Shown: positions 1 through 64,000 of the stretch, in pieces | Numbering within the stretch: position 1 is the first letter of the stretch | Layout of the letters: each line of letters starts with the position of its first letter | Assembly (NCBI GenBank): GCA_963823235.1 | Contig: CAWGKS010000017.1 | Coordinates: 5,050-69,049, forward strand | Source: an uncultured Gammaproteobacteria bacterium | Lineage (GTDB): Bacteria; Pseudomonadota; Gammaproteobacteria; Steroidobacterales; Steroidobacteraceae | DNA length: 64,000 nt | Reading direction: 5' to 3' | Notes under the pieces: model-generated | What the model was told of the DNA's origin: nothing | Databases searched by the model: none | Seen by the model: only the letters and a program-made list of their open reading frames with translations | Made by a program: the position numbers and the translations under genes

Positions 1-423
1 AGAGCGCTGAAGTGTTGTGCTTCATTGACGTGTTTTGCGTCCAGACGCAGACCGCCGCGGCATCCTGATTGTCTGTCTTCGCTTGTTCATCCAGCGACGC
101 AGACAGCGCTTCGAGAATGGAATGATCTTTGACGCTTAGTTTGGTTTGGTGATGCGAAAACCAACTGCCCTGCACGAGAGAAAAATTGAGGGCTAATTCA
201 TGAATAAATTGAGAAAAGCTTACCAAGGCCCAAATCCTCCATCATGGCGACGATCGTATCATCCGACCACTCGAGGACACCTGCGGATTTCGCTGAAGAC
301 GATTTCCTCACCAGGTCGCCTATTGGCCAGTATTCCACAAGCAGCCTTTGATTTGACATTGGGCGTTTTCAAATTGCAGTAGTGGTAAAACGCAAAATGG
401 GTTGCGTGGGAGCAGCGTGGCAG

Positions 424-475
424 TGACGTGACCAGTGCCGTGGCGGTGCCGTGGCGCAGTGACGTGGGTGACGTG
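424..475. repeat. three copies of the octamer GTGACGTG (ACGT core) within 52 bp
   Basis: Read directly: GTGACGTG at 424-431, 459-466 and 468-475. Two copies share the longer CAGTGACGTG context. Confidence 0.6.
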
Positions 476-1103
476 GCCAGCGACGTTGCAAAACGACGTG
501 GTGCACTGGCATTTCAACAACCGCGAATTGTCATCTCAACACGCAACTTGATTGTTGGAAAAGCCATGAGCAAACGCGACAAGAGAAGGACAAAGAGAGA
601 AAGGACGAAAAAGACAAGAACGCCGTCACGGATAAAAGCAGCATTGTTGCTGGCGTCGTACGAAGATCGGCCAAGGGGACCAAACGCAAGGCCGAGCTCG
701 AAGGATCACCTCGTAAAGCCAAGTTCAAGAAGGTGCCGAAAAAGTCCTTCGCCGACTGCCAAGACAGTGTGAGCAAGGGTGGCTGGACGAGCATGCCACA
801 CATTCACTTTCATCGGTGAGCCAGCGGAATACACCACGGACATCTGCGTCAAGAAAGGATGCGGACAGGGGCTTGTAAGTTTACTGACGTTTTTTGTTGT
901 TTTGCGCTGCGCTGTTGTGTTTGCTCACTGTTTGCGTTCTTTTGTTGCATTAAATGGGGTCATTTTTGTTTGCAGAAGCGTGAGCGCACTGAAGATGACC
1001 AGGTGAAGTGCTCGGGCGGGCACGCGGCCGACGAGTACGACAGTTCTGCACTTCAAGGGGCGTCAAGGTCCGTGACGACGCTGACGGCAAAAAGCAGGTT
1101 TAG

Positions 1104-1144
1104 TTTTGTTGTTTGGTTTGTTGTTTGTTGTTTGTTGTTGTTGG
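1104..1144. repeat. T/G-rich (TTG/TTTG)n microsatellite-like tract
   Basis: ttttgttgtttggtttgttgtttgttgtttgttgttgttgg read directly. A similar T/G-rich stretch lies at ~880-960. Confidence 0.7.
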
Positions 1145-2302
1145 CGTGTGTATCTGAATGTTGGCACGCAGGAATACGAAATTAACATGCAAGCCAAGAC
1201 CCTCAAGAAGTTTGCGCCTGCTGCGAAAATCGAGGCGTACCTCAAGGCAGAGGAACAAGGAACCGCGACGACCTTTTGGTAAGACCATTTGAACCGTCAA
1301 GTGCTGTGAGTGCATCGAGTTCGTGAAGCACAACCAAAGGAGAAAGTAGCGTTCTCAATCAGCCGCTCTGTCGAGGGCGAGCTGAATAGACGATGTCTTT
1401 GGACGAACTGCGTTCGACAGTGGAACACAGGTTGCTTTGGCGGAAGAAAAAGAGAAACTTTCGAAGCATACGGTTGTTCGAATCACACAAGGCGACAATG
1501 CGAATCGCCAAAGAACAAGATCGTGGAAACGCTGCCGTGCGACGGGATTTGTTTGTGTTTTCAATCCATTCGGGTTTCCGTGTTTTTACAACAAAAACCA
1601 GACATGCATCGATTCTGATGTGGCCATGGTTTGCTAAGTTGAGTGTGCCGGCAGATTGGCTTGGCGACAATTGAACACCAAATCTACGCTGTGAGCACTG
1701 CTTCGTTGATTCGAGCTCGCGAGGAGGCGGCAGTCGTTTGGGCTATCGAGCAACTTTGCCATTCTTGTCTTTGTCCGTCGGTTCAACGGTGAGTGTGCCT
1801 GAATTGCTGCTTGTTGCGGATTCTTATGAAAAAATGTTGCTGCTAGAGCTACCTGTTCACGCAAACGCACAACAACAGTGGGAGATTCCGAGGAGACCGA
1901 TAACCATCGCAAAAAAGCCAGAATCGACGCGTGTTCTACAGGTACTGCAGATTGGTTGAGTTTATGTGTTGCGGCATGAGTGATTTTTGTGTTTCGTTGG
2001 TATGATGGCAACTGTCCGTTGCACGCAGATAAGATGTCCGACACAAGCGAAGAAGTAAAATCGGCTGAATCCAAGCAACACCGAGCGTTACGAAATGGCC
2101 ATCGTTTTGTCGACGCCGTGTGGTGGTGTTATGATCCGCCGAGGCGAATTCGGCTCAGGTGTGCGGACCGAAGAAATTAAATGCAAACGCGGGCAATCTA
2201 TTACTCCTGGCGTTGCTGCCAAGCTCGTCTTGATAGCGAATACAACACGACAGCCTCGCCGGGGATTGCTGGCAAAACTACGGTATCGAGTGGAACAAAG
2301 GT

Positions 2303-2710
2303 TTGGTTGCTATTCCCGAGCGCCCAATCAGGATACTCTGCTTGACCCTGTTTGCCGGTGCAACGAACCATCGAGAACACGGTGAGAAGGTCGACGCTCA
2401 ATACGCACCTGACGACCAGAACACCCGGCTCGGCTTGAAGGCGTTGTGCTCCATTGGACCGGACGAAGACGTTCTGGTTTCATACGGCCGTGAGTTTTCC
2501 AAACTTTTGCGCGATTTGCGTCAAGAACAAGAACACGCCAATGCAGCAGCGGCAATGAAGGAACGGGAACTGCGTGATCTTCAGTGTCGCCTTCAACCAT
2601 TCGAACGGCTCTGCTTTCGTTGCCTGTACGTGTTCCACCGAACGCGTTTTGCGCGTCACCGATTCGAGTGCGCCGCTGCTGCGAAAGGTTGCGCCGCTGA
2701 CGATCGTTGA
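2303..2710 (+). other. SET-domain-like fragment (possible exon or pseudogene)
   Basis: The 135-aa ORF contains ...LFAGATNH... and ...IGPDEDVLVSYGREF..., resembling the SET NH(S/x)C and ELxxxY signature regions. The upstream part appears to lie in another frame (ORF 2095..2385). Motif-level recognition only. Confidence 0.25.
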
Positions 2711-3561
2711 TGTATCTCGTGACCGTTGCAATTGCGCCTGCAATTGATTTCGATATCTGCATGTGAAAAGGGGAAACCTTCAAGGTTTTTGTCCCGATCG
2801 TCAAAGAAACAACATTTTTTGTCTCGTCAAAGAAGCTGTCTCAAAGAAGAAATGCATCGGCCAAAAATTTGAGTTTTTGTCATATTCCTAACCAGGCACA
2901 GCATTTTCTCATCACAGCACTCACGATTTCGAAAACCAATGTCAACGGAAACCTCGACTCAGTTCGTGCATTACTTCGCAATTGTACGCACGGTAAAACT
3001 GTTACTTTAACCATAACGTCCGATTGTGATCTTGCCACACGACGAAAGTTTGATCGCATAAATTTTCTGGTTCCACGCGACCGCAGCTCCGGCGCACCTG
3101 CTGCACAAAATCGTTCGGGAAAGGACAAGCGCAACACGCGGGCAACCTCAACCATGGCATTGTTTCCCATGATAGCAATCATTTACGTCTAATGCTGGCG
3201 AAAAAAGTTTCTGACCTTCTCAAATGCTTTCTTCAATGCTGCTTCACTGCTTCTTCTCACTCACTTCTGCCCACGATGCGAACACGTTGAGCTAGAAGCT
3301 CAACGCACACTGCTGTCATCACACCGTTCACGTCACGAACACGGTTGTTCAAGGGCGATCGTGCTGCTGCCAGATGTGTTGATGAGTGTCGCTGCACACG
3401 CCATGCGTTGGCCAGCCACGCCTCGTCACCTTCGCACTCGCTGACGCGAACACCACGAAACGGGCGTGAAAATGGCAATCGAGCGCAGACACAGTGTTTG
3501 CTTGATGTTGATGTTGTTGCTGATGTTGAACCGCAGCAAAACAACGAGCTGATGCCGCTGA

Positions 3562-5060
3562 GTGTGTTTGCCTCGACCAGTTCATCACCAACGTGGCCAA
3601 AACGACGCGCCGCACTCTATCTCGAGTGACGACGTGTCTGCGTCCGTGCACGACGATTTCGACTTCCGTTCTGACGGTGTGCTCGAGGGCCAATGGCTGC
3701 GGAATGAAGCGCTGCGATCTGTTATCACGAACGGTTTCAGCTGCGGTGTTGATACGCGCCATTTGGGTCATCTGCCGTCAAAGCTTCGCGTTTCCAATTT
3801 CGACGAGCAACAATACATTTCTGCGCTTCTGCGTGATGGTGTCATTTCTCTTGGCCAGTCAATTTTCTCGCATCGGCATTTCTTTTTGCGCAACGGCGGC
3901 AAACTGCGTCTCATCTTTGATGGCAGGCGGTTAAATTCGCGTGTTTCTGAGCCACATGCTTTTCCCATGCTTTCTCATCGTGATTTGGCGCTCGTGCGCG
4001 CGGCGCTCATGGGCAGCCAAGTTTGATTTGGCGAATTTCTATTGGAACATTCGCCTGCACCCATCCATTCGTCATTTGTTCGGTCTTCGTACGTCGGTTG
4101 GCAACTTCGTGTGGAATCGGCTTCCCTTCGGTTTTTCGCACAGCGCTCTGCAGTCTCATCACCTAGCTGAAGCAATTTGTCTGCATTTGCGCACGTTGGG
4201 CATCGATGTTGTTCCACTACATGGATGATTTCATTGTGTTCGCCGACTCGGCCGAGCAGTGCGAGCGTCACCTGTTGCAGTGCATTTCCTTTTGCGAAAG
4301 CATCAATGTGCGTGTCAAGGCGCGCGCAAGACGGTGCATGCAACACAGCGGCCCCACATTCTGGGCGTGCGTTACGATCTGGTCGCCAAGACGTCGTCGC
4401 TCGATCGCAGTTACTTCGACAGGCTGTCTCGCGATCTGGTTTTTCTTGTCTCGGTCCAATTTGTCAAACGCGCTCGTTTTGCATCTTTTTTGGGCGCCGC
4501 TCTATTCTGCAATGCTGCTTATCCTGGTGCGCTAAGTTTTTTCAACGACGTTATTCGCTGTTTCAACTCTACATCGCATTTGCCATGGACGGCTCGTATT
4601 GATGTGGCTGCTGGTGTGCGTTTGGCGTCTGTTGCTCTCGAGCAAGTTTCGTTGTTCCCCCCTTGTGCTCTGCAATCTGAGGGGAGGGAGCGCTCACGTG
4701 TGTTTGCTGACGCTACGCCCACACAGCTTGGAGTGGTCATTGATGGTGTTCTACACGCTCAACCAATCGCAGAGCTGCCCATTTTTGAGGCAGAGGCCAG
4801 CGCACTCGCTCTAGCGCTCGTGCTGGCCAATCGCTCTCCGATCACTCTGGTCACTGACAATCGTGCTCTTTTCTGTGCGGTTCGCAAAGGCCGCTCTGGC
4901 AACCAACTGGCTAACACTGTCATTCGTGACATTCTACTGCGTCGACTTGGAGGAGCTGTGGTTGATGTTGAGTGGATCCCTGTCAAGCTCCAACCCGGCT
5001 GACATTCCTTCGCGAGCGATCTTTGATCATGATAGTCGTGATATTATTTTTCACATTTGA
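3562..5060 (+). pseudogene. retroelement pol remnant (reverse transcriptase + RNase H, LTR/DIRS-like), split over at least 4 frame changes
   Basis: Successive ORFs 3562..4026, 3941..4228, 4206..4535, 4259..5002 and 4863..5060 carry the motifs in order. RT motifs: FFLRNGGKLRLIFDGRRLN; FDLANFYWNIRLHP; NRLPFGFSHS; HYMDDFIVFADS (YxDD box). RNase H-like: VFADATPTQLGVV...FEAEASAL...VTDNRAL. Tail: ...NPADIPSR. Frame changes at ~3990, ~4200, ~4320 and ~4990. Confidence 0.7.
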
Positions 5061-5112
5061 GTGTTTGACGCTTGATTTTAGGGTCTGACTGTATGTGCGT
5101 TGTCTCGACCTT

Positions 5113-5132
5113 CAATACAATACAATACAATA
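5113..5132. repeat. (CAATA)x4 perfect tandem repeat
   Basis: caatacaatacaatacaata read directly, ~50 bp downstream of the end of the pol-like reading frames. Confidence 0.9.
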
Positions 5133-5956
5133 TACGCCGAGCAGGTAACCCGCGATGTAACGATCGTTGAGAATGTCAAGTGTTGTGTGGCCATTCGCGC
5201 AGCGCCGACGTGCTCTCGCATAGCAGCGTGTAGCCCAGATACGCACCCACACACGGCACACCACGGTGCGCCAGACGCGCCCAATGCCCGCGCTGCGAGA
5301 CGCCGCGGCCGACACAGCACGAGTGCCAACAACAAGTCGAACGTGTTGCACCACGTAGACGCCGATGTGAACAGCCGTCGCATGCTGAAATAGTCAACAG
5401 GGAACGTGCTCAACTCCGTCAATTGCACTGGCGCTGCGCCTGCGCGTCGCTGAAGCACGGCACGACCGAAACGGCCTTTGTTTGTTGTCCAGTTTGAGGC
5501 ACGCGCACGGACGCGGAATGACGCAGCGCTGCACGGCCGTCATGAAAACCGCAGTACTCGGGCCCGAATGACGTACACCACGCGGCGACCGTTGACGGCA
5601 AGTACCTGCAGCAGGCGACAGGCGAGACGTGAGCGAAAAAACGAACAGAGCGTGTGCCATGAAGACCAAACAGCCAGAATAGTTATTACCACCACAGTAC
5701 ACCCACAACACGACAAGGCCGCTGCCCAAGCCCGCCCACTCCAGGTGCAGTATTTACCAAAAGCCATGGTTTGAAATTTCAATTGCACTTTTTGCGGCAA
5801 CCAGACCACCGGGCAACAGTTCCCAGATAATTCTAATACCGCGCAGAATGGCCTACCTGGAAAATATGCGATCGTTTCCGAATACGTCGCGGTTATCGAG
5901 CAGATGCTTCTAGGGTCGTCTACGGGGAGGGCACCTGTGAAGTCTGGGCTGGCTGA

Positions 5957-6039
5957 TTAGCAGGAATGCAAATTCGGGCAGTTGGATTAGCAAGATTCTT
6001 GTCGTCACTCTCAATTGTTAGCAAGATTCGTTAGCAAGA
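5957..6039 (+). repeat. four direct copies of TTAGCA(A/G)GA; two share the 12-mer TTAGCAAGATTC
   Basis: Copies at 5957-5965, 5987-5995, 6018-6026 and 6031-6039, all in the same orientation, ~130 bp before the compositional junction. Confidence 0.7.
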
Positions 6040-6088
6040 GTCCCACTCTGACTCGACTAAATGCGAATTTCGACGCAATGCCTGGTTT

Positions 6089-6295
6089 TTGCTTGTTTTT
6101 TGGCGCGCAAGGGAACAACTGTGGTGTGCAATGATTCGACGCGAAGCGCGAGAAAAGGAAAAAAATTACCCTTGCACGGGGCTGGGATTGTCGATTGTGG
6201 CGCGCATCGCCGAGCGCTGTCGTGCCGACATCAGCTATGAACGGCCTGCGAGCGGGCGAGGCCTGCGCGCGCAGGTTCGATTTCCGTTCACCTAG
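6089..6295 (+). pseudogene. 3' fragment of a sensor histidine kinase (HATPase_c G2-box region only)
   Basis: Only the last ~42 aa (from ~6170) look kinase-like: TGLGLSIVARIAERCRADISYERPASGRGLRAQVRFPF*. There are no HisKA/H-box, N-box or G1-box sequences upstream. The preceding sequence changes composition. Confidence 0.6.
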
Positions 6296-6377
6296 TACAC
6301 CGATAACCTTCGCTTAAGCGTAGTGCCGCGATGCTGGCCGGGTTTGGCGTCTGCGGTGCAATAAAGGAGTTCGGAAC

Positions 6378-7409
6378 ATGAAGATTATTCCCATTCTGGC
6401 AACGACCACATGGCTCACGATTTCGGCCGCCGGCGCCGCGGAACCGAACTGGCCGGCACTGCCAACCCGTGCCCCCGAGCCCGCCAGCAATCACTCGACG
6501 CCCGCCAAAGTCGAACTCGGCAAGATGCTGTTCTTCGATCCGCGTTTTTCCGAGACCGGCACGATTTCATGCGCCAGCTGCCACAACGTCATGGAAGGCG
6601 GCGACGATCACCGGCCGGTGTCGATCGGCGTCCATGGTCAGAAGGGCGGTCGCAGTGCCCCGACCGTGTGGAATGCCGCGTTTCTGTCGGCCCAGTTCTG
6701 GGATGGGCGAGCCGCCACCCTCGAAGACCAGGCCAAGGGCCCCGTGGTCAACCCGGTGGAAATGGGCATGAAGGATCTGGGCGCTGCAGTCGACCGCATC
6801 CGCAAGATCGAGGGTTACCGGGTTATTTTCCAGAAGGCGTTCGGTCCCGACGAGGTGGCGACCGCCGACAACGCCGCCAAGGCGATCGCGGCCTACGAAC
6901 GCACGCTGATTACGCCGGGTAGCGCCTATGACCGCTACGTCAACGGCAACAAGAGCGCCCTGACCGCGCAGCAGGCCAAGGGCATGCAGACCTTTGCCGC
7001 CACGGGTTGCGTGGCCTGCCACCAGGGCCCCAATTTCAGTGGCCCGGCGCTGCCCACCGGGACGCCCTTCCTGATGAAATTCCCCACCTTTCCAGCGAGC
7101 CCTGTTGTCGCTACCTACGATCTGGCCAGGGATCAGGGTCGATTCGAATCAACAGGTCTTGAAGCCGATCGGCACATGTGGCGCGTGCCGTCGCTGCGGA
7201 ATCTGGTCTACACGGCGCCTTACATGCACAACGGCTCGGTCAAGTCGCTGCCGGATGCAGTGCGCGTGATGGCCGGTGCCCAGTTGAATCGCACGCTCAG
7301 TGAGGTCGATGTGAGCGACATCGTGGCCTTCCTCGAATCACTCACCGGACCATTCCCTGATCAGATGATGCCTCGTCTGCCACCCACGCCTGGCGATCTT
7401 CTGCAGTGA
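6378..7409 (+). CDS. di-haem cytochrome c peroxidase (CCP/MauG family), exported
   Basis: 343 aa with an N-terminal signal-like segment and two CxxCH motifs (CASCH, CVACH). AAGGAG Shine-Dalgarno upstream of the ATG. Length and motif spacing are typical of bacterial CCP. Confidence 0.85.
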   Translation: MKIIPILATTTWLTISAAGAAEPNWPALPTRAPEPASNHSTPAKVELGKMLFFDPRFSETGTISCASCHNVMEGGDDHRPVSIGVHGQKGGRSAPTVWNAAFLSAQFWDGRAATLEDQAKGPVVNPVEMGMKDLGAAVDRIRKIEGYRVIFQKAFGPDEVATADNAAKAIAAYERTLITPGSAYDRYVNGNKSALTAQQAKGMQTFAATGCVACHQGPNFSGPALPTGTPFLMKFPTFPASPVVATYDLARDQGRFESTGLEADRHMWRVPSLRNLVYTAPYMHNGSVKSLPDAVRVMAGAQLNRTLSEVDVSDIVAFLESLTGPFPDQMMPRLPPTPGDLLQ

Positions 7410-7681
7410 GCGCGCGATCGGCGCCAACCTGTGACACGACTGCGATCGACGCATCACCGGCTGCGTGCGCTCAGTCGCGTCGGCGGACGATCTATCCGGA
7501 TGGATTTCGGCATGAAGTGGCCTGCCTCCTGATCGCCGATCGCAGCCACATCAGGGCGATCTCGGTAACCACCGGCCTGTCCCGCAGTACCCTGCTCCGC
7601 TGGGTACGCGAAGCGGGAGGTATGGCCTGGCAGGCGAAGAGCGGTCACCAGAAAGAATCGCGGTGTTGCGTGCCTTCTTAA
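7406..7681 (+). CDS. small HTH protein resembling IS3-family OrfA (transposase N-terminal HTH), solo fragment
   Basis: RRRTIYPDGFRHEVACLLIADRSHIRAISVTTGLSRSTLLRWVREAG resembles the HTH_Tnp_1 pattern (RRxYSxEFK...LGIxxxTLxxWV). There is no OrfB/DDE part downstream. Confidence 0.3.
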   Translation: MSARSAPTCDTTAIDASPAACAQSRRRTIYPDGFRHEVACLLIADRSHIRAISVTTGLSRSTLLRWVREAGGMAWQAKSGHQKESRCCVPS

Positions 7682-7876
7682 GCTCTACTTACGAATTCGC
7701 CAGACATAACGGGCGTGTTCAAGCGCTACATGAATGGCAGTGGGAGTGCAAAGTGTCCTTCGGCATGAAGTGATTCATCTTTGCGACGGCCCTCACAATT
7801 TTCACTAGCCGGTCACGGTTACGATCAGTGCACGCACCGCCCACAGCTGGAGCGATGCACCCACGGGAGCGCGATT

Positions 7877-8278
7877 ATGAAAGACCCCTACGACTCAGCC
7901 AAAGATCGAACCTCCATACTGGGCCCGACCATTCAGTTCAAAGGTGAGCTGACCGCCAACGAGGATCTGTTGATTCGGGGCCGCGTCGAAGGTTCGATTA
8001 CTCACACACAGCGACTGACCATTGGCAGTGAAGGCAAGGTACACGCCAGTATTGAGGCGTTGATGGTCATAGTCGAAGGCACGGTCGAGGGTGATGTACG
8101 CGCTACCAAGTCCGTAGCGGTGCGCGAGCATGCGCAGCTGACCGGCAATATTTCAGCGCCATCGGTGACCATTCTGGAAGGCGCCAGGTTTACTGGTCAC
8201 GTGGATATGAGCGGTGGCAGCACGGTCAAGGCAGGCGCTACCACCGATGGGACGCGGCGCTCGCTGGGCTCAACTTAA
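7877..8278 (+). CDS. bactofilin (DUF583 polymer-forming cytoskeletal protein)
   Basis: Bactofilin beta-helix pattern: IQFKGELTANEDLLIRGRVEGSITHTQRLTIGSEGKVHASI...VEGTVEGDV...LTGNISAPSVTILEGARFTGHVDM. Start placed at ATG 7877 inside ORF 7781..8278. Confidence 0.8.
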   Translation: MKDPYDSAKDRTSILGPTIQFKGELTANEDLLIRGRVEGSITHTQRLTIGSEGKVHASIEALMVIVEGTVEGDVRATKSVAVREHAQLTGNISAPSVTILEGARFTGHVDMSGGSTVKAGATTDGTRRSLGST

Positions 8279-8301
8279 CTCTCACATTCCGGGTAATCAT
8301 C

Positions 8302-8931
8302 ATGAGTTGGTTTAAAACCGAAAGCTCTGGGGAGAACGCAATGAGCAATTCACTGTTCGAGCCGCGCGCGACCAAGGTGGCCGCTGTAGACACGCCAGCC
8401 GTCGATTTCGACGTGAAAATGCCGCCACGCCCAGCCCTCGCACCGCGGCCGCCCGCCCGGCCAGTACCGCAAACTGAATCTGTGCCACAGCCGAATGCGC
8501 CGGCATCAGTGCTGGGTGCAACGCTACGCTTCAAGGGCGAGCTGCGCGCCGATGAAGATTTCGTCCTGCAGGGCAGGGTGGAGGGCTCGATTCATCACAG
8601 CCAGAATCTGACCATAGGCACGGAGGGCGTCGTCAAGGGGGATTCCCGCGCCGCGACGATCGTTGTCGATGGAACCATTGAGGGTGACCTGTACGCGCTG
8701 GAATTCATCAGCCTGCGGGCCACTGCGCGGGTGCAGGGTAACTTGCTCGCGCCGCGCATCTCAATCGCCGAGGGCGCGACCTTCAACGGCAAAGTAGACA
8801 TGGCCAGCGCCACGCGCGCGGTACGCCACATGAGTGAGCGCCACGCGGGTGGTCAGGCTGAGATGCTGAGTGAAGAAGAGATCCTGATCGGACCAACGCC
8901 GGCGCCGCCGCCACCGCCGGGTGCCACCTGA
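8302..8931 (+). CDS. bactofilin paralogue with Pro-rich N- and C-terminal tails
   Basis: LRFKGELRADEDFVLQGRVEGSIHHSQNLTIGTEGVVKGD...VDGTIEGDL...VQGNLLAPRISIAEGATFNGKVDM, plus Pro/Ala-rich flanks. Confidence 0.8.
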   Translation: MSWFKTESSGENAMSNSLFEPRATKVAAVDTPAVDFDVKMPPRPALAPRPPARPVPQTESVPQPNAPASVLGATLRFKGELRADEDFVLQGRVEGSIHHSQNLTIGTEGVVKGDSRAATIVVDGTIEGDLYALEFISLRATARVQGNLLAPRISIAEGATFNGKVDMASATRAVRHMSERHAGGQAEMLSEEEILIGPTPAPPPPPGAT

Positions 8932-8998
8932 GAGGTCATGCCCGATCGGATATCAGGCGCTGCGTCACCACGCCTGCCCTTGCTCACTGGATTCAGAC

Positions 8999-9538
8999 AT
9001 GACCTCACTGCTGTTGATAAATCTCCCTGACGTAGACCTGCCCGTGCCCGGCGCCGACCCGTGGCATGCGCGCCCGGAGGACCCGGCGATCAGCGTGATG
9101 ACCGATTTTCGCGAGCACGCGTCGGTCACGATTGCGGCAACCACGAATACGGATGCCGCGTTGGAACACATGAAGCACGCCGGCGTTCGCTGCGCATTCG
9201 CTACCAGTGATGCGCGACGCGTTGTGGGCCTGATCACGGCCTACGACATCATGGGCGAGAAGCCGATACGCCATGCGCGGGCCGTGTCGGGTCGGCGCGA
9301 GGATGTGCTGGTGCGCGATATCATGACTACGGTGCGCGATTGGAAAGTCGCCGAGGTCAAACAACTCGAGGTGTCGACGGTTGAGGACTTGCGCCGGAAA
9401 TTCCAGGAACCTGGGCTGACTCATATTCCGGTGGTGGAGTTGAATCAGGAGGGGCGACGCCAGTTACGCGGGTTACTGTCAGGGTCCAAAGTCCGACGAC
9501 TGCTTGCGGGCTTCGACTCGACGAGCACAACAAAATAG
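8999..9538 (+). CDS. CBS-domain pair protein
   Basis: A ~180-aa ORF with CBS-like segments (VMTDF...VTI..., VGLITAYDIMG, VRDIMTT...HIPVVE...LRGLLS). Start set at ATG 8999 within ORF 8921..9538. Confidence 0.6.
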   Translation: MTSLLLINLPDVDLPVPGADPWHARPEDPAISVMTDFREHASVTIAATTNTDAALEHMKHAGVRCAFATSDARRVVGLITAYDIMGEKPIRHARAVSGRREDVLVRDIMTTVRDWKVAEVKQLEVSTVEDLRRKFQEPGLTHIPVVELNQEGRRQLRGLLSGSKVRRLLAGFDSTSTTK

Positions 9539-9605
9539 ACGCTGACTTGGTTCAACGGCCTGGCCAGGCTGCTCGACGGAGTGTGGCGCCGGGTAGGGCG
9601 GGACG

Positions 9606-10541
9606 TTGGACCTGGCATGGCCGTGTGTGAAGCCAATGCATAAACACACAACTCGAGCGCAGCCGATGCCGTGTTTCGATTCGCAGGCGGACTCGCTTGA
9701 GGTTTCAGAGCGCGATGTGCTGCGTCTGCTGGGAACGGGTTGCTCACTGACAAGCGTCAGCAGGCACCTGGCGCTGTCTGAGAGCACCGTGCAGGCCTAC
9801 GTGCGTGAAATTAAGCGAAAACTACGCTTGAACTCGCTCGATGCGTTACGTGACCACGCAGTGCTACTCCATGACTTCATGGGAGCTGGCGCGGACGCAT
9901 TGGCGACCGCCCGTCCGCAGCACCTTCCGCACCAGAGTCGCTGGCTGCCAGATGTGAAGTTAAGTGCAGGCGGTCCGCTGGGTAGCGCCTGTCGACGCGA
10001 GCTCAATTGCAGGTCGCTGCGCGACGCCGCGGATTTTCTGAGGGATTGTCCGTCACCGTCCGGCGCAGCGCCGGACGATCCGGGCGCGGTTATTCGGCAT
10101 CGCACCGGGACACTGGCCGCCAAACAGGCACTGCTGGTGGCGTTGGCCCTGGAGGCCGGACGCGAAGATGTGCAGTTGATTGTGGCTTGCTATGAGTTGC
10201 GTGTAGTGGACGACAGTACGCATACCCGACCTGCCACCCTGCCCATGGCCGTGTGTCATATCCGCTATCGATCACATGACCTCCAGATCGCTGAGCCCTG
10301 TGCGGGCTCGCTGCTCTGCAGTCGGCCGATGTCTACGGTATGCGTAGACCCTGGGCGACTGGCGAGCGAACGGGTGAGGATGTATCAGACGATGGCTATC
10401 GATTGGTGTCGTGCACTCGATCTGAAGCCGAACTACTTTGCCCGGTTGCGCGCTGAGCAGTTGCGTCAAACCGAGCGCCGCGCCGTTTTTGAGGATCTCC
10501 TGGGACACCAGTTGCCCCGGAACTACACGCCTGTTTCCTGA
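9606..10541 (+). CDS. LuxR/GerE-type HTH regulator with N-terminal HTH and ~230-aa unrecognised C-terminal domain
   Basis: SERDVLRLLGTGCSLTSVSRHLALSESTVQAYVREIKRKLRLNS is a classical GerE/LuxR HTH. I do not recognise the remainder. Alternative start at ATG 9636. Confidence 0.6.
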   Translation: MDLAWPCVKPMHKHTTRAQPMPCFDSQADSLEVSERDVLRLLGTGCSLTSVSRHLALSESTVQAYVREIKRKLRLNSLDALRDHAVLLHDFMGAGADALATARPQHLPHQSRWLPDVKLSAGGPLGSACRRELNCRSLRDAADFLRDCPSPSGAAPDDPGAVIRHRTGTLAAKQALLVALALEAGREDVQLIVACYELRVVDDSTHTRPATLPMAVCHIRYRSHDLQIAEPCAGSLLCSRPMSTVCVDPGRLASERVRMYQTMAIDWCRALDLKPNYFARLRAEQLRQTERRAVFEDLLGHQLPRNYTPVS

Positions 10542-10589
10542 TCCGGTGGCCAGGGGTTTGGAACCTCGACCGCAACGCTCCCGGCGCGA

Positions 10590-12761
10590 TCAGCGAGCCA
10601 GCCTGAAGACAAACAGCACCGGATTGCCAGCCGGCGTGTCGATCTCGGGCGTCAGCGTCGCCCGGGTCGCTTCGAGCGCGCTCCCGCCGCCTGTTACCAC
10701 CGCCACGTACTGCTCACCGTTGACGCTGTAGGTGATGGGGAACGAGGCTGGCGCTGCGTTGAGGCGTGTTTCCCAAAGTATGGCGCCAGTCTGGTCGTCA
10801 TAGGCGCGAAACTGCCGATCATGATTGCCATTGAAGAGCAGGCCTCCGGCAGTGGCAAGTATTGCGCTGGAGGGAACCGCACGCTCACGATCGGTCCACA
10901 GCACCCTGCCAGTCTGCAGGTTGATGGCCTGGAGACGTCCGAACTTGCCATCGCCATCGGGACGCACGCGTTGCTCCATGCGCGTGTCCACGCCGCCCGC
11001 AGCGGTGTCCGCAGCAGTGCCCGGCGTGAACGTGTAGTTCATGCACGATTCCGTGAGCGGCGCATAGAGCACTCCGGTCTCCGGATTGATGGAGGTTGCC
11101 GGCCAGTTGCGTCCTGAGGTGGCGTAGGGACAGACCAATTTGGCAACGCCCGCTTCGGGCTGGACGGCGGGATTGATGATCTTCCAGCCCGTGGCGGGAT
11201 CGATATCCTGCACCACGTTCTGCAGACCCAGATCCCTGGAGAACACATATTCGCCCGTTGCCCGGTCGATGGCGTCAAACATCGCCAGCTTGCCGCCAGT
11301 GACGACGAGCTTGCGCGTACGGCCCGCGATGGGCAGTTCGAGCAGTGATTGTTCGAAGGCCCAGTCCAGATCCCAGACATCGCGGCCCATATGCTGGTAG
11401 TACCACGCAAGCTTGCCCGTGTCCGCGTCCAGCGCGAGCGTCGAGTCGGTATACAGGCCGAGATTCTCTGGCCGCTCCTGCGGATCGGGCTGCAGCAGGG
11501 TGGCGGTGGCGTAGGTGTTGCCGGTTCCGAAGTAGACCAGGTTGAGATCGGGGTCGTAGCTGCCTGGAGTCCACACGCCAGCGCCGTAGCGTTCCTCCAC
11601 GGGGTGAGCATTCCAGCTGCCGCCACCGGGCTGGCCGGGTCGCGCAATCGTGTTGAAGCGCCACGCCTCATTGCCGGTCTGCGCGTCGAGCGCGATGATA
11701 TAGGCGCCCCCCTTGCCATGCGTTACACCGAGTGACACACCCAGGATGATCTTGCCGCGGGCGGCCAGCGGGCCACTGTCGAGCCGGAATGGCGAGCCAT
11801 CGGCATCGCCACTGCGCGCACCCTGCTCAGGTGCAATGACCGCACGATCCCAGATGAGCTTGCCGGTCCTGGCTTCCAGCGCTACGACATGCCCATCGGC
11901 GGTCGGCGCGTAGATGCGCTCTCCGAGGATCGCAAGACTCTTGGCGCGCGCGCTGCGCCCGCCGTCCGCCTCATCCGGCAGCAGCCGCTGGTATTGCCAC
12001 AGCAGTTCACCGCTGGCGGCGTCCAGGGCTTCGACGGCGGCGCCACTCGCAATGAACATGACGCCATCGTGCACCAGCGGCGTGATTTCATTCACGCTGG
12101 GCGGCAGCGACCAGCTCCAGGCACTGCCCAGTCCGTGCACATTGTCCTTGTTGATCTGCCTGAGGGGACTGAAGCCGAGTGCCTCGTAGGTGCGCCGCCA
12201 ATGCAGCCAGTCGCCCGCCGGCGGATTGCGCAGCAGCTGCTCACTGACCACGGATACACGGCCCAGCATTTCAGTGCGCGCGGCAACCGTGGAGGTATAG
12301 ATGGCATCGCGCTCAATGGCGGCGGAGAACAGTCGGGCATTGCGCTCTGCTTCTTCGGCGGATGCGCCCGCCACCGCGACCTTGCTTTTCGCCGCTTCCG
12401 TCCAGCCGTCGTTGGACTGCCGGATGTAGCTCTCGATTTCCGTGTAGGTCTGTGTAGTCAGCGAGCCTGGACCGGCGGGCGGCATCCTGGTCGCGATGTA
12501 TTGCAGCAGCGCCGCGCTTGTCTGGTTCTGCCAATGGGCATCGAATTTTTCGCCCTTGAGTGGTGGCCCGAATTCGCCGCCCTCCAGGTTCGCGCCGTGG
12601 CACTGCAGACAGCTGTGCGTGTAGGCAGCTGGCACCGCAGCGCGTGCGCTGCCCGGCTGCGGGCTGGCGCAGCCGGCTAGCAGGGCTGCCGCTATCGCCG
12701 CGCCTCTCAATACCAATGACTTCACGGCACACGACGCCCGTTCACGACCATGCATGCTCAC
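10590..12761 (-). CDS. PQQ-dependent dehydrogenase (8-bladed propeller) with N-terminal c-type cytochrome domain; lipoprotein-like signal
   Basis: N-terminus ...AALLAGCASP (lipobox-like), then CLQCH haem motif with a downstream RMPP Met. After that come PQQ-dehydrogenase signatures (GDWLHWRRTYEALGFSPLRQINKDNV, repeated W-containing propeller blades). 723 aa. Confidence 0.8.
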   Translation of the reverse strand: MSMHGRERASCAVKSLVLRGAAIAAALLAGCASPQPGSARAAVPAAYTHSCLQCHGANLEGGEFGPPLKGEKFDAHWQNQTSAALLQYIATRMPPAGPGSLTTQTYTEIESYIRQSNDGWTEAAKSKVAVAGASAEEAERNARLFSAAIERDAIYTSTVAARTEMLGRVSVVSEQLLRNPPAGDWLHWRRTYEALGFSPLRQINKDNVHGLGSAWSWSLPPSVNEITPLVHDGVMFIASGAAVEALDAASGELLWQYQRLLPDEADGGRSARAKSLAILGERIYAPTADGHVVALEARTGKLIWDRAVIAPEQGARSGDADGSPFRLDSGPLAARGKIILGVSLGVTHGKGGAYIIALDAQTGNEAWRFNTIARPGQPGGGSWNAHPVEERYGAGVWTPGSYDPDLNLVYFGTGNTYATATLLQPDPQERPENLGLYTDSTLALDADTGKLAWYYQHMGRDVWDLDWAFEQSLLELPIAGRTRKLVVTGGKLAMFDAIDRATGEYVFSRDLGLQNVVQDIDPATGWKIINPAVQPEAGVAKLVCPYATSGRNWPATSINPETGVLYAPLTESCMNYTFTPGTAADTAAGGVDTRMEQRVRPDGDGKFGRLQAINLQTGRVLWTDRERAVPSSAILATAGGLLFNGNHDRQFRAYDDQTGAILWETRLNAAPASFPITYSVNGEQYVAVVTGGGSALEATRATLTPEIDTPAGNPVLFVFRLAR

Positions 12762-13597
12762 TTGCCGGCTCGCGCCAGGCGGTCGCTCTCAGCGCGCGTC
12801 GATGCGGGTCCGGTGTTGCGGCTCGCAAGTCCGCCGCCGGCCGGAGCCTTGCTGAAGGGCTCCGGATCACCCGGCCGCAGCTTCAGGCCGTAGAGGCTGT
12901 GCATGCCCGGGTGGCGGCCGAGGCCGCCATGCAGGTCGAAGCCGCGATCAAGCCAGTCGCGCAGCGGGTCATCGTCGGTCAGGGGCGGCGTGGTCGCGAC
13001 AGAAGCCACCCACAGAAACAGGGAAAGCGCGCGATAGTCCGCGTAGTTCGGGTTGGCGCCGCCGAGCCAGCGGTCTTCCGCCAGCAGCTGGCGCAAAGGT
13101 TCGAGGGTTGGTGGCACCAGGGGCAGGCGCTCTTCGCGGCCCTCCTGCGCAGCCTCGAGACTGCGGCCACCGAGAAAGGCCTTGCGACTGTGCGTCACGT
13201 ATTCGTGGTCCTGCAGCATCGACAGGTCACGGTAATCCTTGATGTAGCAGCTGAACCACGGCGTCACCGCCGTGCGCCACAACCAGGCTTCGAGGAACTT
13301 CGTCAGCACCTTGACGCCCGGATCGCCGCACAGCATCGGCCGTTCAGGGTAAGTCTCGTCCAGGTATTCGGCGATCAGCCAGCTGTCGAGCACCCAGTGC
13401 CCGTCATCGACAATCGCCGGGAGGCGTTCGCTGCGGCCACCGGTGCGCTCGAGTATGCCGGTGAAGCCGCCCGGCACGATGTCGAGGTCGAAGCCCTTGT
13501 GCTTGAGGGCGTACTTCGTGGCCCAGACAAAGGGGCTGATGGTGCAGCCGGAAGCGAGCTGCAGGTCATACAGTGTGATGCGATTGTTTACTGCCAT
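12758..13597 (-). CDS. glutathione S-transferase-like / Grx2-like protein
   Basis: 279 aa with a thioredoxin-fold N-terminus: ITLYDLQLASGCTISPFVWATKYALKHKGFDLDIVP...LPAIVDDGHWVLDSWLIAEYLDETYP. Its stop overlaps the GTG start of the PQQ dehydrogenase (GTGA). Confidence 0.65.
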   Translation of the reverse strand: MAVNNRITLYDLQLASGCTISPFVWATKYALKHKGFDLDIVPGGFTGILERTGGRSERLPAIVDDGHWVLDSWLIAEYLDETYPERPMLCGDPGVKVLTKFLEAWLWRTAVTPWFSCYIKDYRDLSMLQDHEYVTHSRKAFLGGRSLEAAQEGREERLPLVPPTLEPLRQLLAEDRWLGGANPNYADYRALSLFLWVASVATTPPLTDDDPLRDWLDRGFDLHGGLGRHPGMHSLYGLKLRPGDPEPFSKAPAGGGLASRNTGPASTRAESDRLARAGK

Positions 13598-13630
13598 GGG
13601 TATAGGCGCGCCATTCTACAGCCAGGCGCA

Positions 13631-14785
13631 TCAGTTCGCCGGCTCAAGCCGCAGCACACGCCCGTCCGATTCGTCAGTGCAGACGTAGAGATAGCCATCT
13701 GGCGCGGCGCGCACATCACGAATGCGCCAATGCCGATCACCCAGCAGTTCTTCCTGGTCCACTACCTCGCCGTGGGCGTCGAGATGAACCCGCCGCAGGT
13801 GCGTGAAAGCCAGCGACCCTGTAAACAGATCGCCCCGCCACGCTGGAAACCTGTCGCCGTGGTACACCGCGAGACCTGAGGGCGCGATCGAAGGAGTCCA
13901 GTAGATCAGCGGCTGCTCGAGGCCCGGGCGCTGGGTATACGGCGACACGTAGGCGCCGGAGTAGTCCATGCCGTAGGTGATCACCGGCCAACCGTAGTTG
14001 CTGTGAGCGGTGATGACATTCAACTCGTCACCGCCGCGTGGGCCGTGCTCGGTTTCGTAGAGGCGTCCGCTTGGCGCATCAAACGCCAGGCCCTGCGGGT
14101 TGCGGTGACCCCAGCTGTAGATCTCGGGGCGGACCGAGGCCCGGCCGAGAAACGGATTGTCGCGCGGCACGCTGCCATCCCCATTGAGGCGCACGATCTT
14201 GCCCAGGTCAGAGCTCAGATCCTGCGCCTTTTCACGGTACTCGAAGCCCTCGCCAATCGTCAGTGCAAAGGTGCCGTCAGGAAGGAACGCCATGCGCGCG
14301 CCATAGTGGTTGTCGCCGGCCTTCAATGGCAGTGCCCGGAATATCACCTGCAAATCCTGGAGCGAAGTGCCGTCGAAGCGGGCACGCGCTACCTGCGTGC
14401 CGTTGGCGGCATGGGTCCCCGCGGCATAGGTCAGATAGACAATTCCGTTCAGCGCAAAATCGGGATGCAGCACAATGTCGAACAGACCCGCCTGACTGCC
14501 GGTGAGCACCGCCGGGACGCCGGCAATCGGTCGCGGAACCAACGAGCCCTCTTTGATCAGGCGCAGTCTTCCTGCGCGCTCGGTCACCAGAATTGCGCCG
14601 TCTGGCAGGAACGCCATTGACCAGGGGTGATCGAGTCCGCGTGCGATTTCTGTGACGCGATAGCCCGTCTTGAGCACTTTGGCAGTTTGCGGTGCGGGCG
14701 GCAGGGCACTTGCGGAGCCGGCCGCCAGCGTGACAGCCAGCACGGGTAGGAAGCGGCGCATCATTATTATTCCAGCTAAAACCAA
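13631..14785 (-). CDS. soluble PQQ-dependent sugar (aldose/sorbosone) dehydrogenase, YliI-like
   Basis: Signal peptide, then ...GLDHPWSMAFLPDGAILVTERAGRLRLI...HYGARMAFLPDG...WGHRNPQGLAF...EHGPRGGDELN..., typical of the GSDH family. The true start is probably an internal Met (MMRRF...). Confidence 0.8.
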   Translation of the reverse strand: MVLAGIIMMRRFLPVLAVTLAAGSASALPPAPQTAKVLKTGYRVTEIARGLDHPWSMAFLPDGAILVTERAGRLRLIKEGSLVPRPIAGVPAVLTGSQAGLFDIVLHPDFALNGIVYLTYAAGTHAANGTQVARARFDGTSLQDLQVIFRALPLKAGDNHYGARMAFLPDGTFALTIGEGFEYREKAQDLSSDLGKIVRLNGDGSVPRDNPFLGRASVRPEIYSWGHRNPQGLAFDAPSGRLYETEHGPRGGDELNVITAHSNYGWPVITYGMDYSGAYVSPYTQRPGLEQPLIYWTPSIAPSGLAVYHGDRFPAWRGDLFTGSLAFTHLRRVHLDAHGEVVDQEELLGDRHWRIRDVRAAPDGYLYVCTDESDGRVLRLEPAN

Positions 14786-15282
14786 TGGGCTGCAGGATAA
14801 TTGAGAATCTGCCAGTGGGGAGAGAACAATTGCTGCGCCGGATCAGTGCATTTGCGATGGCTGCGCTTGTCATGATTACTCTGGGTACGGCCGCGCAGGC
14901 ATATTGGGTACAGGACGCCTGGTCCGCGGCCGCGGGCCTGGCCACGGGGGGCGGTCCGGTCGCCATTCCCCTGGGCGATCGACTGACCTGGGCGGCGCAC
15001 GATCTTGGCGGCCTGCTCGACTCTTACGGCGCCCTCAGCACGATTGCCTTGCTGATCGCGCTGCTGATCGCAGGCGCGGTGGCACGATTCAGCGGCCATC
15101 GTCGGCTTGTCTTTGGCATCGCCGGGGCGTCGGCAATCCTCGCACTGTTGACCGGGCTCAAGCTGGCACTCGGCACAGTGGGAGTATTCGGCGCGCGCGG
15201 TTGGGCGGGTCACGCTTGCCAGGCAGTGGTCGGTCTACTGGCAGCCCTGCTGTTTGCGCGCCTTACGGCAGTGAAAAAATAG
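14785..15282 (+). CDS. hypothetical integral membrane protein
   Basis: 165-aa ORF with 3-4 hydrophobic segments and no recognisable motif. The start may be an internal Met at ~14857. Confidence 0.35.
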   Translation: MGCRIIENLPVGREQLLRRISAFAMAALVMITLGTAAQAYWVQDAWSAAAGLATGGGPVAIPLGDRLTWAAHDLGGLLDSYGALSTIALLIALLIAGAVARFSGHRRLVFGIAGASAILALLTGLKLALGTVGVFGARGWAGHACQAVVGLLAALLFARLTAVKK

Positions 15283-15400
15283 CGGCCTCCGGGACTCTAT
15301 CCCCCAGGACGGCGCGCGCGGATTGCCGCTTTGTCCGAGGGGCGCCAGATTTTGCGCACAACCATAGCGTGAGGGCGCATGAAATGGCTACGCTGTCTGT

Positions 15401-17836
15401 ATGAGCATGGCATTTCTTTCCAGTCGCTACCGCTGGCTCGTGTGCGCCGCCTGGCTGCTGTTCGCGCTCGTCGCATTGCCGTTTGCAGACCAGGTAAATG
15501 CAAGGCTCGACGCGACGCCACGCCTGGAGGGCACGGAGTCGGCCGCCGTGACGCGCGCATTGCGGACAGGATTCAAGTCACCGTTTGCTGACCTGGCGTT
15601 GCTGCGCGTCGCTGCGGCGCCATCGCCCTCGAGCGAGCGCGGTAGAGAAATGCTGGAGCAGGTGACATCGGCACTGCGTGCGACGCGCGGTGTTTCCGCC
15701 GTGCTTTCGTATCTCGACAGCGGCGACACCACATTTATCGGCAAGGACGGAAGCGCCATCGCTATTGTCGGACTGGATATCCAACAAGGGCTTGCCGATA
15801 CGCTGGTGCCGCGGCTGCGCGCGGCTACCGAAGCGCTGCGCCTGCAGATGCAGGAACGCTACGCTGGCATCGCCTTCCGCTGGACTGGCGAGGCGGCGGT
15901 GAATGCCGACATCAGGCGCGAAAGCGGCGAGCAGACGCACAGTGCTGAGTTGCGGGTCTTTCCGCTCATGCTGGTCCTGTTGCTGATCGCATTTCGCAGC
16001 GTCATCGCCGCCGCGCTGCCGCTGCTGTGCGGGGCGCTGACAATGCTGATCTCACTGGGATTGGCCGTGGTAGTCAACCGATACTGGTCGTTATCCGTGA
16101 TTCTCGTCAGCGTCGTCAGCATGGTGGGGCTTGGGTTGAGCATTGACTACGCACTGCTCATTATCAGCCGCTACCGGGAGGCACTTGACGCGGGGTTGGC
16201 GCGGCCGGCGGCCATCATTCAGGCTGGCGAGCGTGGCGGCCGCACGGTCATCATATCGGGTGGCGCAGTCGCGATCGGTTTCGCCGCGATGTTGCTGGTG
16301 CGCGTGAACGAGGTGAGATCCATTGGGGTCGGTGGGCTGCTGGTGACCAGCGTCTCGGCATTGATCGCCACCACCTTGCTCCCGCTACTGCTCTCGTGGC
16401 TTGGCCCATGGATCGACGCCGGCCGCATCGGGCGCGCCCGCCGGCAAGACAGCTCACGTCACTGGTGGCGCTGGGCGTCCTGGGTTGGCCGGCACCCGCT
16501 ATGGGTACTCGCCGTTGCGGGACTGCCGCTAATACTCCTGGCCACCCAGGCAGCTCGCCTGAGAATGGATCTGCCGCGTGGCGCCTGGCTCCCGGCAAAT
16601 GTGGAGTCCGTGAGGGCACTCAATGAACTGGAGTCCATCGGTCACAGCAACTTCGGCCAGACCATTCGCGTGATCGTCAATCTTCCCGCGGGCGTGACAG
16701 TCGAGAGTGAGTCCGGCTGGAACGCGGTGGCGCGGCTGGTCGCAGCGTATGCGCACGACCGGCGGGTTGATCATGTCTGGTCCGTTACCACACTGGGCGG
16801 GACGGGGTTTGGCGGGGCGGCAACGGTGGCGCTGCTTCCCGATTCGATCCGCCGCTCATTGGTCAGTGTCGATGGTCGGGCCACGCTCATCGACCTGTTG
16901 CCTCGCGAAGGCATGACGCCCGCGGAAGTGACTGGCTTCGTAAGAGAGATCCGCTCGACCAATTCCGAGGCGCTGACGAAATTACCAGGTACCCGCCTTA
17001 TGGTCGGCGGCGCACCTGCCTTCAACGCCGACTATGAAGATGTCATTGCGAGCAGCGTGCTCGCAGTCATCCTGAGTGTTGTGTGTGCCACGCTGCTGAT
17101 ACTGGCATTGGCATTCAGAAGCGTACTGATTCCCCTGAAGGCCGTAGCGCTTAACCTGCTGTCCGTCGCGGCGGCCTTCGGTGCGGTGGTGCTGGTATTT
17201 CAGGACGGCTACGGCTCAAGCCTGGTAGGTCTCGCCCAGCCACTGAATGGCGGTTTTCCAATACTTCCGGTGCTGGTGTTCTGCGCCGTCTTTGGACTCA
17301 GCATGGACTATGAGGTTTTTCTCGTCGCTCGCGTCGCCGACGGCCACCGCTCAGGTCTCGCGGATGGCGCAGCGCTGGCCGCCGGGCTTGCGAGCACGGG
17401 CCGCGTCATCACGCTCGCCGCCGCAGTCATGGTGGCGATTTTCGGCGGCTTCATTCTGGGAGACTTTGTACTGATCAAGATTCTGGGATTCGCCCTTGGT
17501 GTAGCAGTGCTGCTGGATGCCACTCTGGTTCGACTGGCGCTGGGGCCGGCACTCATTCGGCTCGCCGGGCGCTGGAACTGGTGGCCGGGCGAATCACTGC
17601 AATCATCCAGGGGTCAGAAGGTCATGACCCGTTGCAGTTGTGAGCGGACGAGGTCCAGCACCTGCGAGCGGGCCTGGTGGATGAAGAAATGCCCACCGGG
17701 CACGATCGCCAACTGGAACGACTCACAGGTATGGACTCGCCAGCCTTCCATCTCCTCGCGGGACACTGTTGAATCGGCATCGCCGCAGATTGCCAGGATG
17801 GGGATGGGCAGTGGCTGCAGGGGCGGTGCCACGTAG
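15401..17836 (+). CDS. MMPL/RND-superfamily lipid transporter; 3' ~220 nt look like read-through
   Basis: Twelve hydrophobic segments in 1+5 / 1+5 arrangement with two periplasmic loops. MMPL-like motifs: GLSIDYALLIISRYRE, GLSMDYEVFLVARV, ...GRWNWWPG near the C-terminus. After WNWWPG the ORF continues ~80 aa antisense to the thioesterase gene. Confidence 0.8.
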   Translation: MSMAFLSSRYRWLVCAAWLLFALVALPFADQVNARLDATPRLEGTESAAVTRALRTGFKSPFADLALLRVAAAPSPSSERGREMLEQVTSALRATRGVSAVLSYLDSGDTTFIGKDGSAIAIVGLDIQQGLADTLVPRLRAATEALRLQMQERYAGIAFRWTGEAAVNADIRRESGEQTHSAELRVFPLMLVLLLIAFRSVIAAALPLLCGALTMLISLGLAVVVNRYWSLSVILVSVVSMVGLGLSIDYALLIISRYREALDAGLARPAAIIQAGERGGRTVIISGGAVAIGFAAMLLVRVNEVRSIGVGGLLVTSVSALIATTLLPLLLSWLGPWIDAGRIGRARRQDSSRHWWRWASWVGRHPLWVLAVAGLPLILLATQAARLRMDLPRGAWLPANVESVRALNELESIGHSNFGQTIRVIVNLPAGVTVESESGWNAVARLVAAYAHDRRVDHVWSVTTLGGTGFGGAATVALLPDSIRRSLVSVDGRATLIDLLPREGMTPAEVTGFVREIRSTNSEALTKLPGTRLMVGGAPAFNADYEDVIASSVLAVILSVVCATLLILALAFRSVLIPLKAVALNLLSVAAAFGAVVLVFQDGYGSSLVGLAQPLNGGFPILPVLVFCAVFGLSMDYEVFLVARVADGHRSGLADGAALAAGLASTGRVITLAAAVMVAIFGGFILGDFVLIKILGFALGVAVLLDATLVRLALGPALIRLAGRWNWWPGESLQSSRGQKVMTRCSCERTRSSTCERAWWMKKCPPGTIANWNDSQVWTRQPSISSRDTVESASPQIARMGMGSGCRGGAT

Positions 17837-18009
17837 GTCTCCATCGCACGCAGGCTCGCGCGAATCAGCGGCAGCAGCATGGTCCCTAACCCGGAATGGG
17901 CCATGACCGCCTCCGGCATCCCCTCGTAGCGCCGAACGTGAGCGAGCACCGCTTCATCCGGCCCCGCCGAAGCCGGCGGATGAGGGCCAGGGTCGTTGTG
18001 GCGCTGCAC
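17614..18009 (-). CDS. PKS fragment 8: thioesterase C-terminal half (catalytic Asp/His region)
   Basis: ...PILAICGDADSTVSREEMEGWRVHTCESFQLAIVPGGHFFIHQ... Confidence 0.75.
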   Translation of the reverse strand: MQRHNDPGPHPPASAGPDEAVLAHVRRYEGMPEAVMAHSGLGTMLLPLIRASLRAMETYVAPPLQPLPIPILAICGDADSTVSREEMEGWRVHTCESFQLAIVPGGHFFIHQARSQVLDLVRSQLQRVMTF

Positions 18010-18923
18010 TCGCAGCGACGATCAGCGCGGCCGGCGGGCGCTGGCGATCTCCGGCAATGAATCGTGTCGCCTCGAACGCCACGAGCGCGCCCATGCTGTA
18101 TCCCATCAGCGCATAGGGTCCGGTCACTTCGGTGGCGATCGCCGAGGCGATGCCGCCAGCGATGGCCCGAATCGAGGTCAGTGGAACCTCCACCAGGCCT
18201 GAGCCGGTCCCCGGAAACTGAATGGTCAGGATGTTGGCGATGCAGCGGAGCCCCTCCGACCAACCCTGAAAGGTCTGCGGCCCACCGCCGAGGTATGGCA
18301 CGCAGATCAGCTGCAGCCCGGCGCCCGACTCGCCGTCGCCGCCAGTCAGCCATCCCGTCCGCGGTGCAGACCCGGCTATCGGGGACGTGCACCCCGGTAG
18401 TGGCACGATCAGCCCCATCGAAGCGGTTTTGAATCTCGGCCGCGAGCTGGATGATCGTGGGACCCTGGATGAGGGTGACGATGGGCAGATTGATCCCGAC
18501 TCCCGCCTCCACTCGGTGCATCAACTCAAGGGCCATCAGTGAGTCGAGACCCACGGTGTTGAGCGGCTGGTCCAGCGGCAGCGCCTCGGGATCGATCTCC
18601 AGCACCTTGGCCAGCTCGGCCGCAATAAAGGACGTGATGAGTCCCAGGCGTTCCTCTGGCGTGGCAGCCAGGAGTTTTTCGCGTAGCGCGGCCGCGGCGG
18701 AATCCGGTTGAACTTCCAGCACCACCGTCTGGCGAATGATCGCCAGAAAGGGATCCGTTCGCGCGGTCGGCCAGACGCGCCATGAACGTCCCCCAGTCCA
18801 TGGGCATGACGGCGACCTCGGGGACGTCCAGTTCGGACACGGTGCCCAGCGCCTCGACGCCGCGGGCCGGCGGAATCTTGCCCACCCCGAAATCGAAGCT
18901 CCGCTGTCCCTGCGCGGTGGCAC
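17886..18923 (-). CDS. PKS fragment 6: second ACP domain (only the middle part of the ORF is in the true frame)
   Basis: ...LREKLLAATPEERLGLITSFIAAELAKVLEIDPEALPLDQPLNTVGLDSLMALELMHRVEAGVGINLPIVTLIQGPTIIQLAAEI... Confidence 0.75.
   Translation of the reverse strand: MPPRRDSGASISGWARFRRPAASRRWAPCPNWTSPRSPSCPWTGGRSWRVWPTARTDPFLAIIRQTVVLEVQPDSAAAALREKLLAATPEERLGLITSFIAAELAKVLEIDPEALPLDQPLNTVGLDSLMALELMHRVEAGVGINLPIVTLIQGPTIIQLAAEIQNRFDGADRATTGVHVPDSRVCTADGMADWRRRRVGRRAAADLRAIPRRWAADLSGLVGGAPLHRQHPDHSVSGDRLRPGGGSTDLDSGHRWRHRLGDRHRSDRTLCADGIQHGRARGVRGDTIHCRRSPAPAGRADRRCECSATTTLALIRRLRRGRMKRCSLTFGATRGCRRRSWPIPG
17954..18418 (-). CDS. PKS fragment 7: thioesterase N-terminal half (GxSxG)
   Basis: ...LQLICVPYLGGGPQTFQGW...TIQFPGTGSG...YALMGYSMGALVAFEATRF... 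Confidence 0.75.
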   Translation of the reverse strand: MGLIVPLPGCTSPIAGSAPRTGWLTGGDGESGAGLQLICVPYLGGGPQTFQGWSEGLRCIANILTIQFPGTGSGLVEVPLTSIRAIAGGIASAIATEVTGPYALMGYSMGALVAFEATRFIAGDRQRPPAALIVAASAAPQRPWPSSAGFGGAG

Positions 18924-19170
18924 TCATGCCGATCTCGGACCACGGGCCCCAATGGATCGTCTGGGCCGCCCGTCCCTGGCTTCGCCTCAGCCAGGCCAGA
19001 CGATCGAGGAAGGCGTTCGCGGCCGCGTAGTTGCCCTGCCCCGGGTTGCCCATCAGCGAGGCGGTGGAGGAGAAGCTGATGAAGAAGTCGAGGTCGAGAT
19101 GCTTCGTTGCGAGGTGCAGGTTCAGGGCGCCGACGGCCTTGGGTCCGAACACTGACGGCGAACTGGTCAT
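18526..19170 (-). CDS. PKS fragment 5: C-terminal half of ketoreductase
   Basis: ...FGPKAVGALNLH...FFISFSSTASLMGNPGQGNYAAANAFLDRLAWLRR...WGPWSEIGM... Confidence 0.75.
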   Translation of the reverse strand: MTSSPSVFGPKAVGALNLHLATKHLDLDFFISFSSTASLMGNPGQGNYAAANAFLDRLAWLRRSQGRAAQTIHWGPWSEIGMSATAQGQRSFDFGVGKIPPARGVEALGTVSELDVPEVAVMPMDWGTFMARLADRANGSLSGDHSPDGGAGSSTGFRRGRATRKTPGCHARGTPGTHHVLYCGRAGQGAGDRSRGAAAGPAAQHRGSRLTDGP

Positions 19171-19696
19171 CGTCCATGGTGGCCAGGATACCGTCCGCCA
19201 GGGTTCCGGCCGCGTGCACGATCCCCCGCAGTGGCGGCAAGGTGGTGTCGATCTGGGCGATGACGGCCTCGACCTGTACGCTGAGCGCCATGTCAGCCGC
19301 CAGTAGCGTCACCTGCGCGCCGGCCGCCTCCACCCGACGTGCGGTCTCGCGCGCCGCGTCGGATCCCGGGTCGCGCCCCAGCAGTACGAGATGGCGCGCG
19401 CCGCGCAGCGCCATCCATTCCGCCACTCGCGAGCCGAGGCCACGCAGTCCGCCCGTGATCAGGTACGTCGCATCACCCCGGAAGCTCAACCCGTCGTCCG
19501 GCTCGTCCACCGCGTTGTTGTCCATCGCGAGGACGACCTTGCCGATGTTGCGGGCCTGAGCCGAGTATCGGAAGGCGCTGACGGCCAACTGAATCGGAAA
19601 CACGGTCTTGGGCAGGGGCCGGTAGCAGCCCGGATTCGAAGCCCGCGTAGATCTCGGCCAGGAGGCTCGCGTACACCGGCGGCTTGTCGCGACCAA
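18536..19696 (-). CDS. PKS fragment 4: ER C-terminus + N-terminal half of ketoreductase
   Basis: ...RPLPKTVFPIQLAVSAFRYSAQARNIGKVVLAM..., then the KR Rossmann motif YLITGGLRGLGSRVAEWMALRGARHLVLLGR. Homology ends at ...ATMDDDQF. Confidence 0.75.
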   Translation of the reverse strand: MVATSRRCTRASWPRSTRASNPGCYRPLPKTVFPIQLAVSAFRYSAQARNIGKVVLAMDNNAVDEPDDGLSFRGDATYLITGGLRGLGSRVAEWMALRGARHLVLLGRDPGSDAARETARRVEAAGAQVTLLAADMALSVQVEAVIAQIDTTLPPLRGIVHAAGTLADGILATMDDDQFAVSVRTQGRRRPEPAPRNEASRPRLLHQLLLHRLADGQPGAGQLRGRERLPRSSGLAEAKPGTGGPDDPLGPVVRDRHECHRAGTAELRFRGGQDSAGPRRRGAGHRVRTGRPRGRRHAHGLGDVHGASGRPRERIPFWRSFARRWCWKFNRIPPRPRYAKNSWLPRQRNAWDSSRPLLRPSWPRCWRSIPRRCRWTSRSTPWVSTH

Positions 19697-20298
19697 GGCG
19701 GTTCATGTCCACGGCGAAGAAGGACAGGTTATTGCGGAACGGCCAGAGGCCGATCTTGGAGTTCGCATAGATGTCGCGCTTGCCGATCTCCACGAAGCGG
19801 CCGTACGGGGCCAGGATCGAGATGCTGGCCGGAATGAAGTCGCCCGCCAGATGGTTCAGGACGACATCGACGCCACGCCCACCCGTCGCTGCCCTGATTT
19901 CGTCCGCGAACGCGAGTGATCGCGAGTCATACACGTGCTCGATACCCATCGAGCGGACGTACTCGCGTTTGCTCTCGCTCGCGGTTGCAAAGATTTCGGC
20001 GCCGATCGCCTGGGCGATCTGGATGGCGGCCTGACCGACGCCACCGGCGGCAGCGTGGATCAGCACCTTCTCGCCGCGCTCGAGGCGCGCCAGGCGCCTC
20101 AGCGCGTACAGGGCCGCGGTGAACGCGACCGGCAGTGTGGCCGCGTCCTCGAAAGAAATCGTGCTCGGCTTGCGCAGCACGAGATCCGAGCGTGTGGAGG
20201 TAACGCTGCCGAACGCCGCCGGTGCGACACCGAACACTTCGTCGCCAACGCGCAGGTCCACGCCTTCGCCGACCGCGACGATGCGGCCCGCGAACTCG

Positions 20299-26887
<6,589 letters not shown>

Positions 26888-27020
26888 CTGATCCCCGTAG
26901 CGGGAGACTGGCCATGCCGGTTCTTAGTGGCGAATGTGGCTCACCAAAGGATAGCCGAAGGACCCGCTGGATGGATATAACGTTGGCGCAATACGTGTTT
27001 CGCCGCCCCGCCTGTGAGCC

Positions 27021-27845
27021 TCACGCCGATTCGCGCGCCGCCAGCGGCTCCAGCAACTCATCACTGACGAGCGGAATGCAGCTTCGGCATATCAACTCTG
27101 GTCTCATCGGCGACCCATGGCGAACGCAAAGCGCCAATACATGATCTGCCGAAGGACGGAATTGCCAGAATTTCCATAGCTCCGGACGGTCTTGCAAGGA
27201 CGCTTCGATCGCGAGCTGTACGCAGCGATCGCCCTCAAGCCGAAAACTGAATTGATCAAGCGGGATCGACAGGCCCAGGCCACGGGCCTTTATGTACGCT
27301 TCCTTGAGTGTCCAGAGTTCATAAATCCTGTCGCTCTGCCGATTCTCCGGCAAAGCGTGCAGCGCCAGAATTTCCTGTGGCGCGAAGTAGCGACTTGCCA
27401 CTGCCGCTGGCGCCGGACTGGCGCGCACCTCCTCTACGTCGACGCCCACGGCCGGTGCGCGCGCTACCGCGACGACTACCAGGCCGCGGGTATGGGAAAC
27501 ACTGAAGCGCAATGGCATTGATGACGGATCAGTATTCGCGATTTCCGGACGACCGTAGCCATTGGTCGCAAACTGCCAGGCCCGCGGCGGGATGCGCGCG
27601 TATTTTGACAGGACTGTGCGCACCATTGCGCGAGTGACCAGGTAGGAGTGTCGATCGGCCGAAAATCTGAATTGCGCCTGTTGCTTGCGCTCCTCAGCGT
27701 TCAGCAGCAGGCGATAGGCGTCCAGCAATGCGGCTTCGTGCATACCCGGCAAGAAACCGAGCCAGGCATGAACTTCGTTGTCGTGGAGCTGCTCGGTAAC
27801 GCTGCGATGGGCTTCAATAGTTCGCAATGCGAGTCCGCTCGCCAT
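27021..27845 (-). CDS. Sfp-type 4'-phosphopantetheinyl transferase
   Basis: 274 aa with ...FSVSHTRGLVVVAV...VGVDVEEV...WTLKEAYIKARGLGLS... motifs. Lies 133 bp upstream of the PKS start on the same strand. Confidence 0.85.
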   Translation of the reverse strand: MASGLALRTIEAHRSVTEQLHDNEVHAWLGFLPGMHEAALLDAYRLLLNAEERKQQAQFRFSADRHSYLVTRAMVRTVLSKYARIPPRAWQFATNGYGRPEIANTDPSSMPLRFSVSHTRGLVVVAVARAPAVGVDVEEVRASPAPAAVASRYFAPQEILALHALPENRQSDRIYELWTLKEAYIKARGLGLSIPLDQFSFRLEGDRCVQLAIEASLQDRPELWKFWQFRPSADHVLALCVRHGSPMRPELICRSCIPLVSDELLEPLAARESA

Positions 27846-27853
27846 CGATCAGG

Positions 27854-30250
27854 CTACTTTGCCGCGGCGTCGCGGGGAACAAGGCCTAACACGTATAGGG
27901 CCTTGCCAGGCAGGAATGGCGTCGGCGCTCCCTTCACCCATGCTGCGTGTCCCGCGCCCCAGAATGGCGAGAGCGGATTGCCGCTTTGCCCGCCAGGCAT
28001 GTGGATGATGCCTTTTTCCTCGTGGCCCGGTGATACCACCATGCGCTCTGACGCGCCGAAGTCGGAATCGGCAACGCGCGGCATGTTGATATCGCCCGGC
28101 AGCGGATCACCGGGCATGCATAGCAGTGATCTTGCGAAGCCGGGCAGGGCTTTGGCGAGCGGATGACAGATGTCTGCAGTGTTGCGCTCGCCCCAGCTGC
28201 GATCCTGCAGTGGCCCAATTTTCTTTAGTGCAGCTTCCACCGATTGTGCCGCGTCGAGCAACAGCGCGTCCCAGCTGGCAAATTTTCGCGGCAGCAGATT
28301 TGCCGGGCGCTGGGATACCAGTTGCCAGGCGACGCCCTCGATCTGCGGCAGATCCGGCATCACAAAATCCTTGCCCAGCTGCGCCATCGCGGGCGCCAGC
28401 AAGCCCAGCTTGATTCGCCCGACCACTGCCTCGCGCCAGTCATGAACCAGCCGGTAGCTCACTGAACTGGTGGCAGCGCGGCCCGACCAGTCGCGTGTGG
28501 CCAATTCGAAAGCCATCCAGGTGGGATCCTTCGAGCCCTGCGCCTGCGCCCGCAACAATTCCCACCAGCGCTGCAGGAACAGCGCTCGGTCATCCAGCTG
28601 GATCGCCAGCAGATCGCGTTCGGCGAATTGCTGCTGGGCAAACAGGTCATCGCGGATCTGCCGCGCGCGAGCGCCATTGTCGTATCCGGCATCACCGACC
28701 ATCTTCAGCGCATCGCCGGTCAGCGTGCGTGCATTGGCGGTCCATAGTCGATCGCTTGCCGGGTCCAGGATCGAAGGATTCTCGCTCGGTGCCCGCCAGC
28801 CTTGCCACTCGCATCCCGCCAGCGGATCCACCGGCGCCTGGATGTCGCAATCACCAACCCGGTTTGGCATCTGCGCCGTAAGTCGCCAGGCAATGCGACC
28901 GGCGGCATCAGCGATCATCATGTTTTGCGCCGGCATGCCGATGTCGCCCGCGCGCCTGAGGGCGTCGTCGATATTCGCCGCGCTAGCCATCCCGGCAAGG
29001 TTGAGATTGATGGAATTGGTTTGGTGCGCGGCCCAGCGCAGAGCCAGTGAAGTCGTTGCATTTAATTCAATGGTGACCGGCCCCCACTGCGTCTCGCGTA
29101 TCGTGAAATCGACGGCGGGCGCGTCCTTGACCAGTATCTTCTCGTGCACGATGTCAGTGGCGCGCTCGCCCTGCGCGCTGCGATAGCGCGAGTGCGCAGT
29201 GTCGGTCCACTCGACCCGGTAAAAATCCGACCAATCGCCATAGGAGTTCGTGAATCCCCAGGCCACCTGCCGGTTGCTGCCGACGATGACGGCGGGAATG
29301 CCTGGCAGCGTGAATCCGCTGACGTCGACCTTGCCAGCGGGCGCGGCGGCATCGCCGTAGAGCAGTCGCGCGCGAAACCAGATGTTCGGCGCGCGCAGGG
29401 TCAGGTGCATGTCGTTGGCGACGATGGCACGGTGATCGCTCGTCAGCGCGCCGGCGACGGCGAAATTGTTGCTGCCCGGGGCTGCGGGTTCCGCATAGTC
29501 CGTTGCGGCAGCAGGCGTAGGCGCTGGCAACTTACGCAGGTCGAGCAGCTCGGCGCCGGGGAGCGCAACGTTGCCCCGGGCCGGGCCGACCAGCGGCGCG
29601 TCCCACTCGGTGCCGTCCGAATTGATGATCTTGTACAGGGCATCGGGAACCGCCTGGCGAATTTTCCACAGCGCCAGCTCGCGCGAGTTGGCGTCGTTCT
29701 GCAGATCGAAAAACATCGCATAGCCGGCCAGGACGGAATCGGCCGGCGACCAGGCTCGCGGTTGCGCGCCAAGCAGCAGGTAAGGCCAGGGTCGCGAGCG
29801 CAGCTGGGCGAGTCCGGCATTGACGCCGGCGCTGTACGCGCTCAATACGGGCATCCTCTCGCCAGCCACCGCCTGCAGGTTCTGCTCGACACGCGTACGC
29901 AGCCGGTGCACGCGAATAGATTTGTCTTTATTGAGCGCAATGGCGCCAAACAACTCGGACAATTCCCCACTGGCCGCGCGTCGCAGCAGATCCATTTCGA
30001 AAAAGCGCTCCTGGCCATGGACGTAGCCCAGCGCACGGGCGGCATCGATTTCATTGGCGGCGTGGATGGTGACGACGCCGAGCGAGTCGCGTTCGATGCT
30101 GACTGGCGCGCTCAAGGCGGGCATCGACACCTCACCTTCCAGCTGCGCCAGGCTGCCGCGCAGCGCCCACCAGCCTGAGAATGCGGCCATGGCCAGCAGC
30201 AACAGCAGCAGGCATGAAAACCGCAGGAACCAGCGCACAGCTCTGGTCAC
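27854..30250 (-). CDS. Ntn-hydrolase acylase of the penicillin-amidase family (PvdQ/QuiP/AHL-acylase-like), exported
   Basis: 798 aa with an N-terminal membrane/signal segment. The autoprocessing site context ...PGSNNFAVAG... supplies the Ser nucleophile. Conserved blocks are typical of the S45 family. Confidence 0.8.
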   Translation of the reverse strand: MTRAVRWFLRFSCLLLLLLAMAAFSGWWALRGSLAQLEGEVSMPALSAPVSIERDSLGVVTIHAANEIDAARALGYVHGQERFFEMDLLRRAASGELSELFGAIALNKDKSIRVHRLRTRVEQNLQAVAGERMPVLSAYSAGVNAGLAQLRSRPWPYLLLGAQPRAWSPADSVLAGYAMFFDLQNDANSRELALWKIRQAVPDALYKIINSDGTEWDAPLVGPARGNVALPGAELLDLRKLPAPTPAAATDYAEPAAPGSNNFAVAGALTSDHRAIVANDMHLTLRAPNIWFRARLLYGDAAAPAGKVDVSGFTLPGIPAVIVGSNRQVAWGFTNSYGDWSDFYRVEWTDTAHSRYRSAQGERATDIVHEKILVKDAPAVDFTIRETQWGPVTIELNATTSLALRWAAHQTNSINLNLAGMASAANIDDALRRAGDIGMPAQNMMIADAAGRIAWRLTAQMPNRVGDCDIQAPVDPLAGCEWQGWRAPSENPSILDPASDRLWTANARTLTGDALKMVGDAGYDNGARARQIRDDLFAQQQFAERDLLAIQLDDRALFLQRWWELLRAQAQGSKDPTWMAFELATRDWSGRAATSSVSYRLVHDWREAVVGRIKLGLLAPAMAQLGKDFVMPDLPQIEGVAWQLVSQRPANLLPRKFASWDALLLDAAQSVEAALKKIGPLQDRSWGERNTADICHPLAKALPGFARSLLCMPGDPLPGDINMPRVADSDFGASERMVVSPGHEEKGIIHMPGGQSGNPLSPFWGAGHAAWVKGAPTPFLPGKALYVLGLVPRDAAAK

Positions 30251-30798
30251 GACTTTGTCATCGGTACAAAGTTGATCGTCAGGCCATCGCCCAGCGGCCA
30301 GAGTATGGGTTCCCCGGCCACATAGCCGCGCGCCGCGTACAGCCGGACGCCCGGCAGCGTAGCCATCAGCTCAAATCGGGAAAATCCGCAAGTCCGGGCG
30401 TCCTGCTCGCAGCGATCGAGCAGGATGGTACCGATTCCGCGGCGCGCGAAGTCGGGATGAATGAAGAACGCCCGGATCTTCGCGGCCTCGGTACGTGGGT
30501 CCAGCTCGGTCGCGTCGCGGTCTGCGCGCGCATCGCCCCCGAAGAGCGTCCGACGTCGGCTCCAGCCGCCGCAACCGACCAATTGAGCGCCGTGCTCGAC
30601 CAGAAAATACGTGCCATCGTGTATCAATTGCGTATCGACGCCAAATGCGCCGCGCAATGCCCCCTCGATCTGCTCAGGGCTGTAGTCGCTGGCACTGAGC
30701 GCTCGCGCTGAGAGCGCGATGAGCCGTTCAATCTCAGCCAGATCACTGAGTATTGCGTGGCGAAGGTGAAAACTCTGAGGAGGCAAGGGGGTACCCAA
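30247..30798 (-). CDS. GNAT-family N-acetyltransferase
   Basis: 183 aa. Acetyl-CoA-binding motif ...FFIHPDFARRGIGTILLDRCE... Its stop overlaps the acylase GTG start (GTGA). Confidence 0.75.
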   Translation of the reverse strand: MGTPLPPQSFHLRHAILSDLAEIERLIALSARALSASDYSPEQIEGALRGAFGVDTQLIHDGTYFLVEHGAQLVGCGGWSRRRTLFGGDARADRDATELDPRTEAAKIRAFFIHPDFARRGIGTILLDRCEQDARTCGFSRFELMATLPGVRLYAARGYVAGEPILWPLGDGLTINFVPMTKS

Positions 30799-30942
30799 AG
30801 ATCGTTCTTATTCCTGCATACATACCCAAGCGCCCGGCGCGCGTCAACACAGGCACGCCAGCAGTAGTATTCCATGTAGTCACTGGCGGCCACGCGGGGA
30901 GAATTGGGGGTGCGCATGATCACGCCTGGATAATTTCTGGTC

Positions 30943-31444
30943 GTGATGGACGCGTTCGGCAGCATGACCCCGGCAATGGCGCTGGCGACTGAAGTCGATC
31001 AGAAAAGCGATTTCCGGGTCCGCTTCGTGGGACCCAAAGTTGGCAATCGTATCGCCGCCGACGCCGCAGTAGCGGGCGATCCGAGCGTGTACTACGCCGG
31101 CGCCGCCGCTGGTATTGAACGACGCCCAGGAACGGCAGAAACAGCAGCTGCTCACGGCGGCCGAGGACCTGGACGCCAGGCTGCAGGCGGTCGAGTCGCG
31201 CCTGGTGTCGCGGGCCCTGCGCAATAGCGATGACAAGTATTTCGTCGAGCCCTATGGGACCTATGTTGATCTGATCTCGCTCAATGCCGAGGTCGGCACG
31301 GGTGGTGGCGACGTCGCGGGCAGCGCTGATTTCGCGCCCCGAGCGACGCAGCTGGACCTGCTGACGAGCTATGAGGCTGACATGGCGAGTGCCGACTCGG
31401 CTTTTCGGCAAATCCTGAGAGATGAGCTGCTGCCGGTTCGATAA
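30943..31444 (+). pseudogene. 3' remnant of a larger exported protein gene (possibly BNR/VPS10-repeat family C-terminus), frameshifted
   Basis: Two ORF pieces (30943..31227, 31115..31444) read like the C-terminal ~150 aa of a much larger protein (...LRNSDDKYFVEPYGTYVDLISLNAEVGTGGGDVAGSADFAPRATQLDLL...). There is no N-terminal part or start context. The family call is from memory only. Confidence 0.25.
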
Positions 31445-31695
31445 AGCCCTGGAAAGCGCGAACTTCGCACCGCTAATTGGGGGCGTGGGAGCGCCCCAGG
31501 GGGAAACCGGGTGCTTGCTGCAAAGTTGGTGGCGGCGCGATGTACGTTGCAAATTAATCACTGCACACCTAAAATCGGCCCGGATTGAGGAAGATGGCGT
31601 TGCTTATTTGCAACGAATGATCGGGGGAGTCAGTGAGCACGTGCGCCCTCATGGCAGCCGTGGAAGAAACTTTGTCGTTTTTCGGGAGATTATTC

Positions 31696-34382
31696 ATGAA
31701 GATTCTGCGAATTTTCGGGGCCGCATCGGTCCTGGTACTGGGCATGACGCTGGGTGTGCCTATGGCTGTTGCCCAGGAGAAGCCCGCCAGCACGGCAGCC
31801 GCTGACGTGGCCCCCGCCGATGAAGCCTCTGAAATCATTATCACCGGCACGCGCCGCCCGACCGCACGGTGACCGATTCCGCTCGCCCATCGACGTCATC
31901 TCGAGCGCCGAGCTGCGCGCGCAGCCCGCCGCGAACATGCTGGATACCAGATCAAGAACGTGGTGCCGTCGTTCGTCGTCGGCCAGAACACCATCTCGGA
32001 TGCGTCAAGCCTCGTGCGCGCGCCATCGCTGCGCGGCCTGCCCTCGGATGAAATCCTCGTGATGCTCAACGGCAAGCGCTTCAACCGCTCGGCACTCGTC
32101 CAGGTGTATACCGGCGGGGACACCGAGCTCGCGTTCGGCTCGCAGGGATCCGACCTTTCCTCGATCCCCTCGATCGCGACCAAGAGCCTCGAAGTGTTGC
32201 GCGACGGCGCCACCGCCCAGTACGGCTCGGATGCCATCGCCGGAGTATTCAATTTCGGTCTTCGTGACGATGCGGGTTCGAGAGTGCAGGCCCGTTATGG
32301 CCAGTACCAGGACCATGGCGACGGCGAAAGTTACCAGGTGTCGGCGAACTACGGCCTGAAGTTCAGCAAGGGCTTCATCAACCTCTCGGGCGAGTATGAC
32401 GACGACGCCCAGACGAGCCGCGGAGTGACGCGCCCGATCGCGGTCACCTTCGCCGAGGAGAATCCGGCTCTCGCCAGCCAGCTGCCCAACTATCCCCTGC
32501 CGGTCCAGATCTGGGGTCAGTCTCCGACCCACGGCTACAAGTTCCGTGCAACTCCGCGTTCGATGTGACGGACAACAGCAAGATCTACCTGTTCGGCAAC
32601 TAGCCAACAGCAAGACCGACGAAAGCTTCAACTTTCGCTCCTCGGTCGTCGGTAACCCGGCCTTTCACGAACACGGCCGGCGGCGTAGACAATATTGGTG
32701 GCCGATCCTTCTTCCAGCACCCGTACTCGGCGCCGTCCAACCGGCAACGCAACCTGTCCGGCCGATGGGTACGTTCAGGACGCCAATACCTTCATGCTGA
32801 GCTCGATTTATCCGGCCGGCTTTTTACCGCGGTTTGTCGGTGAGTCTGATCAGGTGTTCGGATCGCTGGGATACAAGGGGAATACCACTAGCGGTCTCAC
32901 CTACGACCTGTCGGTATCGTCGAGCCGCAATTCGATCGACCTCTCGATGTATGCACTCGATCAGCCCCTCGTTCGGTGCCGCCTCGCAGACGAGCTTCTG
33001 AGTTCGGCAAGACGATCCAGAAGGAATCCGACGCCAACCTCGATCTCACCTATCCCATTGAAGCCGGGTTGGCCAGCCCGCTGACCCTGTCGGGCGGCGC
33101 CGAGTACCGCAAAGAGGAGTACACATCGACGGCGGGTGATGTCCAGTCGTACGGCTCAGGCCCGTACGCCGCCCCGCACCCGCTTTACGTTGAGCCGCGT
33201 CGCCGGGCGTCTTTGCGCCGACCGGCACCTTCACGGCCGTCAGAGATCTCGGGCAGCGAGCGGCTACGGTGGTACGCAGCCCGACCTACGCGGGTATCGA
33301 GCAGCCAGAGCAGCCACGGCGATCTACGTTGGCCTGGAAGGCGACTGTCCTCAAGCAGCTCAGCATGGGTGTGGCCGCCCGCTACGAGAGTTATGACAGC
33401 TTTGGCTCTAGCCACGGTCGGCAAATTCAATACCATCTGGCACACGAGCGACACGGTGGCGCTGCGTTTCACGGTCGGTACCGGCTTTCATGCGCCGTCG
33501 CCGGGACAGAATAACGTCCAGGTACTCACGACGTCCTTCAGCCAGGGCGTTTCGCTGCAGCAGGGCACTTTCCCGGTCACCAGCGTAGTGGCGCAGTACT
33601 ACGGCGCCATACCACTCAAGCCCGAGAAGTCAACCAACTACGGCGTCGGTATCGTGCTGACACCCTCCAGCGCCTTCACGACCACAATCGACTACTACGA
33701 GATCAAGGTTCGTGACCGCATCTTCATCTCGAAGAGCTACCCCGTGACCCTTGCCGACATCGCTCGCTCTGCCGGAACTCGCGTCGGTCGGCGCAGGCGG
33801 CACGGTCCAATACTTTACGAACTCCCTGGACACCAAGACGAAAGGTGTCGACCTGGTCGGCACCTATCACGTGAATGTCGCCGACAGCAGGTTCAACGTG
33901 TCACTTGCCTACAACTACAACAAGAGCGAGGCCACGAAGTATGACTTGGCAGGCGATCGCCACCTACCAGATCATCGACATTCAGCATCTCGCGCCCAAC
34001 AATCGCGCGACCCTGGCGGGCAACTGGACGCGAGGCAACTTCGCGGCGAACCTGCGCGAGAACTACTTCGGCTCAATGGATCGATGCGAACGACTACCCG
34101 ACCGCGCACGACGCCGCTGGCAACGTCACGGCGGGACAGGAATTCGGCGCCAAGTTCACGACCGACTTCGACGTCAACTACACGTTCATGGATCACTACA
34201 CGGCGACGATCGGTGCGAGCAATTTGTTCAACACCTACCCGGACAAAATAATAGCCACTCCGGACAATCCGATCTACACGCTGACGGGCGGCTCGGAGGA
34301 CGGACAGGTGTATCCGCGTAACGGCGGTCCCTTTGGGATTAACGGTGCGTTCTGGTACGCCAGTATCAGGGTCAAGTTCTGA
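31696..34382 (+). pseudogene. TonB-dependent outer-membrane receptor, at least ~10 frame changes
   Basis: Signal peptide MKILRIFGAASVLVLGMTLGVPMAVAQE. Plug motifs: IIITGTRR, SLRGLPSDEILVMLNGKRFN, EVLRDGATAQYGSDAIAGVFNF. Barrel segments are scattered over ORFs 31633.., 31754.., 31960.., 32546.., 32695.., 32976.., 33751.., 33875.. and 34188... Canonical C-terminus ...GAFWYASIRVKF*. Confidence 0.85.
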
Positions 34383-34407
34383 TCGATCCGGCTGCGGCCG
34401 AGCAGTG

Positions 34408-34446
34408 GGCGGGAAGGCTGCGGCTTTCCCGCCCGTTTCTTTTTTG
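34408..34446. terminator. rho-independent terminator between convergent genes
   Basis: GGGCGGGAA-(9 nt loop)-TTCCCGCCC stem followed by TTTCTTTTTT. Located between the TonB-receptor stop (34382) and the TauE stop (34462). Confidence 0.8.
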
Positions 34447-34461
34447 CAATGCTGTGACGTT

Positions 34462-35337
34462 CTAAGGGCGTAGCTCGCATGCCGGTCGCCGCGCCGACCG
34501 TAGCATCATGATCGAAGCGTACGCGACCACCACGATGACGAGCCAGCGCAGCGCCGTCACCGGCAGTTGCTTGACGATGAACGCTGCGACCAGTACGCCG
34601 ATCACACCGCCGAGTATGAGACCGGTCGCCGGGCCCCACGCGAAGCGGCCCGTTTCCAGGAACCTCAGGCCCGCGACCGGCTGCACCAGTCCGCAGGCGC
34701 CCATCATGATGGGAAAGGCCGCGAGCGGATTCAGGCCGAGCAGCGCGAGCATGATCATGCACGGCGCGTAAAGGCCGATCCCGACGCTCATCAGGGCACC
34801 GAACACGAAGTTAGCACCGACCGCGAAATACAGCTGCCAGCCGGCGAGCGCCATCGCCGTGCCTCCGACCGGCAGGGCACCCAGATTCGACAATGCGAAG
34901 GTCGTCGCGGCGATCAGCAGTGCGATGCCCATGAACAGCTGGATCGCACGCCGCGGCAGCCGCGTCGCGACGCCGGCGCCGAACCAGGCGCCGAGCGCCG
35001 CGCTGCCCACCATCAGGACCAGCAGCAGCGGATCGACGGCTACGATCGTGACGAAAATGACGGTGTCGAGGACGGCTGCCGCGTTGTGGCCGATATTGAG
35101 CGTGCCCGGAATGAGTTCATCAGCGGGCTTGCCGCGCAGCTTGAAGATCGCCGTCGTCGGCGCGAACGAACCAATGCCGAGCGTATCGAAGAAATCGGTC
35201 ACGAAGCCGATCAGGATGTCGATGGGCGTCACCGACTCGCGCGTCGGATTGCGGCGCGCCGCGCGGATCCAGGCGAGTACGAAGGCGACGTTGACGAGGC
35301 CGAGAGCCGTGAACAGGATGAGCTTGGGAACACTCAC
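34462..35337 (-). CDS. TauE/SafE-family (DUF81) anion/sulfite exporter
   Basis: 291 aa with ~8 hydrophobic helices and an internal duplication with Gly-rich helices typical of the TauE/SafE family. The GTG start overlaps the stop of the upstream oxidoreductase (GTGA). Confidence 0.7.
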   Translation of the reverse strand: MSVPKLILFTALGLVNVAFVLAWIRAARRNPTRESVTPIDILIGFVTDFFDTLGIGSFAPTTAIFKLRGKPADELIPGTLNIGHNAAAVLDTVIFVTIVAVDPLLLVLMVGSAALGAWFGAGVATRLPRRAIQLFMGIALLIAATTFALSNLGALPVGGTAMALAGWQLYFAVGANFVFGALMSVGIGLYAPCMIMLALLGLNPLAAFPIMMGACGLVQPVAGLRFLETGRFAWGPATGLILGGVIGVLVAAFIVKQLPVTALRWLVIVVVAYASIMMLRSARRPACELRP

Positions 35338-36572
35338 GTCAGGCTCGATCGGCCGAGCAGGCGGTCGCGCGTACGCGCGAGGCCGTCCAGTCCGCGCAGC
35401 GTCTGGATCGCGACCCTGGCGCCGAGCTGGCTGCAGCGATGCAGCGGTATCGGTCGGAGGGGCGTTACCGGGAAACCAAGCTCGGAAGGCGACTCACCCA
35501 GCGCCCAGCGCGCCAGCAGCGTGCCGAGTACCGTCGCCATCGCGACGCCGCGACCGTTGTAGCCGAGCGCAGCGCGCAGGCCGGGCGCTATCTCGTGCAG
35601 GTGGGGCAGGTGGTCTGGCGTCATGGCCACGAGCCCGCCCCAGTGATATTCGAAGGGCAGGCCGTCGAGCTGCGGGTAGATCTCCCTCACAGCGCGATAG
35701 TGATGGCGGGCCGCGACGCTGAGCGGCCTGGCGCCGAACACACCCCTGGATCCCATGACGAGGCGGCCCGTAGCATCGAGCCTGAAGTAGCGCAGCAGGT
35801 GCCAGGTGTCCGAGACCGCCTGTCCTTCCGGCAGGATCGAGGCGCGCAGCGTTGCTGGAATCGGCGCGGTCGCTACCTGAAACGAGGGGATCGCGATGAC
35901 GCTGCGCCGCAGTGGCTCGTGCAGGGTGTCCGCGTAGGCGTTGGTGGCGAGGATCACGCTCTCGCTGGTGAGTTCGCCGCGTGGTGTCTCGATGCGCCAG
36001 CTGCTGCCCGTGCGCGTCAGCCTGATCGCTGGACTGTGTGTGTAGATGCGGCTGCCGGCGCGCTGCGCGCTGCGTGCGAGTCCGCGCACATAGGCGAGTG
36101 GCTGCAGCGTTCCGCCACGGCGATCCAGCCAGCCGCCGCAGTAACGCTGTGATCCGGTCAGGCGCACCGTCTGCTCCCGGCTCAGCAATTCCGCCGCCGC
36201 GCCGCGCTGCTGCCATTGTTGTACGCGGGCGATCAGCGGCCTGAGCGCTGCCTCGGAAGTCGCGAGCTGCAGCCAGCCGTTGCGCACGGCGTCGCAGGCA
36301 ATCGCGTGGCGAGCGATCAGTTCGAAGACGAGATCGGGGCCGGCCGCAATGGTTGCCACCAGTTTTGGGCCGAGCGTGGCTCCGTACACCTGCTCGAGCG
36401 TGTCGGGGTCGTACTTGAGCCCGGGGATTACCTGCCCCCCGTTGCGGCCCGAGGCCCGCTCGCCGATGTCCACAGCATCGACCACGACCACCGAGCGGCC
36501 GGCGGCGCTCAGGTGCAGCGCCGCCGCCAGGCCGGTGTACCCCGCGCCGACGACGGCTACCTCGGAGCGCAC
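35334..36572 (-). CDS. FAD-dependent oxidoreductase (DAO family)
   Basis: 412 aa. N-terminal dinucleotide-binding motif VAVVGAGYTGLAAALHLSAAG. DAO-like C-terminal ...GYNGRGVAMA... Confidence 0.75.
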   Translation of the reverse strand: MRSEVAVVGAGYTGLAAALHLSAAGRSVVVVDAVDIGERASGRNGGQVIPGLKYDPDTLEQVYGATLGPKLVATIAAGPDLVFELIARHAIACDAVRNGWLQLATSEAALRPLIARVQQWQQRGAAAELLSREQTVRLTGSQRYCGGWLDRRGGTLQPLAYVRGLARSAQRAGSRIYTHSPAIRLTRTGSSWRIETPRGELTSESVILATNAYADTLHEPLRRSVIAIPSFQVATAPIPATLRASILPEGQAVSDTWHLLRYFRLDATGRLVMGSRGVFGARPLSVAARHHYRAVREIYPQLDGLPFEYHWGGLVAMTPDHLPHLHEIAPGLRAALGYNGRGVAMATVLGTLLARWALGESPSELGFPVTPLRPIPLHRCSQLGARVAIQTLRGLDGLARTRDRLLGRSSLT

Positions 36573-36753
36573 CGGTCCGATGAGCTGCGGCCATGGCGGC
36601 AGCGGTGCGGCTGTCGCTGCCCACAGTGACCGTTCGCCAGTCTGCTCAGTATCCAGAGGTTGCGCCCGGTTGACCGATAGGTGTTGGTAGCATGCACTAA
36701 CATATTCTGTTGGAATACAACGGACAACGCCTTCCTACAGACTCCCTGGAGCC

Positions 36754-37809
36754 ATGCCGACGAACCCAGAAAACCCGGAGTCTGCGCCGCTCCTGCACCG
36801 CCGGCAGTTTCTGCAGGGGGCGATTGCCGCCAGCCTGCCTGCGGGCCTGTTGTCCTGTGCCGCGGACCAGCAGCACCAGGCACTCGTCGTCGGCGGGCTG
36901 CCCGTGACCTGCAATCTCACCCTGCCGGTCGCCTGCGTGGCCAGGGCTGCCGCCAATGCCGCAAGTCCGGGCGCGGGCCCGAAGTTCGCGTACCAGTACA
37001 GCAAGTACAGCGGCTGGCCCGAAATCAAGGAATCACTGATGACCGGCCGCATCCAGGCCGCCTACATGCTGGCGCCGCTGGTGATGGATCTCGCCGACAA
37101 GAAGATACCGCTCAAGATCGTGTCACTGGGTCATCGTTCGGGCGCCGTGATCATGGTACGCAGCGATTCGCCGTACCAGCACTTCCAGGAGCTCAGGGGC
37201 AAGCGCATCGCCATACCCAGTCGCTTCGCGGTCGATTTCCTGTTCCTGAGAAAGATGCTGGCGCAGGAAGGCATGTCGCCCAGGGACATCCAGATCGTGG
37301 AAATGGCGCCGCCCGATATGCCCGCCGCGCTCTACGCCAATGCAGTGGACGCTTATTGCACCGGCGAACCCTTCGGCGCCGCGGCGCAGCGCGCCGGGTA
37401 TGCGCGCACCCTGCGCATGACCCGCGATGAATGGCGCAATTACATCTGCTGTGTACTCACGGTGCGCGAGGAACTCATCGCCGCGAACGCCCCGCTGGTA
37501 CAGGATCTCGTCGATCACGTGCTGGGCGCGGGCGTGTGGCTCGATGCACGCCAGGAGAATCGCAACAAGGCGGTGGCCATCGCCGCTGGCCAGCAGTATT
37601 TCAACCAGGATCCCAACATCATCCAGTTCGTCATGGATCACCCGACCGATCGGGTGACCTACGGCGACCTGCGCATGATCAGGGCGGAATTCGAGGAGCT
37701 GATGCAGCTGTCGCTCGAAGCCGGCACCATCAAGCATCCGATCGGCTATGAGACTTACGTGGACGAGCGCTTTGCGCGGCGCGCCAGGCCTGCGGCGATC
37801 ACGCTTTGA
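36754..37809 (+). CDS. ABC transporter periplasmic substrate-binding protein (NMT1/NitT/TauT type) with Tat signal
   Basis: 351 aa. Twin-arginine motif HRRQFLQGA, followed by SBP-like alternation. Sits next to the cognate permease and ATPase. Confidence 0.75.
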   Translation: MPTNPENPESAPLLHRRQFLQGAIAASLPAGLLSCAADQQHQALVVGGLPVTCNLTLPVACVARAAANAASPGAGPKFAYQYSKYSGWPEIKESLMTGRIQAAYMLAPLVMDLADKKIPLKIVSLGHRSGAVIMVRSDSPYQHFQELRGKRIAIPSRFAVDFLFLRKMLAQEGMSPRDIQIVEMAPPDMPAALYANAVDAYCTGEPFGAAAQRAGYARTLRMTRDEWRNYICCVLTVREELIAANAPLVQDLVDHVLGAGVWLDARQENRNKAVAIAAGQQYFNQDPNIIQFVMDHPTDRVTYGDLRMIRAEFEELMQLSLEAGTIKHPIGYETYVDERFARRARPAAITL

Positions 37810-38398
37810 TGGCGGGAAGACGCGTGCTGCGTGCGCTCATACTCCTGCTGTCGATGCTCTTCGCTCGGCTGCTGCGGCCGACGATACGGCTCTCATTGCC
37901 GGAGTGTTCAGTCCGCCGCGACTCGCGCCTGAATTTTCGCTGCGCGGCTCCGACGGGACGGTACTGAATCTCAGTCGCTATCACGGCAAGGTGGTGTTGC
38001 TGGCGTTTGGTTATACCTCCTGCAGGGAAGTATGCCCCGTTACGCTCAGCACGCTGGCGCAGGCTCGCAGGAAATTGAACGCGGCGGCCAATGAGCTGCA
38101 GATTCTCTACATCACCGTGGATCCGGACCGCGATACGGTAGAACGCATGCAGGGCTTCGTCACTGCCTTCGACCCCAGTTTTGTGGGCGGCACCGGAACC
38201 GCTGAGCAACTGGCTGCGGTGCGCAGTGCGTACGGGATCTCTGTGGGCGAGAAGGTAGCCATTCCAGGCGGCTATGCGCTGAGCCATTCCTCGTTCACCT
38301 ACCTGATCGATCAGGAAGGCAAGCTGCGCGCGCTGATGCCCTTTGGACACAGCGCCGCGGATTTCGCGCATGATGTCCGCCTCCTGTTGAAGCAGTAG
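37748..38398 (+). CDS. SCO1/SenC-family copper chaperone / thiol-disulfide protein; N-terminus probably frameshifted
   Basis: Thioredoxin-fold with GKVVLLAFGYTSCREVCPVTL (CxxxC) and ...HSSFTYLID... A signal-anchor-like start (ATG 37809, MAGRRVLRALILLLSMLFA..., overlapping the SBP stop as TGATG) lies in a different frame. This implies a frame change near ~37865. Confidence 0.7.
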   Translation: MRLTWTSALRGAPGLRRSRFDGGKTRAACAHTPAVDALRSAAAADDTALIAGVFSPPRLAPEFSLRGSDGTVLNLSRYHGKVVLLAFGYTSCREVCPVTLSTLAQARRKLNAAANELQILYITVDPDRDTVERMQGFVTAFDPSFVGGTGTAEQLAAVRSAYGISVGEKVAIPGGYALSHSSFTYLIDQEGKLRALMPFGHSAADFAHDVRLLLKQ

Positions 38399-38406
38399 GC
38401 TGTTGC

Positions 38407-38865
38407 TTGCTGCGTCAGTCAGGCAGGCAGGGCATGAGCTACCTTCGCTGGCTGGGCGCGTTGCTGCTCATCGTAGTGCTGGGCATGGTCGTGTGGGCGG
38501 CTCTGACCCCGATCAGGTCCGCGTCTCGCGATGTGGCCTTCGAGATTCCAAAGGGAACCTGGGCGCGCCGCATGGCAGGTAATAAGGTGGAAATACTGCC
38601 CTCCAGGATCTACCTGACGCTCGGACTCAAGGATATTCTGGTGTTGAAGAATCTCGATGATGTGCCGCAGGTGTTCGGACCCACGCTGATGATGCCCGGA
38701 CAGAGTTTCCGGCTGCCCTTTGCGGTCGCGGCCGACTATCAGTTTGCCTGTACGGCGCACGCCAGCGGCCAGATGACGCATTGTGGTCGAACCGATGCCG
38801 GAAACCGCGCTGGCCAGAGTATGGTGGCGGTTACGGAATCTTATGGGAGTAGTGGGGTGGCGATG
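38407..38865 (+). CDS. small membrane-anchored cupredoxin-like protein, read through into the permease ORF
   Basis: N-terminal TM segment, then a beta-rich ~100 aa ending in ...FACTAHASGQM (Cys-x2-His-x4-Met, a type-1 copper loop pattern). Removing one base near 38776 gives ...GQMRIVVEP...GWR* whose TGA overlaps the permease ATG (ATGA at 38863-38866). Confidence 0.45.
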
Positions 38866-39636
38866 AAAGGAACAGTTGCTTCGGCGCTCAGGCGGATCCT
38901 GCCATCAATCACGGTCATCTCGATGCTGGTTGCCCTCTGGTGGCTGCTGGTCGCTGTGACCGGGAGCGCAATCTTCCCGACGCCCTGGCAGGTCGTGACG
39001 GCCACAATGGAGCTGATGCGCGATGGCACGCTGTGGGGTCATATCGGCGCCTCGCTGCTGCGCGTGGGCACCGGCTTCGGCCTGGCCGTGCTGTTTGCAG
39101 TGCCGCTGGGCCTGTGGATGGGGTGGGTAAAAGGCGCGTTTACGACCTTCAATCCGGTGTTTCAGATCCTGCGTCCCATTTCACCGATTGCCTGGATTCC
39201 AATCGCCATACTCTGGTTTGGCGTCGGCAACGCATCGCCGATTTTTCTCATCTTCATGTCGTCGGTATTTCCAATGGTGGTGCAGACCACGGCCGGCGTG
39301 CACACCATCGAGCGACGTTACCTGCGGGCGGCCGAGAATTTCGGGGTGTCGCGCTACACCCTGTTTCGCCGGGTCATCATTCCCGCCGTGCTGCCGCAGA
39401 TCATTGTCGGCATGCGCATCGGGCTGGGCGTGGCCTGGCTGGTGGTGGTCGCTGCCGAGATGATCGCGCTGCGCTCCGGGCTGGGCTACCTGATCATCGA
39501 CTCGCGCAACGCCGGCAATCGCTACGATCTGGTCATCAGCGGCATGATCATCATTGGCCTGATCGGACTGTCACTCGATGGCCTGATGCGCCTGCTGGAA
39601 GGGCTGCGGATAGTGCGGTGGCGCTATGCCCACTAA
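38863..39636 (+). CDS. ABC transporter permease (NitT/TauT family)
   Basis: The C-terminal ~258 aa of ORF 38407..39636 begin MKGTVASALRR. Six hydrophobic helices. GGGAG/GGGGTGG SD-like sequence upstream of ATG 38863. Confidence 0.75.
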   Translation: MKGTVASALRRILPSITVISMLVALWWLLVAVTGSAIFPTPWQVVTATMELMRDGTLWGHIGASLLRVGTGFGLAVLFAVPLGLWMGWVKGAFTTFNPVFQILRPISPIAWIPIAILWFGVGNASPIFLIFMSSVFPMVVQTTAGVHTIERRYLRAAENFGVSRYTLFRRVIIPAVLPQIIVGMRIGLGVAWLVVVAAEMIALRSGLGYLIIDSRNAGNRYDLVISGMIIIGLIGLSLDGLMRLLEGLRIVRWRYAH

Positions 39637-40368
39637 GATTGCAGTCAAGGGCCTGAAAAAAGGCTTTGCGACCAACCAGGGATCGCTGCAGGTCGTCGAC
39701 GATGTCAGCTTTGAGGTCGACGACGGCGAATTCGTCGCCATAGTGGGCCCCTCTGGCTGCGGCAAGACGACCCTGATGAACATGATCGCCGGCTTTGATC
39801 GCCCCGATCCGGGCACGATCACGGTCGATGGCGCGAGCGGCAATGGACCCGAGTTCCAAGGGCATACTCATTTCCCAGCATGGCTCGGTATTCCCCTGGC
39901 TCACGGTGCAGCAGAATCTGATGTTCGGGCTCAACGGCCACGCGCCGCGCAACAAGGAGCAGATCGCCGATCACTATGCCGCCATGGTGGGCCTGAAGGG
40001 CTTCGAGATGAGCTATCCGCACGAGCTGTCGGGCGGCATGCTCAAGCGTGCGGAGCTCGCGCGCGCGCTGGTCGTGAAGCCGGAAATCCTCTACATGGAC
40101 GAGCCGTTCTCGGCGCTCGATGCGCTCATGAGCCTGCGCATGCGCCGGGAACTGCTGCGAATACTGGCAGAGGAACGCCACACGGTCGTGCTCATCACGC
40201 ACGATGTCGAGGAGGCGATACACCTGGCTGACCGCGTCTTTGTGCTGTCGGCCCGTCCGACCAGGATCCAGGCGATCTTCGAGGTACCGTACGCAACATC
40301 CGCGCAAGCTCTCGAGCCCCGAGGTGCAGAACCTCAGAGAGGCCATCCTGCGCGAACTGGGCGCTTAA
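39626..40368 (+). pseudogene. ABC transporter ATP-binding protein (NitT/TauT family), two frame changes
   Basis: Walker A GPSGCGKTT in ORF 39626... Q-loop, signature and Walker B (LSGGMLKRAELARAL...LYMDEPFSALD) plus H-loop (ITHD) in ORF 39795... The expected C-terminus ...HPRKLSSPEVQNLREAILRELGA* is in a third frame ending at 40368. Shifts at ~39830 and ~40290. Confidence 0.8.
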
Positions 40369-40400
40369 GCTGGCGCCGGACGGGCGCGCGCTCAGCTGCG

Positions 40401-40637
40401 TTAGCGGCGCGGCAAGCGCTTGCCGGGTGGCGTAGCGCCGCCCGGATTCCCGGCACTCCAGGCGCTGCCGAGTTTCTCCTCGAGGTAATCACGGATCAGG
40501 CGCCGTACGACCTGGGAGGGCGTTACGTCCTCTGCAGCACAGGTCTTCTCGAATATTGCCTTCTTGCGCGGATCGATCAGCACCGTGAGGCGCGCGGTAC
40601 GTTCTTCGAGAGCGAGCACTTTAGCGTTCCTCAACAT
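40401..40637 (-). CDS. ribbon-helix-helix (CopG/Arc-like) DNA-binding protein
   Basis: 78 aa. ...ARLTVLIDPRKKAIFEKTCAAEDVTPSQVVRRLIRDYL... matches the beta-strand + two-helix RHH pattern. Divergent from the hydrogenase-like operon. Confidence 0.55.
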   Translation of the reverse strand: MLRNAKVLALEERTARLTVLIDPRKKAIFEKTCAAEDVTPSQVVRRLIRDYLEEKLGSAWSAGNPGGATPPGKRLPRR

Positions 40638-40741
40638 TTACATGCCAGGTGCATGGGATGATAATGCAAGGGTAATCAGATTCACAGGGTCGCGCAATGG
40701 CACTTTGTCTCCACTACTGAGCAGATGGCGCAGTCTCCCGC

Positions 40742-42745
40742 ATGACCAGCCCACTCATGCCGCTCGATGCCTGCTGCGTGTTGCTGACTGCGTGGGTGGT
40801 GATTGGCGTGGCCGGTCTGTTGCGGCCGGCCAGCGTGGCCTTTGCCGGCCGCGTGCTGTTTCCACTGGGGGCGCTGTGCGGTGTGGGCCTCGCGCTGGTG
40901 GCAGCGTTGAGCCTGGCCACGCCACCGGAGCAGGCGACGCTGCTGATCGGCCTGCCGGACCTGCCATTTCACCTGCGGCGTGATGCGCTCAGTAGTGTGT
41001 TCCTGTTTCTGCTGGGTGGTGCCTCGGCGGGTATCTCGGTGTTCGCCGCGGGTTACTTCCGCAAAGGCGAGGGCGCACTGCCAGGGCTGCTGTGCCTGGA
41101 ATACCACGTGTTCCTCGCCAGCATGGGTATGGTGCTTTTGGCGGACGACGCCTATGCCTTCATGGTGGCGTGGGAAATGATGGCGCTGTCATCGTATTTT
41201 CTGGTCACCACGCAGCATCGTATTCCGGAGATTCGCCGCGCCGGGTTCATCTACCTGCTGATCGCCCATCTTGGCGCGATCATGATACTGCTGAGTTTCG
41301 GCGTCATGCAGGGCGGCACCTGGCAGTTCACCTTCGATGCGATGCGCACTGCCAGGCTCGATCCGACCTGGTCGACGATCGCCTTCCTGCTGGCGCTGTT
41401 TGGCTTCGGAGCGAAGGCCGGCATCGTGCCACTGCACGTCTGGTTGCCCGAGGCGCATCCGGCGGCGCCCTCGCCGGTTTCGGCGCTGATGAGCGGCGTC
41501 ATGCTGAAGACGGCGGTTTACGGCCTGCTGCGCGTCAGTTTCGATCTGCTGGGCGAATCGCAGTGGTGGTGGGGGCTGGTGGCGCTTTCGTTCGGCCTGT
41601 TTACCGCATTCTATGGCGTCATCTTTGCCGCGGTGCAGACCGACATGAAGCGGCTGCTGGCCTGGTCGTCGATTGAAAACATCGGCCTCATCTTCACGGG
41701 CGTCGGCATCACCGTAGTGTTTCATGGCCTCGGCATGCCCTCGCTGGCGGGCCTGGCGCTGATCGCGACGCTCTATCACTGCGTCAATCACGCCTTCATC
41801 AAGAGCCTGCTGTTCCTGGGCACCGGTGCAGTCCTGCATGCCACGGGCGAGCGCAATCTGGGTCGTCTGGGAGGCTTGATCCAGCGCATGCCATGGGTCG
41901 CATGGCTGACCCTGATCGGCGCCCTGGCCATTGCCGGCCTGCCGCCGCTCAACGGTTTCGTCTCCGAGTGGCTGTTATTGCAGGCGTTCCTGTTTGCTGA
42001 CACGGTGCCGCGTGCCTTCGTCAACATGCTGCTGCCGATGGCTGCCGGGCTGGTTGCCCTGTGCGCCGCGCTTTCCGGCTTCGTCATGGTGAAGTTTTTC
42101 GGCGTGATCTTTCTGGGCCAGCCGCGCGAGAGTTCGCTGGCGCAGGCCCACGATGCCGGCATTCTGGAGCGGATCGGACTCATCTGGCTGGCGCTCGGCT
42201 GCTTCGCCCTTGGCCTGCTGCCGGTGCAGGTGATCGGGCGCCTGGAGTTCGTCACCCGTTATCTGATAGGCGCCGATCTGGGGGCGCGCGCCGGCCAGTG
42301 GTGGTTGCTGGCACCGGACGCGGCGCGGCAGGCGTCGTACAGTCCGGTAGTGTTCTTCGGTGTCGGCAGTGCGGTCCTGCTGCTGAGCTTCTGGCTGGTG
42401 CGCGCTTGCTATCATCGGCGGGTCAGGCGCAGTGCTGCCTGGGACGGCGGTTTCGTGCGCATCAACGCGCGCATGCAGGACACGGCCGAGGGGTTCGGGC
42501 AGCCGATCCGCCACGTGTTTCAATCGTTCTTTCTGGTGGAACGCGAACTGCCCTCGGCCTTTGACGCGGCCCCGCGCTACCGCCTGCTGCTGCTGGACCG
42601 GATCTGGCGTGCTGGCTACGAGCCCCTGGGTCGGCTGGTCAGAAAGCTTGCCGACATTGCCGCGCTGCTCCAGCAGGGACGCATCTCAACCTACCTGACT
42701 TACAGCTTCGTTACGCTGCTGGCGCTGCTGGCGGTGGTGCTGTGA
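40742..42745 (+). CDS. HyfB/HycC-like (NuoL/ND5-type) antiporter-like membrane subunit; EhrA-like
   Basis: 667 aa with ~16 hydrophobic helices. Mrp/NuoL motifs: ...MVAWEMMALSSYFLV..., ...AKAGIVPLHVWLPEAHPAAPSPVSALMSGVMLK... Confidence 0.85.
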   Translation: MTSPLMPLDACCVLLTAWVVIGVAGLLRPASVAFAGRVLFPLGALCGVGLALVAALSLATPPEQATLLIGLPDLPFHLRRDALSSVFLFLLGGASAGISVFAAGYFRKGEGALPGLLCLEYHVFLASMGMVLLADDAYAFMVAWEMMALSSYFLVTTQHRIPEIRRAGFIYLLIAHLGAIMILLSFGVMQGGTWQFTFDAMRTARLDPTWSTIAFLLALFGFGAKAGIVPLHVWLPEAHPAAPSPVSALMSGVMLKTAVYGLLRVSFDLLGESQWWWGLVALSFGLFTAFYGVIFAAVQTDMKRLLAWSSIENIGLIFTGVGITVVFHGLGMPSLAGLALIATLYHCVNHAFIKSLLFLGTGAVLHATGERNLGRLGGLIQRMPWVAWLTLIGALAIAGLPPLNGFVSEWLLLQAFLFADTVPRAFVNMLLPMAAGLVALCAALSGFVMVKFFGVIFLGQPRESSLAQAHDAGILERIGLIWLALGCFALGLLPVQVIGRLEFVTRYLIGADLGARAGQWWLLAPDAARQASYSPVVFFGVGSAVLLLSFWLVRACYHRRVRRSAAWDGGFVRINARMQDTAEGFGQPIRHVFQSFFLVERELPSAFDAAPRYRLLLLDRIWRAGYEPLGRLVRKLADIAALLQQGRISTYLTYSFVTLLALLAVVL

Positions 42746-43692
42746 ACCTGCTTGCGCTCACCACCCAGCTGCTGGAGATCATTCTGGCGGTACTGGCGGC
42801 GCCCATGCTGGTGGGCTGGGTGAATCAGTGCCGTGCGTGGCTGCAGAATCGCAGTGCACCGAGCATCTGGCAACCTTACCGCGGGCTGCACAAGCTTTTT
42901 TACAAGGACGCGGTGGTCGCCATCAACGCCTCGTCGTTGTTTCGCGCCGCTCCCTATGTGGTGTTCAGCTCGATGGTGCTCGCCGCCGCGATTATTCCCT
43001 CGCTCGGCACGCGCCTGCCGTTTACGGTGGCGGCGGACGGTATTGCCCTGGTCGGCCTGCTGGCGACGGCGCGCGTGTTTGTGTCGTTGGCCGCCATGGA
43101 TATCGGCACTGCCTTCGGTACGCTCGGGGCGCGCCGCGAAATGATGATCGGCTTTCTGGCCGAGCCGGCCCTGCTGATGGTGCTGTTTGTCGCGGCGATG
43201 ATTTCGCAGACCACCTCGCTGGCACTGATTGCCGAAAGACTGAGCGGCGGCGCCGTGGTCCTGTATCCGAGCCTGGCCTTCACTGCGGTGGCCTTCACGC
43301 TGGTGCTGCTTGCGGAGAATGCGCGCATTCCGGTCGACAATCCCGCCACGCACCTTGAACTGACCATGATTCATGAAGCCATGTTGCTCGAGTATTCGGC
43401 GCGTCACCTGGCACTCATGGAATGGGCGGCGGCGCTGAAGCTTTTCAACTACGCCTGTATCGGCATTGCGCTGTTTGTGCCGTTTGGCGTTGCGGCCCTG
43501 CCTCACGGGCCGCTCGGCCTGGTTTTCGCGGTGCCGACACTGGCGCTGAAGCTGTTGCTGGCTGGCGTGGCACTGGCAGTGCTGGAGACCGTGTCGGCCA
43601 AACTGCGGGTGTTTCGCGCTCCGGAATTCCTGGCCACCGCGTTTCTGCTGGCGGTGCTTGGCATGCTCGTGCACCTGCTGCTGGGGGCGTGA
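42742..43692 (+). CDS. HyfC/HycD-like (NuoH/ND1-type) membrane subunit; EhrB-like
   Basis: 316 aa. The GTG start overlaps the previous stop. NuoH-like ...AENARIPVDNPATHLELTMIHEAMLLEYS... Confidence 0.8.
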   Translation: MNLLALTTQLLEIILAVLAAPMLVGWVNQCRAWLQNRSAPSIWQPYRGLHKLFYKDAVVAINASSLFRAAPYVVFSSMVLAAAIIPSLGTRLPFTVAADGIALVGLLATARVFVSLAAMDIGTAFGTLGARREMMIGFLAEPALLMVLFVAAMISQTTSLALIAERLSGGAVVLYPSLAFTAVAFTLVLLAENARIPVDNPATHLELTMIHEAMLLEYSARHLALMEWAAALKLFNYACIGIALFVPFGVAALPHGPLGLVFAVPTLALKLLLAGVALAVLETVSAKLRVFRAPEFLATAFLLAVLGMLVHLLLGA

Positions 43693-44363
43693 TCTTGATC
43701 GGCATCCCATTCGACCTGCAGATCCTCAACGTGCTCGCGGCCCTGCTGCTGTTGCTGTCATTCTCGATGCTGGCGCAGCGGCGCATCGTGGTGCTGGTGA
43801 ACCTGCTGGCCACGCAGGGCCTGCTGCTGTTCCTGGCGACCATGCTGCTGGCATGGCGTACCGGCGAGCATCATCTCTATCTGTCCGCCGTCCTGACCCT
43901 GGCGCTCAAGGTGATCGGTCTGCCCTGGCTGTTGCGTCGCCTGATTCACAGCCTCGATGTCTACTGGGACACTGAACTGCTGATCAATCCCTCCGTCACC
44001 ATGCTCATCGGTCTGCTGATTGTGGTGTTCTCATTCGGGCTCGCGCAACCGATCTCCGCCCTTGCCAGCACTGCGACCCGCAGTACGCTCGGTATCGCCA
44101 TCGCCGTCATCCTGCTGGCGTTCCTGACCATGATCACGCGCCGCAAGGCGATGTCGCAGGTGGTGGCGTTCCTGTCGATGGAAAACGGCCTGTTCTTCGG
44201 CGCCATGAGCGCCACTTACGGCATGCCGATGGTGGTCGAGCTGGGCGTGGCACTGGATGTGCTGGTGGCCATGCTGGTGCTCGGTGTGTTCTTTTTTCAG
44301 ATTCGCGAGCAGTTCGACAGCCTCGATCTGCATCATCTCGAAGCCCTGAAGGAGGATGAGTAG
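43689..44363 (+). CDS. HyfE-like (NuoK/MrpC-type) small membrane subunit; EhrC-like
   Basis: ~224 aa inside ORF 43422..44363. Start taken as GTG 43689, overlapping the hyfC-like TGA (GTGA). Multi-helix hydrophobic protein with ...FLSMENGLFFGA... like HyfE. Confidence 0.7.
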   Translation: MILIGIPFDLQILNVLAALLLLLSFSMLAQRRIVVLVNLLATQGLLLFLATMLLAWRTGEHHLYLSAVLTLALKVIGLPWLLRRLIHSLDVYWDTELLINPSVTMLIGLLIVVFSFGLAQPISALASTATRSTLGIAIAVILLAFLTMITRRKAMSQVVAFLSMENGLFFGAMSATYGMPMVVELGVALDVLVAMLVLGVFFFQIREQFDSLDLHHLEALKEDE

Positions 44364-45822
44364 CGTGGGCTTCCTGCTGCTGCTCGGCTGTCCCCTGGCA
44401 GGCGCCGCGGTCCTGGGTATCTGGGGTCATCGGCGCTGGGCGCCCGATGTCAATGTGATTTTCAGCCTGGCAACTTTCGGGGCGGCGTGCGCGGTCACTG
44501 CCCGGGTCATTGCGCATGGCAATCTGCTGGTAGCCCACGAGCAGTTCTTCATTGACCCATTCAATGTGTTTCTGGTCACGCTGACCTCGTTCGTGGCACT
44601 CACGACCTCATTGTTCTCACGTCCCTACATGCGTATCGAGGCGGCTCATGGACGCCTGAGTCCGGGGCGCCTGCGGCTCTATCACAGCATGTATCAGCTG
44701 TTCATCTGCGCAATGCTGCTGGCGCTGACCACCAACAATCTCGGCCTCATGTGGGTGGCCATGGAGGCCGCCACGCTCTCGACCGTGCTGCTGGTGACGC
44801 TCTACCGCACCCCGGCGAGTCTGGAAGCCGGCTGGAAATATTTCATACTTTGTGGCGTCGGCATCGCGCAGGCGCTGTTCGGCACCATGCTGGTGTACTT
44901 CGCTGCCGAGAAGATACTGGGCGGCGCGGGTGTCACGGCATTGCTGTGGACGCATCTGGATGTCGTCAAGACGCAGCTCGAGCCCAGGGTGCTGAGTCTC
45001 GCGTTCGTGTTCCTGCTGGCCGGCTACGGCACAAAAGTGGGACTGGTGCCGCTGCACAACTGGTTGCCCGATGCGCATGCCGAAGGTCCTACGCCTATTT
45101 CCGCCGTGCTTTCCGGCCTGCTGCTCAATGTGGCGATGTATGCCGTGGTCCGCTGCAAGATCCTGGTAGAAGGCTCGCTGCAGTCGGCGCTGCCCTCGCA
45201 CATGCTGATGGGCTTTGGCCTGACTTCGGTGGTCGTGGCCTCCCTGCTGCTGTGGCGACAGCGCGATATCAAACGACTGTTCGCCTACTCGTCCATCGAA
45301 CACATGGGCATCATCACTTTTGCCTTTGGCATGGGTGGGCCGGTGGCGAATTTCGCGGCGCTGCTGCACATGACGGTGCATTCGCTGACCAAGTCGGCGA
45401 TCTTCTTCACTGTCGGGCATGCCTCGCAGAAGGCAGGATCGCAGCTCATCGAGAATATCCGTGGCCTGCTTACCCTGAGTCCGGCAATTGGCTGGGGCCT
45501 CATGCTCGGTTCGCTGGCGATTCTCGGCCTGCCGCCATTCGGGGTGTTCGCCAGTGAGTTCCTGATTCTCACCACGGCCATGAAAGACCATGCCTGGGCA
45601 ACGCCGATACTGCTGGTGGCGCTGGGCGTCGCCTTTGCGGCGATCTTCGGCAAGGTGCAGCCGATGGTGTTCGGTGAAACGACGGTGCGGCGCCTGCCGC
45701 ACGCGCCCGCGCTGCTGCCGGTCTTCGTGCATCTGGGTCTGGTGCTGATGCTGGGCATCTACGTGCCGCCATACCTTGCCAACTGGTATCGCGAAGCGGC
45801 GCTACTGATCGGAGGTCACTGA
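44356..45822 (+). CDS. HyfF/HyfD-like (NuoM/N-type) antiporter-like membrane subunit; EhrD-like
   Basis: 488 aa. ...GTKVGLVPLHNWLPDAHAEGPTPISAVLSGLLLNVAMY... GTG 44365 is a possible alternative start, since the spacing to the GGAGG is better. Confidence 0.85.
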   Translation: MSSVGFLLLLGCPLAGAAVLGIWGHRRWAPDVNVIFSLATFGAACAVTARVIAHGNLLVAHEQFFIDPFNVFLVTLTSFVALTTSLFSRPYMRIEAAHGRLSPGRLRLYHSMYQLFICAMLLALTTNNLGLMWVAMEAATLSTVLLVTLYRTPASLEAGWKYFILCGVGIAQALFGTMLVYFAAEKILGGAGVTALLWTHLDVVKTQLEPRVLSLAFVFLLAGYGTKVGLVPLHNWLPDAHAEGPTPISAVLSGLLLNVAMYAVVRCKILVEGSLQSALPSHMLMGFGLTSVVVASLLLWRQRDIKRLFAYSSIEHMGIITFAFGMGGPVANFAALLHMTVHSLTKSAIFFTVGHASQKAGSQLIENIRGLLTLSPAIGWGLMLGSLAILGLPPFGVFASEFLILTTAMKDHAWATPILLVALGVAFAAIFGKVQPMVFGETTVRRLPHAPALLPVFVHLGLVLMLGIYVPPYLANWYREAALLIGGH

Positions 45823-45823
45823 A

Positions 45824-47368
45824 GTGCCGCTGGCCCGCTGGTGGTCGAAGGCGCAGCCTGTGCCTGGCAGCACTGGTGCAGCGGAGCTGCTGGTTGATGC
45901 AACCCTGTGGATAGAGGTGGCGCGCGATATTGCGGCAGCCGGCGGTCAGCTGGCGGCCTTGTGGGGTACTGCGAGTGACGGCGCCGGCGAGCGCGCCACC
46001 ATGCGTGCCGCCTATCTGGTCCAGGCGCGCTTGCTGGTGGTGACGCTGCCCGTGACCGATATCACTCAGCCCGCTCGCAGCCTGCATGAACTGTTTCCCG
46101 CGGCCCTCAGAATGCAGCGCGCGGCCTTCGACCTGTGCGGCATCCGTAGCGCCGCGCCGGATCAACGACCCTGGCTGCGCCATGCCGCCTGGCCCGCATC
46201 GTGGCACCCGCTGCAGTCCACGACCACGCAGCCTGCGATCGTCGCCAACTCGATCGACGACTATGAATTCGTGCGCGTCGACGGCGACGGCGTTCATGAG
46301 ATCGCCGTCGGGCCTGTGCACGCCGGAATCATTGAGCCCGGGCACTTTCGCTTCTCGGTCGTGGGCGAGAAAGTGTTGCGTCTCGAGCAGCGGCTCGGCT
46401 ACGTGCACAAGGGCATCGAACGCCGCTTCACCGAAATGGCGCTTAGCGGGGCACAGCGCCTGGCAGCGCGTATCTGCGGTGATTCCGCCGTGGCGTTCTC
46501 CTGGGCCTACTGCCAGGCGGCCGAGGGGCTGATGCAGATTCAGGTGCCGTCTCGCGCACTCTACCTGCGCGCGCTCGCGCTCGAGCTCGAGCGCCTGCAG
46601 AATCACCTCGGTGATCTTGGTGCCCTGGGGAACGATGCTGGTTTTGCCTTTGGCCTCACACAGTTCTCCATGTTGAAGGAGCGACTGCTGCGCGCCATGG
46701 TGGCCGCGCTCGGGCAACGCTATCTGTTCGATTGGCTGGTGCCCGGCGGGGTCGCGAAAGATGTCGAAGCGCCGCGCCTGGCTGAGCTCGCCGCACTCAC
46801 CCATGAGATTGCCGGCCGGGTCCACGAGCTGCGACAGGTCTACGAGGAGCATTCCGGGGTGCGGGATCGCTTTGTCGGCGCCGGGCAGATAGCCCCGGAG
46901 CTCGCGCAGCGGCTTGGCCTCACCGGCCTCGCCGGGCGTGCCAGCGGCCAGGCCTTCGACCTGCGCGCCGATCAACCGTGGCCGCCGTACGATCAGCTTG
47001 GCGTAACGAAATGTGTCCGCCACGAAGGCGATGTCGCCGCGCGTGTGGCCGTGCGCTTCGACGAGCTGCACGAGACCTGTGTGCTGATCAGCCGGATTGC
47101 CCGGGAACTGCCAGCCGGGGCAGTGCAGGTGAGTGCCGCTGCGCCGATCACCGCAGGCCTGGCGGTGGGTCTCATCGAGGGCTGGCGTGGACCAGTATTG
47201 CTCGCACTGCAGGTCGGTGCTGATGGCGCCATTGTGCGCTGCCATGCACATGATCCTTCCTGGCAGAACTGGCCGGCGCTCGAGCATGCCATCATCGGCA
47301 ATATTGTCCCGGATTTTCCCTTGATCAATAAATCGTTCAATCTTGCCTACAGCGGGCACGATCTCTAG
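45824..47368 (+). CDS. NuoC-NuoD fusion / HycE-HyfG-like 'large subunit' lacking NiFe cysteine ligands; EhrL-like
   Basis: 514 aa. Conserved GPVHAGIIEPGHFRFSVVGEKVLRLEQRLGYVHKGIE. The L1 site reads RICGDSAVAF (expected RxCGxCxxxH). The C-terminus reads SFNLAYSGHDL* (expected DPCxxCxxR/H plus extension). Confidence 0.85.
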   Translation: MPLARWWSKAQPVPGSTGAAELLVDATLWIEVARDIAAAGGQLAALWGTASDGAGERATMRAAYLVQARLLVVTLPVTDITQPARSLHELFPAALRMQRAAFDLCGIRSAAPDQRPWLRHAAWPASWHPLQSTTTQPAIVANSIDDYEFVRVDGDGVHEIAVGPVHAGIIEPGHFRFSVVGEKVLRLEQRLGYVHKGIERRFTEMALSGAQRLAARICGDSAVAFSWAYCQAAEGLMQIQVPSRALYLRALALELERLQNHLGDLGALGNDAGFAFGLTQFSMLKERLLRAMVAALGQRYLFDWLVPGGVAKDVEAPRLAELAALTHEIAGRVHELRQVYEEHSGVRDRFVGAGQIAPELAQRLGLTGLAGRASGQAFDLRADQPWPPYDQLGVTKCVRHEGDVAARVAVRFDELHETCVLISRIARELPAGAVQVSAAAPITAGLAVGLIEGWRGPVLLALQVGADGAIVRCHAHDPSWQNWPALEHAIIGNIVPDFPLINKSFNLAYSGHDL

Positions 47369-47374
47369 GACATC

Positions 47375-47905
47375 ATGCTGAAGACTTTGCGCACCATCGC
47401 CGGCATCGGCATCGTTACCGAACCGGTTCCCGCCACCGACGAGTCGCTGCGGCTGTGCGACCAGCTGCAGGAAAATATCCGCACGGTCATTGGCCGCGCC
47501 CTGTGCATCCGTCATGTCGATGCGGGCTCGTGCAACGGCTGTGAACTCGAGATCCATGCGCTTGGCAACCCGATGTACAACATTGAAGGCTTAGGGATAC
47601 GCTTCGTCGCCAGCCCCCGTCATGCCGACCTGCTGCTGGTCACCGGGCCGGTCTCGCGGCATATGGAAACGGCGCTGCAGCGCACGTACACCGCCACTCC
47701 TGATCCAAAGCTGGTCGTGGCGGTCGGCGATTGCGGTTGCACGGGCGGCATTTTCGGAGAGAGCTATGCCAGCGTCGGTCGCGTCGCCAACCTAATCCCG
47801 GTCGACGTGCAGATTCCAGGTTGCCCGCCCACGCCGCTGCGCGCTGTTGCAGGGGATATTGACGGCAATCGCGAAAAGCCCGCAGGCCGCGGGCGTCACC
47901 CTTAA
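47375..47905 (+). CDS. NuoB/HycG-like small subunit with intact [4Fe-4S] cysteines; EhrS-like; last ~20 codons probably frameshifted
   Basis: DAGSCNGCELE, VAVGDCGCTGG and IPGCPPTP are all present. After GCPPTPL the alternative frame reads ALLQGILTAIAKS...* (stop at 47912). That matches the NuoB/HycG GCPPxPxALLxGIL pattern better than the called tail RAVAGDIDG... Confidence 0.8.
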   Translation: MLKTLRTIAGIGIVTEPVPATDESLRLCDQLQENIRTVIGRALCIRHVDAGSCNGCELEIHALGNPMYNIEGLGIRFVASPRHADLLLVTGPVSRHMETALQRTYTATPDPKLVVAVGDCGCTGGIFGESYASVGRVANLIPVDVQIPGCPPTPLRAVAGDIDGNREKPAGRGRHP

Positions 47906-47932
47906 GTCCTGATCGGTTTCCCCGCCCGGCGC

Positions 47933-48277
47933 TCAGCGCCTGGCGCGGGATGCCGGCGCGCCCCATAGCTGCGCCTGGCTGGCAAAGCGCTGCGCCATAT
48001 GGCCGCAGACCAGATCACACAACTGGTACACGCGCGGGTCGGCGATGCGATAGAAAGCGTTGGTGCCCTGCGCCGAGCGATCCACCAGGCCGTGACGCAT
48101 CAGCGTTGCCAGGTGCCTGGAAATATTGGCCTGGCTGGAATCGAGCAGCTCGGTGAGCTCGCCAACATTGCGCGCTTTTTCGCGCAAGCCGTTCAGGATC
48201 CTGAGTCGCATAGGTTCCGAGAGGGCCCGAAAGTATTCGGCAACGTGGCCCAGTGCCTGATCGTCCAGTGCCTTCAT
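47933..48277 (-). CDS. ArsR/SmtB-family transcriptional regulator
   Basis: ...FRALSEPMRLRILNGLREKARNVGELTELLDSSQANISRHLATLMRHGLVDRSAQGTNAFYRI... is a winged HTH. C-terminal CDLVC pair. Start set at ATG 48277 within ORF 47933..48346. Confidence 0.85.
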   Translation of the reverse strand: MKALDDQALGHVAEYFRALSEPMRLRILNGLREKARNVGELTELLDSSQANISRHLATLMRHGLVDRSAQGTNAFYRIADPRVYQLCDLVCGHMAQRFASQAQLWGAPASRARR

Positions 48278-48298
48278 AGGTATATATCTCCAATTGCA

Positions 48299-48320
48299 TA
48301 TATCGCTATAGAACGATATA
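48299..48320. promoter_or_regulatory. candidate ArsR operator: perfect 7-bp inverted repeat TATATCG-N8-CGATATA in the divergent promoter region
   Basis: Read directly in the AT-rich 68-bp gap between the arsR-like start (48277) and the MFP start (48346). Confidence 0.45.
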
Positions 48321-48345
48321 GTAAGGCAAGCACGGAGAGTTTGCA

Positions 48346-49350
48346 ATGAAGTCGTGGTTTGCAGTTTGTGTTACGGGAGTCCTGCTCAGTCCGTTGGCCG
48401 GGGCCGCACCACCCGGCACGCTTACGGTACGCGCCGAGGCTGCCAGTGAGCGCTATTCAGCCACGGGCACCATCGAGGCCGTAAGGCAGGGCACGCTTGG
48501 TGCGCAGGTCTCAGGTCGCGTCATAAAAGTGCTGGTGCGCAACGGCGACGCCGTCAGGGCGGGCCAGCCACTGATACAGATTGATGCGGGTGAGTCCGGA
48601 GAAGCGGTGCTCGCCAGTAGCGCGGCGGCACGTGGCGCTGCCGCGCGGCTGGTCAGCGCACGTGCGGACTTTGCGCGCTCGCAGCGGCTGCAGGCGCAGG
48701 ACTACCTCAGTACCGCTGCCCTGCAACGCGCCGAGGCGGCTTTGGCCTCAGCCGAGGCCGAGGCTCAGGCCACTGCGGCCCAGGCGCAGGGCGCCCGTAC
48801 GCGGGCCGCCTGGCACACCGTGACCGCGCCTTATTCGGGCCGTGTCACAGATCTCTGGGTAAGCGCCGGGGATCTGGCGACGCCGGGTATGCCGCTGCTG
48901 GCGCTCTATGATCCGGCCGCTCTGCGCGTGATCGCGCAGTTGCCTGAATCGCTGGCGGCGCGGGTCCAGTCGGACCAGGTGGCCCAGCTGGCAGTCGCTG
49001 ATGCCGCACCGATTGCAATCGCCTCCTGGCGGGTGATTCCCGCCGTTGATCCCGCGACCCATAGTGTCGAGGTCCGGGCGGAGCTGCCGGAGGGGAGTGG
49101 TTTCAGGCCGGGGCAGTTCGCCAGGCTGCTGTTGCCGCTGCAGGACTCCACTTCACAGTTGCGCATCCCGCTCAGCGCGCTTGTGAGGCGCAGCGAAGTC
49201 GTGGGTGTCTACGTGGTCGAGGCCAACGGTGCCGCGCATCTGCGCCAGCTGCGGCTCGGTCCGGTGAGCGGCAATTCGGTGACGGTGCTGGCGGGACTCC
49301 AGGCCGGTGAGCAGATCGCGCTCGATCCCGTGGCCGCCGGGAGACAGTAG
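48346..49350 (+). CDS. RND efflux membrane-fusion (periplasmic adaptor, HlyD-family) protein
   Basis: 334 aa with a signal peptide. Lipoyl-like and coiled-coil (Ala/Gln/Arg-rich hairpin) segments, followed by beta-barrel segments. Lies immediately upstream of the RND pump. Confidence 0.8.
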   Translation: MKSWFAVCVTGVLLSPLAGAAPPGTLTVRAEAASERYSATGTIEAVRQGTLGAQVSGRVIKVLVRNGDAVRAGQPLIQIDAGESGEAVLASSAAARGAAARLVSARADFARSQRLQAQDYLSTAALQRAEAALASAEAEAQATAAQAQGARTRAAWHTVTAPYSGRVTDLWVSAGDLATPGMPLLALYDPAALRVIAQLPESLAARVQSDQVAQLAVADAAPIAIASWRVIPAVDPATHSVEVRAELPEGSGFRPGQFARLLLPLQDSTSQLRIPLSALVRRSEVVGVYVVEANGAAHLRQLRLGPVSGNSVTVLAGLQAGEQIALDPVAAGRQ

Positions 49351-49358
49351 GAAATCCC

Positions 49359-52300
49359 ATGGGTGTCGCTGGACGCATTGCCAGGTATTTCCAGTCCGCG
49401 CGCATCACGCCGCTGCTGGCGCTGGTGGCGTTGCTGATGGGCCTGTTCGCGGCCCTGGTGACGCCGCGTGAAGAAGAGCCGCAAATCAATGTGACCATGG
49501 CCAATGTGCTGATTCCCTGGCCTGGCGCCTCGGCGCGGCAAGTGGAGCAGTCAGTTGCAGGTCCTGCTGAGCAGGTGCTCGGGCAGATGGCGGGTCTCGA
49601 ACATGTGATGTCGGTGTCGAGGCCTGGAATCGCCATCATCACGGTGCAGTTCAAAGTCGGCGTGCCCAGGATCGAGGCACTGGTTCGTCTCTACGACACG
49701 ATCAATTCCAATCGCGACTGGCTGCCCGCCGGGCTCGGTGTCGGGGAACCGATTGTCAAACCCAAGGGCATCGATGATGTCCCGATACTGACGGCCACTC
49801 TTTACGACCAGCGGCCCGGCAGTGGCGGCTTCGAACTTGAACGCATTGCCCATGCCATGGAGGCCGATCTCAAACGCGTGGCGGGAACGCGGGAAGTCTT
49901 GACCATCGGCGGGCCAAAGCGCGCGATCAACATCGTTCTCGATCCGCAGGCGCTGCGCGCCGTGGGCGTCACGATCGCGGATCTGCGCCGCACCCTGCAA
50001 TCGGTCAACTCAGGGTTGCCGGCCGGCAATATAGTCAGTGGCGATGAAGCCGTGGCGATCGACGGCGGCGGGCTGCTGGAGAACGCCGATGCGGTGGCCG
50101 ATCTCGTCGTCGGCGTGCACGCCGGACGTCCGGTGTTCCTGCGTGACATTGCCCACATCAGTGACGGCGCGCCACCCCCCGAACACTATGTCTGGTACGG
50201 CACGGCGGGCCAGCATGCCGCCGAGTTTCCGGCCGTGACCCTGAGCGTCACCAAGAAGCCCGGCGAGAACGCCGTGGCTGTCACCTCACGCCTGCGGGCC
50301 CGCATCGCCGAACTGCACAACACCGTGATTCCCGAGGGAGTGGGCGTGGAGATCTCGCGCGACTACGGCGCGACGGCCAACGAGAAGGCCGTCAAACTCA
50401 TCGAGAAACTGCTGTTCGCTACCACCGCGGTCGTGGCACTGGTGTTCTTCGCGATGGGCCGACGGGAAGCGGCCATCGTCGGCATTGCCGTGGCCCTGAC
50501 GTTGACGGCAACCCTGTTCGCTTCCTGGGCCTGGGGCTTTACGCTCAATCGCGTCAGCCTGTTCGCGCTGATCTTCTCGATCGGCATCCTGGTCGATGAT
50601 GCCATTGTGGTGGTGGAAAACATTCATCGTCATCTGCAGCTCACGCCCGGGCGCGCGCTGAGCGAGATCATCCCCGAGGCCGTGGATGAAGTGGGCGGAC
50701 CGACGATCCTCGCGACCTTCACTGTCATCGCGGCGCTCCTGCCGATGGCCTTCGTCGGCGGTCTGATGGGCCCCTATATGGGCCCGATCCCCATCAATGC
50801 TTCCATGGGCATGCTGATCTCGCTGGCGGTGGCATTCGTGCTGACGCCGTGGCTCGCGCGGCTGTGGTTGCGGCCGGTTGCAGGCGCTGCTCACTCAAGC
50901 TGGTCGGCGCGCCTCGAGCCCGGATTCCGGCGCCTGTTCCTGCCGTTTCTGGATCCGCTGCACGGGCAGCGCAATCGCCGGCGCCTGTGGGCGGGAGTAG
51001 GGGTGATGATTCTGCTGGCCATCGCCCTGCCTGCGATCCAGTGGGTAGTGCTCAAGATGCTGCCCTTCGACAACAAGTCGGAATTTCAGGTGGTCCTCGA
51101 CATGCCGGCTGGAACGCCGCTCGAGCGCACGGCCTCGACGCTGGCCGACCTGAGTCGCTACCTCGCGCAGGTTCCGGAAGTAAGTAATTACCAGGTGTAC
51201 GCCGGTCTTGCGGCGCCCATAAACTTCAATGGCCTCGTGCGGCAATACTACCTGCGCTCAGGCGGCACCCTGGGGGACATCCAGGTGAATCTCGTGGACC
51301 GGAACAGGCGCAGCGATCAGAGCCATGCGATCGCCGAGCGGCTGCGTCCGGCGCTGGCCACAATTGCGCGTCGTCATGGCGGCATCGTCAAGGTGGTCGA
51401 GGTGCCGCCGGGTCCACCAGTACTCGCGCCTATCGTTGCCGAGATCTACGGCCCGGATGACGCGGGTCGATTGCGGGTTGCGCAGGCGGTGCGCACTGCG
51501 TTTCTGCGTGCGCCGGGCATCGTCGACGTCGACGCCTCGTATATTGCGCCGGCGCCGCGCCAGCTGGTGTCAATCGACCGGCCGAAGGCCGCGCGTCTGG
51601 GCGTCAACGACGCCGATATCGTGAGCACATTGCGGGCAGGCATCGCCGGTGAGGATGCGAGCTACCTTGAGGATGCAAGCAAGTATCCGGCGCCGCTGCG
51701 TCTGCAACTACCCGACAGTACGCACGGCAGCCTCGATGCCGCGCTGAGCCTGGGCGTGCGCGCCGCCAACGGTGCGCTGGTCCCGCTCGGTTCCCTGGTC
51801 GAGGTGCACAACACTTCGGTCGAGCAGCCGCGCTTCCACAAGGATCTGCTGCCACTGGTGTACGTCACGGGTGACATGGCGGGCAAGCTCGATAGCCCGC
51901 TTTACGGGATGTTTGCCATGCGCGGGGCGATTGGCCGGATCGTGGCACCGGATGGCGGCGGCATCACCGAGTACTTTGTTCGCCAGCCCTCCGATCCCTA
52001 TCGTGGCTACGCGCTCAAGTGGGACGGGGAATGGCAGATCACCTATGAAACCTTTCGCGACATGGGTGCGGCCTATGCGGTGGGTCTTATCCTGATCTAC
52101 CTGCTGGTAGTGGCCCAGTTTGGCTCCTATGTCACGCCGCTGATCATCATGGCGCCGATTCCGCTGACGATTCTTGGTGTGTTGCCCGGCCACGCCCTGC
52201 TGCGCTCGCAGTTCACCGCTACCTCGATGATTGGCATGATCGCGCTGGCTGGAATCATCGTGCGCAACTCGATCCTGCTGGTCGACTTCATCAATCTGCA

Positions 52301-52574
52301 GCTGGGCGCGGGCGTGGAGTTCCGCGAGGCCGTGATTCGCTCGGCCGCTACGCGCGCGCAGCCGATCGTGCTCACCGCCCTGGCCGCGATGCTGGGCGCC
52401 TTTTTCATCCTCAGCGATCCCATCTTCAACGGGCTGGCGATTTCGTTGATCTTCGGCATCCTGGTCTCGACCGTCCTGACCCTGGTCGTGATTCCACTGC
52501 TCTATTACGCCGTGTATCGCCACGCGCATCCCATTCCTCAACCGCCACCTGTCCTACCGGAGCAAACACCATGA
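49359..52574 (+). CDS. RND efflux permease (AcrB/CzcA superfamily)
   Basis: 1071 aa with 12 TM segments in 1+5/1+5 arrangement and two large periplasmic loops. Conserved ...SIGILVDDAIVVVENI... and ...GIIVRNSILLVDF... Confidence 0.9.
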   Translation: MGVAGRIARYFQSARITPLLALVALLMGLFAALVTPREEEPQINVTMANVLIPWPGASARQVEQSVAGPAEQVLGQMAGLEHVMSVSRPGIAIITVQFKVGVPRIEALVRLYDTINSNRDWLPAGLGVGEPIVKPKGIDDVPILTATLYDQRPGSGGFELERIAHAMEADLKRVAGTREVLTIGGPKRAINIVLDPQALRAVGVTIADLRRTLQSVNSGLPAGNIVSGDEAVAIDGGGLLENADAVADLVVGVHAGRPVFLRDIAHISDGAPPPEHYVWYGTAGQHAAEFPAVTLSVTKKPGENAVAVTSRLRARIAELHNTVIPEGVGVEISRDYGATANEKAVKLIEKLLFATTAVVALVFFAMGRREAAIVGIAVALTLTATLFASWAWGFTLNRVSLFALIFSIGILVDDAIVVVENIHRHLQLTPGRALSEIIPEAVDEVGGPTILATFTVIAALLPMAFVGGLMGPYMGPIPINASMGMLISLAVAFVLTPWLARLWLRPVAGAAHSSWSARLEPGFRRLFLPFLDPLHGQRNRRRLWAGVGVMILLAIALPAIQWVVLKMLPFDNKSEFQVVLDMPAGTPLERTASTLADLSRYLAQVPEVSNYQVYAGLAAPINFNGLVRQYYLRSGGTLGDIQVNLVDRNRRSDQSHAIAERLRPALATIARRHGGIVKVVEVPPGPPVLAPIVAEIYGPDDAGRLRVAQAVRTAFLRAPGIVDVDASYIAPAPRQLVSIDRPKAARLGVNDADIVSTLRAGIAGEDASYLEDASKYPAPLRLQLPDSTHGSLDAALSLGVRAANGALVPLGSLVEVHNTSVEQPRFHKDLLPLVYVTGDMAGKLDSPLYGMFAMRGAIGRIVAPDGGGITEYFVRQPSDPYRGYALKWDGEWQITYETFRDMGAAYAVGLILIYLLVVAQFGSYVTPLIIMAPIPLTILGVLPGHALLRSQFTATSMIGMIALAGIIVRNSILLVDFINLQLGAGVEFREAVIRSAATRAQPIVLTALAAMLGAFFILSDPIFNGLAISLIFGILVSTVLTLVVIPLLYYAVYRHAHPIPQPPPVLPEQTP

Positions 52575-52783
52575 CTACCTGGCAACTTACCCGTGTCATC
52601 GCCGGATCATTCATCCTGCTGTCACTTGCGCTCGGCGTGCCGGGCAGTCCGATTTTCCACAGCAGCTACTGGTTGTGGTTCACGGCATTCGTCGGCGTGA
52701 ACCTGCTGCAAAGCGGCCTGACACGCTGGTGTCTGATGGAACGCATGCTGCGCAGACTGGGCCTCCGCGCCAGCAGCGATTGA
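52571..52783 (+). CDS. DUF2892 (YgaP C-terminal-domain-like) two-helix membrane protein
   Basis: 70 aa. ...RVIAGSFILLSLALG...WLWFTAFVGVNLLQSGLTRWCLMERMLRRLG... matches the DUF2892 pattern (conserved FTGxCP-like TRWC). Its start overlaps the RND stop (ATGA). Confidence 0.65.
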   Translation: MTTWQLTRVIAGSFILLSLALGVPGSPIFHSSYWLWFTAFVGVNLLQSGLTRWCLMERMLRRLGLRASSD

Positions 52784-52799
52784 GAGCGGCACAGCTATC

Positions 52800-54194
52800 A
52801 TGCGACTCGCACCGGCAATATTCCTGTTGGCTTCCGCCGTGGGTTCCGCCGTGGCTTCGGCCGGTGGCATCACCGTGTCGGATGCCTGGCGCGCGGCCGT
52901 AGAGCACGATCCGAAGTTTGCTGCCGCCCAGGCGCAACGCGAGGGCGGACGTGCGCGCGGGTCCGAGGCCACAGCGCTATGGCTACCCACACTTTCGGCT
53001 ACCGGGAGCGCCGGACGCGGTGATCTGGACAACCGCACGCAGGGGGCCTATTTCTCGGCCCCGGGGTTCGGCAGCACCAATGGTGTCGATTTTCAGACCA
53101 ACGTCAACGCGGGTACGTCGACACGCTGGGCGTTGGTCGCGGAGCAGCCACTGTTCGACGCCAGCCGCTTTGCTGAGGCAAAGACCCAGAGTAATTCGGC
53201 GCGCATTGCCGAGGCCAGGTACCTGGCGGCCGAGCAGGAGCTCATGCTGCGCACTGCCAGGGTCTATTTCGAGGTGCTCAATGCGCGTGCCCAGCTGCAG
53301 ACTCTGGTGCGGCTACGTGCTGCCGCAGAAACGATCCGTGCCGAAGCGCAAGCGCGCTACGAGGCCGGCGACATTCCGGCCACGGACATGCGTGAGGCGC
53401 AAGCCAACGCCGACAGCATAGGCGTTCAGGAGCTTGATGCCGGCAGCGCCGTCACTCTAAGCGAAGCTGCTTACAGCGATCTGACCGGGCTGGATGCTGC
53501 AGATCTGGGTGTACTGCACGAGGCAGCAACCGCACAGCTGCCAATACCCGAAGCACTGGAAGTCTGGATGCGGCGCGCTCTCAGCGGCAGCCCGGTATTG
53601 ACGATTCAGCAGCTGGCGGTGACCACGGCGGCCGCGCAGGTAAATCAATACGGTGCACTGACCGCGGCGCGGGTGAGTCTGTACGCGCAACTCGGGCAGG
53701 ACTCTTTGCATGGCACTGGAGATTTTGGAGCCACTGCGATCAACGGACGCCAGGCGAGCTTCGGTGTCCAGGCCTCGCTGCCTTTGTTCACCGGCGGCAT
53801 GCGCAGCGCGCAACGACACGAGGCGCGGGCACAGGCGCATCAGGCCGAGGCCGAACTGAATGACGCCGACCAGCAGGTCAGGCAGCAGGCGCGCACGGCG
53901 TGGCTGTCGCTCACGACCGCCGCGACGCGCGTGCAGGCCTTGCAGCGCCTGCGGGCTTCCGCGGCTAGCCGTCGCGATGCCACGCGTCTGGGCACCGAGG
54001 TGGGTGGTCGCACTGCCCTTGAGTTGCTCGGCGCCGAGGCGGATTACCAACGCGCCGGGGCTGATTTTCAGCGTGCGCAAGGCGAGTGGTTCCTGGCGGG
54101 CTTGCAGCTCAAGGCCATTGCTGGCGAGCTCAGTGCCGCTGACCTCGAACAAATTGATCGCCGGCTTGGCCTGTCACCGCCGGATCCGAACTGA
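52800..54194 (+). CDS. TolC-family outer-membrane efflux factor
   Basis: 464 aa with a signal peptide. Two repeats of a long Ala/Gln/Arg-rich coiled coil interleaved with beta-strands, typical of the OEP family. Confidence 0.8.
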   Translation: MRLAPAIFLLASAVGSAVASAGGITVSDAWRAAVEHDPKFAAAQAQREGGRARGSEATALWLPTLSATGSAGRGDLDNRTQGAYFSAPGFGSTNGVDFQTNVNAGTSTRWALVAEQPLFDASRFAEAKTQSNSARIAEARYLAAEQELMLRTARVYFEVLNARAQLQTLVRLRAAAETIRAEAQARYEAGDIPATDMREAQANADSIGVQELDAGSAVTLSEAAYSDLTGLDAADLGVLHEAATAQLPIPEALEVWMRRALSGSPVLTIQQLAVTTAAAQVNQYGALTAARVSLYAQLGQDSLHGTGDFGATAINGRQASFGVQASLPLFTGGMRSAQRHEARAQAHQAEAELNDADQQVRQQARTAWLSLTTAATRVQALQRLRASAASRRDATRLGTEVGGRTALELLGAEADYQRAGADFQRAQGEWFLAGLQLKAIAGELSAADLEQIDRRLGLSPPDPN

Positions 54195-54228
54195 CCAATA
54201 TGAACTTACCAAGTCGGGAGACATAACC

Positions 54229-55503
54229 ATGGCGCATATCGCAATCCTGGGGGCCGGAACCGGCGGCATGCCGGCGGCGTACGAACTCCGCGACGCTCTC
54301 GATGCCACGCATCGCATTACGGTCGTCAATGCCGTGGACTACTTTCAGTTCGTGCCCTCCAATCCGTGGCTGGCGATCGGGTGGCGTAAACGCTCCGCCA
54401 TCACTTTTCCAATTGCCCCACACCTGAAGCGTCGCAATATAGATTTCATTTCGAAACCTGTAGTCAGGATTGATGCTGCGCAGAATCGGCTGGACTTGTC
54501 AGACGGCGCCAGCCTGTCCTATGACTACCTGCTTATCACGACCGGACCCAAACTGTCGTTCGCAGAAGTCCCAGGATCCGGTCCCGACGGTGGGCTTACA
54601 CAGTCGATTTGCACCGCCGATCACGCCGAGCGCACCTGGTCAGCGTATCAGGAGTTTCTCAAAGACCCGGGTCCGGTGATCATCGGCGCCATGCCGATGG
54701 CCAGTTGCTTCGGGCCGGCCTATGAGTTCAGTTTCATTCTGAACACCGATCTGCGGCGGCGTCGACTGCGCCACAAGGTGCCCATGACCTACGTTACCAG
54801 CGAGCCCTACATCGGGCACCTCGGACTTGGCGGCGTGGGGGACTCCAAGGGAATGCTGGAATCAGAATTCCGCAACAACGACGTCAAATGGATCACCAAC
54901 GCCAGGGTGACAAGGATCGAGCCCGGGAAAATGTTTGTCACCGAAGTCGATGCCAATGGTCAGACGGTGAAGGAACACGAGCTGCCGTTCAAGCTGTCCA
55001 TGATGCTGCCGGCATTCAAAGGCGTCGATGCAGTCGCTGCAGTTGAAGGTCTGTGCAACCCGCGTGGCTTTGTCATCGTCGATGACCACCAGCGCAGCCG
55101 CAAATATCCCAACATCTTTTCAGCTGGCGTCTGCATCGCCATTCCGCCCGTTGAGGCAACCCCGGTGCCCACCGGCGCGCCAAAGACCGGCTACATGATT
55201 GAAACCATGGTCACCGCGATCGTGAAGAACATTGTCGCGGATATTTCCGGACAACCCGCCAATGCCAGGGGTTCCTGGAATGCCATCTGCCTCGCCGATA
55301 TGGGCAGCACGGGCGCGGCTTTTGTCGCTGTGCCACAGATTCCGCCACGCAACGTAAACTGGATCAGGAAGGGTCGTTGGGTACACTGGGCGAAGGTGGC
55401 GTTCGAAAAATATTTCATCTACAAGATGAAGCGCGGTCACTCCGAACCTCTGTATGAGAAGTATATGCTAAGGGCCCTGGGGCTACGGCGCCTGCAGGGC
55501 TGA
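54229..55503 (+). CDS. sqr: sulfide:quinone oxidoreductase (SQR)
   Basis: 424 aa. N-terminal IAILGAGTGGMPAAYEL FAD motif. Conserved SQR cysteine contexts ...MASCFGPAYEF... and ...FSAGVCIAIPP... Amphipathic C-terminus. GGGAG SD upstream of ATG 54229. Confidence 0.8.
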   Translation: MAHIAILGAGTGGMPAAYELRDALDATHRITVVNAVDYFQFVPSNPWLAIGWRKRSAITFPIAPHLKRRNIDFISKPVVRIDAAQNRLDLSDGASLSYDYLLITTGPKLSFAEVPGSGPDGGLTQSICTADHAERTWSAYQEFLKDPGPVIIGAMPMASCFGPAYEFSFILNTDLRRRRLRHKVPMTYVTSEPYIGHLGLGGVGDSKGMLESEFRNNDVKWITNARVTRIEPGKMFVTEVDANGQTVKEHELPFKLSMMLPAFKGVDAVAAVEGLCNPRGFVIVDDHQRSRKYPNIFSAGVCIAIPPVEATPVPTGAPKTGYMIETMVTAIVKNIVADISGQPANARGSWNAICLADMGSTGAAFVAVPQIPPRNVNWIRKGRWVHWAKVAFEKYFIYKMKRGHSEPLYEKYMLRALGLRRLQG

Positions 55504-55516
55504 CCAGGAGCAACTT

Positions 55517-55957
55517 ATGAAACCCTACCCTCATACCTATAGCGTCAGCGCCCATGGATCTGCCACCGGAACCGTTCCGGTTTCCGCTCAGGGCCTGCCA
55601 GATATCGCAACCGCACCCCCGCCGGAGTTCGATGGACCCGGAGACGTCTGGTCACCCGAGTCACTCCTGGTTGCAGCGGTGGCCAACTGCTTCATCCTGA
55701 CTTTCCGCGGCGTGTCGCGGGCGGCCAAATTCAACTGGGAGCGGCTGGAGTGTCAGGTCGATGGGGTGCTGGAGCGAGTCTCCGGCGTGACACGGTTTTC
55801 GAAATTCACGACCCGTGCCACCCTGGGGGTGAGCGCGGGCGCGGATCATGCCAAGGCGCAGGAATTAATGGAGCGCGCCGAGAAACTCTGCCTGGTCGCC
55901 AACTCGCTGCATGGCGAACGCCATCTGGTGGCTGAGGTTATTGAGACCATGGGATGA
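55517..55957 (+). CDS. OsmC/Ohr-family protein
   Basis: 146 aa. ...SPESLLVAAVANCFILTF... and ...KLCLVANSL... are the two conserved Cys contexts of the OsmC fold. Confidence 0.7.
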   Translation: MKPYPHTYSVSAHGSATGTVPVSAQGLPDIATAPPPEFDGPGDVWSPESLLVAAVANCFILTFRGVSRAAKFNWERLECQVDGVLERVSGVTRFSKFTTRATLGVSAGADHAKAQELMERAEKLCLVANSLHGERHLVAEVIETMG

Positions 55958-56064
55958 GTGGCGCACTGCGCAGTCGCTGGGTCAGCTGAGGGCGCCAGCG
56001 CTGGAAAACCGGCGGTTTTCCGTTCCCGGGCTGTGGCATTGAGAACCAGGTCACACTGTTGCGG

Positions 56065-56081
56065 CGGCATACGAATTGCAT
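56065..56081 (+). promoter_or_regulatory. candidate sigma-54 promoter (CGGCAT-N5-TTGCAT; GG-N10-GC spacing) upstream of fliM
   Basis: Read directly, ~43 nt upstream of ATG 56124. Matches the TGGCAC-N5-TTGCW consensus at the invariant GG and GC. Confidence 0.35.
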
Positions 56082-56123
56082 ATTCAGATGCATCGCAAGC
56101 CGTGTTGCCAGGTATGTCTATTC

Positions 56124-57107
56124 ATGAACGCCAGCGCTGAAGTTCTCGAAAAGGAGGAGATTGACGCCCTGCTCAAGGGTGTCGACAACAGTGAAGTGCA
56201 GGTCGAATCAGGCGCGTCAGTGCCTGGCGAGGTCAGCTCCTATGACATGGCGACCCATGTCCGCGTGGTGCGCGGGCGCATGCTCACGCTGGAGATGATT
56301 CACGAGCGCTTTGCGCGGGCACTGGGTGTCGGACTCTTCAACATGTTGCGGCGCGAACCGGAAATCACCGTGGCGCCCATGCAGCTGCTTAAATTCAGCG
56401 AATACACGCAGAGCCTGCGCCAGCCCAGCAGTCTGAATCTGGTCAGGCTAACGCCGCTGCGCGGCACCGCCCTGTTCGTGCTGGACTCAAGACTGGTATC
56501 TACACTGGTGGACAATTTCTTCGGTGGCAGCGGGCGGAGCGCCGCGGTCGACGGGCGTGAATTCACCGGCACTGAGAAACGCATTATCCAGATGGTGTTA
56601 CGGCAGGCGTTTACCGACCTGCAGGCGGCGTGGGCGCCTGTGCACGCGCTGCAGGTCGATTACCTGAGCTCGGAAATGAACGCCCATTTTGTCAATATCG
56701 TCAGTCCTTCGGAAGTGGTCGTGGTTGCCTCGTTCCGCATCCAGCTGGACGGTGGTGGCGGCGAACTGCATGTCACCATGCCGTATTCAATGCTCGAGCC
56801 GATCCGTGAACTACTTGGCGCCGGCGCTCAGGGAGAAGTCGTTGGCGGTAACGAGGCCTGGACGCAGGCCTTGCGCCAGGAAGTAGAGGAGGTCGATATT
56901 GAGCTGGTGCCGTTGCTGGGGCACTCCACCCTGACGGTTGGACAGCTGCTGAACCTGAAACCGGGCGATATCATTCCCTGCGACTTCGATGGCCATGCCA
57001 CGCTGCTGGCTGAAGGCGTACCGTTTCTGCGCGGCACCTACGGCGCTTCCCGGGGTCAACAGGCCGTCAAGGTTTCCAGTCGGCTGGCCAGGCGGGTCGC
57101 GTCGTGA
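56124..57107 (+). CDS. fliM: flagellar motor switch protein FliM
   Basis: 327 aa. N-terminal EEIDALL peptide. ...VRGRMLTLEMIHERFARALGVGLFNMLRREPEITV...LRGTALFVLDSRLVSTLVDNFFGG...EFTGTEKRII...MPYSMLEPIRELL is closely colinear with enterobacterial FliM. Confidence 0.9.
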   Translation: MNASAEVLEKEEIDALLKGVDNSEVQVESGASVPGEVSSYDMATHVRVVRGRMLTLEMIHERFARALGVGLFNMLRREPEITVAPMQLLKFSEYTQSLRQPSSLNLVRLTPLRGTALFVLDSRLVSTLVDNFFGGSGRSAAVDGREFTGTEKRIIQMVLRQAFTDLQAAWAPVHALQVDYLSSEMNAHFVNIVSPSEVVVVASFRIQLDGGGGELHVTMPYSMLEPIRELLGAGAQGEVVGGNEAWTQALRQEVEEVDIELVPLLGHSTLTVGQLLNLKPGDIIPCDFDGHATLLAEGVPFLRGTYGASRGQQAVKVSSRLARRVAS

Positions 57108-57445
57108 GCAATGCAGCCATGCCGATGGCGGACGTTCTCGAAAACTTTCGAGCCGAAGCCCAGTCCTCGTCCGGGGCGTCGCTGGTCGGGCTTGGCGACA
57201 TCATGGACCTGCCGGTGCTTGTAGCCCTTGAGGTCGGTCGGGCCAACATTTCCATACGCGAGCTGCTGCAGCTTACCGCGGGCTCGGTGATCGGGCTGGA
57301 CCGCGATACCAGTGAGGCCTTCGATGTGCTCGTCAACGGCACGCTCGTGGCACACGGCGAGGCGGTGGTCGTGAACGACAGATGTGCCATACGGTTTACG
57401 GATGTGATCGGGGCTGCCGGGTCCGGCCATCGCCCGGGTCAATAG
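57104..57445 (+). CDS. fliN: flagellar motor switch protein FliN
   Basis: 113 aa. SpoA domain ...LDLPVLVALEVGRANISIRELLQLTAGSVIGLDRDTSEAFDVLVNGTLVAHGEAVVVNDRCAIRFTDV... Its start overlaps the fliM stop. Confidence 0.9.
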   Translation: MSNAAMPMADVLENFRAEAQSSSGASLVGLGDIMDLPVLVALEVGRANISIRELLQLTAGSVIGLDRDTSEAFDVLVNGTLVAHGEAVVVNDRCAIRFTDVIGAAGSGHRPGQ

Positions 57446-57455
57446 CGCTGGCGCC

Positions 57456-58082
57456 TCAGCGCGCCGGCACGCCATCGAAGAAATCGACGATTCCGGTCTC
57501 CAGGGAGTACTCGGCGCCCACCACCAGCAGGCCGTCGTCTTCAATAAGCTGTTCAAGGATCTCGGAGCCGTGGCGCAGGTGATAGGCCGAGACGCGGATA
57601 TTGGCGCGCACAGCGTGGCGCATCAGCGCCTCATGGTCGTGACGCAGCTCGGTTTCCAGCAGTGTCTCGATCGACGGCCGCACCCGATCAACGATCGAGC
57701 GCAAGTTGCGCGAACGTTGCTCGCTGGGACGCTGCAGATCTTCCAGGGTCGCCTGGATGGCGCCACATTGCGAATGTCCGAGCACAACCACCAGGCGCGT
57801 ACCATGGCGTTCGGCGGCGAACTCGACGCTGCCGATCTGTGAAGCGGCAACCACATTGCCGGCGACACGAATCACGAACAGATCACCCAGGCCCTGATCA
57901 AACACGATCTCGGCCGGCACGCGTGAGTCGGAGCAACCGAGAATGATGGCAGAGGGTTCCTGGCCCGCCATCAGTGCCTGGCGCCGCAGCCGACCCTGGT
58001 GTTGATCGCTGTTGCGCGCTTCGGCGACAAAACGCCGGTTGCCTTCGCGCAGGCGCTCCAGCGCCGCGGCTGCCCGCATCAT
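57456..58082 (-). CDS. beta-class carbonic anhydrase
   Basis: 208 aa. Zinc ligand contexts ...ILGCSDSRVP... and ...GHSQCGA..., plus ...VIRVAGN... Confidence 0.85.
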   Translation of the reverse strand: MMRAAAALERLREGNRRFVAEARNSDQHQGRLRRQALMAGQEPSAIILGCSDSRVPAEIVFDQGLGDLFVIRVAGNVVAASQIGSVEFAAERHGTRLVVVLGHSQCGAIQATLEDLQRPSEQRSRNLRSIVDRVRPSIETLLETELRHDHEALMRHAVRANIRVSAYHLRHGSEILEQLIEDDGLLVVGAEYSLETGIVDFFDGVPAR

Positions 58083-58115
58083 CGTTACTGGCTCCCCAAC
58101 TTCGAGCGCCGCACG

Positions 58116-58544
58116 TTACATGGGCTCAAGTTTGGCGTGCAAGGTAATTTCCGCGCGCAGCAGGCGCGAGACCGGGCAGTTGGCCTTGGCGTCGGCAGCG
58201 ATGCTGTCAAACTGCGGCGCCGCAATGCCAGGCACCCAGGCTTCGGTCTCGAGGTGCACCGTGGAAATGGTCCAGGCGCCGGCAATCTGCTCGAGCGTCA
58301 GGGTGGCCTGCGTGGCCAGGCGCTTGGGCGTAAAGCCAGCCTTGCCCAGAGCGGCCGTGAGCGCCATCGTAAAACACCCGGCATGCGCCGCGGCGATCAG
58401 CTCTTCCGGGTTGGTCTGTCCGGCAGCCTCAAAGCGTGAGGCAAAAGTGTAGGGGGTCTCTTTCAGCACGCCACTGTGCGTCGCCAGGGCACCGGCGCCG
58501 CTCTTGAGATCACCATGCCAGATCGCTGAACCCGTGCGTTTCAT
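58116..58544 (-). CDS. osmC: OsmC peroxiredoxin
   Basis: 142 aa, colinear with E. coli OsmC: ...WHGDLKSGAG...PYTFASRFE...TNPEELIAAAHAGCFTMAL...ANCPVSRLLRAEITL... Confidence 0.85.
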   Translation of the reverse strand: MKRTGSAIWHGDLKSGAGALATHSGVLKETPYTFASRFEAAGQTNPEELIAAAHAGCFTMALTAALGKAGFTPKRLATQATLTLEQIAGAWTISTVHLETEAWVPGIAAPQFDSIAADAKANCPVSRLLRAEITLHAKLEPM

Positions 58545-58616
58545 CGAGCCTCCCTGCGGGCGTTATTGAAGGGCAGGAACCACCCTCGTCGGCTACACTA
58601 GACTCTGGCTTATGTC

Positions 58617-61454
58617 ATGTCTACAGCCCTGAGTATGGACCCCACGCTTGCCGAATTGACTGCCTCCACGCCGCTTTCGGGCGCCAATGCCGATTATATT
58701 GAATCGCTGTATGAGCGTTACCTTGAGAGTCGCGACTCGGTCGACGCGGGTTGGCGCGCGCTGTTCGATGCCCTGCCGGCAGGCGGGCAGCGGGCCGTGC
58801 CCGGCAGCGGCGCGCCAGCCGCGCTCGCCGACGGTGAAAAGCAGGGTGCGGTCTCACGCCTGGTGCAGACCTACAGCAACCGCGGCCATCTGATCGCGCG
58901 TATCGATCCGCTCGGGCTGATGCAGCGTGAGCGCCCTTACGTGCTCGACCCTGGCTACGTCGGGCTCAACCAGTCCGACATGGATACCGAGTTCTACACC
59001 AGCAGCCGTAACGAGTGGCTGCCGCGGCGTGCGCCGTTGCGGGATATCCTGGCGCGACTCGAACAGGTGTATTGCGGTTCGATCGGCGCCGAGTTCGCGC
59101 ATGTCTCCAATACCGAAGAGCGCCTGTGGCTGCAGGATGAATTTCAGCTCGGCCGCGTGCGCGCGCAGTTCACAGTCGAAGAGCGCCGCAATATTCTCTG
59201 GCAGCTCACGGCCGCCGAGGGCCTGGAGCGCTACCTGCACACGCGCTTCGTCGGCCAGAAGCGCTTCTCGCTCGAAGGCGGTGAGGCGCTGATCGCACTG
59301 CTCGATGACCTGGTGCAGGAAGGCGGCCGCGGCGGGGTCGAGGAATCAATCATCGGCATGGCACATCGCGGCCGGCTGAACGTGCTGGTCAATGTGCTGG
59401 GTAAGTCGCCAGGTGAGCTGTTTTCCGAGTTCGAAGGCAAGCATCACCAGCCTGCGGGCTCCGGCGATGTCAAGTATCACAAGGGCTTTTCCGTTGACCT
59501 GCGCACGCCGGGCGGCAACGTGCATGTGGCGCTGGCTTTCAATCCCTCGCACCTTGAAATCGTCAATCCGGTGGTCGAGGGCTCGGTGCGCGCGCGCCAG
59601 GAACGACGCAACGATGCGCGCGGCGACAAGGTGCTGCCGGTGCTGATCCACGGCGATGCCGCCTTCGCGGGGCAGGGCGTGGTCATGGAGACGCTGCAGC
59701 TTTCACAGACCCGCGGCTATGGCACCGGCGGCACGATTCATGTCGTGATCAACAACCAGGTGGGCTTCACTACCAGCGATCCGCAGGATGCGCGTTCCAC
59801 GCTCTATTGCAGCGATGTCGCCAAGATGATCGAGGCGCCGATCCTGCATGTGAATGGTGATGATGCCGAAGCGGTCATATTCACCAGCCGCTTTGCGCTG
59901 CGCTACCGACAGCAGTTTCACAAGGATATCGTGATTGACCTGGTCTGCTATCGGCGCCTCGGACACAACGAGGCCGATGAACCGGCGGCCACCCAGCCGC
60001 AGATGTACCAGGCGATACGCCAGCACCCGCCGGTACGCAGGATCTATGCCGAGCGCCTGGTCGCTGACGGCGTGCTGGGCGCTGCCGACGCCGAGCAGAT
60101 GGTCGAGCAATATCGCAGCGCGCTGGATGAAGGGCGCCACCAATTGCACCCGTCGCTGGGCATGATCGGCAATCAGTTCACGGTCGACTGGTCGCGCTAT
60201 CAGCATGTCGATACCCAGGAGTCCATCTCGACTTCGCTGCCGGCTGCAAAGCTTGCGAGCTTAGGGAGGCGCATCCTGCAGTATCCCGAGGGCTTTACAC
60301 TGCATCCGCGCGTGGCGCAGATCGTCGTCAACCGCTCAAAGATGCTGGCCGGCGAATTGCCGATCGACTGGGGCTGTGCCGAGACCCTGGCCTACGCCTC
60401 CCTCATCGACGCCGATTTTGCCATCCGGCTTTCCGGGCAGGATGTCGGTCGTGGCACGTTTTTCCATCGCCACGCCGTGCTGCACGATCAGGGTTCGCTG
60501 CGTCGCTACATTCCCCTGCAGCACATCAAGGATCGGCAGCCGCGCGTGGCCATCATCGACTCGGTGCTGTCCGAGGAAGCGGTGCTGGGCTTCGAATACG
60601 GCTACTCGGCCACCAGCCCTGATTGCCTGGTGATCTGGGAGGGGCAGTTCGGAGATTTCGTCAACGGTGCGCAGGTGCTCATCGACCAGTTCATTTCGTC
60701 CGGCGAGGCCAAGTGGGGGCGCTTCAGCGGTTTGACGCTGTTCCTGCCGCATGGCTACGAAGGGCAGGGGCCGGAACATTCCTCCGCCCGGCTCGAGCGC
60801 TTCCTGCAACTATGTGCCGAGAACAATATGCAGGTGTGCGTGCCATCGACGCCGGCACAGATGTTTCACATGTTGCGGCGGCAGATGCTGCGGCCACTGC
60901 GCAAGCCGCTGATCGTGATGACGCCCAAGAGTCTGCTGCGCCATGAACTCTCGGTGTCGACCTTAAGTGACCTGAGCGCCGGCGGTTTCGCCAATATCAT
61001 TGATGAGCTCGATGAGCTGCAGCCCGAAGAAATCGAGCGCGTGGTGTTCTGCAGCGGCAAGGTTTATTTCGATCTGCTGCGCGCGCGTCGCGCAGCCGGC
61101 AGCGGCAACGTGGCGCTGGTACGCATCGAACAACTGTACCCGTTCCCGGTGCCGGAGTACCAGGCGGTACTGGCTCGCTATCCCAACGCCGTCGATCTGG
61201 TGTGGTGCCAGGAAGAGCCGCAGAACCAGGGCGCCTGGTACCAGATACGGCATCGTCTCGAGGATCTCGCCGGTGAGCGCCGGGCGGTGTACTACGCCGG
61301 GCGCGCCTCGGCATCGGCGCCAGCCACGGGGCTGGCGCGCCTGCACGAGGCCGAGCAGCGGCAATTGGTGCAGACCGCGCTCAATGCTGACGCGGCCGGG
61401 CAGGCAGTGCGCCTGACGTCGCGTGCCACATCGCAGAAGAGGAAGAGCTCATGA
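58617..61454 (+). CDS. sucA: 2-oxoglutarate dehydrogenase E1 component
   Basis: 945 aa. ...[13 protein letters not shown]..., ...[11 protein letters not shown]..., ...GDVKYHKG..., ...[12 protein letters not shown]..., ...NNQVGFTT..., ...[25 protein letters not shown]... Confidence 0.95.
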
Positions 61455-62989
61455 GCGTAGAAATCCGCGTGCCACAGCTGCCCGAGTCGGTCGCCGACGC
61501 GACGCTGGTGGCCTGGCGCAAGCAGCCCGGTGAGAGTGTCAGCCGCGATGAAAATCTGGCTGATCTGGAGACCGACAAAGTGGTGCTCGAAGTGCCGGCA
61601 ACGAGCGCCGGTGTACTGCAGGAAATTCGCATCCAGGCGGGCACCAGCGTCAAGAGCGGCGAATTGCTGGCAATCATTGCGCCTGGCGCAGCGGCTGCCA
61701 CCACGACCGGCGCCACGCCTGCCGGCAGCAAGGCGAGCGCTGCCGCGACAGCCGTGCCGGCCGCAGCACCGGTCGCAGCGCCGGCAGCGGCCAGCGCCTC
61801 GCCAAAACTGGGCCCGGCCGCGCAGCGGGTCGCCGAGGAGCTGGGCCTGAGCGGCTCCGTGATCGCCGCCGCCGCCAAGGGCGGGCGTGCCTCGAAATCT
61901 GATCTGATCACCGCCGGCAAGGGTCTTGCTGCCGCTCCCCAGCCGAACGTTGCGCGCGGTGCGCGCGCCGAGCAGCGCGTGCCCATGACCCGCCTGCGCC
62001 AGCGCATCGCCGAGCGCCTGGTGAAGGCACAATCGACCCAGGCGTTGCTGACCACCTTCAATGAAGTTGATCTGACGCAGGTCAATGAACTGCGGGCGCG
62101 CTACAAGGAAGGTTTCGAAAAGCAGCACGGTGTGAAGCTGGGTTTCATGGCTTTCTTCGTCAAGGCCGCCATCGAAGGCTTGAAGCGTTATCCGGTGATC
62201 AATGCCTCGGTGGAGGGCACGGATATCGTCTACCACCAGTACTTCGATATCGGCGTCGCGGTTTCCACCGAGCGCGGGCTCATGGTGCCGGTGCTGCGCG
62301 ATGCCGACGCGCTCGATTTCGCAGGCATCGAACGCGGTATTGCCGGTTTTTCAAAGCGCGCGCGTGACGGCACGATTTCACTCGAAGACCTGACCGGCGG
62401 CACCTTCAGCATCACCAATGGCGGCGTGTTCGGTTCCATGTTGTCGACACCGATCGTCAATGCGCCGCAGAGCGCCATTCTCGGCATGCACAAGACCCAG
62501 CAGCGGGCGATGGTGGTGGCTGGCGTCGTGGTAGCGCGTCCCATCATGTACCTGGCGCTCAGCTACGATCATCGCATCATCGATGGGCGCGAAGCAGTGC
62601 ATAGCGAAATGAAGCAAGGTGCAAAACGATCATCCGTCTGGGGCTCGAATGGGCGGTTGAAGCTTCCACAGCGAGCGATAGAGTTGACGCGAGACCTCCA
62701 GCATGCTGAGGCGGTAGCGACGGAACAGTTTGGAATGCAACCGAGCAAAGGCCGAGCAGAGCGCGAAGGCGATGCAAAGAATCAGCGTGACCGCCTGCAA
62801 TCCGTGGTTGGGCAAAGGCTGGAGGTGGCCTTCGGCATCGCGGCGTTGCGGCCGATGTTTACAGGCGTGCAGGAAGCCATGCTTGAGAGCCCAGTGCTTG
62901 GTGAGATCGCACCAGGCATTGTTTTCCAGCCGCCAGCGATCATGTCCGAGTTGGCGCACCAGCCGGATGGAGAAGGTTTTCGCGTCTAA
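61451..62989 (+). CDS. sucB: dihydrolipoyllysine-residue succinyltransferase (E2o); native C-terminus replaced after ~aa 383 by read-through into an IS
   Basis: Lipoyl domain (...[12 protein letters not shown]...), Ala/Pro linker, PSBD, and catalytic domain up to ...[14 protein letters not shown] (ends ~62599). From 62600 the translation ([12 protein letters not shown]...) no longer resembles E2 and is antisense to the transposase gene. Confidence 0.85.
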
Positions 62990-64000
62990 CGTTGTAATCC
63001 ACACCCATTTCTCGAACTTGGTCTCCGAGACACGCTTTCCCTTTCTATGCCATTCTGTTTTTCGCTCTTCCGAGCGCACCACCCGCATCGGTTGCGGATG
63101 CTCCTCGGTGAAGGGCAGATCCTCGGCTTGCCAGAGTTGTGCTTCGACAACGTTGTTGCCATGCTTTTCGGTGAGTTGTTCGTCGGGTGCGCGGCCTTGA
63201 AACAAGCCCTGGGCATCCTGATACAACGTGCGGCTCTCCTGTTTCAGGGTGATGACCAAATCCCAATCGATTTCTTTGGCTAGCTGGAGAACCGGTGCCT
63301 GCGCGTAAAGCGAATCCAGCAACAGGATGTCGAAGAAGCGGCTGCCATAGAGCTCGGGCAGTCTGCGCAGCAAGCGCAGCGCCGCGGTGTCCTCCCCCTC
63401 GTTCGGGCGAACCCACTCGAGTGCCAGGATGGGCTTGACCGGGCTGCTGACCACCTGGCAGCCCACCAGGCGATGGTAATACTGGATCTGCTCGACGGGC
63501 TGCCCCTGTTGGTCCTGGGAAACGACCCGTCGTTGCAGACAGAACTCACAACAGCGACTGAAACTGCTGAGCACCTCGATACCGTCGAGGGCCGCCACCA
63601 CGCGCCCCTGCACGCGGCCCGGGTCCAGGGCTTTATTCCGTTTCAGTCGGCGATTGATGTTCACCAACATCTGCTCCAGAGGAGCTAGCGCGAAGCTCGC
63701 CAGACTGTAACGCAGGACGTCATCGCCGAAAGCCCGAGGAGCCTCGGTGCAGTGTTGCAGGTGGGGTTGCGCCAGATCTGCCTGCAGTTGCAGGAAACTG
63801 CTGAGGCGAAAGACGAAGCCATGGAACAAAGCCAGAAACACCGTTTGGGGAGAGATGTCCGGGTCTTGTCGGCCATCGCAGAGGCTGGTGACCGTCTTCC
63901 GGAAATGGAAGACTTTGCGGAGATAGCCGGAGAACGAAGGCAGTTCGTGGTTTTGCGTTGTGTGCATTCTTATAAATGCAAGATAAATCAGACACCAACG
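62600..64000 (-). mobile_element. insertion sequence (partial; runs off the window end) inserted in the 3' end of sucB
   Basis: sucB homology breaks at ~62599/62600. The 445-aa transposase ORF occupies 62630..63967. The second IS end is not in the window, so terminal repeats and the target duplication cannot be seen. Confidence 0.75.
62630..63967 (-). CDS. DDE transposase (IS4/IS5/IS701-like DDE_Tnp_1 superfamily; family not resolved)
   Basis: 445 aa. Candidate catalytic contexts ...VAALDGIEV..., ...[10 protein letters not shown]..., ...[18 protein letters not shown]... (an RWxxEN...K signature). Confidence 0.7.

Follow-up and report, generated by a model that had tools for sequence, protein, structure and literature searches.

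Does the join near position 6176 of this DNA exist in any genome? The window, which is the whole stretch of 64,000 nt analysed here, is part of a parent contig of 69,565 nt that is deposited in NCBI and ENA. An earlier note on the sequence had described an abrupt switch from eukaryote-like to bacterial DNA at a truncated sensor kinase gene, and had left three explanations open: a chimeric assembly, a bacterial insertion in a eukaryotic genome, and eukaryotic DNA acquired by a bacterium. We compared the two sides of the join in composition, gene content, consensus quality and occurrence in public data. The features are collected in Table 1.

Table 1. Features of the window on both sides of the join
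Feature	Position	Strand	Remarks
Eukaryote-derived, transposon-rich segment	1-6175		Assigned by composition, ORFs, homologues, Helitron context and absence of a plasmid match
Gene A (MSNQRLL...)	3-359	-	54-nt intron GTAAGC...TGCAG at about 170-223; at least 3 frame breaks
Gene B (MSKRDK..., K/R/E-rich, then CHTFTFIGEPAEY...)	566-1066	+	Homologues about 80% identical; 2 frame breaks in exon 1
SET/PR-domain-like fragment, distant	2270-2710	+	27% identical to P0026
Compact RT-RNase H retroelement copy	3613-5132	+	99.5% identical to Logan contig L083; RVT_1 E 7e-20
ORF like metagenomic P0018	5179-5428	-	98-100% identical; one frame break at about 5269
Repeat	5571-5897		About 99% identity, depth about 2 in soil/sediment runs X17, X18 and X21
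TTAGCA(A/G)GA, 4 or 5 copies	5955-6042	+
Join	6149-6176		Preceded by an A-rich stretch; kinase homology from 6176
Sensor histidine kinase tail (TGLGLSIV..., G2 box onward)	6176-6295	+	Last 39 codons and stop
Gammaproteobacterial chromosome	6296-64000		Assigned by gene content
Di-haem cytochrome c peroxidase, intact	6378-7409	+	CCP_MauG E 2e-59
Type I PKS (FAAL-ACP-KS-AT-DH-ER-KR-ACP)	17886-26887	-	5 overlapping ORFs via frame breaks
IS4-family transposase ORF	62630-63967	-	Takes the place of the last ~25 sucB codons

Composition and gene content on either side of the join

GC content is 0.517 for positions 1-6175 and 0.638 for positions 6176-64000, and the three 2-kb intervals of the left part fall short of the bacterial mean (0.639, SD 0.022) by 4.6-6.4 SD. 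The left side is therefore lower in GC, as the earlier note had it, but its figure of 65-70% for the remainder was slightly high, since the bacterial side ranges from 0.59 to 0.67. Long ORFs, counted from stop to stop with a minimum of 200 codons, cover 12% of the left part, where the longest has 247 aa, and 92% of the right part, in agreement with the described scarcity of long ORFs before the junction and the dense, operon-organised sequence after it. Moreover, the tetranucleotide likelihood ratio changes sign between 6001-6200 and 6201-6400, so that the signature, whose comparison across the junction had been proposed as a check, is not continuous at 6.0-6.4 kb. Composition and gene architecture both switch at a single point near 6176, and the abrupt change from eukaryote-like to bacterial sequence is borne out by all three measures.

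The right side is an ordinary Steroidobacteraceae-like gammaproteobacterial chromosome. Directly downstream of the kinase tail lies a cytochrome c peroxidase gene, whose product shares 82% identity with its nearest relatives from metagenomes and 74% with its counterpart in a Steroidobacteraceae MAG. Further along are genes for bactofilins, a PQQ dehydrogenase, MMPL, a type I PKS, a penicillin amidase, a TonB-dependent receptor, an ABC transporter, Hyf/complex-I-like modules, RND efflux, FliM, and sucA and sucB. The window also ends, on its right, in bacterial and IS4 sequence.

The left side contains two genes with introns. In gene A, a stretch of which is 84% identical to JGI contig L087, the intron falls where three homologues (P0021-P0023) run straight from MMED(L/M)GLG into SWFSHH and where a fourth (P0020) has a different, 16-codon insert. 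Its splice is 1 nt out of frame in the present sequence, which is probably due to one more indel. The intron of gene B (101 nt, GTAAGT...TTTGCAG, 875-975) is spliced in frame, and a soil contig carries both of its exon flanks, with 43 nt versus 87 within the intron. Thus, the GT-AG introns of both genes sit at positions where homologues have no insert or another one, which marks them as spliceosomal introns. The Lys/Arg/Glu-rich reading frame that had been noticed in this region lies at 566-790 and belongs to a real gene, gene B, with metagenomic homologues (P0016, P0017 and P0019) that are about 80% identical; elsewhere, a homologue of gene B adjoins a Helitron Rep/helicase ORF of 1811 aa.

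The simple repeats reported for the left side are likewise real: (TTTGTTG)n at 1105-1143 and (CAATA)4 at 5113-5132. The ORF that starts at 1187 falls within a stretch that is collinear with a JGI contig, and in the repeat at 5571-5897 one contig diverges beyond 5810. The proposed SET-like fragment fared less well: its homologue P0026 gives sub-threshold SET and PRDM2_PR matches (E about 0.004), but the fragment itself has no Pfam match even at E<=1. A Pfam scan of the three-frame translations of 1-3560 found nothing at E<=0.01 and no bacterial domain, a comparison of the left part with 72,556 plasmids gave no match, and Rfam and tRNA scans found nothing. It is well founded that the left side is eukaryotic, given its GT-AG introns, its Helitron-linked genes and a reverse transcriptase (RT) of the LTR-retroelement/pararetrovirus class, and the label eukaryote-like was apt. 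The two sides, with these features on the left and gammaproteobacterial operons on the right, come from different organisms.

A compact RT-RNase H element in the left segment

The RT belongs to a retroelement copy that lacks the first ~685 nt of its unit, is broken in frame at about 3990, 4214, 4320 and 4981, and is directly followed by the (CAATA)4 repeat; its read-through protein is P0001. The RT domain matches Pfam RVT_1 and has a YMDD motif, and the nearest solved RTs are those of CaMV, gammaretroviruses (MLV/XMRV) and Ty3. We rejected a retron, a group II intron or another bacterial RT as its identity. The earlier note had called the element an LTR/DIRS-type RT-RNase H pol. The RT itself is confirmed, but the hallmarks of both classes are absent: we found no LTR, inverted repeat, integrase, protease or tyrosine recombinase for the element. 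No direct repeats of at least 25 nt flank it, which does not fit an LTR retrotransposon, and the absence of inverted repeats from the window, together with units of ~2.2 kb that consist of ORF1 and RT-RNase H only, does not fit a DIRS element.

The family shares with LTR retroelements and pararetroviruses (Ty3, gammaretroviruses, caulimoviruses) an RVT_1 domain with YMDD and a C-terminal RNase H that ends in NPAD.PSR. It differs from them in its small unit, made up of ORF1 (~175 aa) and RT-RNase H (~500 aa), and in its lack of protease, integrase, tyrosine recombinase and LTRs; RVT_1 and a weak RNase H-like C-terminus were all that its members showed. Unlike these elements, the copies are truncated at the 5' end, with A-runs before it, and have 5-nt tandem repeats after the 3' end. 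The family also matches the C-terminal domain of the hepadnaviral polymerase weakly, below the threshold (E 0.0017), and hepadnavirus-like retroelements (HEART; PMC12241316) are a lead only. All 14 relatives are metagenomic, and the RT family was not found in IMG/VR. One of the soil contigs is closed on itself; tandem copies, circles or split repeats could each give this pattern.

The join and the truncated kinase gene

The kinase was described as cut at the junction to its last ~42 codons. It is indeed truncated there, but the tail comprises 39 codons and the stop, out of ~460 codons. It matches positions 66-109 of 111 in the HATPase_c profile and positions 313-355 of 362 in a PmrB-type kinase. 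Like PmrB/QseC-type kinases, the remnant holds the C-terminal part of HATPase_c, from the G2 box (GLGL) to the stop; unlike them, it is without sensor, HAMP, HisKA (H-box) and most of the ATPase domain. With neither HisKA/H-box nor a complete HATPase_c it does not qualify as a sensor histidine kinase and, judged by its domain content, it cannot work as a kinase. There is no kinase-like sequence left of 6176, and both the 5' part of the kinase and a response regulator are absent from the whole window. We searched for a complete kinase that ends in the same 40 residues and found none.

In two other loci, L001, from the Steroidobacteraceae MAG, and L013, genes for a regulator, a full kinase and the peroxidase follow each other, and the remnant shares 57% identity with the corresponding tail in L013 and 41% with that in L001. 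L001 is the closest among species-representative genomes, whereas metagenomic relatives of the peroxidase reach 82%. These closest relatives have no kinase upstream, and the native left neighbour of the bacterium is therefore not directly demonstrable. In the bacterium itself, the remainder of the kinase gene, and probably also the gene for the response regulator, would lie to the left of 6176.

At the join itself we found no direct or inverted repeat, duplication, tRNA or IS end, and an IS-mediated junction at 6176 was rejected. A search for remnants of sequencing adapters gave scores at chance level.

Separate occurrence, consensus quality and the origin of the join

Four runs of one study (X13-X16) each contain 6-9% of the sampled words of positions 6300-16000, in contigs of 151-282 nt that are 99-100% identical to the bacterial side. 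None of the four contains any of positions 1-6175, apart from simple-repeat matches; at equal depth, about ten contigs would be expected from the four runs pooled. Conversely, pieces about 99% identical to the left side are found in X3, X17, X18, X21 and the run behind L083, none of which has a near-identical bacterial piece. This reverse test is weak, since these runs may carry merely related copies of multi-copy transposons. The two sides thus differ in occurrence across samples, all of them other than the source, and a junction private to a strain or cell line would pass this test. The join was not found in any run or contig searched: neither the join pattern nor a conserved 28-mer of the left side matched JGI metagenome contigs, no contig of X13-X16 compared with 5900-6700 lies near the join, and runs that match 5650-6650 reach only 5571-5897 or conserved peroxidase motifs, so that 5898-6175 is covered by none. 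No Nanopore runs with 3001-13000 are listed.

The consensus quality also changes at the join. On the left, where about 2.7 kb of coding sequence could be assessed, we count at least 10 frame breaks, or about 1 per 270 nt. On the right there are about 10-12 in 58 kb, or about 1 per 5 kb, in the genes for the PKS, the TonB-dependent receptor and an ABC ATPase, and ORFs of 700-1200 aa are unbroken. Frame-breaking indels are thus about 18 times denser on the left. In comparisons with the near-identical, Illumina-derived copies L083 and P0018, there are 5 indels on the left side but only 2-3 substitutions over about 1.7 kb, or over about 2.1 kb if an indel-free stretch of 366 nt in P0015 is added; such a predominance of indels is the signature of read error rather than of divergence. 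The contrast is quantitative, not absolute, since dead transposon copies also gain real indels and the bacterial side has frame breaks of its own. In the PKS gene, the KS_C profile is broken between positions 75 and 76, GC3 shifts its phase along the gene, and the extra bases of the window at 19632 and 20666 are absent from Illumina-derived contigs. The many small indels suggest that a long-read metagenome assembly was the source. By the proxies of consensus quality and separate occurrence, the two sides do not show the equal depth and quality of a single molecule.

A real junction is improbable overall. One form of it, to which we give somewhat less credence still, is that a piece of bacterial chromosome of at least 58 kb was inserted very recently into the transposon-rich nuclear DNA of a soil eukaryote. 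A broader version, in which the chromosome of a free living-type soil gammaproteobacterium either integrated in this way or was fused with the eukaryotic DNA in vivo, for example in a phagotroph, is no more probable. Large Wolbachia inserts occur in insect and nematode genomes, and they too place tens of kb of bacterial chromosome beside repeat-rich DNA of the host and cut a bacterial gene at an arbitrary point. True nuclear DNA on the left, a cut in a bacterial gene such as illegitimate integration would give, and some frame breaks on the bacterial side would all suit an insertion. However, the apparent donor is a free-living soil gammaproteobacterium rather than a germ-line endosymbiont, no second junction is seen within the window, and four runs that are without the left side contain the bacterial side at 99-100% identity. 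Moreover, one population of molecules should show equal consensus quality, not a gap of about 18-fold, and at two of the bacterial frame breaks the extra base is missing from Illumina-derived contigs, with differences that cluster locally in the manner of consensus errors.

Very unlikely is the converse, in which the bacterium took up eukaryotic DNA that disrupted its kinase gene. The interrupted kinase and the normal continuation of the bacterial side agree with it, but bacterial DNA does not resume anywhere in 1-6175, and neither the 5' part of the kinase gene nor the regulator gene reappears in the window, beyond which the parent contig extends by at most 5.6 kb. The same bacterial population is present in four runs without the segment, which is non-functional, intron-bearing and transposon-rich and has no mobile-element boundary, and whose poor consensus argues for a read depth below that of the chromosome. 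Almost no weight is left for the view that the left part is a decayed genomic island of low GC that belongs to this bacterial lineage. Such islands also have lower GC and broken ORFs, and an IS4 element lies at the other end of the window, but this reading is already contradicted by GT-AG introns at homologue-defined positions, by left-side genes that elsewhere neighbour a Helitron Rep/helicase, by the class of the RT, and by the plasmid and Pfam searches, which gave no match to 72,556 plasmids and no bacterial domain in three frames of 1-3560.

Among the three explanations left open by the earlier note, we therefore favour a chimeric assembly, because the two sides occur apart in public runs, their quality differs by more than an order of magnitude and no biological boundary separates them. 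The probability that the join at about 6176 is a sequencing or assembly artefact, present in no genome, is in our estimate roughly 0.86. Like other contigs that combine two organisms, in metagenome or contaminated genome assemblies, this one changes abruptly in composition, architecture and taxon at one point, with a gene cut there, has sides that occur independently in other samples, and joins a poorly polished tail to a well-polished body. The contig of a well-covered, Steroidobacteraceae-like soil gammaproteobacterium would have ended within the sensor kinase gene, and one or a few long reads, chimeric or wrongly overlapped, would then have extended it; the remaining half of these reads would be transposon-rich nuclear DNA of a soil eukaryote. 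The asymmetry in indels fits such a poorly covered long-read tail on a well-covered contig.

If the join is chimeric, eukaryotic transposon DNA makes up at least 6 kb of the deposited 69.6-kb 'bacterial' contig, which also has many indel errors, with the risk of false claims of transfer between domains, false 'bacterial' RTs and wrong numbers of pseudogenes. A real join would mean that a very large piece of DNA had passed very recently between a soil eukaryote and a free-living bacterium, which would be a rare event. Finally, the compact RT-RNase H element of ~2.2 kb, which we encountered only in metagenomes, may merit a separate study.

Composition switch and truncated kinase at position 6176

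The earlier note had described an abrupt switch in the kind of DNA near the left end of the window, and this switch is real and sharp. GC content is 0.517 for positions 1-6175 versus 0.638 for 6176-64000, with the three left-side 2-kb windows lying 4.6 to 6.4 SD under the bacterial mean, and ORFs of at least 200 codons, counted from stop to stop, cover 12% of the left side compared to 92% of the right side. The tetranucleotide comparison across the join, which that note had proposed, yields a likelihood ratio that changes sign between 6001-6200 and 6201-6400. The simple repeats are found at the positions reported before; the call of a SET-like fragment on the same side is weak. The motif TTAGCA(A/G)GA occurs four or five times at 5955-6042, at intervals of 13-31 nt and 130-220 nt upstream of the join.

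That a sensor kinase gene is cut at the join was also confirmed. Translated from 6176, the sequence is TGLGLSIVARIAE...FPFT, followed by a stop codon at 6293-6295; it corresponds to the 39 C-terminal codons of a sensor kinase (positions 66-109 of 111 in the HATPase_c profile and 313-355 of 362 in a PmrB-type profile). Matches to kinases on public contigs start exactly at 6176; these contigs have kinase sequence upstream of this point as well, whereas the window has none. Neither the rest of the kinase nor its regulator was found anywhere in the window. In a Steroidobacteraceae MAG (L001) and in a further locus (L013), the gene order is response regulator, full kinase (~455-459 aa) and peroxidase, and the window appears to retain just the end of this arrangement. 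The kinase-peroxidase adjacency is not general, since it occurs in 2 of 69 loci and is absent in the 82% relatives of the peroxidase.

The bacterial side

The right side is an ordinary gammaproteobacterial chromosome. It encodes a di-haem cytochrome c peroxidase, two bactofilins, a CBS protein, a LuxR-type regulator, a PQQ dehydrogenase, a GST, a glucose/sorbosone dehydrogenase, an MMPL protein, a type I PKS with its own phosphopantetheinyl transferase, a penicillin amidase, a TonB-dependent receptor, an ABC transporter, Hyf/complex-I-like modules, RND efflux components, FliM, carbonic anhydrase, sucA and sucB. Among species-representative genomes, the peroxidase shows 74% identity to a homologue from a Steroidobacteraceae MAG, and its closest relatives in a large protein collection reach at most 82%. 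The cluster at 40742-47905, which comprises two antiporter-like Proton_antipo_M proteins, a NuoH-like protein, a 20-kDa subunit and a fused 30-kDa/49-kDa one, resembles a relative of complex I of the hydrogenase-4/formate-hydrogenlyase or Mrp type. Close to the right end, an ORF for an IS4-family transposase (62630-63967, minus strand) begins at the point from which the last ~25 codons of sucB (61451-62650) are missing, and GC falls to 0.587. Either an IS element has really inserted into the 3' end of sucB, or the assembly has a second fault here.

Coordinates of features on both sides of the join
Feature	Position	Strand	Remarks
Gene A (MSNQRLL...)	359-3	minus	54-nt insert GTAAGC...TGCAG at ~170-223
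Gene B (MSKRDK...)	566-1066	plus	intron 875-975, 101 nt, GTAAGT...TTTGCAG
RT-RNase H retroelement	3613-5132		RVT_1 domain
Type I PKS	17886-26887	minus	FAAL-ACP-KS-AT-DH-ER-KR-ACP; single gene, five overlapping ORFs
Phosphopantetheinyl transferase of the PKS	27021-27845		
TonB-dependent receptor	31960-34251		frame-broken; Plug and beta-barrel pieces over three ORFs
ABC ATPase	39626-40661		frame-broken; ABC_tran profile 2-51 and 62-136 over two ORFs

Transposon-rich eukaryotic DNA on the left side

The left side is eukaryotic nuclear DNA and rich in transposons. The JGI contig L087 is collinear with it over positions 3-359 (84% identity) and 566-1390 (74%). These stretches hold Genes A and B, which are small and divergently oriented; other collinear metagenome contigs are L088 and an 8,890-nt JGI contig. 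A longer contig has homologues of the two genes beside an 1811-aa ORF for a Helitron Rep/PIF1-helicase. Since a related 734-nt contig reaches a depth of 36 in two soil runs, a multi-copy Helitron probably carries Genes A and B as cargo or has them as neighbours. Splicing of the Gene B intron keeps the frame. A soil contig of depth 36 retains both exon flanks and the splice-site motifs at ~90% identity, and within the intron it has 43 nt where the window has 87. The site of the insert in Gene A is without it in three metagenomic homologues (P0021-P0023) and carries a different insert in a fourth (P0020).

For the RT-RNase H element, the nearest solved reverse transcriptases are those of CaMV, MLV/XMRV and Ty3. 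Its family consists of 14 proteins, all from metagenomes, and forms compact units of ~2.2 kb (loci L081-L086) with an ORF1 of ~175 aa and an RT-RNase H of ~500 aa, which are fused in one member (P0001). The copies differ in their 3' flanks and in the extent of 5' truncation, with A-runs 5' of the element and 5-nt tandem repeats 3' of it; one soil contig closes on itself at ~2164 nt. A search for an LTR, an integrase, a protease or a recombinase in the element found none. The family C-terminus shows a weak, sub-threshold match to the C-terminal domain of hepadnaviral polymerase.

Finally, 5571-5897 recurs at ~99% identity and a depth of ~2 in runs on soil, wetland and freshwater sediment that belong to separate studies. 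Because one of these contigs diverges after 5810 and another is without 46 nt, the stretch is probably one more dispersed repeat, from a soil eukaryote with a wide distribution.

Origin of the join

The earlier note had left open whether the assembly is chimeric, whether bacterial DNA was inserted into a eukaryotic genome or whether the bacterium acquired foreign DNA. The contig from which the window is taken has a length of 69,565 nt and is deposited in NCBI and ENA, which leaves up to 5.6 kb outside the window. Public sequencing data bear on the separate occurrence of the two sides. Four runs of one study (X13-X16) each contain 6-9% of the sampled bacterial-side words, in contigs of 99-100% identity. 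At equal depth ~10 left-side contigs would be expected in these runs together, but except for simple-repeat matches there were none. Conversely, runs with ~99% identical left-side pieces contain no near-identical bacterial pieces, as compared up to position 9000. Neither the join nor the 280 nt upstream of it has a match in the public runs and contigs searched, and no Nanopore runs matching positions 3001-13000 were listed.

The two sides also differ in consensus quality. The window's RT differs from the Illumina-derived contig L083 by two substitutions and four small indels in 1473 nt, a left-side ORF differs from its homologue P0018 by no more than one residue besides a single frame break, and Genes A and B have at least five further breaks relative to their homologues. 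This amounts to ~1 break per 270 nt, with more indels than substitutions, a pattern typical of long-read error rather than of divergence. The bacterial side has ~10-12 breaks in 58 kb, which split the PKS into five ORFs, the TonB-dependent receptor into three and the ABC ATPase into two; it also contains intact genes of 700-1200 codons. The window's extra bases at 19632 and 20666 are absent from Illumina-derived contigs of other samples, and the differences are tightly clustered; these two breaks in the PKS are therefore consensus or assembly errors rather than signs of a pseudogene. The contrast between the sides is explained if a tail of low depth and poor polishing was attached to a contig with better coverage, but would not arise from a single population of molecules. 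A bacterial insert truly present in a eukaryotic genome, which would be such a population, is thus unlikely.

At the join itself we found no repeat, duplication, tRNA, IS end or adapter: it lacks a biological boundary. That the bacterium acquired eukaryotic DNA is less probable still, and that the left part is a bacterial island is very improbable. The left side contains no plasmid match, no RNA gene and, in three frames of 1-3560, no bacterial Pfam domain. Separate occurrence, the unmatched join, consensus quality and the missing boundary, four lines that are all indirect, agree with each other. We consider it likely, with a probability of about 0.86, that the join is the end of a chimeric contig from an error-prone, probably long-read, metagenome assembly.

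Follow-up and report, generated by a model that had tools for sequence, protein, structure and literature searches.

The locus examined here raises the question of what a membrane complex built like the core of a hydrogenase-4 does when its large subunit has lost the Ni-Fe site. The window, i.e. the whole stretch of 64,000 nucleotides that was analysed, derives from an uncultured gammaproteobacterium that resembles Steroidobacteraceae, with two MAGs matching at 90% and 85% identity, and harbors six tightly packed hyfB-C-E-F-G-I-like genes at 40742-47905 (+). These genes and their immediate surroundings are as follows.

40401-40637 (-): small RHH_9 protein, 78 aa (PF19839, 82.7 bits, 1.7e-23), divergent from the operon
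40637-40665 (+): sigma-70-like promoter, TTTACA-17 nt-GATAAT, about 76 nt 5' of the hyfB ATG
40742-42745 (+): hyfB-like, 667 aa, HyfB/EhrA-like antiporter-type membrane subunit of the NuoL/MrpA/HycC class
42742-43692 (+): hyfC-like, 316 aa, HyfC/EhrB-like, HycD/NuoH class
43689-44363 (+): hyfE-like, 224 aa from GTG 43689, HyfE/EhrC-like small membrane subunit
44356-45822 (+): hyfF-like, 488 aa, HyfF/EhrD-like second antiporter-type subunit of the NuoM/N/MrpD class
45824-47368 (+): EhrL (hyfG-like), 514 aa, NuoC-NuoD fusion "large subunit" without Ni-Fe site
47375-47905 (+): EhrS (hyfI-like), 176 aa, NuoB/HycG-like small subunit
47933-48346 (-): ArsR gene, divergent from an MFP/RND/TolC-like efflux set that is followed by an SQR-like flavoprotein

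An earlier note, made from the sequence alone, had proposed a hydrogenase-4-like set of six subunits in the hyf order; all six ORFs were found where it had placed them, and their coordinates, the family matches and the locus comparison confirm both set and order, the E-values of the subunit families excluding a chance match. Consecutive genes overlap by 4 nt (B/C and C/E) or 8 nt (E/F), or are separated by 1 nt (F/G) and 6 nt (G/I), and none of the six reading frames is broken, their translation being coupled. For hyfE the mechanical ORF list uses an upstream ATG at 43422, while a start at GTG 43689 gives a 4-nt overlap with the hyfC stop.

Concerning the membrane subunits, HyfB matches NF005086 with 853 bits (cut-off 667), also contains PF00361, and has HycC as best PDB match (7z0s_C, 1.7e-60), with MrpA chains matching at 5e-43 and 1.5e-39. 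HyfF matches NF005045 with 852 bits (cut-off 543), its best PDB match being MbsH (6u8y_H, 1.6e-36); no other gene of the operon is as conserved, copies from Steroidobacteraceae-type loci being about 80% identical at a dN/dS of 0.04. The charged "pump" residues are kept in both antiporter-like subunits: conservation reaches at least 95% for E145, K225, H346, H350, K354 and E409 of HyfB (58 relatives) and at least 95% too for E137, K227, H338, H342, K346 and E401 of HyfF, and the Lys of TM7 and the Glu of TM5 fall opposite their counterparts in MbhH and MbsH. HyfC (PF00146, 1e-29) is the membrane anchor of the peripheral arm and reaches at least 95% conservation at 134 of its 316 positions; by sequence it matches HycD (7z0s_D, 1.1e-29) and MbhM (8.9e-15) alone in the PDB, no NuoH chain being retrieved at E<=1e-3. 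HyfE scores 93.6 bits against NF008556, under the cut-off of 136, while covering profile positions 4-215 of 216, and shows a conserved M-E-N-G motif.

In the peripheral arm, EhrS (PF01058, 3.6e-30) aligns with HycG (7z0s_G, 4.8e-36) through all four cysteines, C53, C56, C120 and C150 falling opposite the HycG cluster ligands and being invariant in 73 relatives. The four [4Fe-4S] cysteines are thus retained, as had been claimed, and by this comparison the predicted N2-type [4Fe-4S] binding motif is intact.

EhrL, composed of PF00329 and PF00346, is matched by E. coli HycE (7z0s_E) at 8.9e-59 and by MbsL at 1.8e-20 in phmmer searches. In the phmmer alignment its L1 site, RICGDSAVAF, lies opposite RVCGICGFAH, and at the C-terminus NLAYSG lies opposite DPCYSC, the protein ending in ...NLAYSGHDL*. 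The four ligands therefore read C-S-A-G, with Ser, Ala and Gly for Cys2, Cys3 and Cys4, and the L1 His is a Phe. The loss of three of the four Ni-Fe cysteines, alleged in the earlier note, is borne out by this alignment as well as by the relatives: positions 2-4 carry no ligand Cys in any of the 120 closest homologues, nor in 77 of 94 full-length representatives at 50% identity, and in most EhrL relatives all four cysteines are gone. The position of the one retained, C218, was read in 95 close homologues, of which 79 have Ser and 16 Cys there, and it is Ser, Ala or Cys (52, 14 and 10) among the 77 diverse representatives; by these counts C218 is incidental and no family feature. EhrL does lack a C-terminal extension, stopping 3 residues past the last ligand position, which is nevertheless not diagnostic of Ehr, since the closest four-Cys relatives likewise end in ...C-x-D-R.

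The former Ni-Fe pocket displays family-specific residues instead, namely D220, D271, D477, S/A508 and G511. Among the 77 diverse representatives D220 is found in 73, S508 in 67 and G511 in 73, D271 in 69 (Gly in 14 of 17 four-Cys relatives) and D477 in 60 (Ser in 17 of 17). D271 falls opposite the Asp that belongs to the quinone site of NuoD in complex I (in NDUFS2 the Asp of H-A-M-D-V-G, 52 residues past the quinone-site Tyr), and the position of that Tyr is an invariant Gly in EhrL. The best conserved parts of EhrL are the loop GPVHAGIIEPGHFRF and the C-terminal 30 residues; in complex I and FHL, the corresponding loops provide the coupling between redox site and membrane. An AF2 monomer model (pTM 0.85; top Foldseek match HycE, TM 0.85) is unreliable at 147-196 and 487-514, exactly both pocket-forming stretches, where pLDDT is below 50.

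With ligand loss, FeS cysteines, subunit set and order all upheld, the assignment to the Ehr (Ech/energy-converting hydrogenase-related) family stands; the operon belongs to this widespread and already known family. Cys-less relatives occur in more than 590 GTDB species genomes, plus Cupriavidus metallidurans CH34 and Rhizobium johnstonii 3841, the hosts being mostly quinone-containing aerobes or facultatives (Steroidobacteraceae, Burkholderiales, Rhizobium, Acidobacteriota). The order B-C-E-F-G-I is fixed in all 80 loci with flanking DNA, drawn from Gamma- and Betaproteobacteria, Acidobacteriota and Myxococcota, save one (L028), in which no match was found upstream of G; the Rhizobium pRL11 copy keeps the same six-gene order. 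Purifying selection acts on all six genes: measured against loci L002 and L001, dN/dS is 0.04-0.12 in the membrane subunits, while EhrL gives 0.16-0.19 and EhrS 0.19-0.29, so that the two peripheral subunits evolve faster than the membrane ones.

The complex itself is not new, the same operon having been noted in cultured bacteria since 2005-2010, with reports for C. necator H16, Acidithiobacillus ferrooxidans and Nitrospira (PMC2864759, PMC7735108, PMC5596200) as well as Geobacter (PMC7894505). The earlier note held its role to be experimentally unestablished, and papers up to 2025 indeed still call Ehr function unknown. What is added here is that the retained Cys is usually Ser or Ala in relatives, together with Asp220, Asp271 and Asp477, the selection data, the RHH_9 neighbour and the lack of a linked electron-input partner.

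The divergent RHH gene upstream and the ArsR/efflux genes downstream, both pointed out previously, are real according to Pfam scans. Orthologues of the RHH_9 protein, with the core RTARLTxLIDPRKKxxFExLCAxEDxTPSQVVRxLIR, adjoin hyfB in 33 loci, and this small regulator is the only widely conserved neighbour of the operon, seen solely in Gamma- and Betaproteobacteria. It is divergent in Gammaproteobacteria and co-directional in five Burkholderiales loci (L051, L055, L063, L072 and L073), where it lies at most 37 nt upstream of hyfB or overlaps its start by 3 nt. It is likely the dedicated transcriptional regulator of the operon; elsewhere the upstream regulator varies by lineage, with an XRE-type HTH in Rhizobium and an ArsR plus a spermidine-synthase-like gene in Acidobacteriota. 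The promoter shows 10/12 matches and is the lone promoter-like site within 40300-48450. Inside its spacer sits the palindrome CATGCCAGGTGCATG (40641-40655), a candidate RHH operator. Of 16 intergenic regions between divergent RHH and hyfB genes, 9 contain the -10 word ATGATAAT and 6 contain ATTATAAT. The ArsR/efflux/SQR block is linked to the operon solely in the closest relatives (L001, L002 and L081), and is probably unrelated to the Ehr complex. The window also encodes OsmC and a TauE-type exporter.

As to electron input and maturation, Pfam scans of 46 further ORFs, including every large ORF of a rough gene call across the 64-kb window, revealed no hyp, hycI, fdh, HycB/F or NuoEFG domains, a negative that says little genome-wide because such a window represents 1-2% of a genome. 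No NuoI/HycF-, HycB-, FDH- or NuoEFG-like family is conserved in the flanks of the 80 related loci either, which agrees with the earlier proposal that no electron-input module is linked.

Several of these data would suit what the automatic gene names imply, a true hydrogenase-4 or formate hydrogenlyase-2 core that evolves H2, with FdhF, HyfA/H and Hyp partners encoded elsewhere: the top NCBIfam models, both above cut-off, bear the names "hydrogenase 4 subunit B" and "F", the nearest structural and sequence relatives are HycC, HycD, HycE and HycG of E. coli FHL, and Geobacter sulfurreducens makes Ehr subunits as proteins, most abundant on formate (PMC7894505). Such an activity is nonetheless extremely improbable given the missing Ni-Fe cysteines, three here and all four in most relatives, and the failure to find hyp, hycI or fdhF in the window; moreover, the catalytic subunit of the A. 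ferrooxidans hyfBCEFGI cluster is a non-hydrogenase per HydDB (PMC7735108), and the Nitrospira moscoviensis Ehr is not induced by H2 (PMC12342949). A decaying relic, i.e. an ex-hydrogenase operon drifting after loss of its active site, has been asserted for the Geobacter Ehr as a non-functional complex in one paper (PMC13194489), and the lost ligands and the lower conservation of EhrL and EhrS speak for it. Decay is scarcely credible here, since the data on selection and conservation already contradict it: six intact, coupled frames at dN/dS 0.04-0.29, gene order and hundreds of invariant residues retained across phyla, and replaced ligand positions that are themselves conserved (Ser/Gly and three new Asp), besides the detection of Ehr proteins in Geobacter.

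It is also conceivable, if unlikely, that the complex is a redox-independent, Mrp-like cation/proton antiporter in which HyfB, HyfF and HyfE move ions while EhrL/EhrS act as structural cap or as redox or metal sensor gating transport. The antiporter-like subunits are indeed the most conserved, at about 80% identity and a dN/dS of 0.04-0.12, HyfB matches MrpA chains, electron-input genes are lacking nearby, and the former active site, now Asp-rich and acidic, could bind a cation; but the EhrS cluster cysteines are invariant, the redox-membrane coupling loops are the best conserved parts of EhrL, and known Mrp antiporters have no NuoB/C/D/H-like subunit and need MrpB/E/F/G, absent here. Similarly doubtful is a ferredoxin/flavodoxin:quinone oxidoreductase like photosynthetic NDH-1, or in reverse a membrane-potential-driven quinol:ferredoxin reductase, with quinone in a complex-I-like pocket. 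The mostly quinone-containing hosts, the NuoH-family subunit and Asp271, Ehr-specific with respect to four-Cys relatives, argue for it, yet a quinone acceptor is not supported since HyfC resembles HycD and MbhM, not NuoH, and the quinone-site Tyr is a Gly, and equivalents of NuoA/J and NuoI, which help form the quinone chamber and electron path, are missing. Finally, the MBS of Pyrococcus furiosus offers a precedent for a complex without Ni-Fe site, HyfF has MbsH as best PDB match, and the SQR-like flavoprotein, OsmC and TauE-type exporter share the window, all of which would agree with a sulfane-sulfur/polysulfide reductase using the NuoB-type cluster as catalyst and tied to the downstream SQR-like gene. 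We regard this as very unlikely, as EhrL is far closer to HycE than to MbsL, the ArsR-efflux block is confined to three loci with no sulfur gene family recurrent among the 80, and neither an MbsN/NuoI-like subunit nor an MBS-type Mrp module is present.

We therefore consider it rather probable that the operon encodes a functional, redox-coupled, ion-translocating six-subunit Ehr complex that is not a hydrogenase. The redox-coupling step is inferred from homology. The EhrS/EhrL face, whose equivalent in FHL, Ech, MBH and complex I lies under a ferredoxin subunit of the NuoI/HycF type, would here be the direct docking site of a cytoplasmic electron carrier or unlinked partner enzyme. Electrons would travel via the single EhrS [4Fe-4S] cluster and reach, or leave, a small substrate in a remodelled putative pocket where EhrL, EhrS and HyfC meet, with the family-specific residues Asp220, Asp271, Asp477 and Ser/Ala508 as its lining. 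HyfC and HyfE would couple this step to the passage of H+ or Na+ through HyfB and HyfF, in either direction, as redox-driven ion export or membrane-potential-driven reverse electron flow, and the divergent RHH_9 protein would control expression from the sigma-70-type promoter. Against this reading, a cytoplasmic electron path with one cluster and no ferredoxin-type connecting subunit is, to our knowledge, unprecedented in the superfamily, and the faster evolution of EhrL and EhrS would equally suit a peripheral arm with a minor role outside catalysis.

Among known systems, the Ehr of Geobacter sulfurreducens (GSU0739-0745; EhrA-D, EhrL, EhrS) was reportedly named by Coppi in 2005, and the wider class is said to have been defined by Marreiros et al. 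in 2013. It is likewise membrane-bound, with a large subunit devoid of Ni-Fe ligands, and, likened by subunit names, has the same NuoL-, HycD-, HyfE- and HyfF-like, large and small subunits (PMC7894505), differing by an additional ehrA copy. The same six genes in the same order are found in C. metallidurans CH34 (Rmet_4666-4671), C. necator H16 (H16_A2196-2201) and the hyfBCEFGI clusters of Acidithiobacillus ferrooxidans and Nitrospira spp., from which the present copy differs by its Cys at the first ligand position. The CH34 large subunit shows 58% identity over 89% of the query and ends in KSFNLSYAGHDL, and a basic-tailed ORF abuts hyfB there, at the RHH gene position of other Burkholderiales; the pRL11 copy of R. 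johnstonii 3841 reads RTSGDSTVAY and KSFNCSYSGHDL. E. coli hydrogenase-4 (HyfABCDEFGHIJ) and formate hydrogenlyase-1 (7Z0S) provide the best relatives of five of the six subunits, the exception being HyfF, whose best family model is HyfF but whose best solved-structure match is MbsH. The E. coli hyf core has the same gene order, whereas the operon described here has neither Ni-Fe cysteines nor C-terminal maturation peptide, and is without the HyfA/HycB and HyfH/HycF ferredoxin subunits, HyfD, HyfJ, HyfR and FdhF. With complex I and photosynthetic NDH-1 it shares homologous NuoB, NuoC, NuoD, NuoH, NuoK-like and NuoL/M/N-like modules and a single N2-type cluster beside a pocket without Ni-Fe, but it lacks NuoA, NuoJ, NuoI and NuoEFG, has Gly for the quinone-site Tyr and a HycD-type membrane anchor, and counts two antiporter-like subunits versus three. 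The MBS/MBX of P. furiosus (6U8Y), although different in its 13 subunits, among which are a ferredoxin subunit resembling NuoI and a complete Mrp module, is alike in belonging to the group-4-hydrogenase lineage and having lost the Ni-Fe site while still being an energy-converting enzyme.

The earlier note had described a six-gene, hydrogenase-4-like operon with a divergent ribbon-helix-helix (RHH) regulator upstream. Both are found, the operon as six packed ORFs on the forward strand, as follows:

40401-40637 (-), ribbon-helix-helix protein, PF19839 RHH_9, 1.7e-23
40637-40665, sigma-70-like site TTTACA-17-GATAAT in the RHH-hyfB divergent intergenic region, the sole such site in 8 kb
40641-40655, palindrome within the promoter spacer
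40742-47905 (+), six-ORF operon: hyfB, hyfC, hyfE, hyfF, large subunit EhrL (G) and small subunit EhrS (I); 667, 316, 224, 488, 514 and 176 aa
47933-48346 (-), ArsR-family regulator, divergent from the efflux set
48346-49350 (+), MFP
49359-52574 (+), AcrB-type RND pump
52571-52783 (+), 70-aa membrane ORF
52800-54194 (+), TolC-like ORF
start probably near 54230, end 55503 (+), SQR-like flavoprotein
55517-55957 (+), OsmC

The six genes are packed as a translationally coupled operon, with overlaps of 4 nt (42742-42745 and 43689-43692) and 8 nt (44356-44363) and spacers of 1 nt (before 45824) and 6 nt (before 47375), and being contiguous they leave no space for an additional subunit gene. The best start of the third, HyfE-like gene is the GTG at 43689, which gives a product covering positions 4-215 of the 216 in the HyfE model. 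HyfB and HyfF reach 853 bits on NF005086 and 852 bits on NF005045, respectively, both above the curated cut-offs, while profile searches match HyfC to PF00146 (1e-29), EhrL to PF00346 (6e-34) and PF00329, and EhrS to PF01058 (3.6e-30); judged by these scores, chance is excluded as the source of the family matches. The membrane arm (PF00361 twice, PF00146 and the HyfE model) is made of Mrp/NuoL-type antiporter-like subunits and a HycD/NuoH-type anchor. Among solved structures, four subunits have their best sequence matches in E. coli formate hydrogenlyase (FHL; HycC 1.7e-60, HycD 1.1e-29, HycE 8.9e-59, HycG 4.8e-36), and the nearest to HyfF in the PDB sequence search is MbsH (1.6e-36). The AlphaFold2 model of EhrL (pTM 0.85, mean pLDDT 79.5) superposes best in Foldseek on HycE (7z0s_E; TM 0.85/0.83, 27% identity), followed by the fused NuoCD of E. 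coli complex I. In the PDB copy searched no structure is closer to EhrL than HycE, which suggests that the structure of an Ehr complex has yet to be determined.

The loss of Ni-Fe ligands is upheld by the phmmer alignment of EhrL to HycE, which sets RICGDSAVAF opposite RVCGICGFAH at the N-terminal motif (L1) and NLAYSG opposite DPCYSC at the C-terminal one (L2). Three of the four cysteines are replaced, by Ser221, Ala508 and Gly511, only the first is kept, and the L1 His of hydrogenases is a Phe. Members of the family follow the patterns R-x-[SAC]-G-D-[ST] and N-L-S-Y-[SA]-G. The L1 site was read in 95 close homologues, of which 79 have Ser and 16 have Cys at the position of Cys218; of 77 diverse cysteine-less representatives, 52 have Ser, 14 Ala and 10 Cys there. 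The retention of this Cys in EhrL is incidental. EhrL ends three residues past the last ligand position, so the absence of a C-terminal extension had been read correctly but is not diagnostic: the nearest relatives that keep all four cysteines likewise end ...C-x-D-R without an extension, which makes its absence, on this comparison, a trait of the lineage and not a result of metal loss.

The pocket itself has been remodelled in a consistent manner. Asp220 of EhrL is present in 73 of the 77 cysteine-less representatives, Asp271 in 69 (Gly in 14 of 17 four-Cys relatives) and Asp477 in 60 (Ser in all 17 four-Cys relatives), and the C-terminal Arg of hydrogenases has become Leu in 57 of the 77. 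These counts indicate that the replaced ligand positions are themselves conserved and that acidic residues were gained in the pocket. In the small subunit, EhrS C53, C56, C120 and C150 align with the cluster ligands of HycG and are invariant in 73 sequences, in line with the reading that it keeps its [4Fe-4S] cysteines. Since the HycE and HycG alignments display both the ligand loss and the intact cluster cysteines, the sequence observations of the earlier note are correct. EhrL 147-196 and 487-514, its two most conserved stretches, are the only parts that the AlphaFold2 monomer leaves unplaced (pLDDT <50, the remaining model being mostly >90), and the pocket-forming stretches fall in this low-confidence part while the body is confident; this is consistent with both segments becoming ordered only against EhrS and HyfC.

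Pseudogenisation of the operon was considered and rejected on dN/dS and conservation. In comparisons with the two closest relatives (loci L002 and L001), the four membrane subunits have dN/dS values of 0.04-0.12, EhrL of 0.16-0.19 and EhrS of 0.19-0.29. Alignments of 34-73 relatives show at least 95% conservation for E145, K225, H346, H350, K354 and E409 of HyfB and for E137, K227, H338, H342, K346 and E401 of HyfF, the charged residues expected in working antiporter-like subunits, as well as for 134 of the 316 HyfC positions and for the N-terminal loop of EhrL (GPVHAGIIEPGHFRF) and its last 30 residues. Identity among Steroidobacteraceae-type loci is about 80% for the membrane subunits against about 60% for the 'catalytic' pair. 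The B-C-E-F-G-I order is constant in 80 loci spanning Gammaproteobacteria (many of them Steroidobacteraceae), Burkholderiales, Acidobacteriota and Myxococcota, except in one (L028) with no match upstream of G, and it is met again on Rhizobium pRL11. By these measures the operon is a functional machine, not a relic. A 2026 paper assumes Ehr to be non-functional (PMC13194489), and the selection data argue against this as a general statement. In one related locus (L082, 4909-10022, on a 2.27-Mb contig) the gene caller splits hyfB-hyfF into many short pieces within an otherwise syntenic operon, apparently because long-read assembly introduced frameshifts and not because the genes are decaying.

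Concerning the neighbourhood, all the flank ORFs of the 80 loci and the window were clustered down to a length of 70 aa, a threshold that shorter ferredoxins would escape. Only three families recur: the RHH_9 gene (70-90 aa), which adjoins the operon in 33 loci and is the sole widely conserved neighbour, a spermidine-synthase-like gene (15 loci) and ArsR (8 loci). The RHH_9 gene is divergent from hyfB in Gammaproteobacteria and co-directional in several Burkholderiales, where it lies at most 37 nt upstream of hyfB or overlaps its start by 3 nt. Lineages without it carry another small DNA-binding gene at the same place: on Rhizobium pRL11 an XRE-type HTH gene (98 aa) stands upstream and overlaps hyfB by 4 nt, and in Acidobacteriota ArsR and the spermidine-synthase-like gene (PF01564) occupy the regulator position. 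Such arrangements show a dedicated, predicted regulator linked to the operon. The -10 word of the sigma-70-like site also recurs in related loci.

With about 250-275 aa and a PF01564 match of 6.5e-11, the spermidine/spermine-synthase-like gene is an immediate neighbour of the Ehr operon in its 15 of the 80 loci (L021, L024, L029, L033, L042, L048, L051, L052, L055, L064, L067, L070, L072, L074 and L077), either on the upstream side, next to hyfB, or on the downstream side, next to hyfI. These loci belong to Burkholderiales, Acidobacteriota and a number of Gammaproteobacteria, and no copy lies in the window. In the pRL11 locus of Rhizobium johnstonii 3841 (L084, 3458-11970) the operon is followed by a DUF4365 gene. 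The ArsR and efflux genes reported downstream are present, but are regarded as unrelated because the ArsR-MFP-RND part is common only to the closest relatives (L001, L002 and L081), and a functional tie of the operon to the ArsR/efflux/SQR genes was rejected.

Some other features of the window may be recorded here. Upstream of the RHH gene, an ABC-transporter ATPase (39626-40661, +) is divided between two reading frames: ORF 39626-40231 carries Walker A, and ORF 39795-40661 carries the Q-loop, signature and Walker B and overlaps with its long 3' tail the opposite-strand RHH gene. A pseudogene with a frameshift and an error of the assembly are the two explanations. Positions 1-6000 have a GC content of about 50-54%, against about 64% elsewhere, two ORFs scanned in this part, 2303-2710 and 3349-3771, lack a Pfam match, and it may be foreign or mobile DNA. 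In a PKS ORF of 1225 aa (20299-23976, -) the ketosynthase at the start is reduced to its C-terminal part and precedes AT and DH domains; with an MMPL transporter (15401-17836), a thioesterase (17954-18418) and a phosphopantetheinyl transferase (27021-27845) nearby, the region resembles a PKS cluster that probably contains a frameshift. About 10 kb downstream of the operon, a beta-class carbonic anhydrase (57456-58082, -) lies between two OsmC-like genes and adjoins fliM/fliN; the flank clustering of the 80 loci does not find it conserved beside Ehr.

As for electron input and maturation, a Pfam scan of 46 further ORFs of the 64-kb window, including every large ORF from a rough gene call, returned no hyp, hycI, fdh, HycB/F or NuoEFG domain, in agreement with the earlier note, and neither Hyp maturation genes nor an endopeptidase lie within these 64 kb (one window, not the whole genome). 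HyfA/HycB and HyfH/HycF are absent from the window and are not conserved in the flanks of the 80 loci; NuoI, NuoA, NuoJ, NuoEFG and an NdhS/Fd site are absent from operon, window and conserved flanks; MrpB/E/F/G-like genes were not found in the ORF list or profile matches, and an Rfam scan of the whole window gave no match. No ferredoxin, formate dehydrogenase or flavoprotein linked to the operon is conserved across the 80 loci (flank ORFs of at least 70 aa), and therefore the claimed lack of an electron-input module is true of the family, beyond the window.

The Ehr class received its name in Geobacter. M. tuberculosis Rv0082-0087, presumably a comparable set of six genes with ArsR as regulator, is given no weight here. 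Relatives of EhrL form 959 clusters at 50% identity (E<=1e-30), most of the best 150 lacking the Ni-Fe cysteines, and GTDB species-representative genomes contain at least 592 confirmed stretches matching it. A look-up of the exact EhrL sequence gave no hit, and the host was placed by similarity, with 90% identity to a gammaproteobacterial MAG and 85% to a Steroidobacteraceae MAG among the matches listed. The large subunit of the C. metallidurans CH34 chromid shares 58% identity with EhrL across 89% of the query and has KSFNLSYAGHDL at its end, and that of R. johnstonii 3841 pRL11 has RTSGDSTVAY plus KSFNCSYSGHDL. The hyfBCEFGI cluster has been reported in CH34 and C. necator H16 (PMC2864759) and in A. 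ferrooxidans, where HydDB rates the catalytic subunit as non-hydrogenase (PMC7735108), and a cluster of this type in Nitrospira (PMC5596200, PMC10284858, PMC12342949). A literature search by locus tag (H16_A2196-2201, Rmet_4666-4671) retrieved only the CH34 genome paper. In agreement with the earlier note, papers up to July 2025 call the function of Ehr unknown (PMC12342949). Ehr proteins have their highest abundance in G. sulfurreducens on formate (PMC7894505), and the N. moscoviensis complex is not induced by H2 (PMC12342949); the literature searched offered no further experimental hints.

Inspection of the quinone pocket, which had been proposed, gave a mixed result. In complex I the quinone site of NuoD comprises Tyr87 with the His38-Asp139 pair (T. 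thermophilus Nqo4 numbering). Alignment to plant NDUFS2 places R-I-C-G-D-S of EhrL opposite R-L-D-Y-V-S and, 52 residues downstream, Asp271 opposite the Asp of H-A-M-D-V-G; the aligned Tyr and Asp we take to be Tyr87 and Asp139. Hence the Asp is kept, whereas the Tyr is replaced by Gly219, invariant in the family, and the His38 position falls in an EhrL loop of uncertain alignment. A missing Tyr together with a retained Asp agrees with the view that Ehr is intermediate between hydrogenases and complex I.

Taken together, the sequences show a complex under purifying selection whose Ni-Fe site is gone and whose N2-type cluster site and pump residues are intact. Electron transfer through the single EhrS cluster would most probably be coupled to ion movement via HyfB and HyfF, the donor or acceptor docking at the usual NuoI/HycF position and the second substrate binding in the Asp-lined pocket that replaces the metal centre. 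The equivalence of Asp271, the presence of a NuoH-family subunit and the aerobic life of the hosts make a quinone a possible substrate, but neither the Tyr position nor the HycD-like character of HyfC supports it. The main rival, a redox-independent Mrp-like antiporter whose peripheral arm acts as a cap or sensor, would agree with a membrane arm more conserved than the peripheral pair and with the missing input module; it is nonetheless quite improbable, with the invariant cluster cysteines and the conserved coupling loops of EhrL speaking against it. Within the redox-coupled scheme, it is conceivable, if doubtful, that Ehr constitutes a separate type of energy-converting enzyme, in which a single N2-like cluster would deal directly with a soluble carrier, the chemistry would belong to the Asp220/Asp271/Asp477/Ser pocket and the pump would run forward or in reverse. 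Such an enzyme would need no ferredoxin-type connecting subunit and would hold a carboxylate pocket in place of the Ni-Fe centre, a possible example being an oxidoreductase between a low-potential carrier and a quinone (or another small acceptor) in aerobic soil bacteria, nitrifiers and acidophiles.

The operon is a new member of a known, uncharacterised family and is ordinary in so far as thousands of genomes carry Ehr; its interest rests only on the function of the family, a question of long standing. Hosts include nitrifiers and metal-resistant and plant-associated bacteria, and the substrate, once known, would provide a missing respiratory/ion-pumping module for models of many soil and water bacteria and bear on the evolution of complex I from hydrogenases. 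In genome annotation these genes still go under 'hydrogenase 4' or 'NADH-quinone oxidoreductase subunit C', labels that mislead reconstructions of H2 and formate metabolism. RefSeq gives the latter name to the pRL11 large subunit, and some other Rhizobium records call theirs 'hydrogenase expression protein HypE', a mis-annotation. Testability comes not from the window itself but from cultured hosts, with tractable strains in C. necator H16, C. metallidurans CH34, R. johnstonii 3841, Burkholderia and Paraburkholderia; the three Asp are a defined, mutable pocket signature, and the dedicated small regulator is a handle on the inducing condition.

Regarding known systems, group 4 [NiFe]-hydrogenases (Hyf/Hyd-4, FHL) have the four cysteines of RxCGxCxxxH and DPCxxCxxR, which EhrL does not, and ferredoxin-type subunits (HyfA/HycB, HyfH/HycF) that the operon lacks, as it lacks the core subunits NuoI, NuoA and NuoJ of complex I/NDH-1. 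The MBS/MBX complexes of Thermococcales have 13 subunits, which include a NuoI-like MbsN and a complete Mrp module, against only six here, and EhrL matches MbsL (1.8e-20) far more weakly than HycE. Mrp antiporters consist of MrpA-G without a NuoB/C/D/H peripheral module, whereas the operon has a peripheral arm. In contrast, the sequence features that define Ehr are found: homology of the large subunit to group 4 large subunits/NuoD, no Ni-Fe CxxC pairs, a NuoB-like [4Fe-4S] subunit, and an antiporter-like membrane arm with a HycD/NuoH-type anchor. For the further trait of the class, an enzyme free of nickel and of hydrogenase activity, the evidence is indirect and comes from the literature cited above (PMC7735108, PMC12342949). 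The Ehr-type interpretation is thereby supported, and by its predicted proteins the operon is a member of this known family, whose complexes stand midway from group 4 hydrogenases to complex I.
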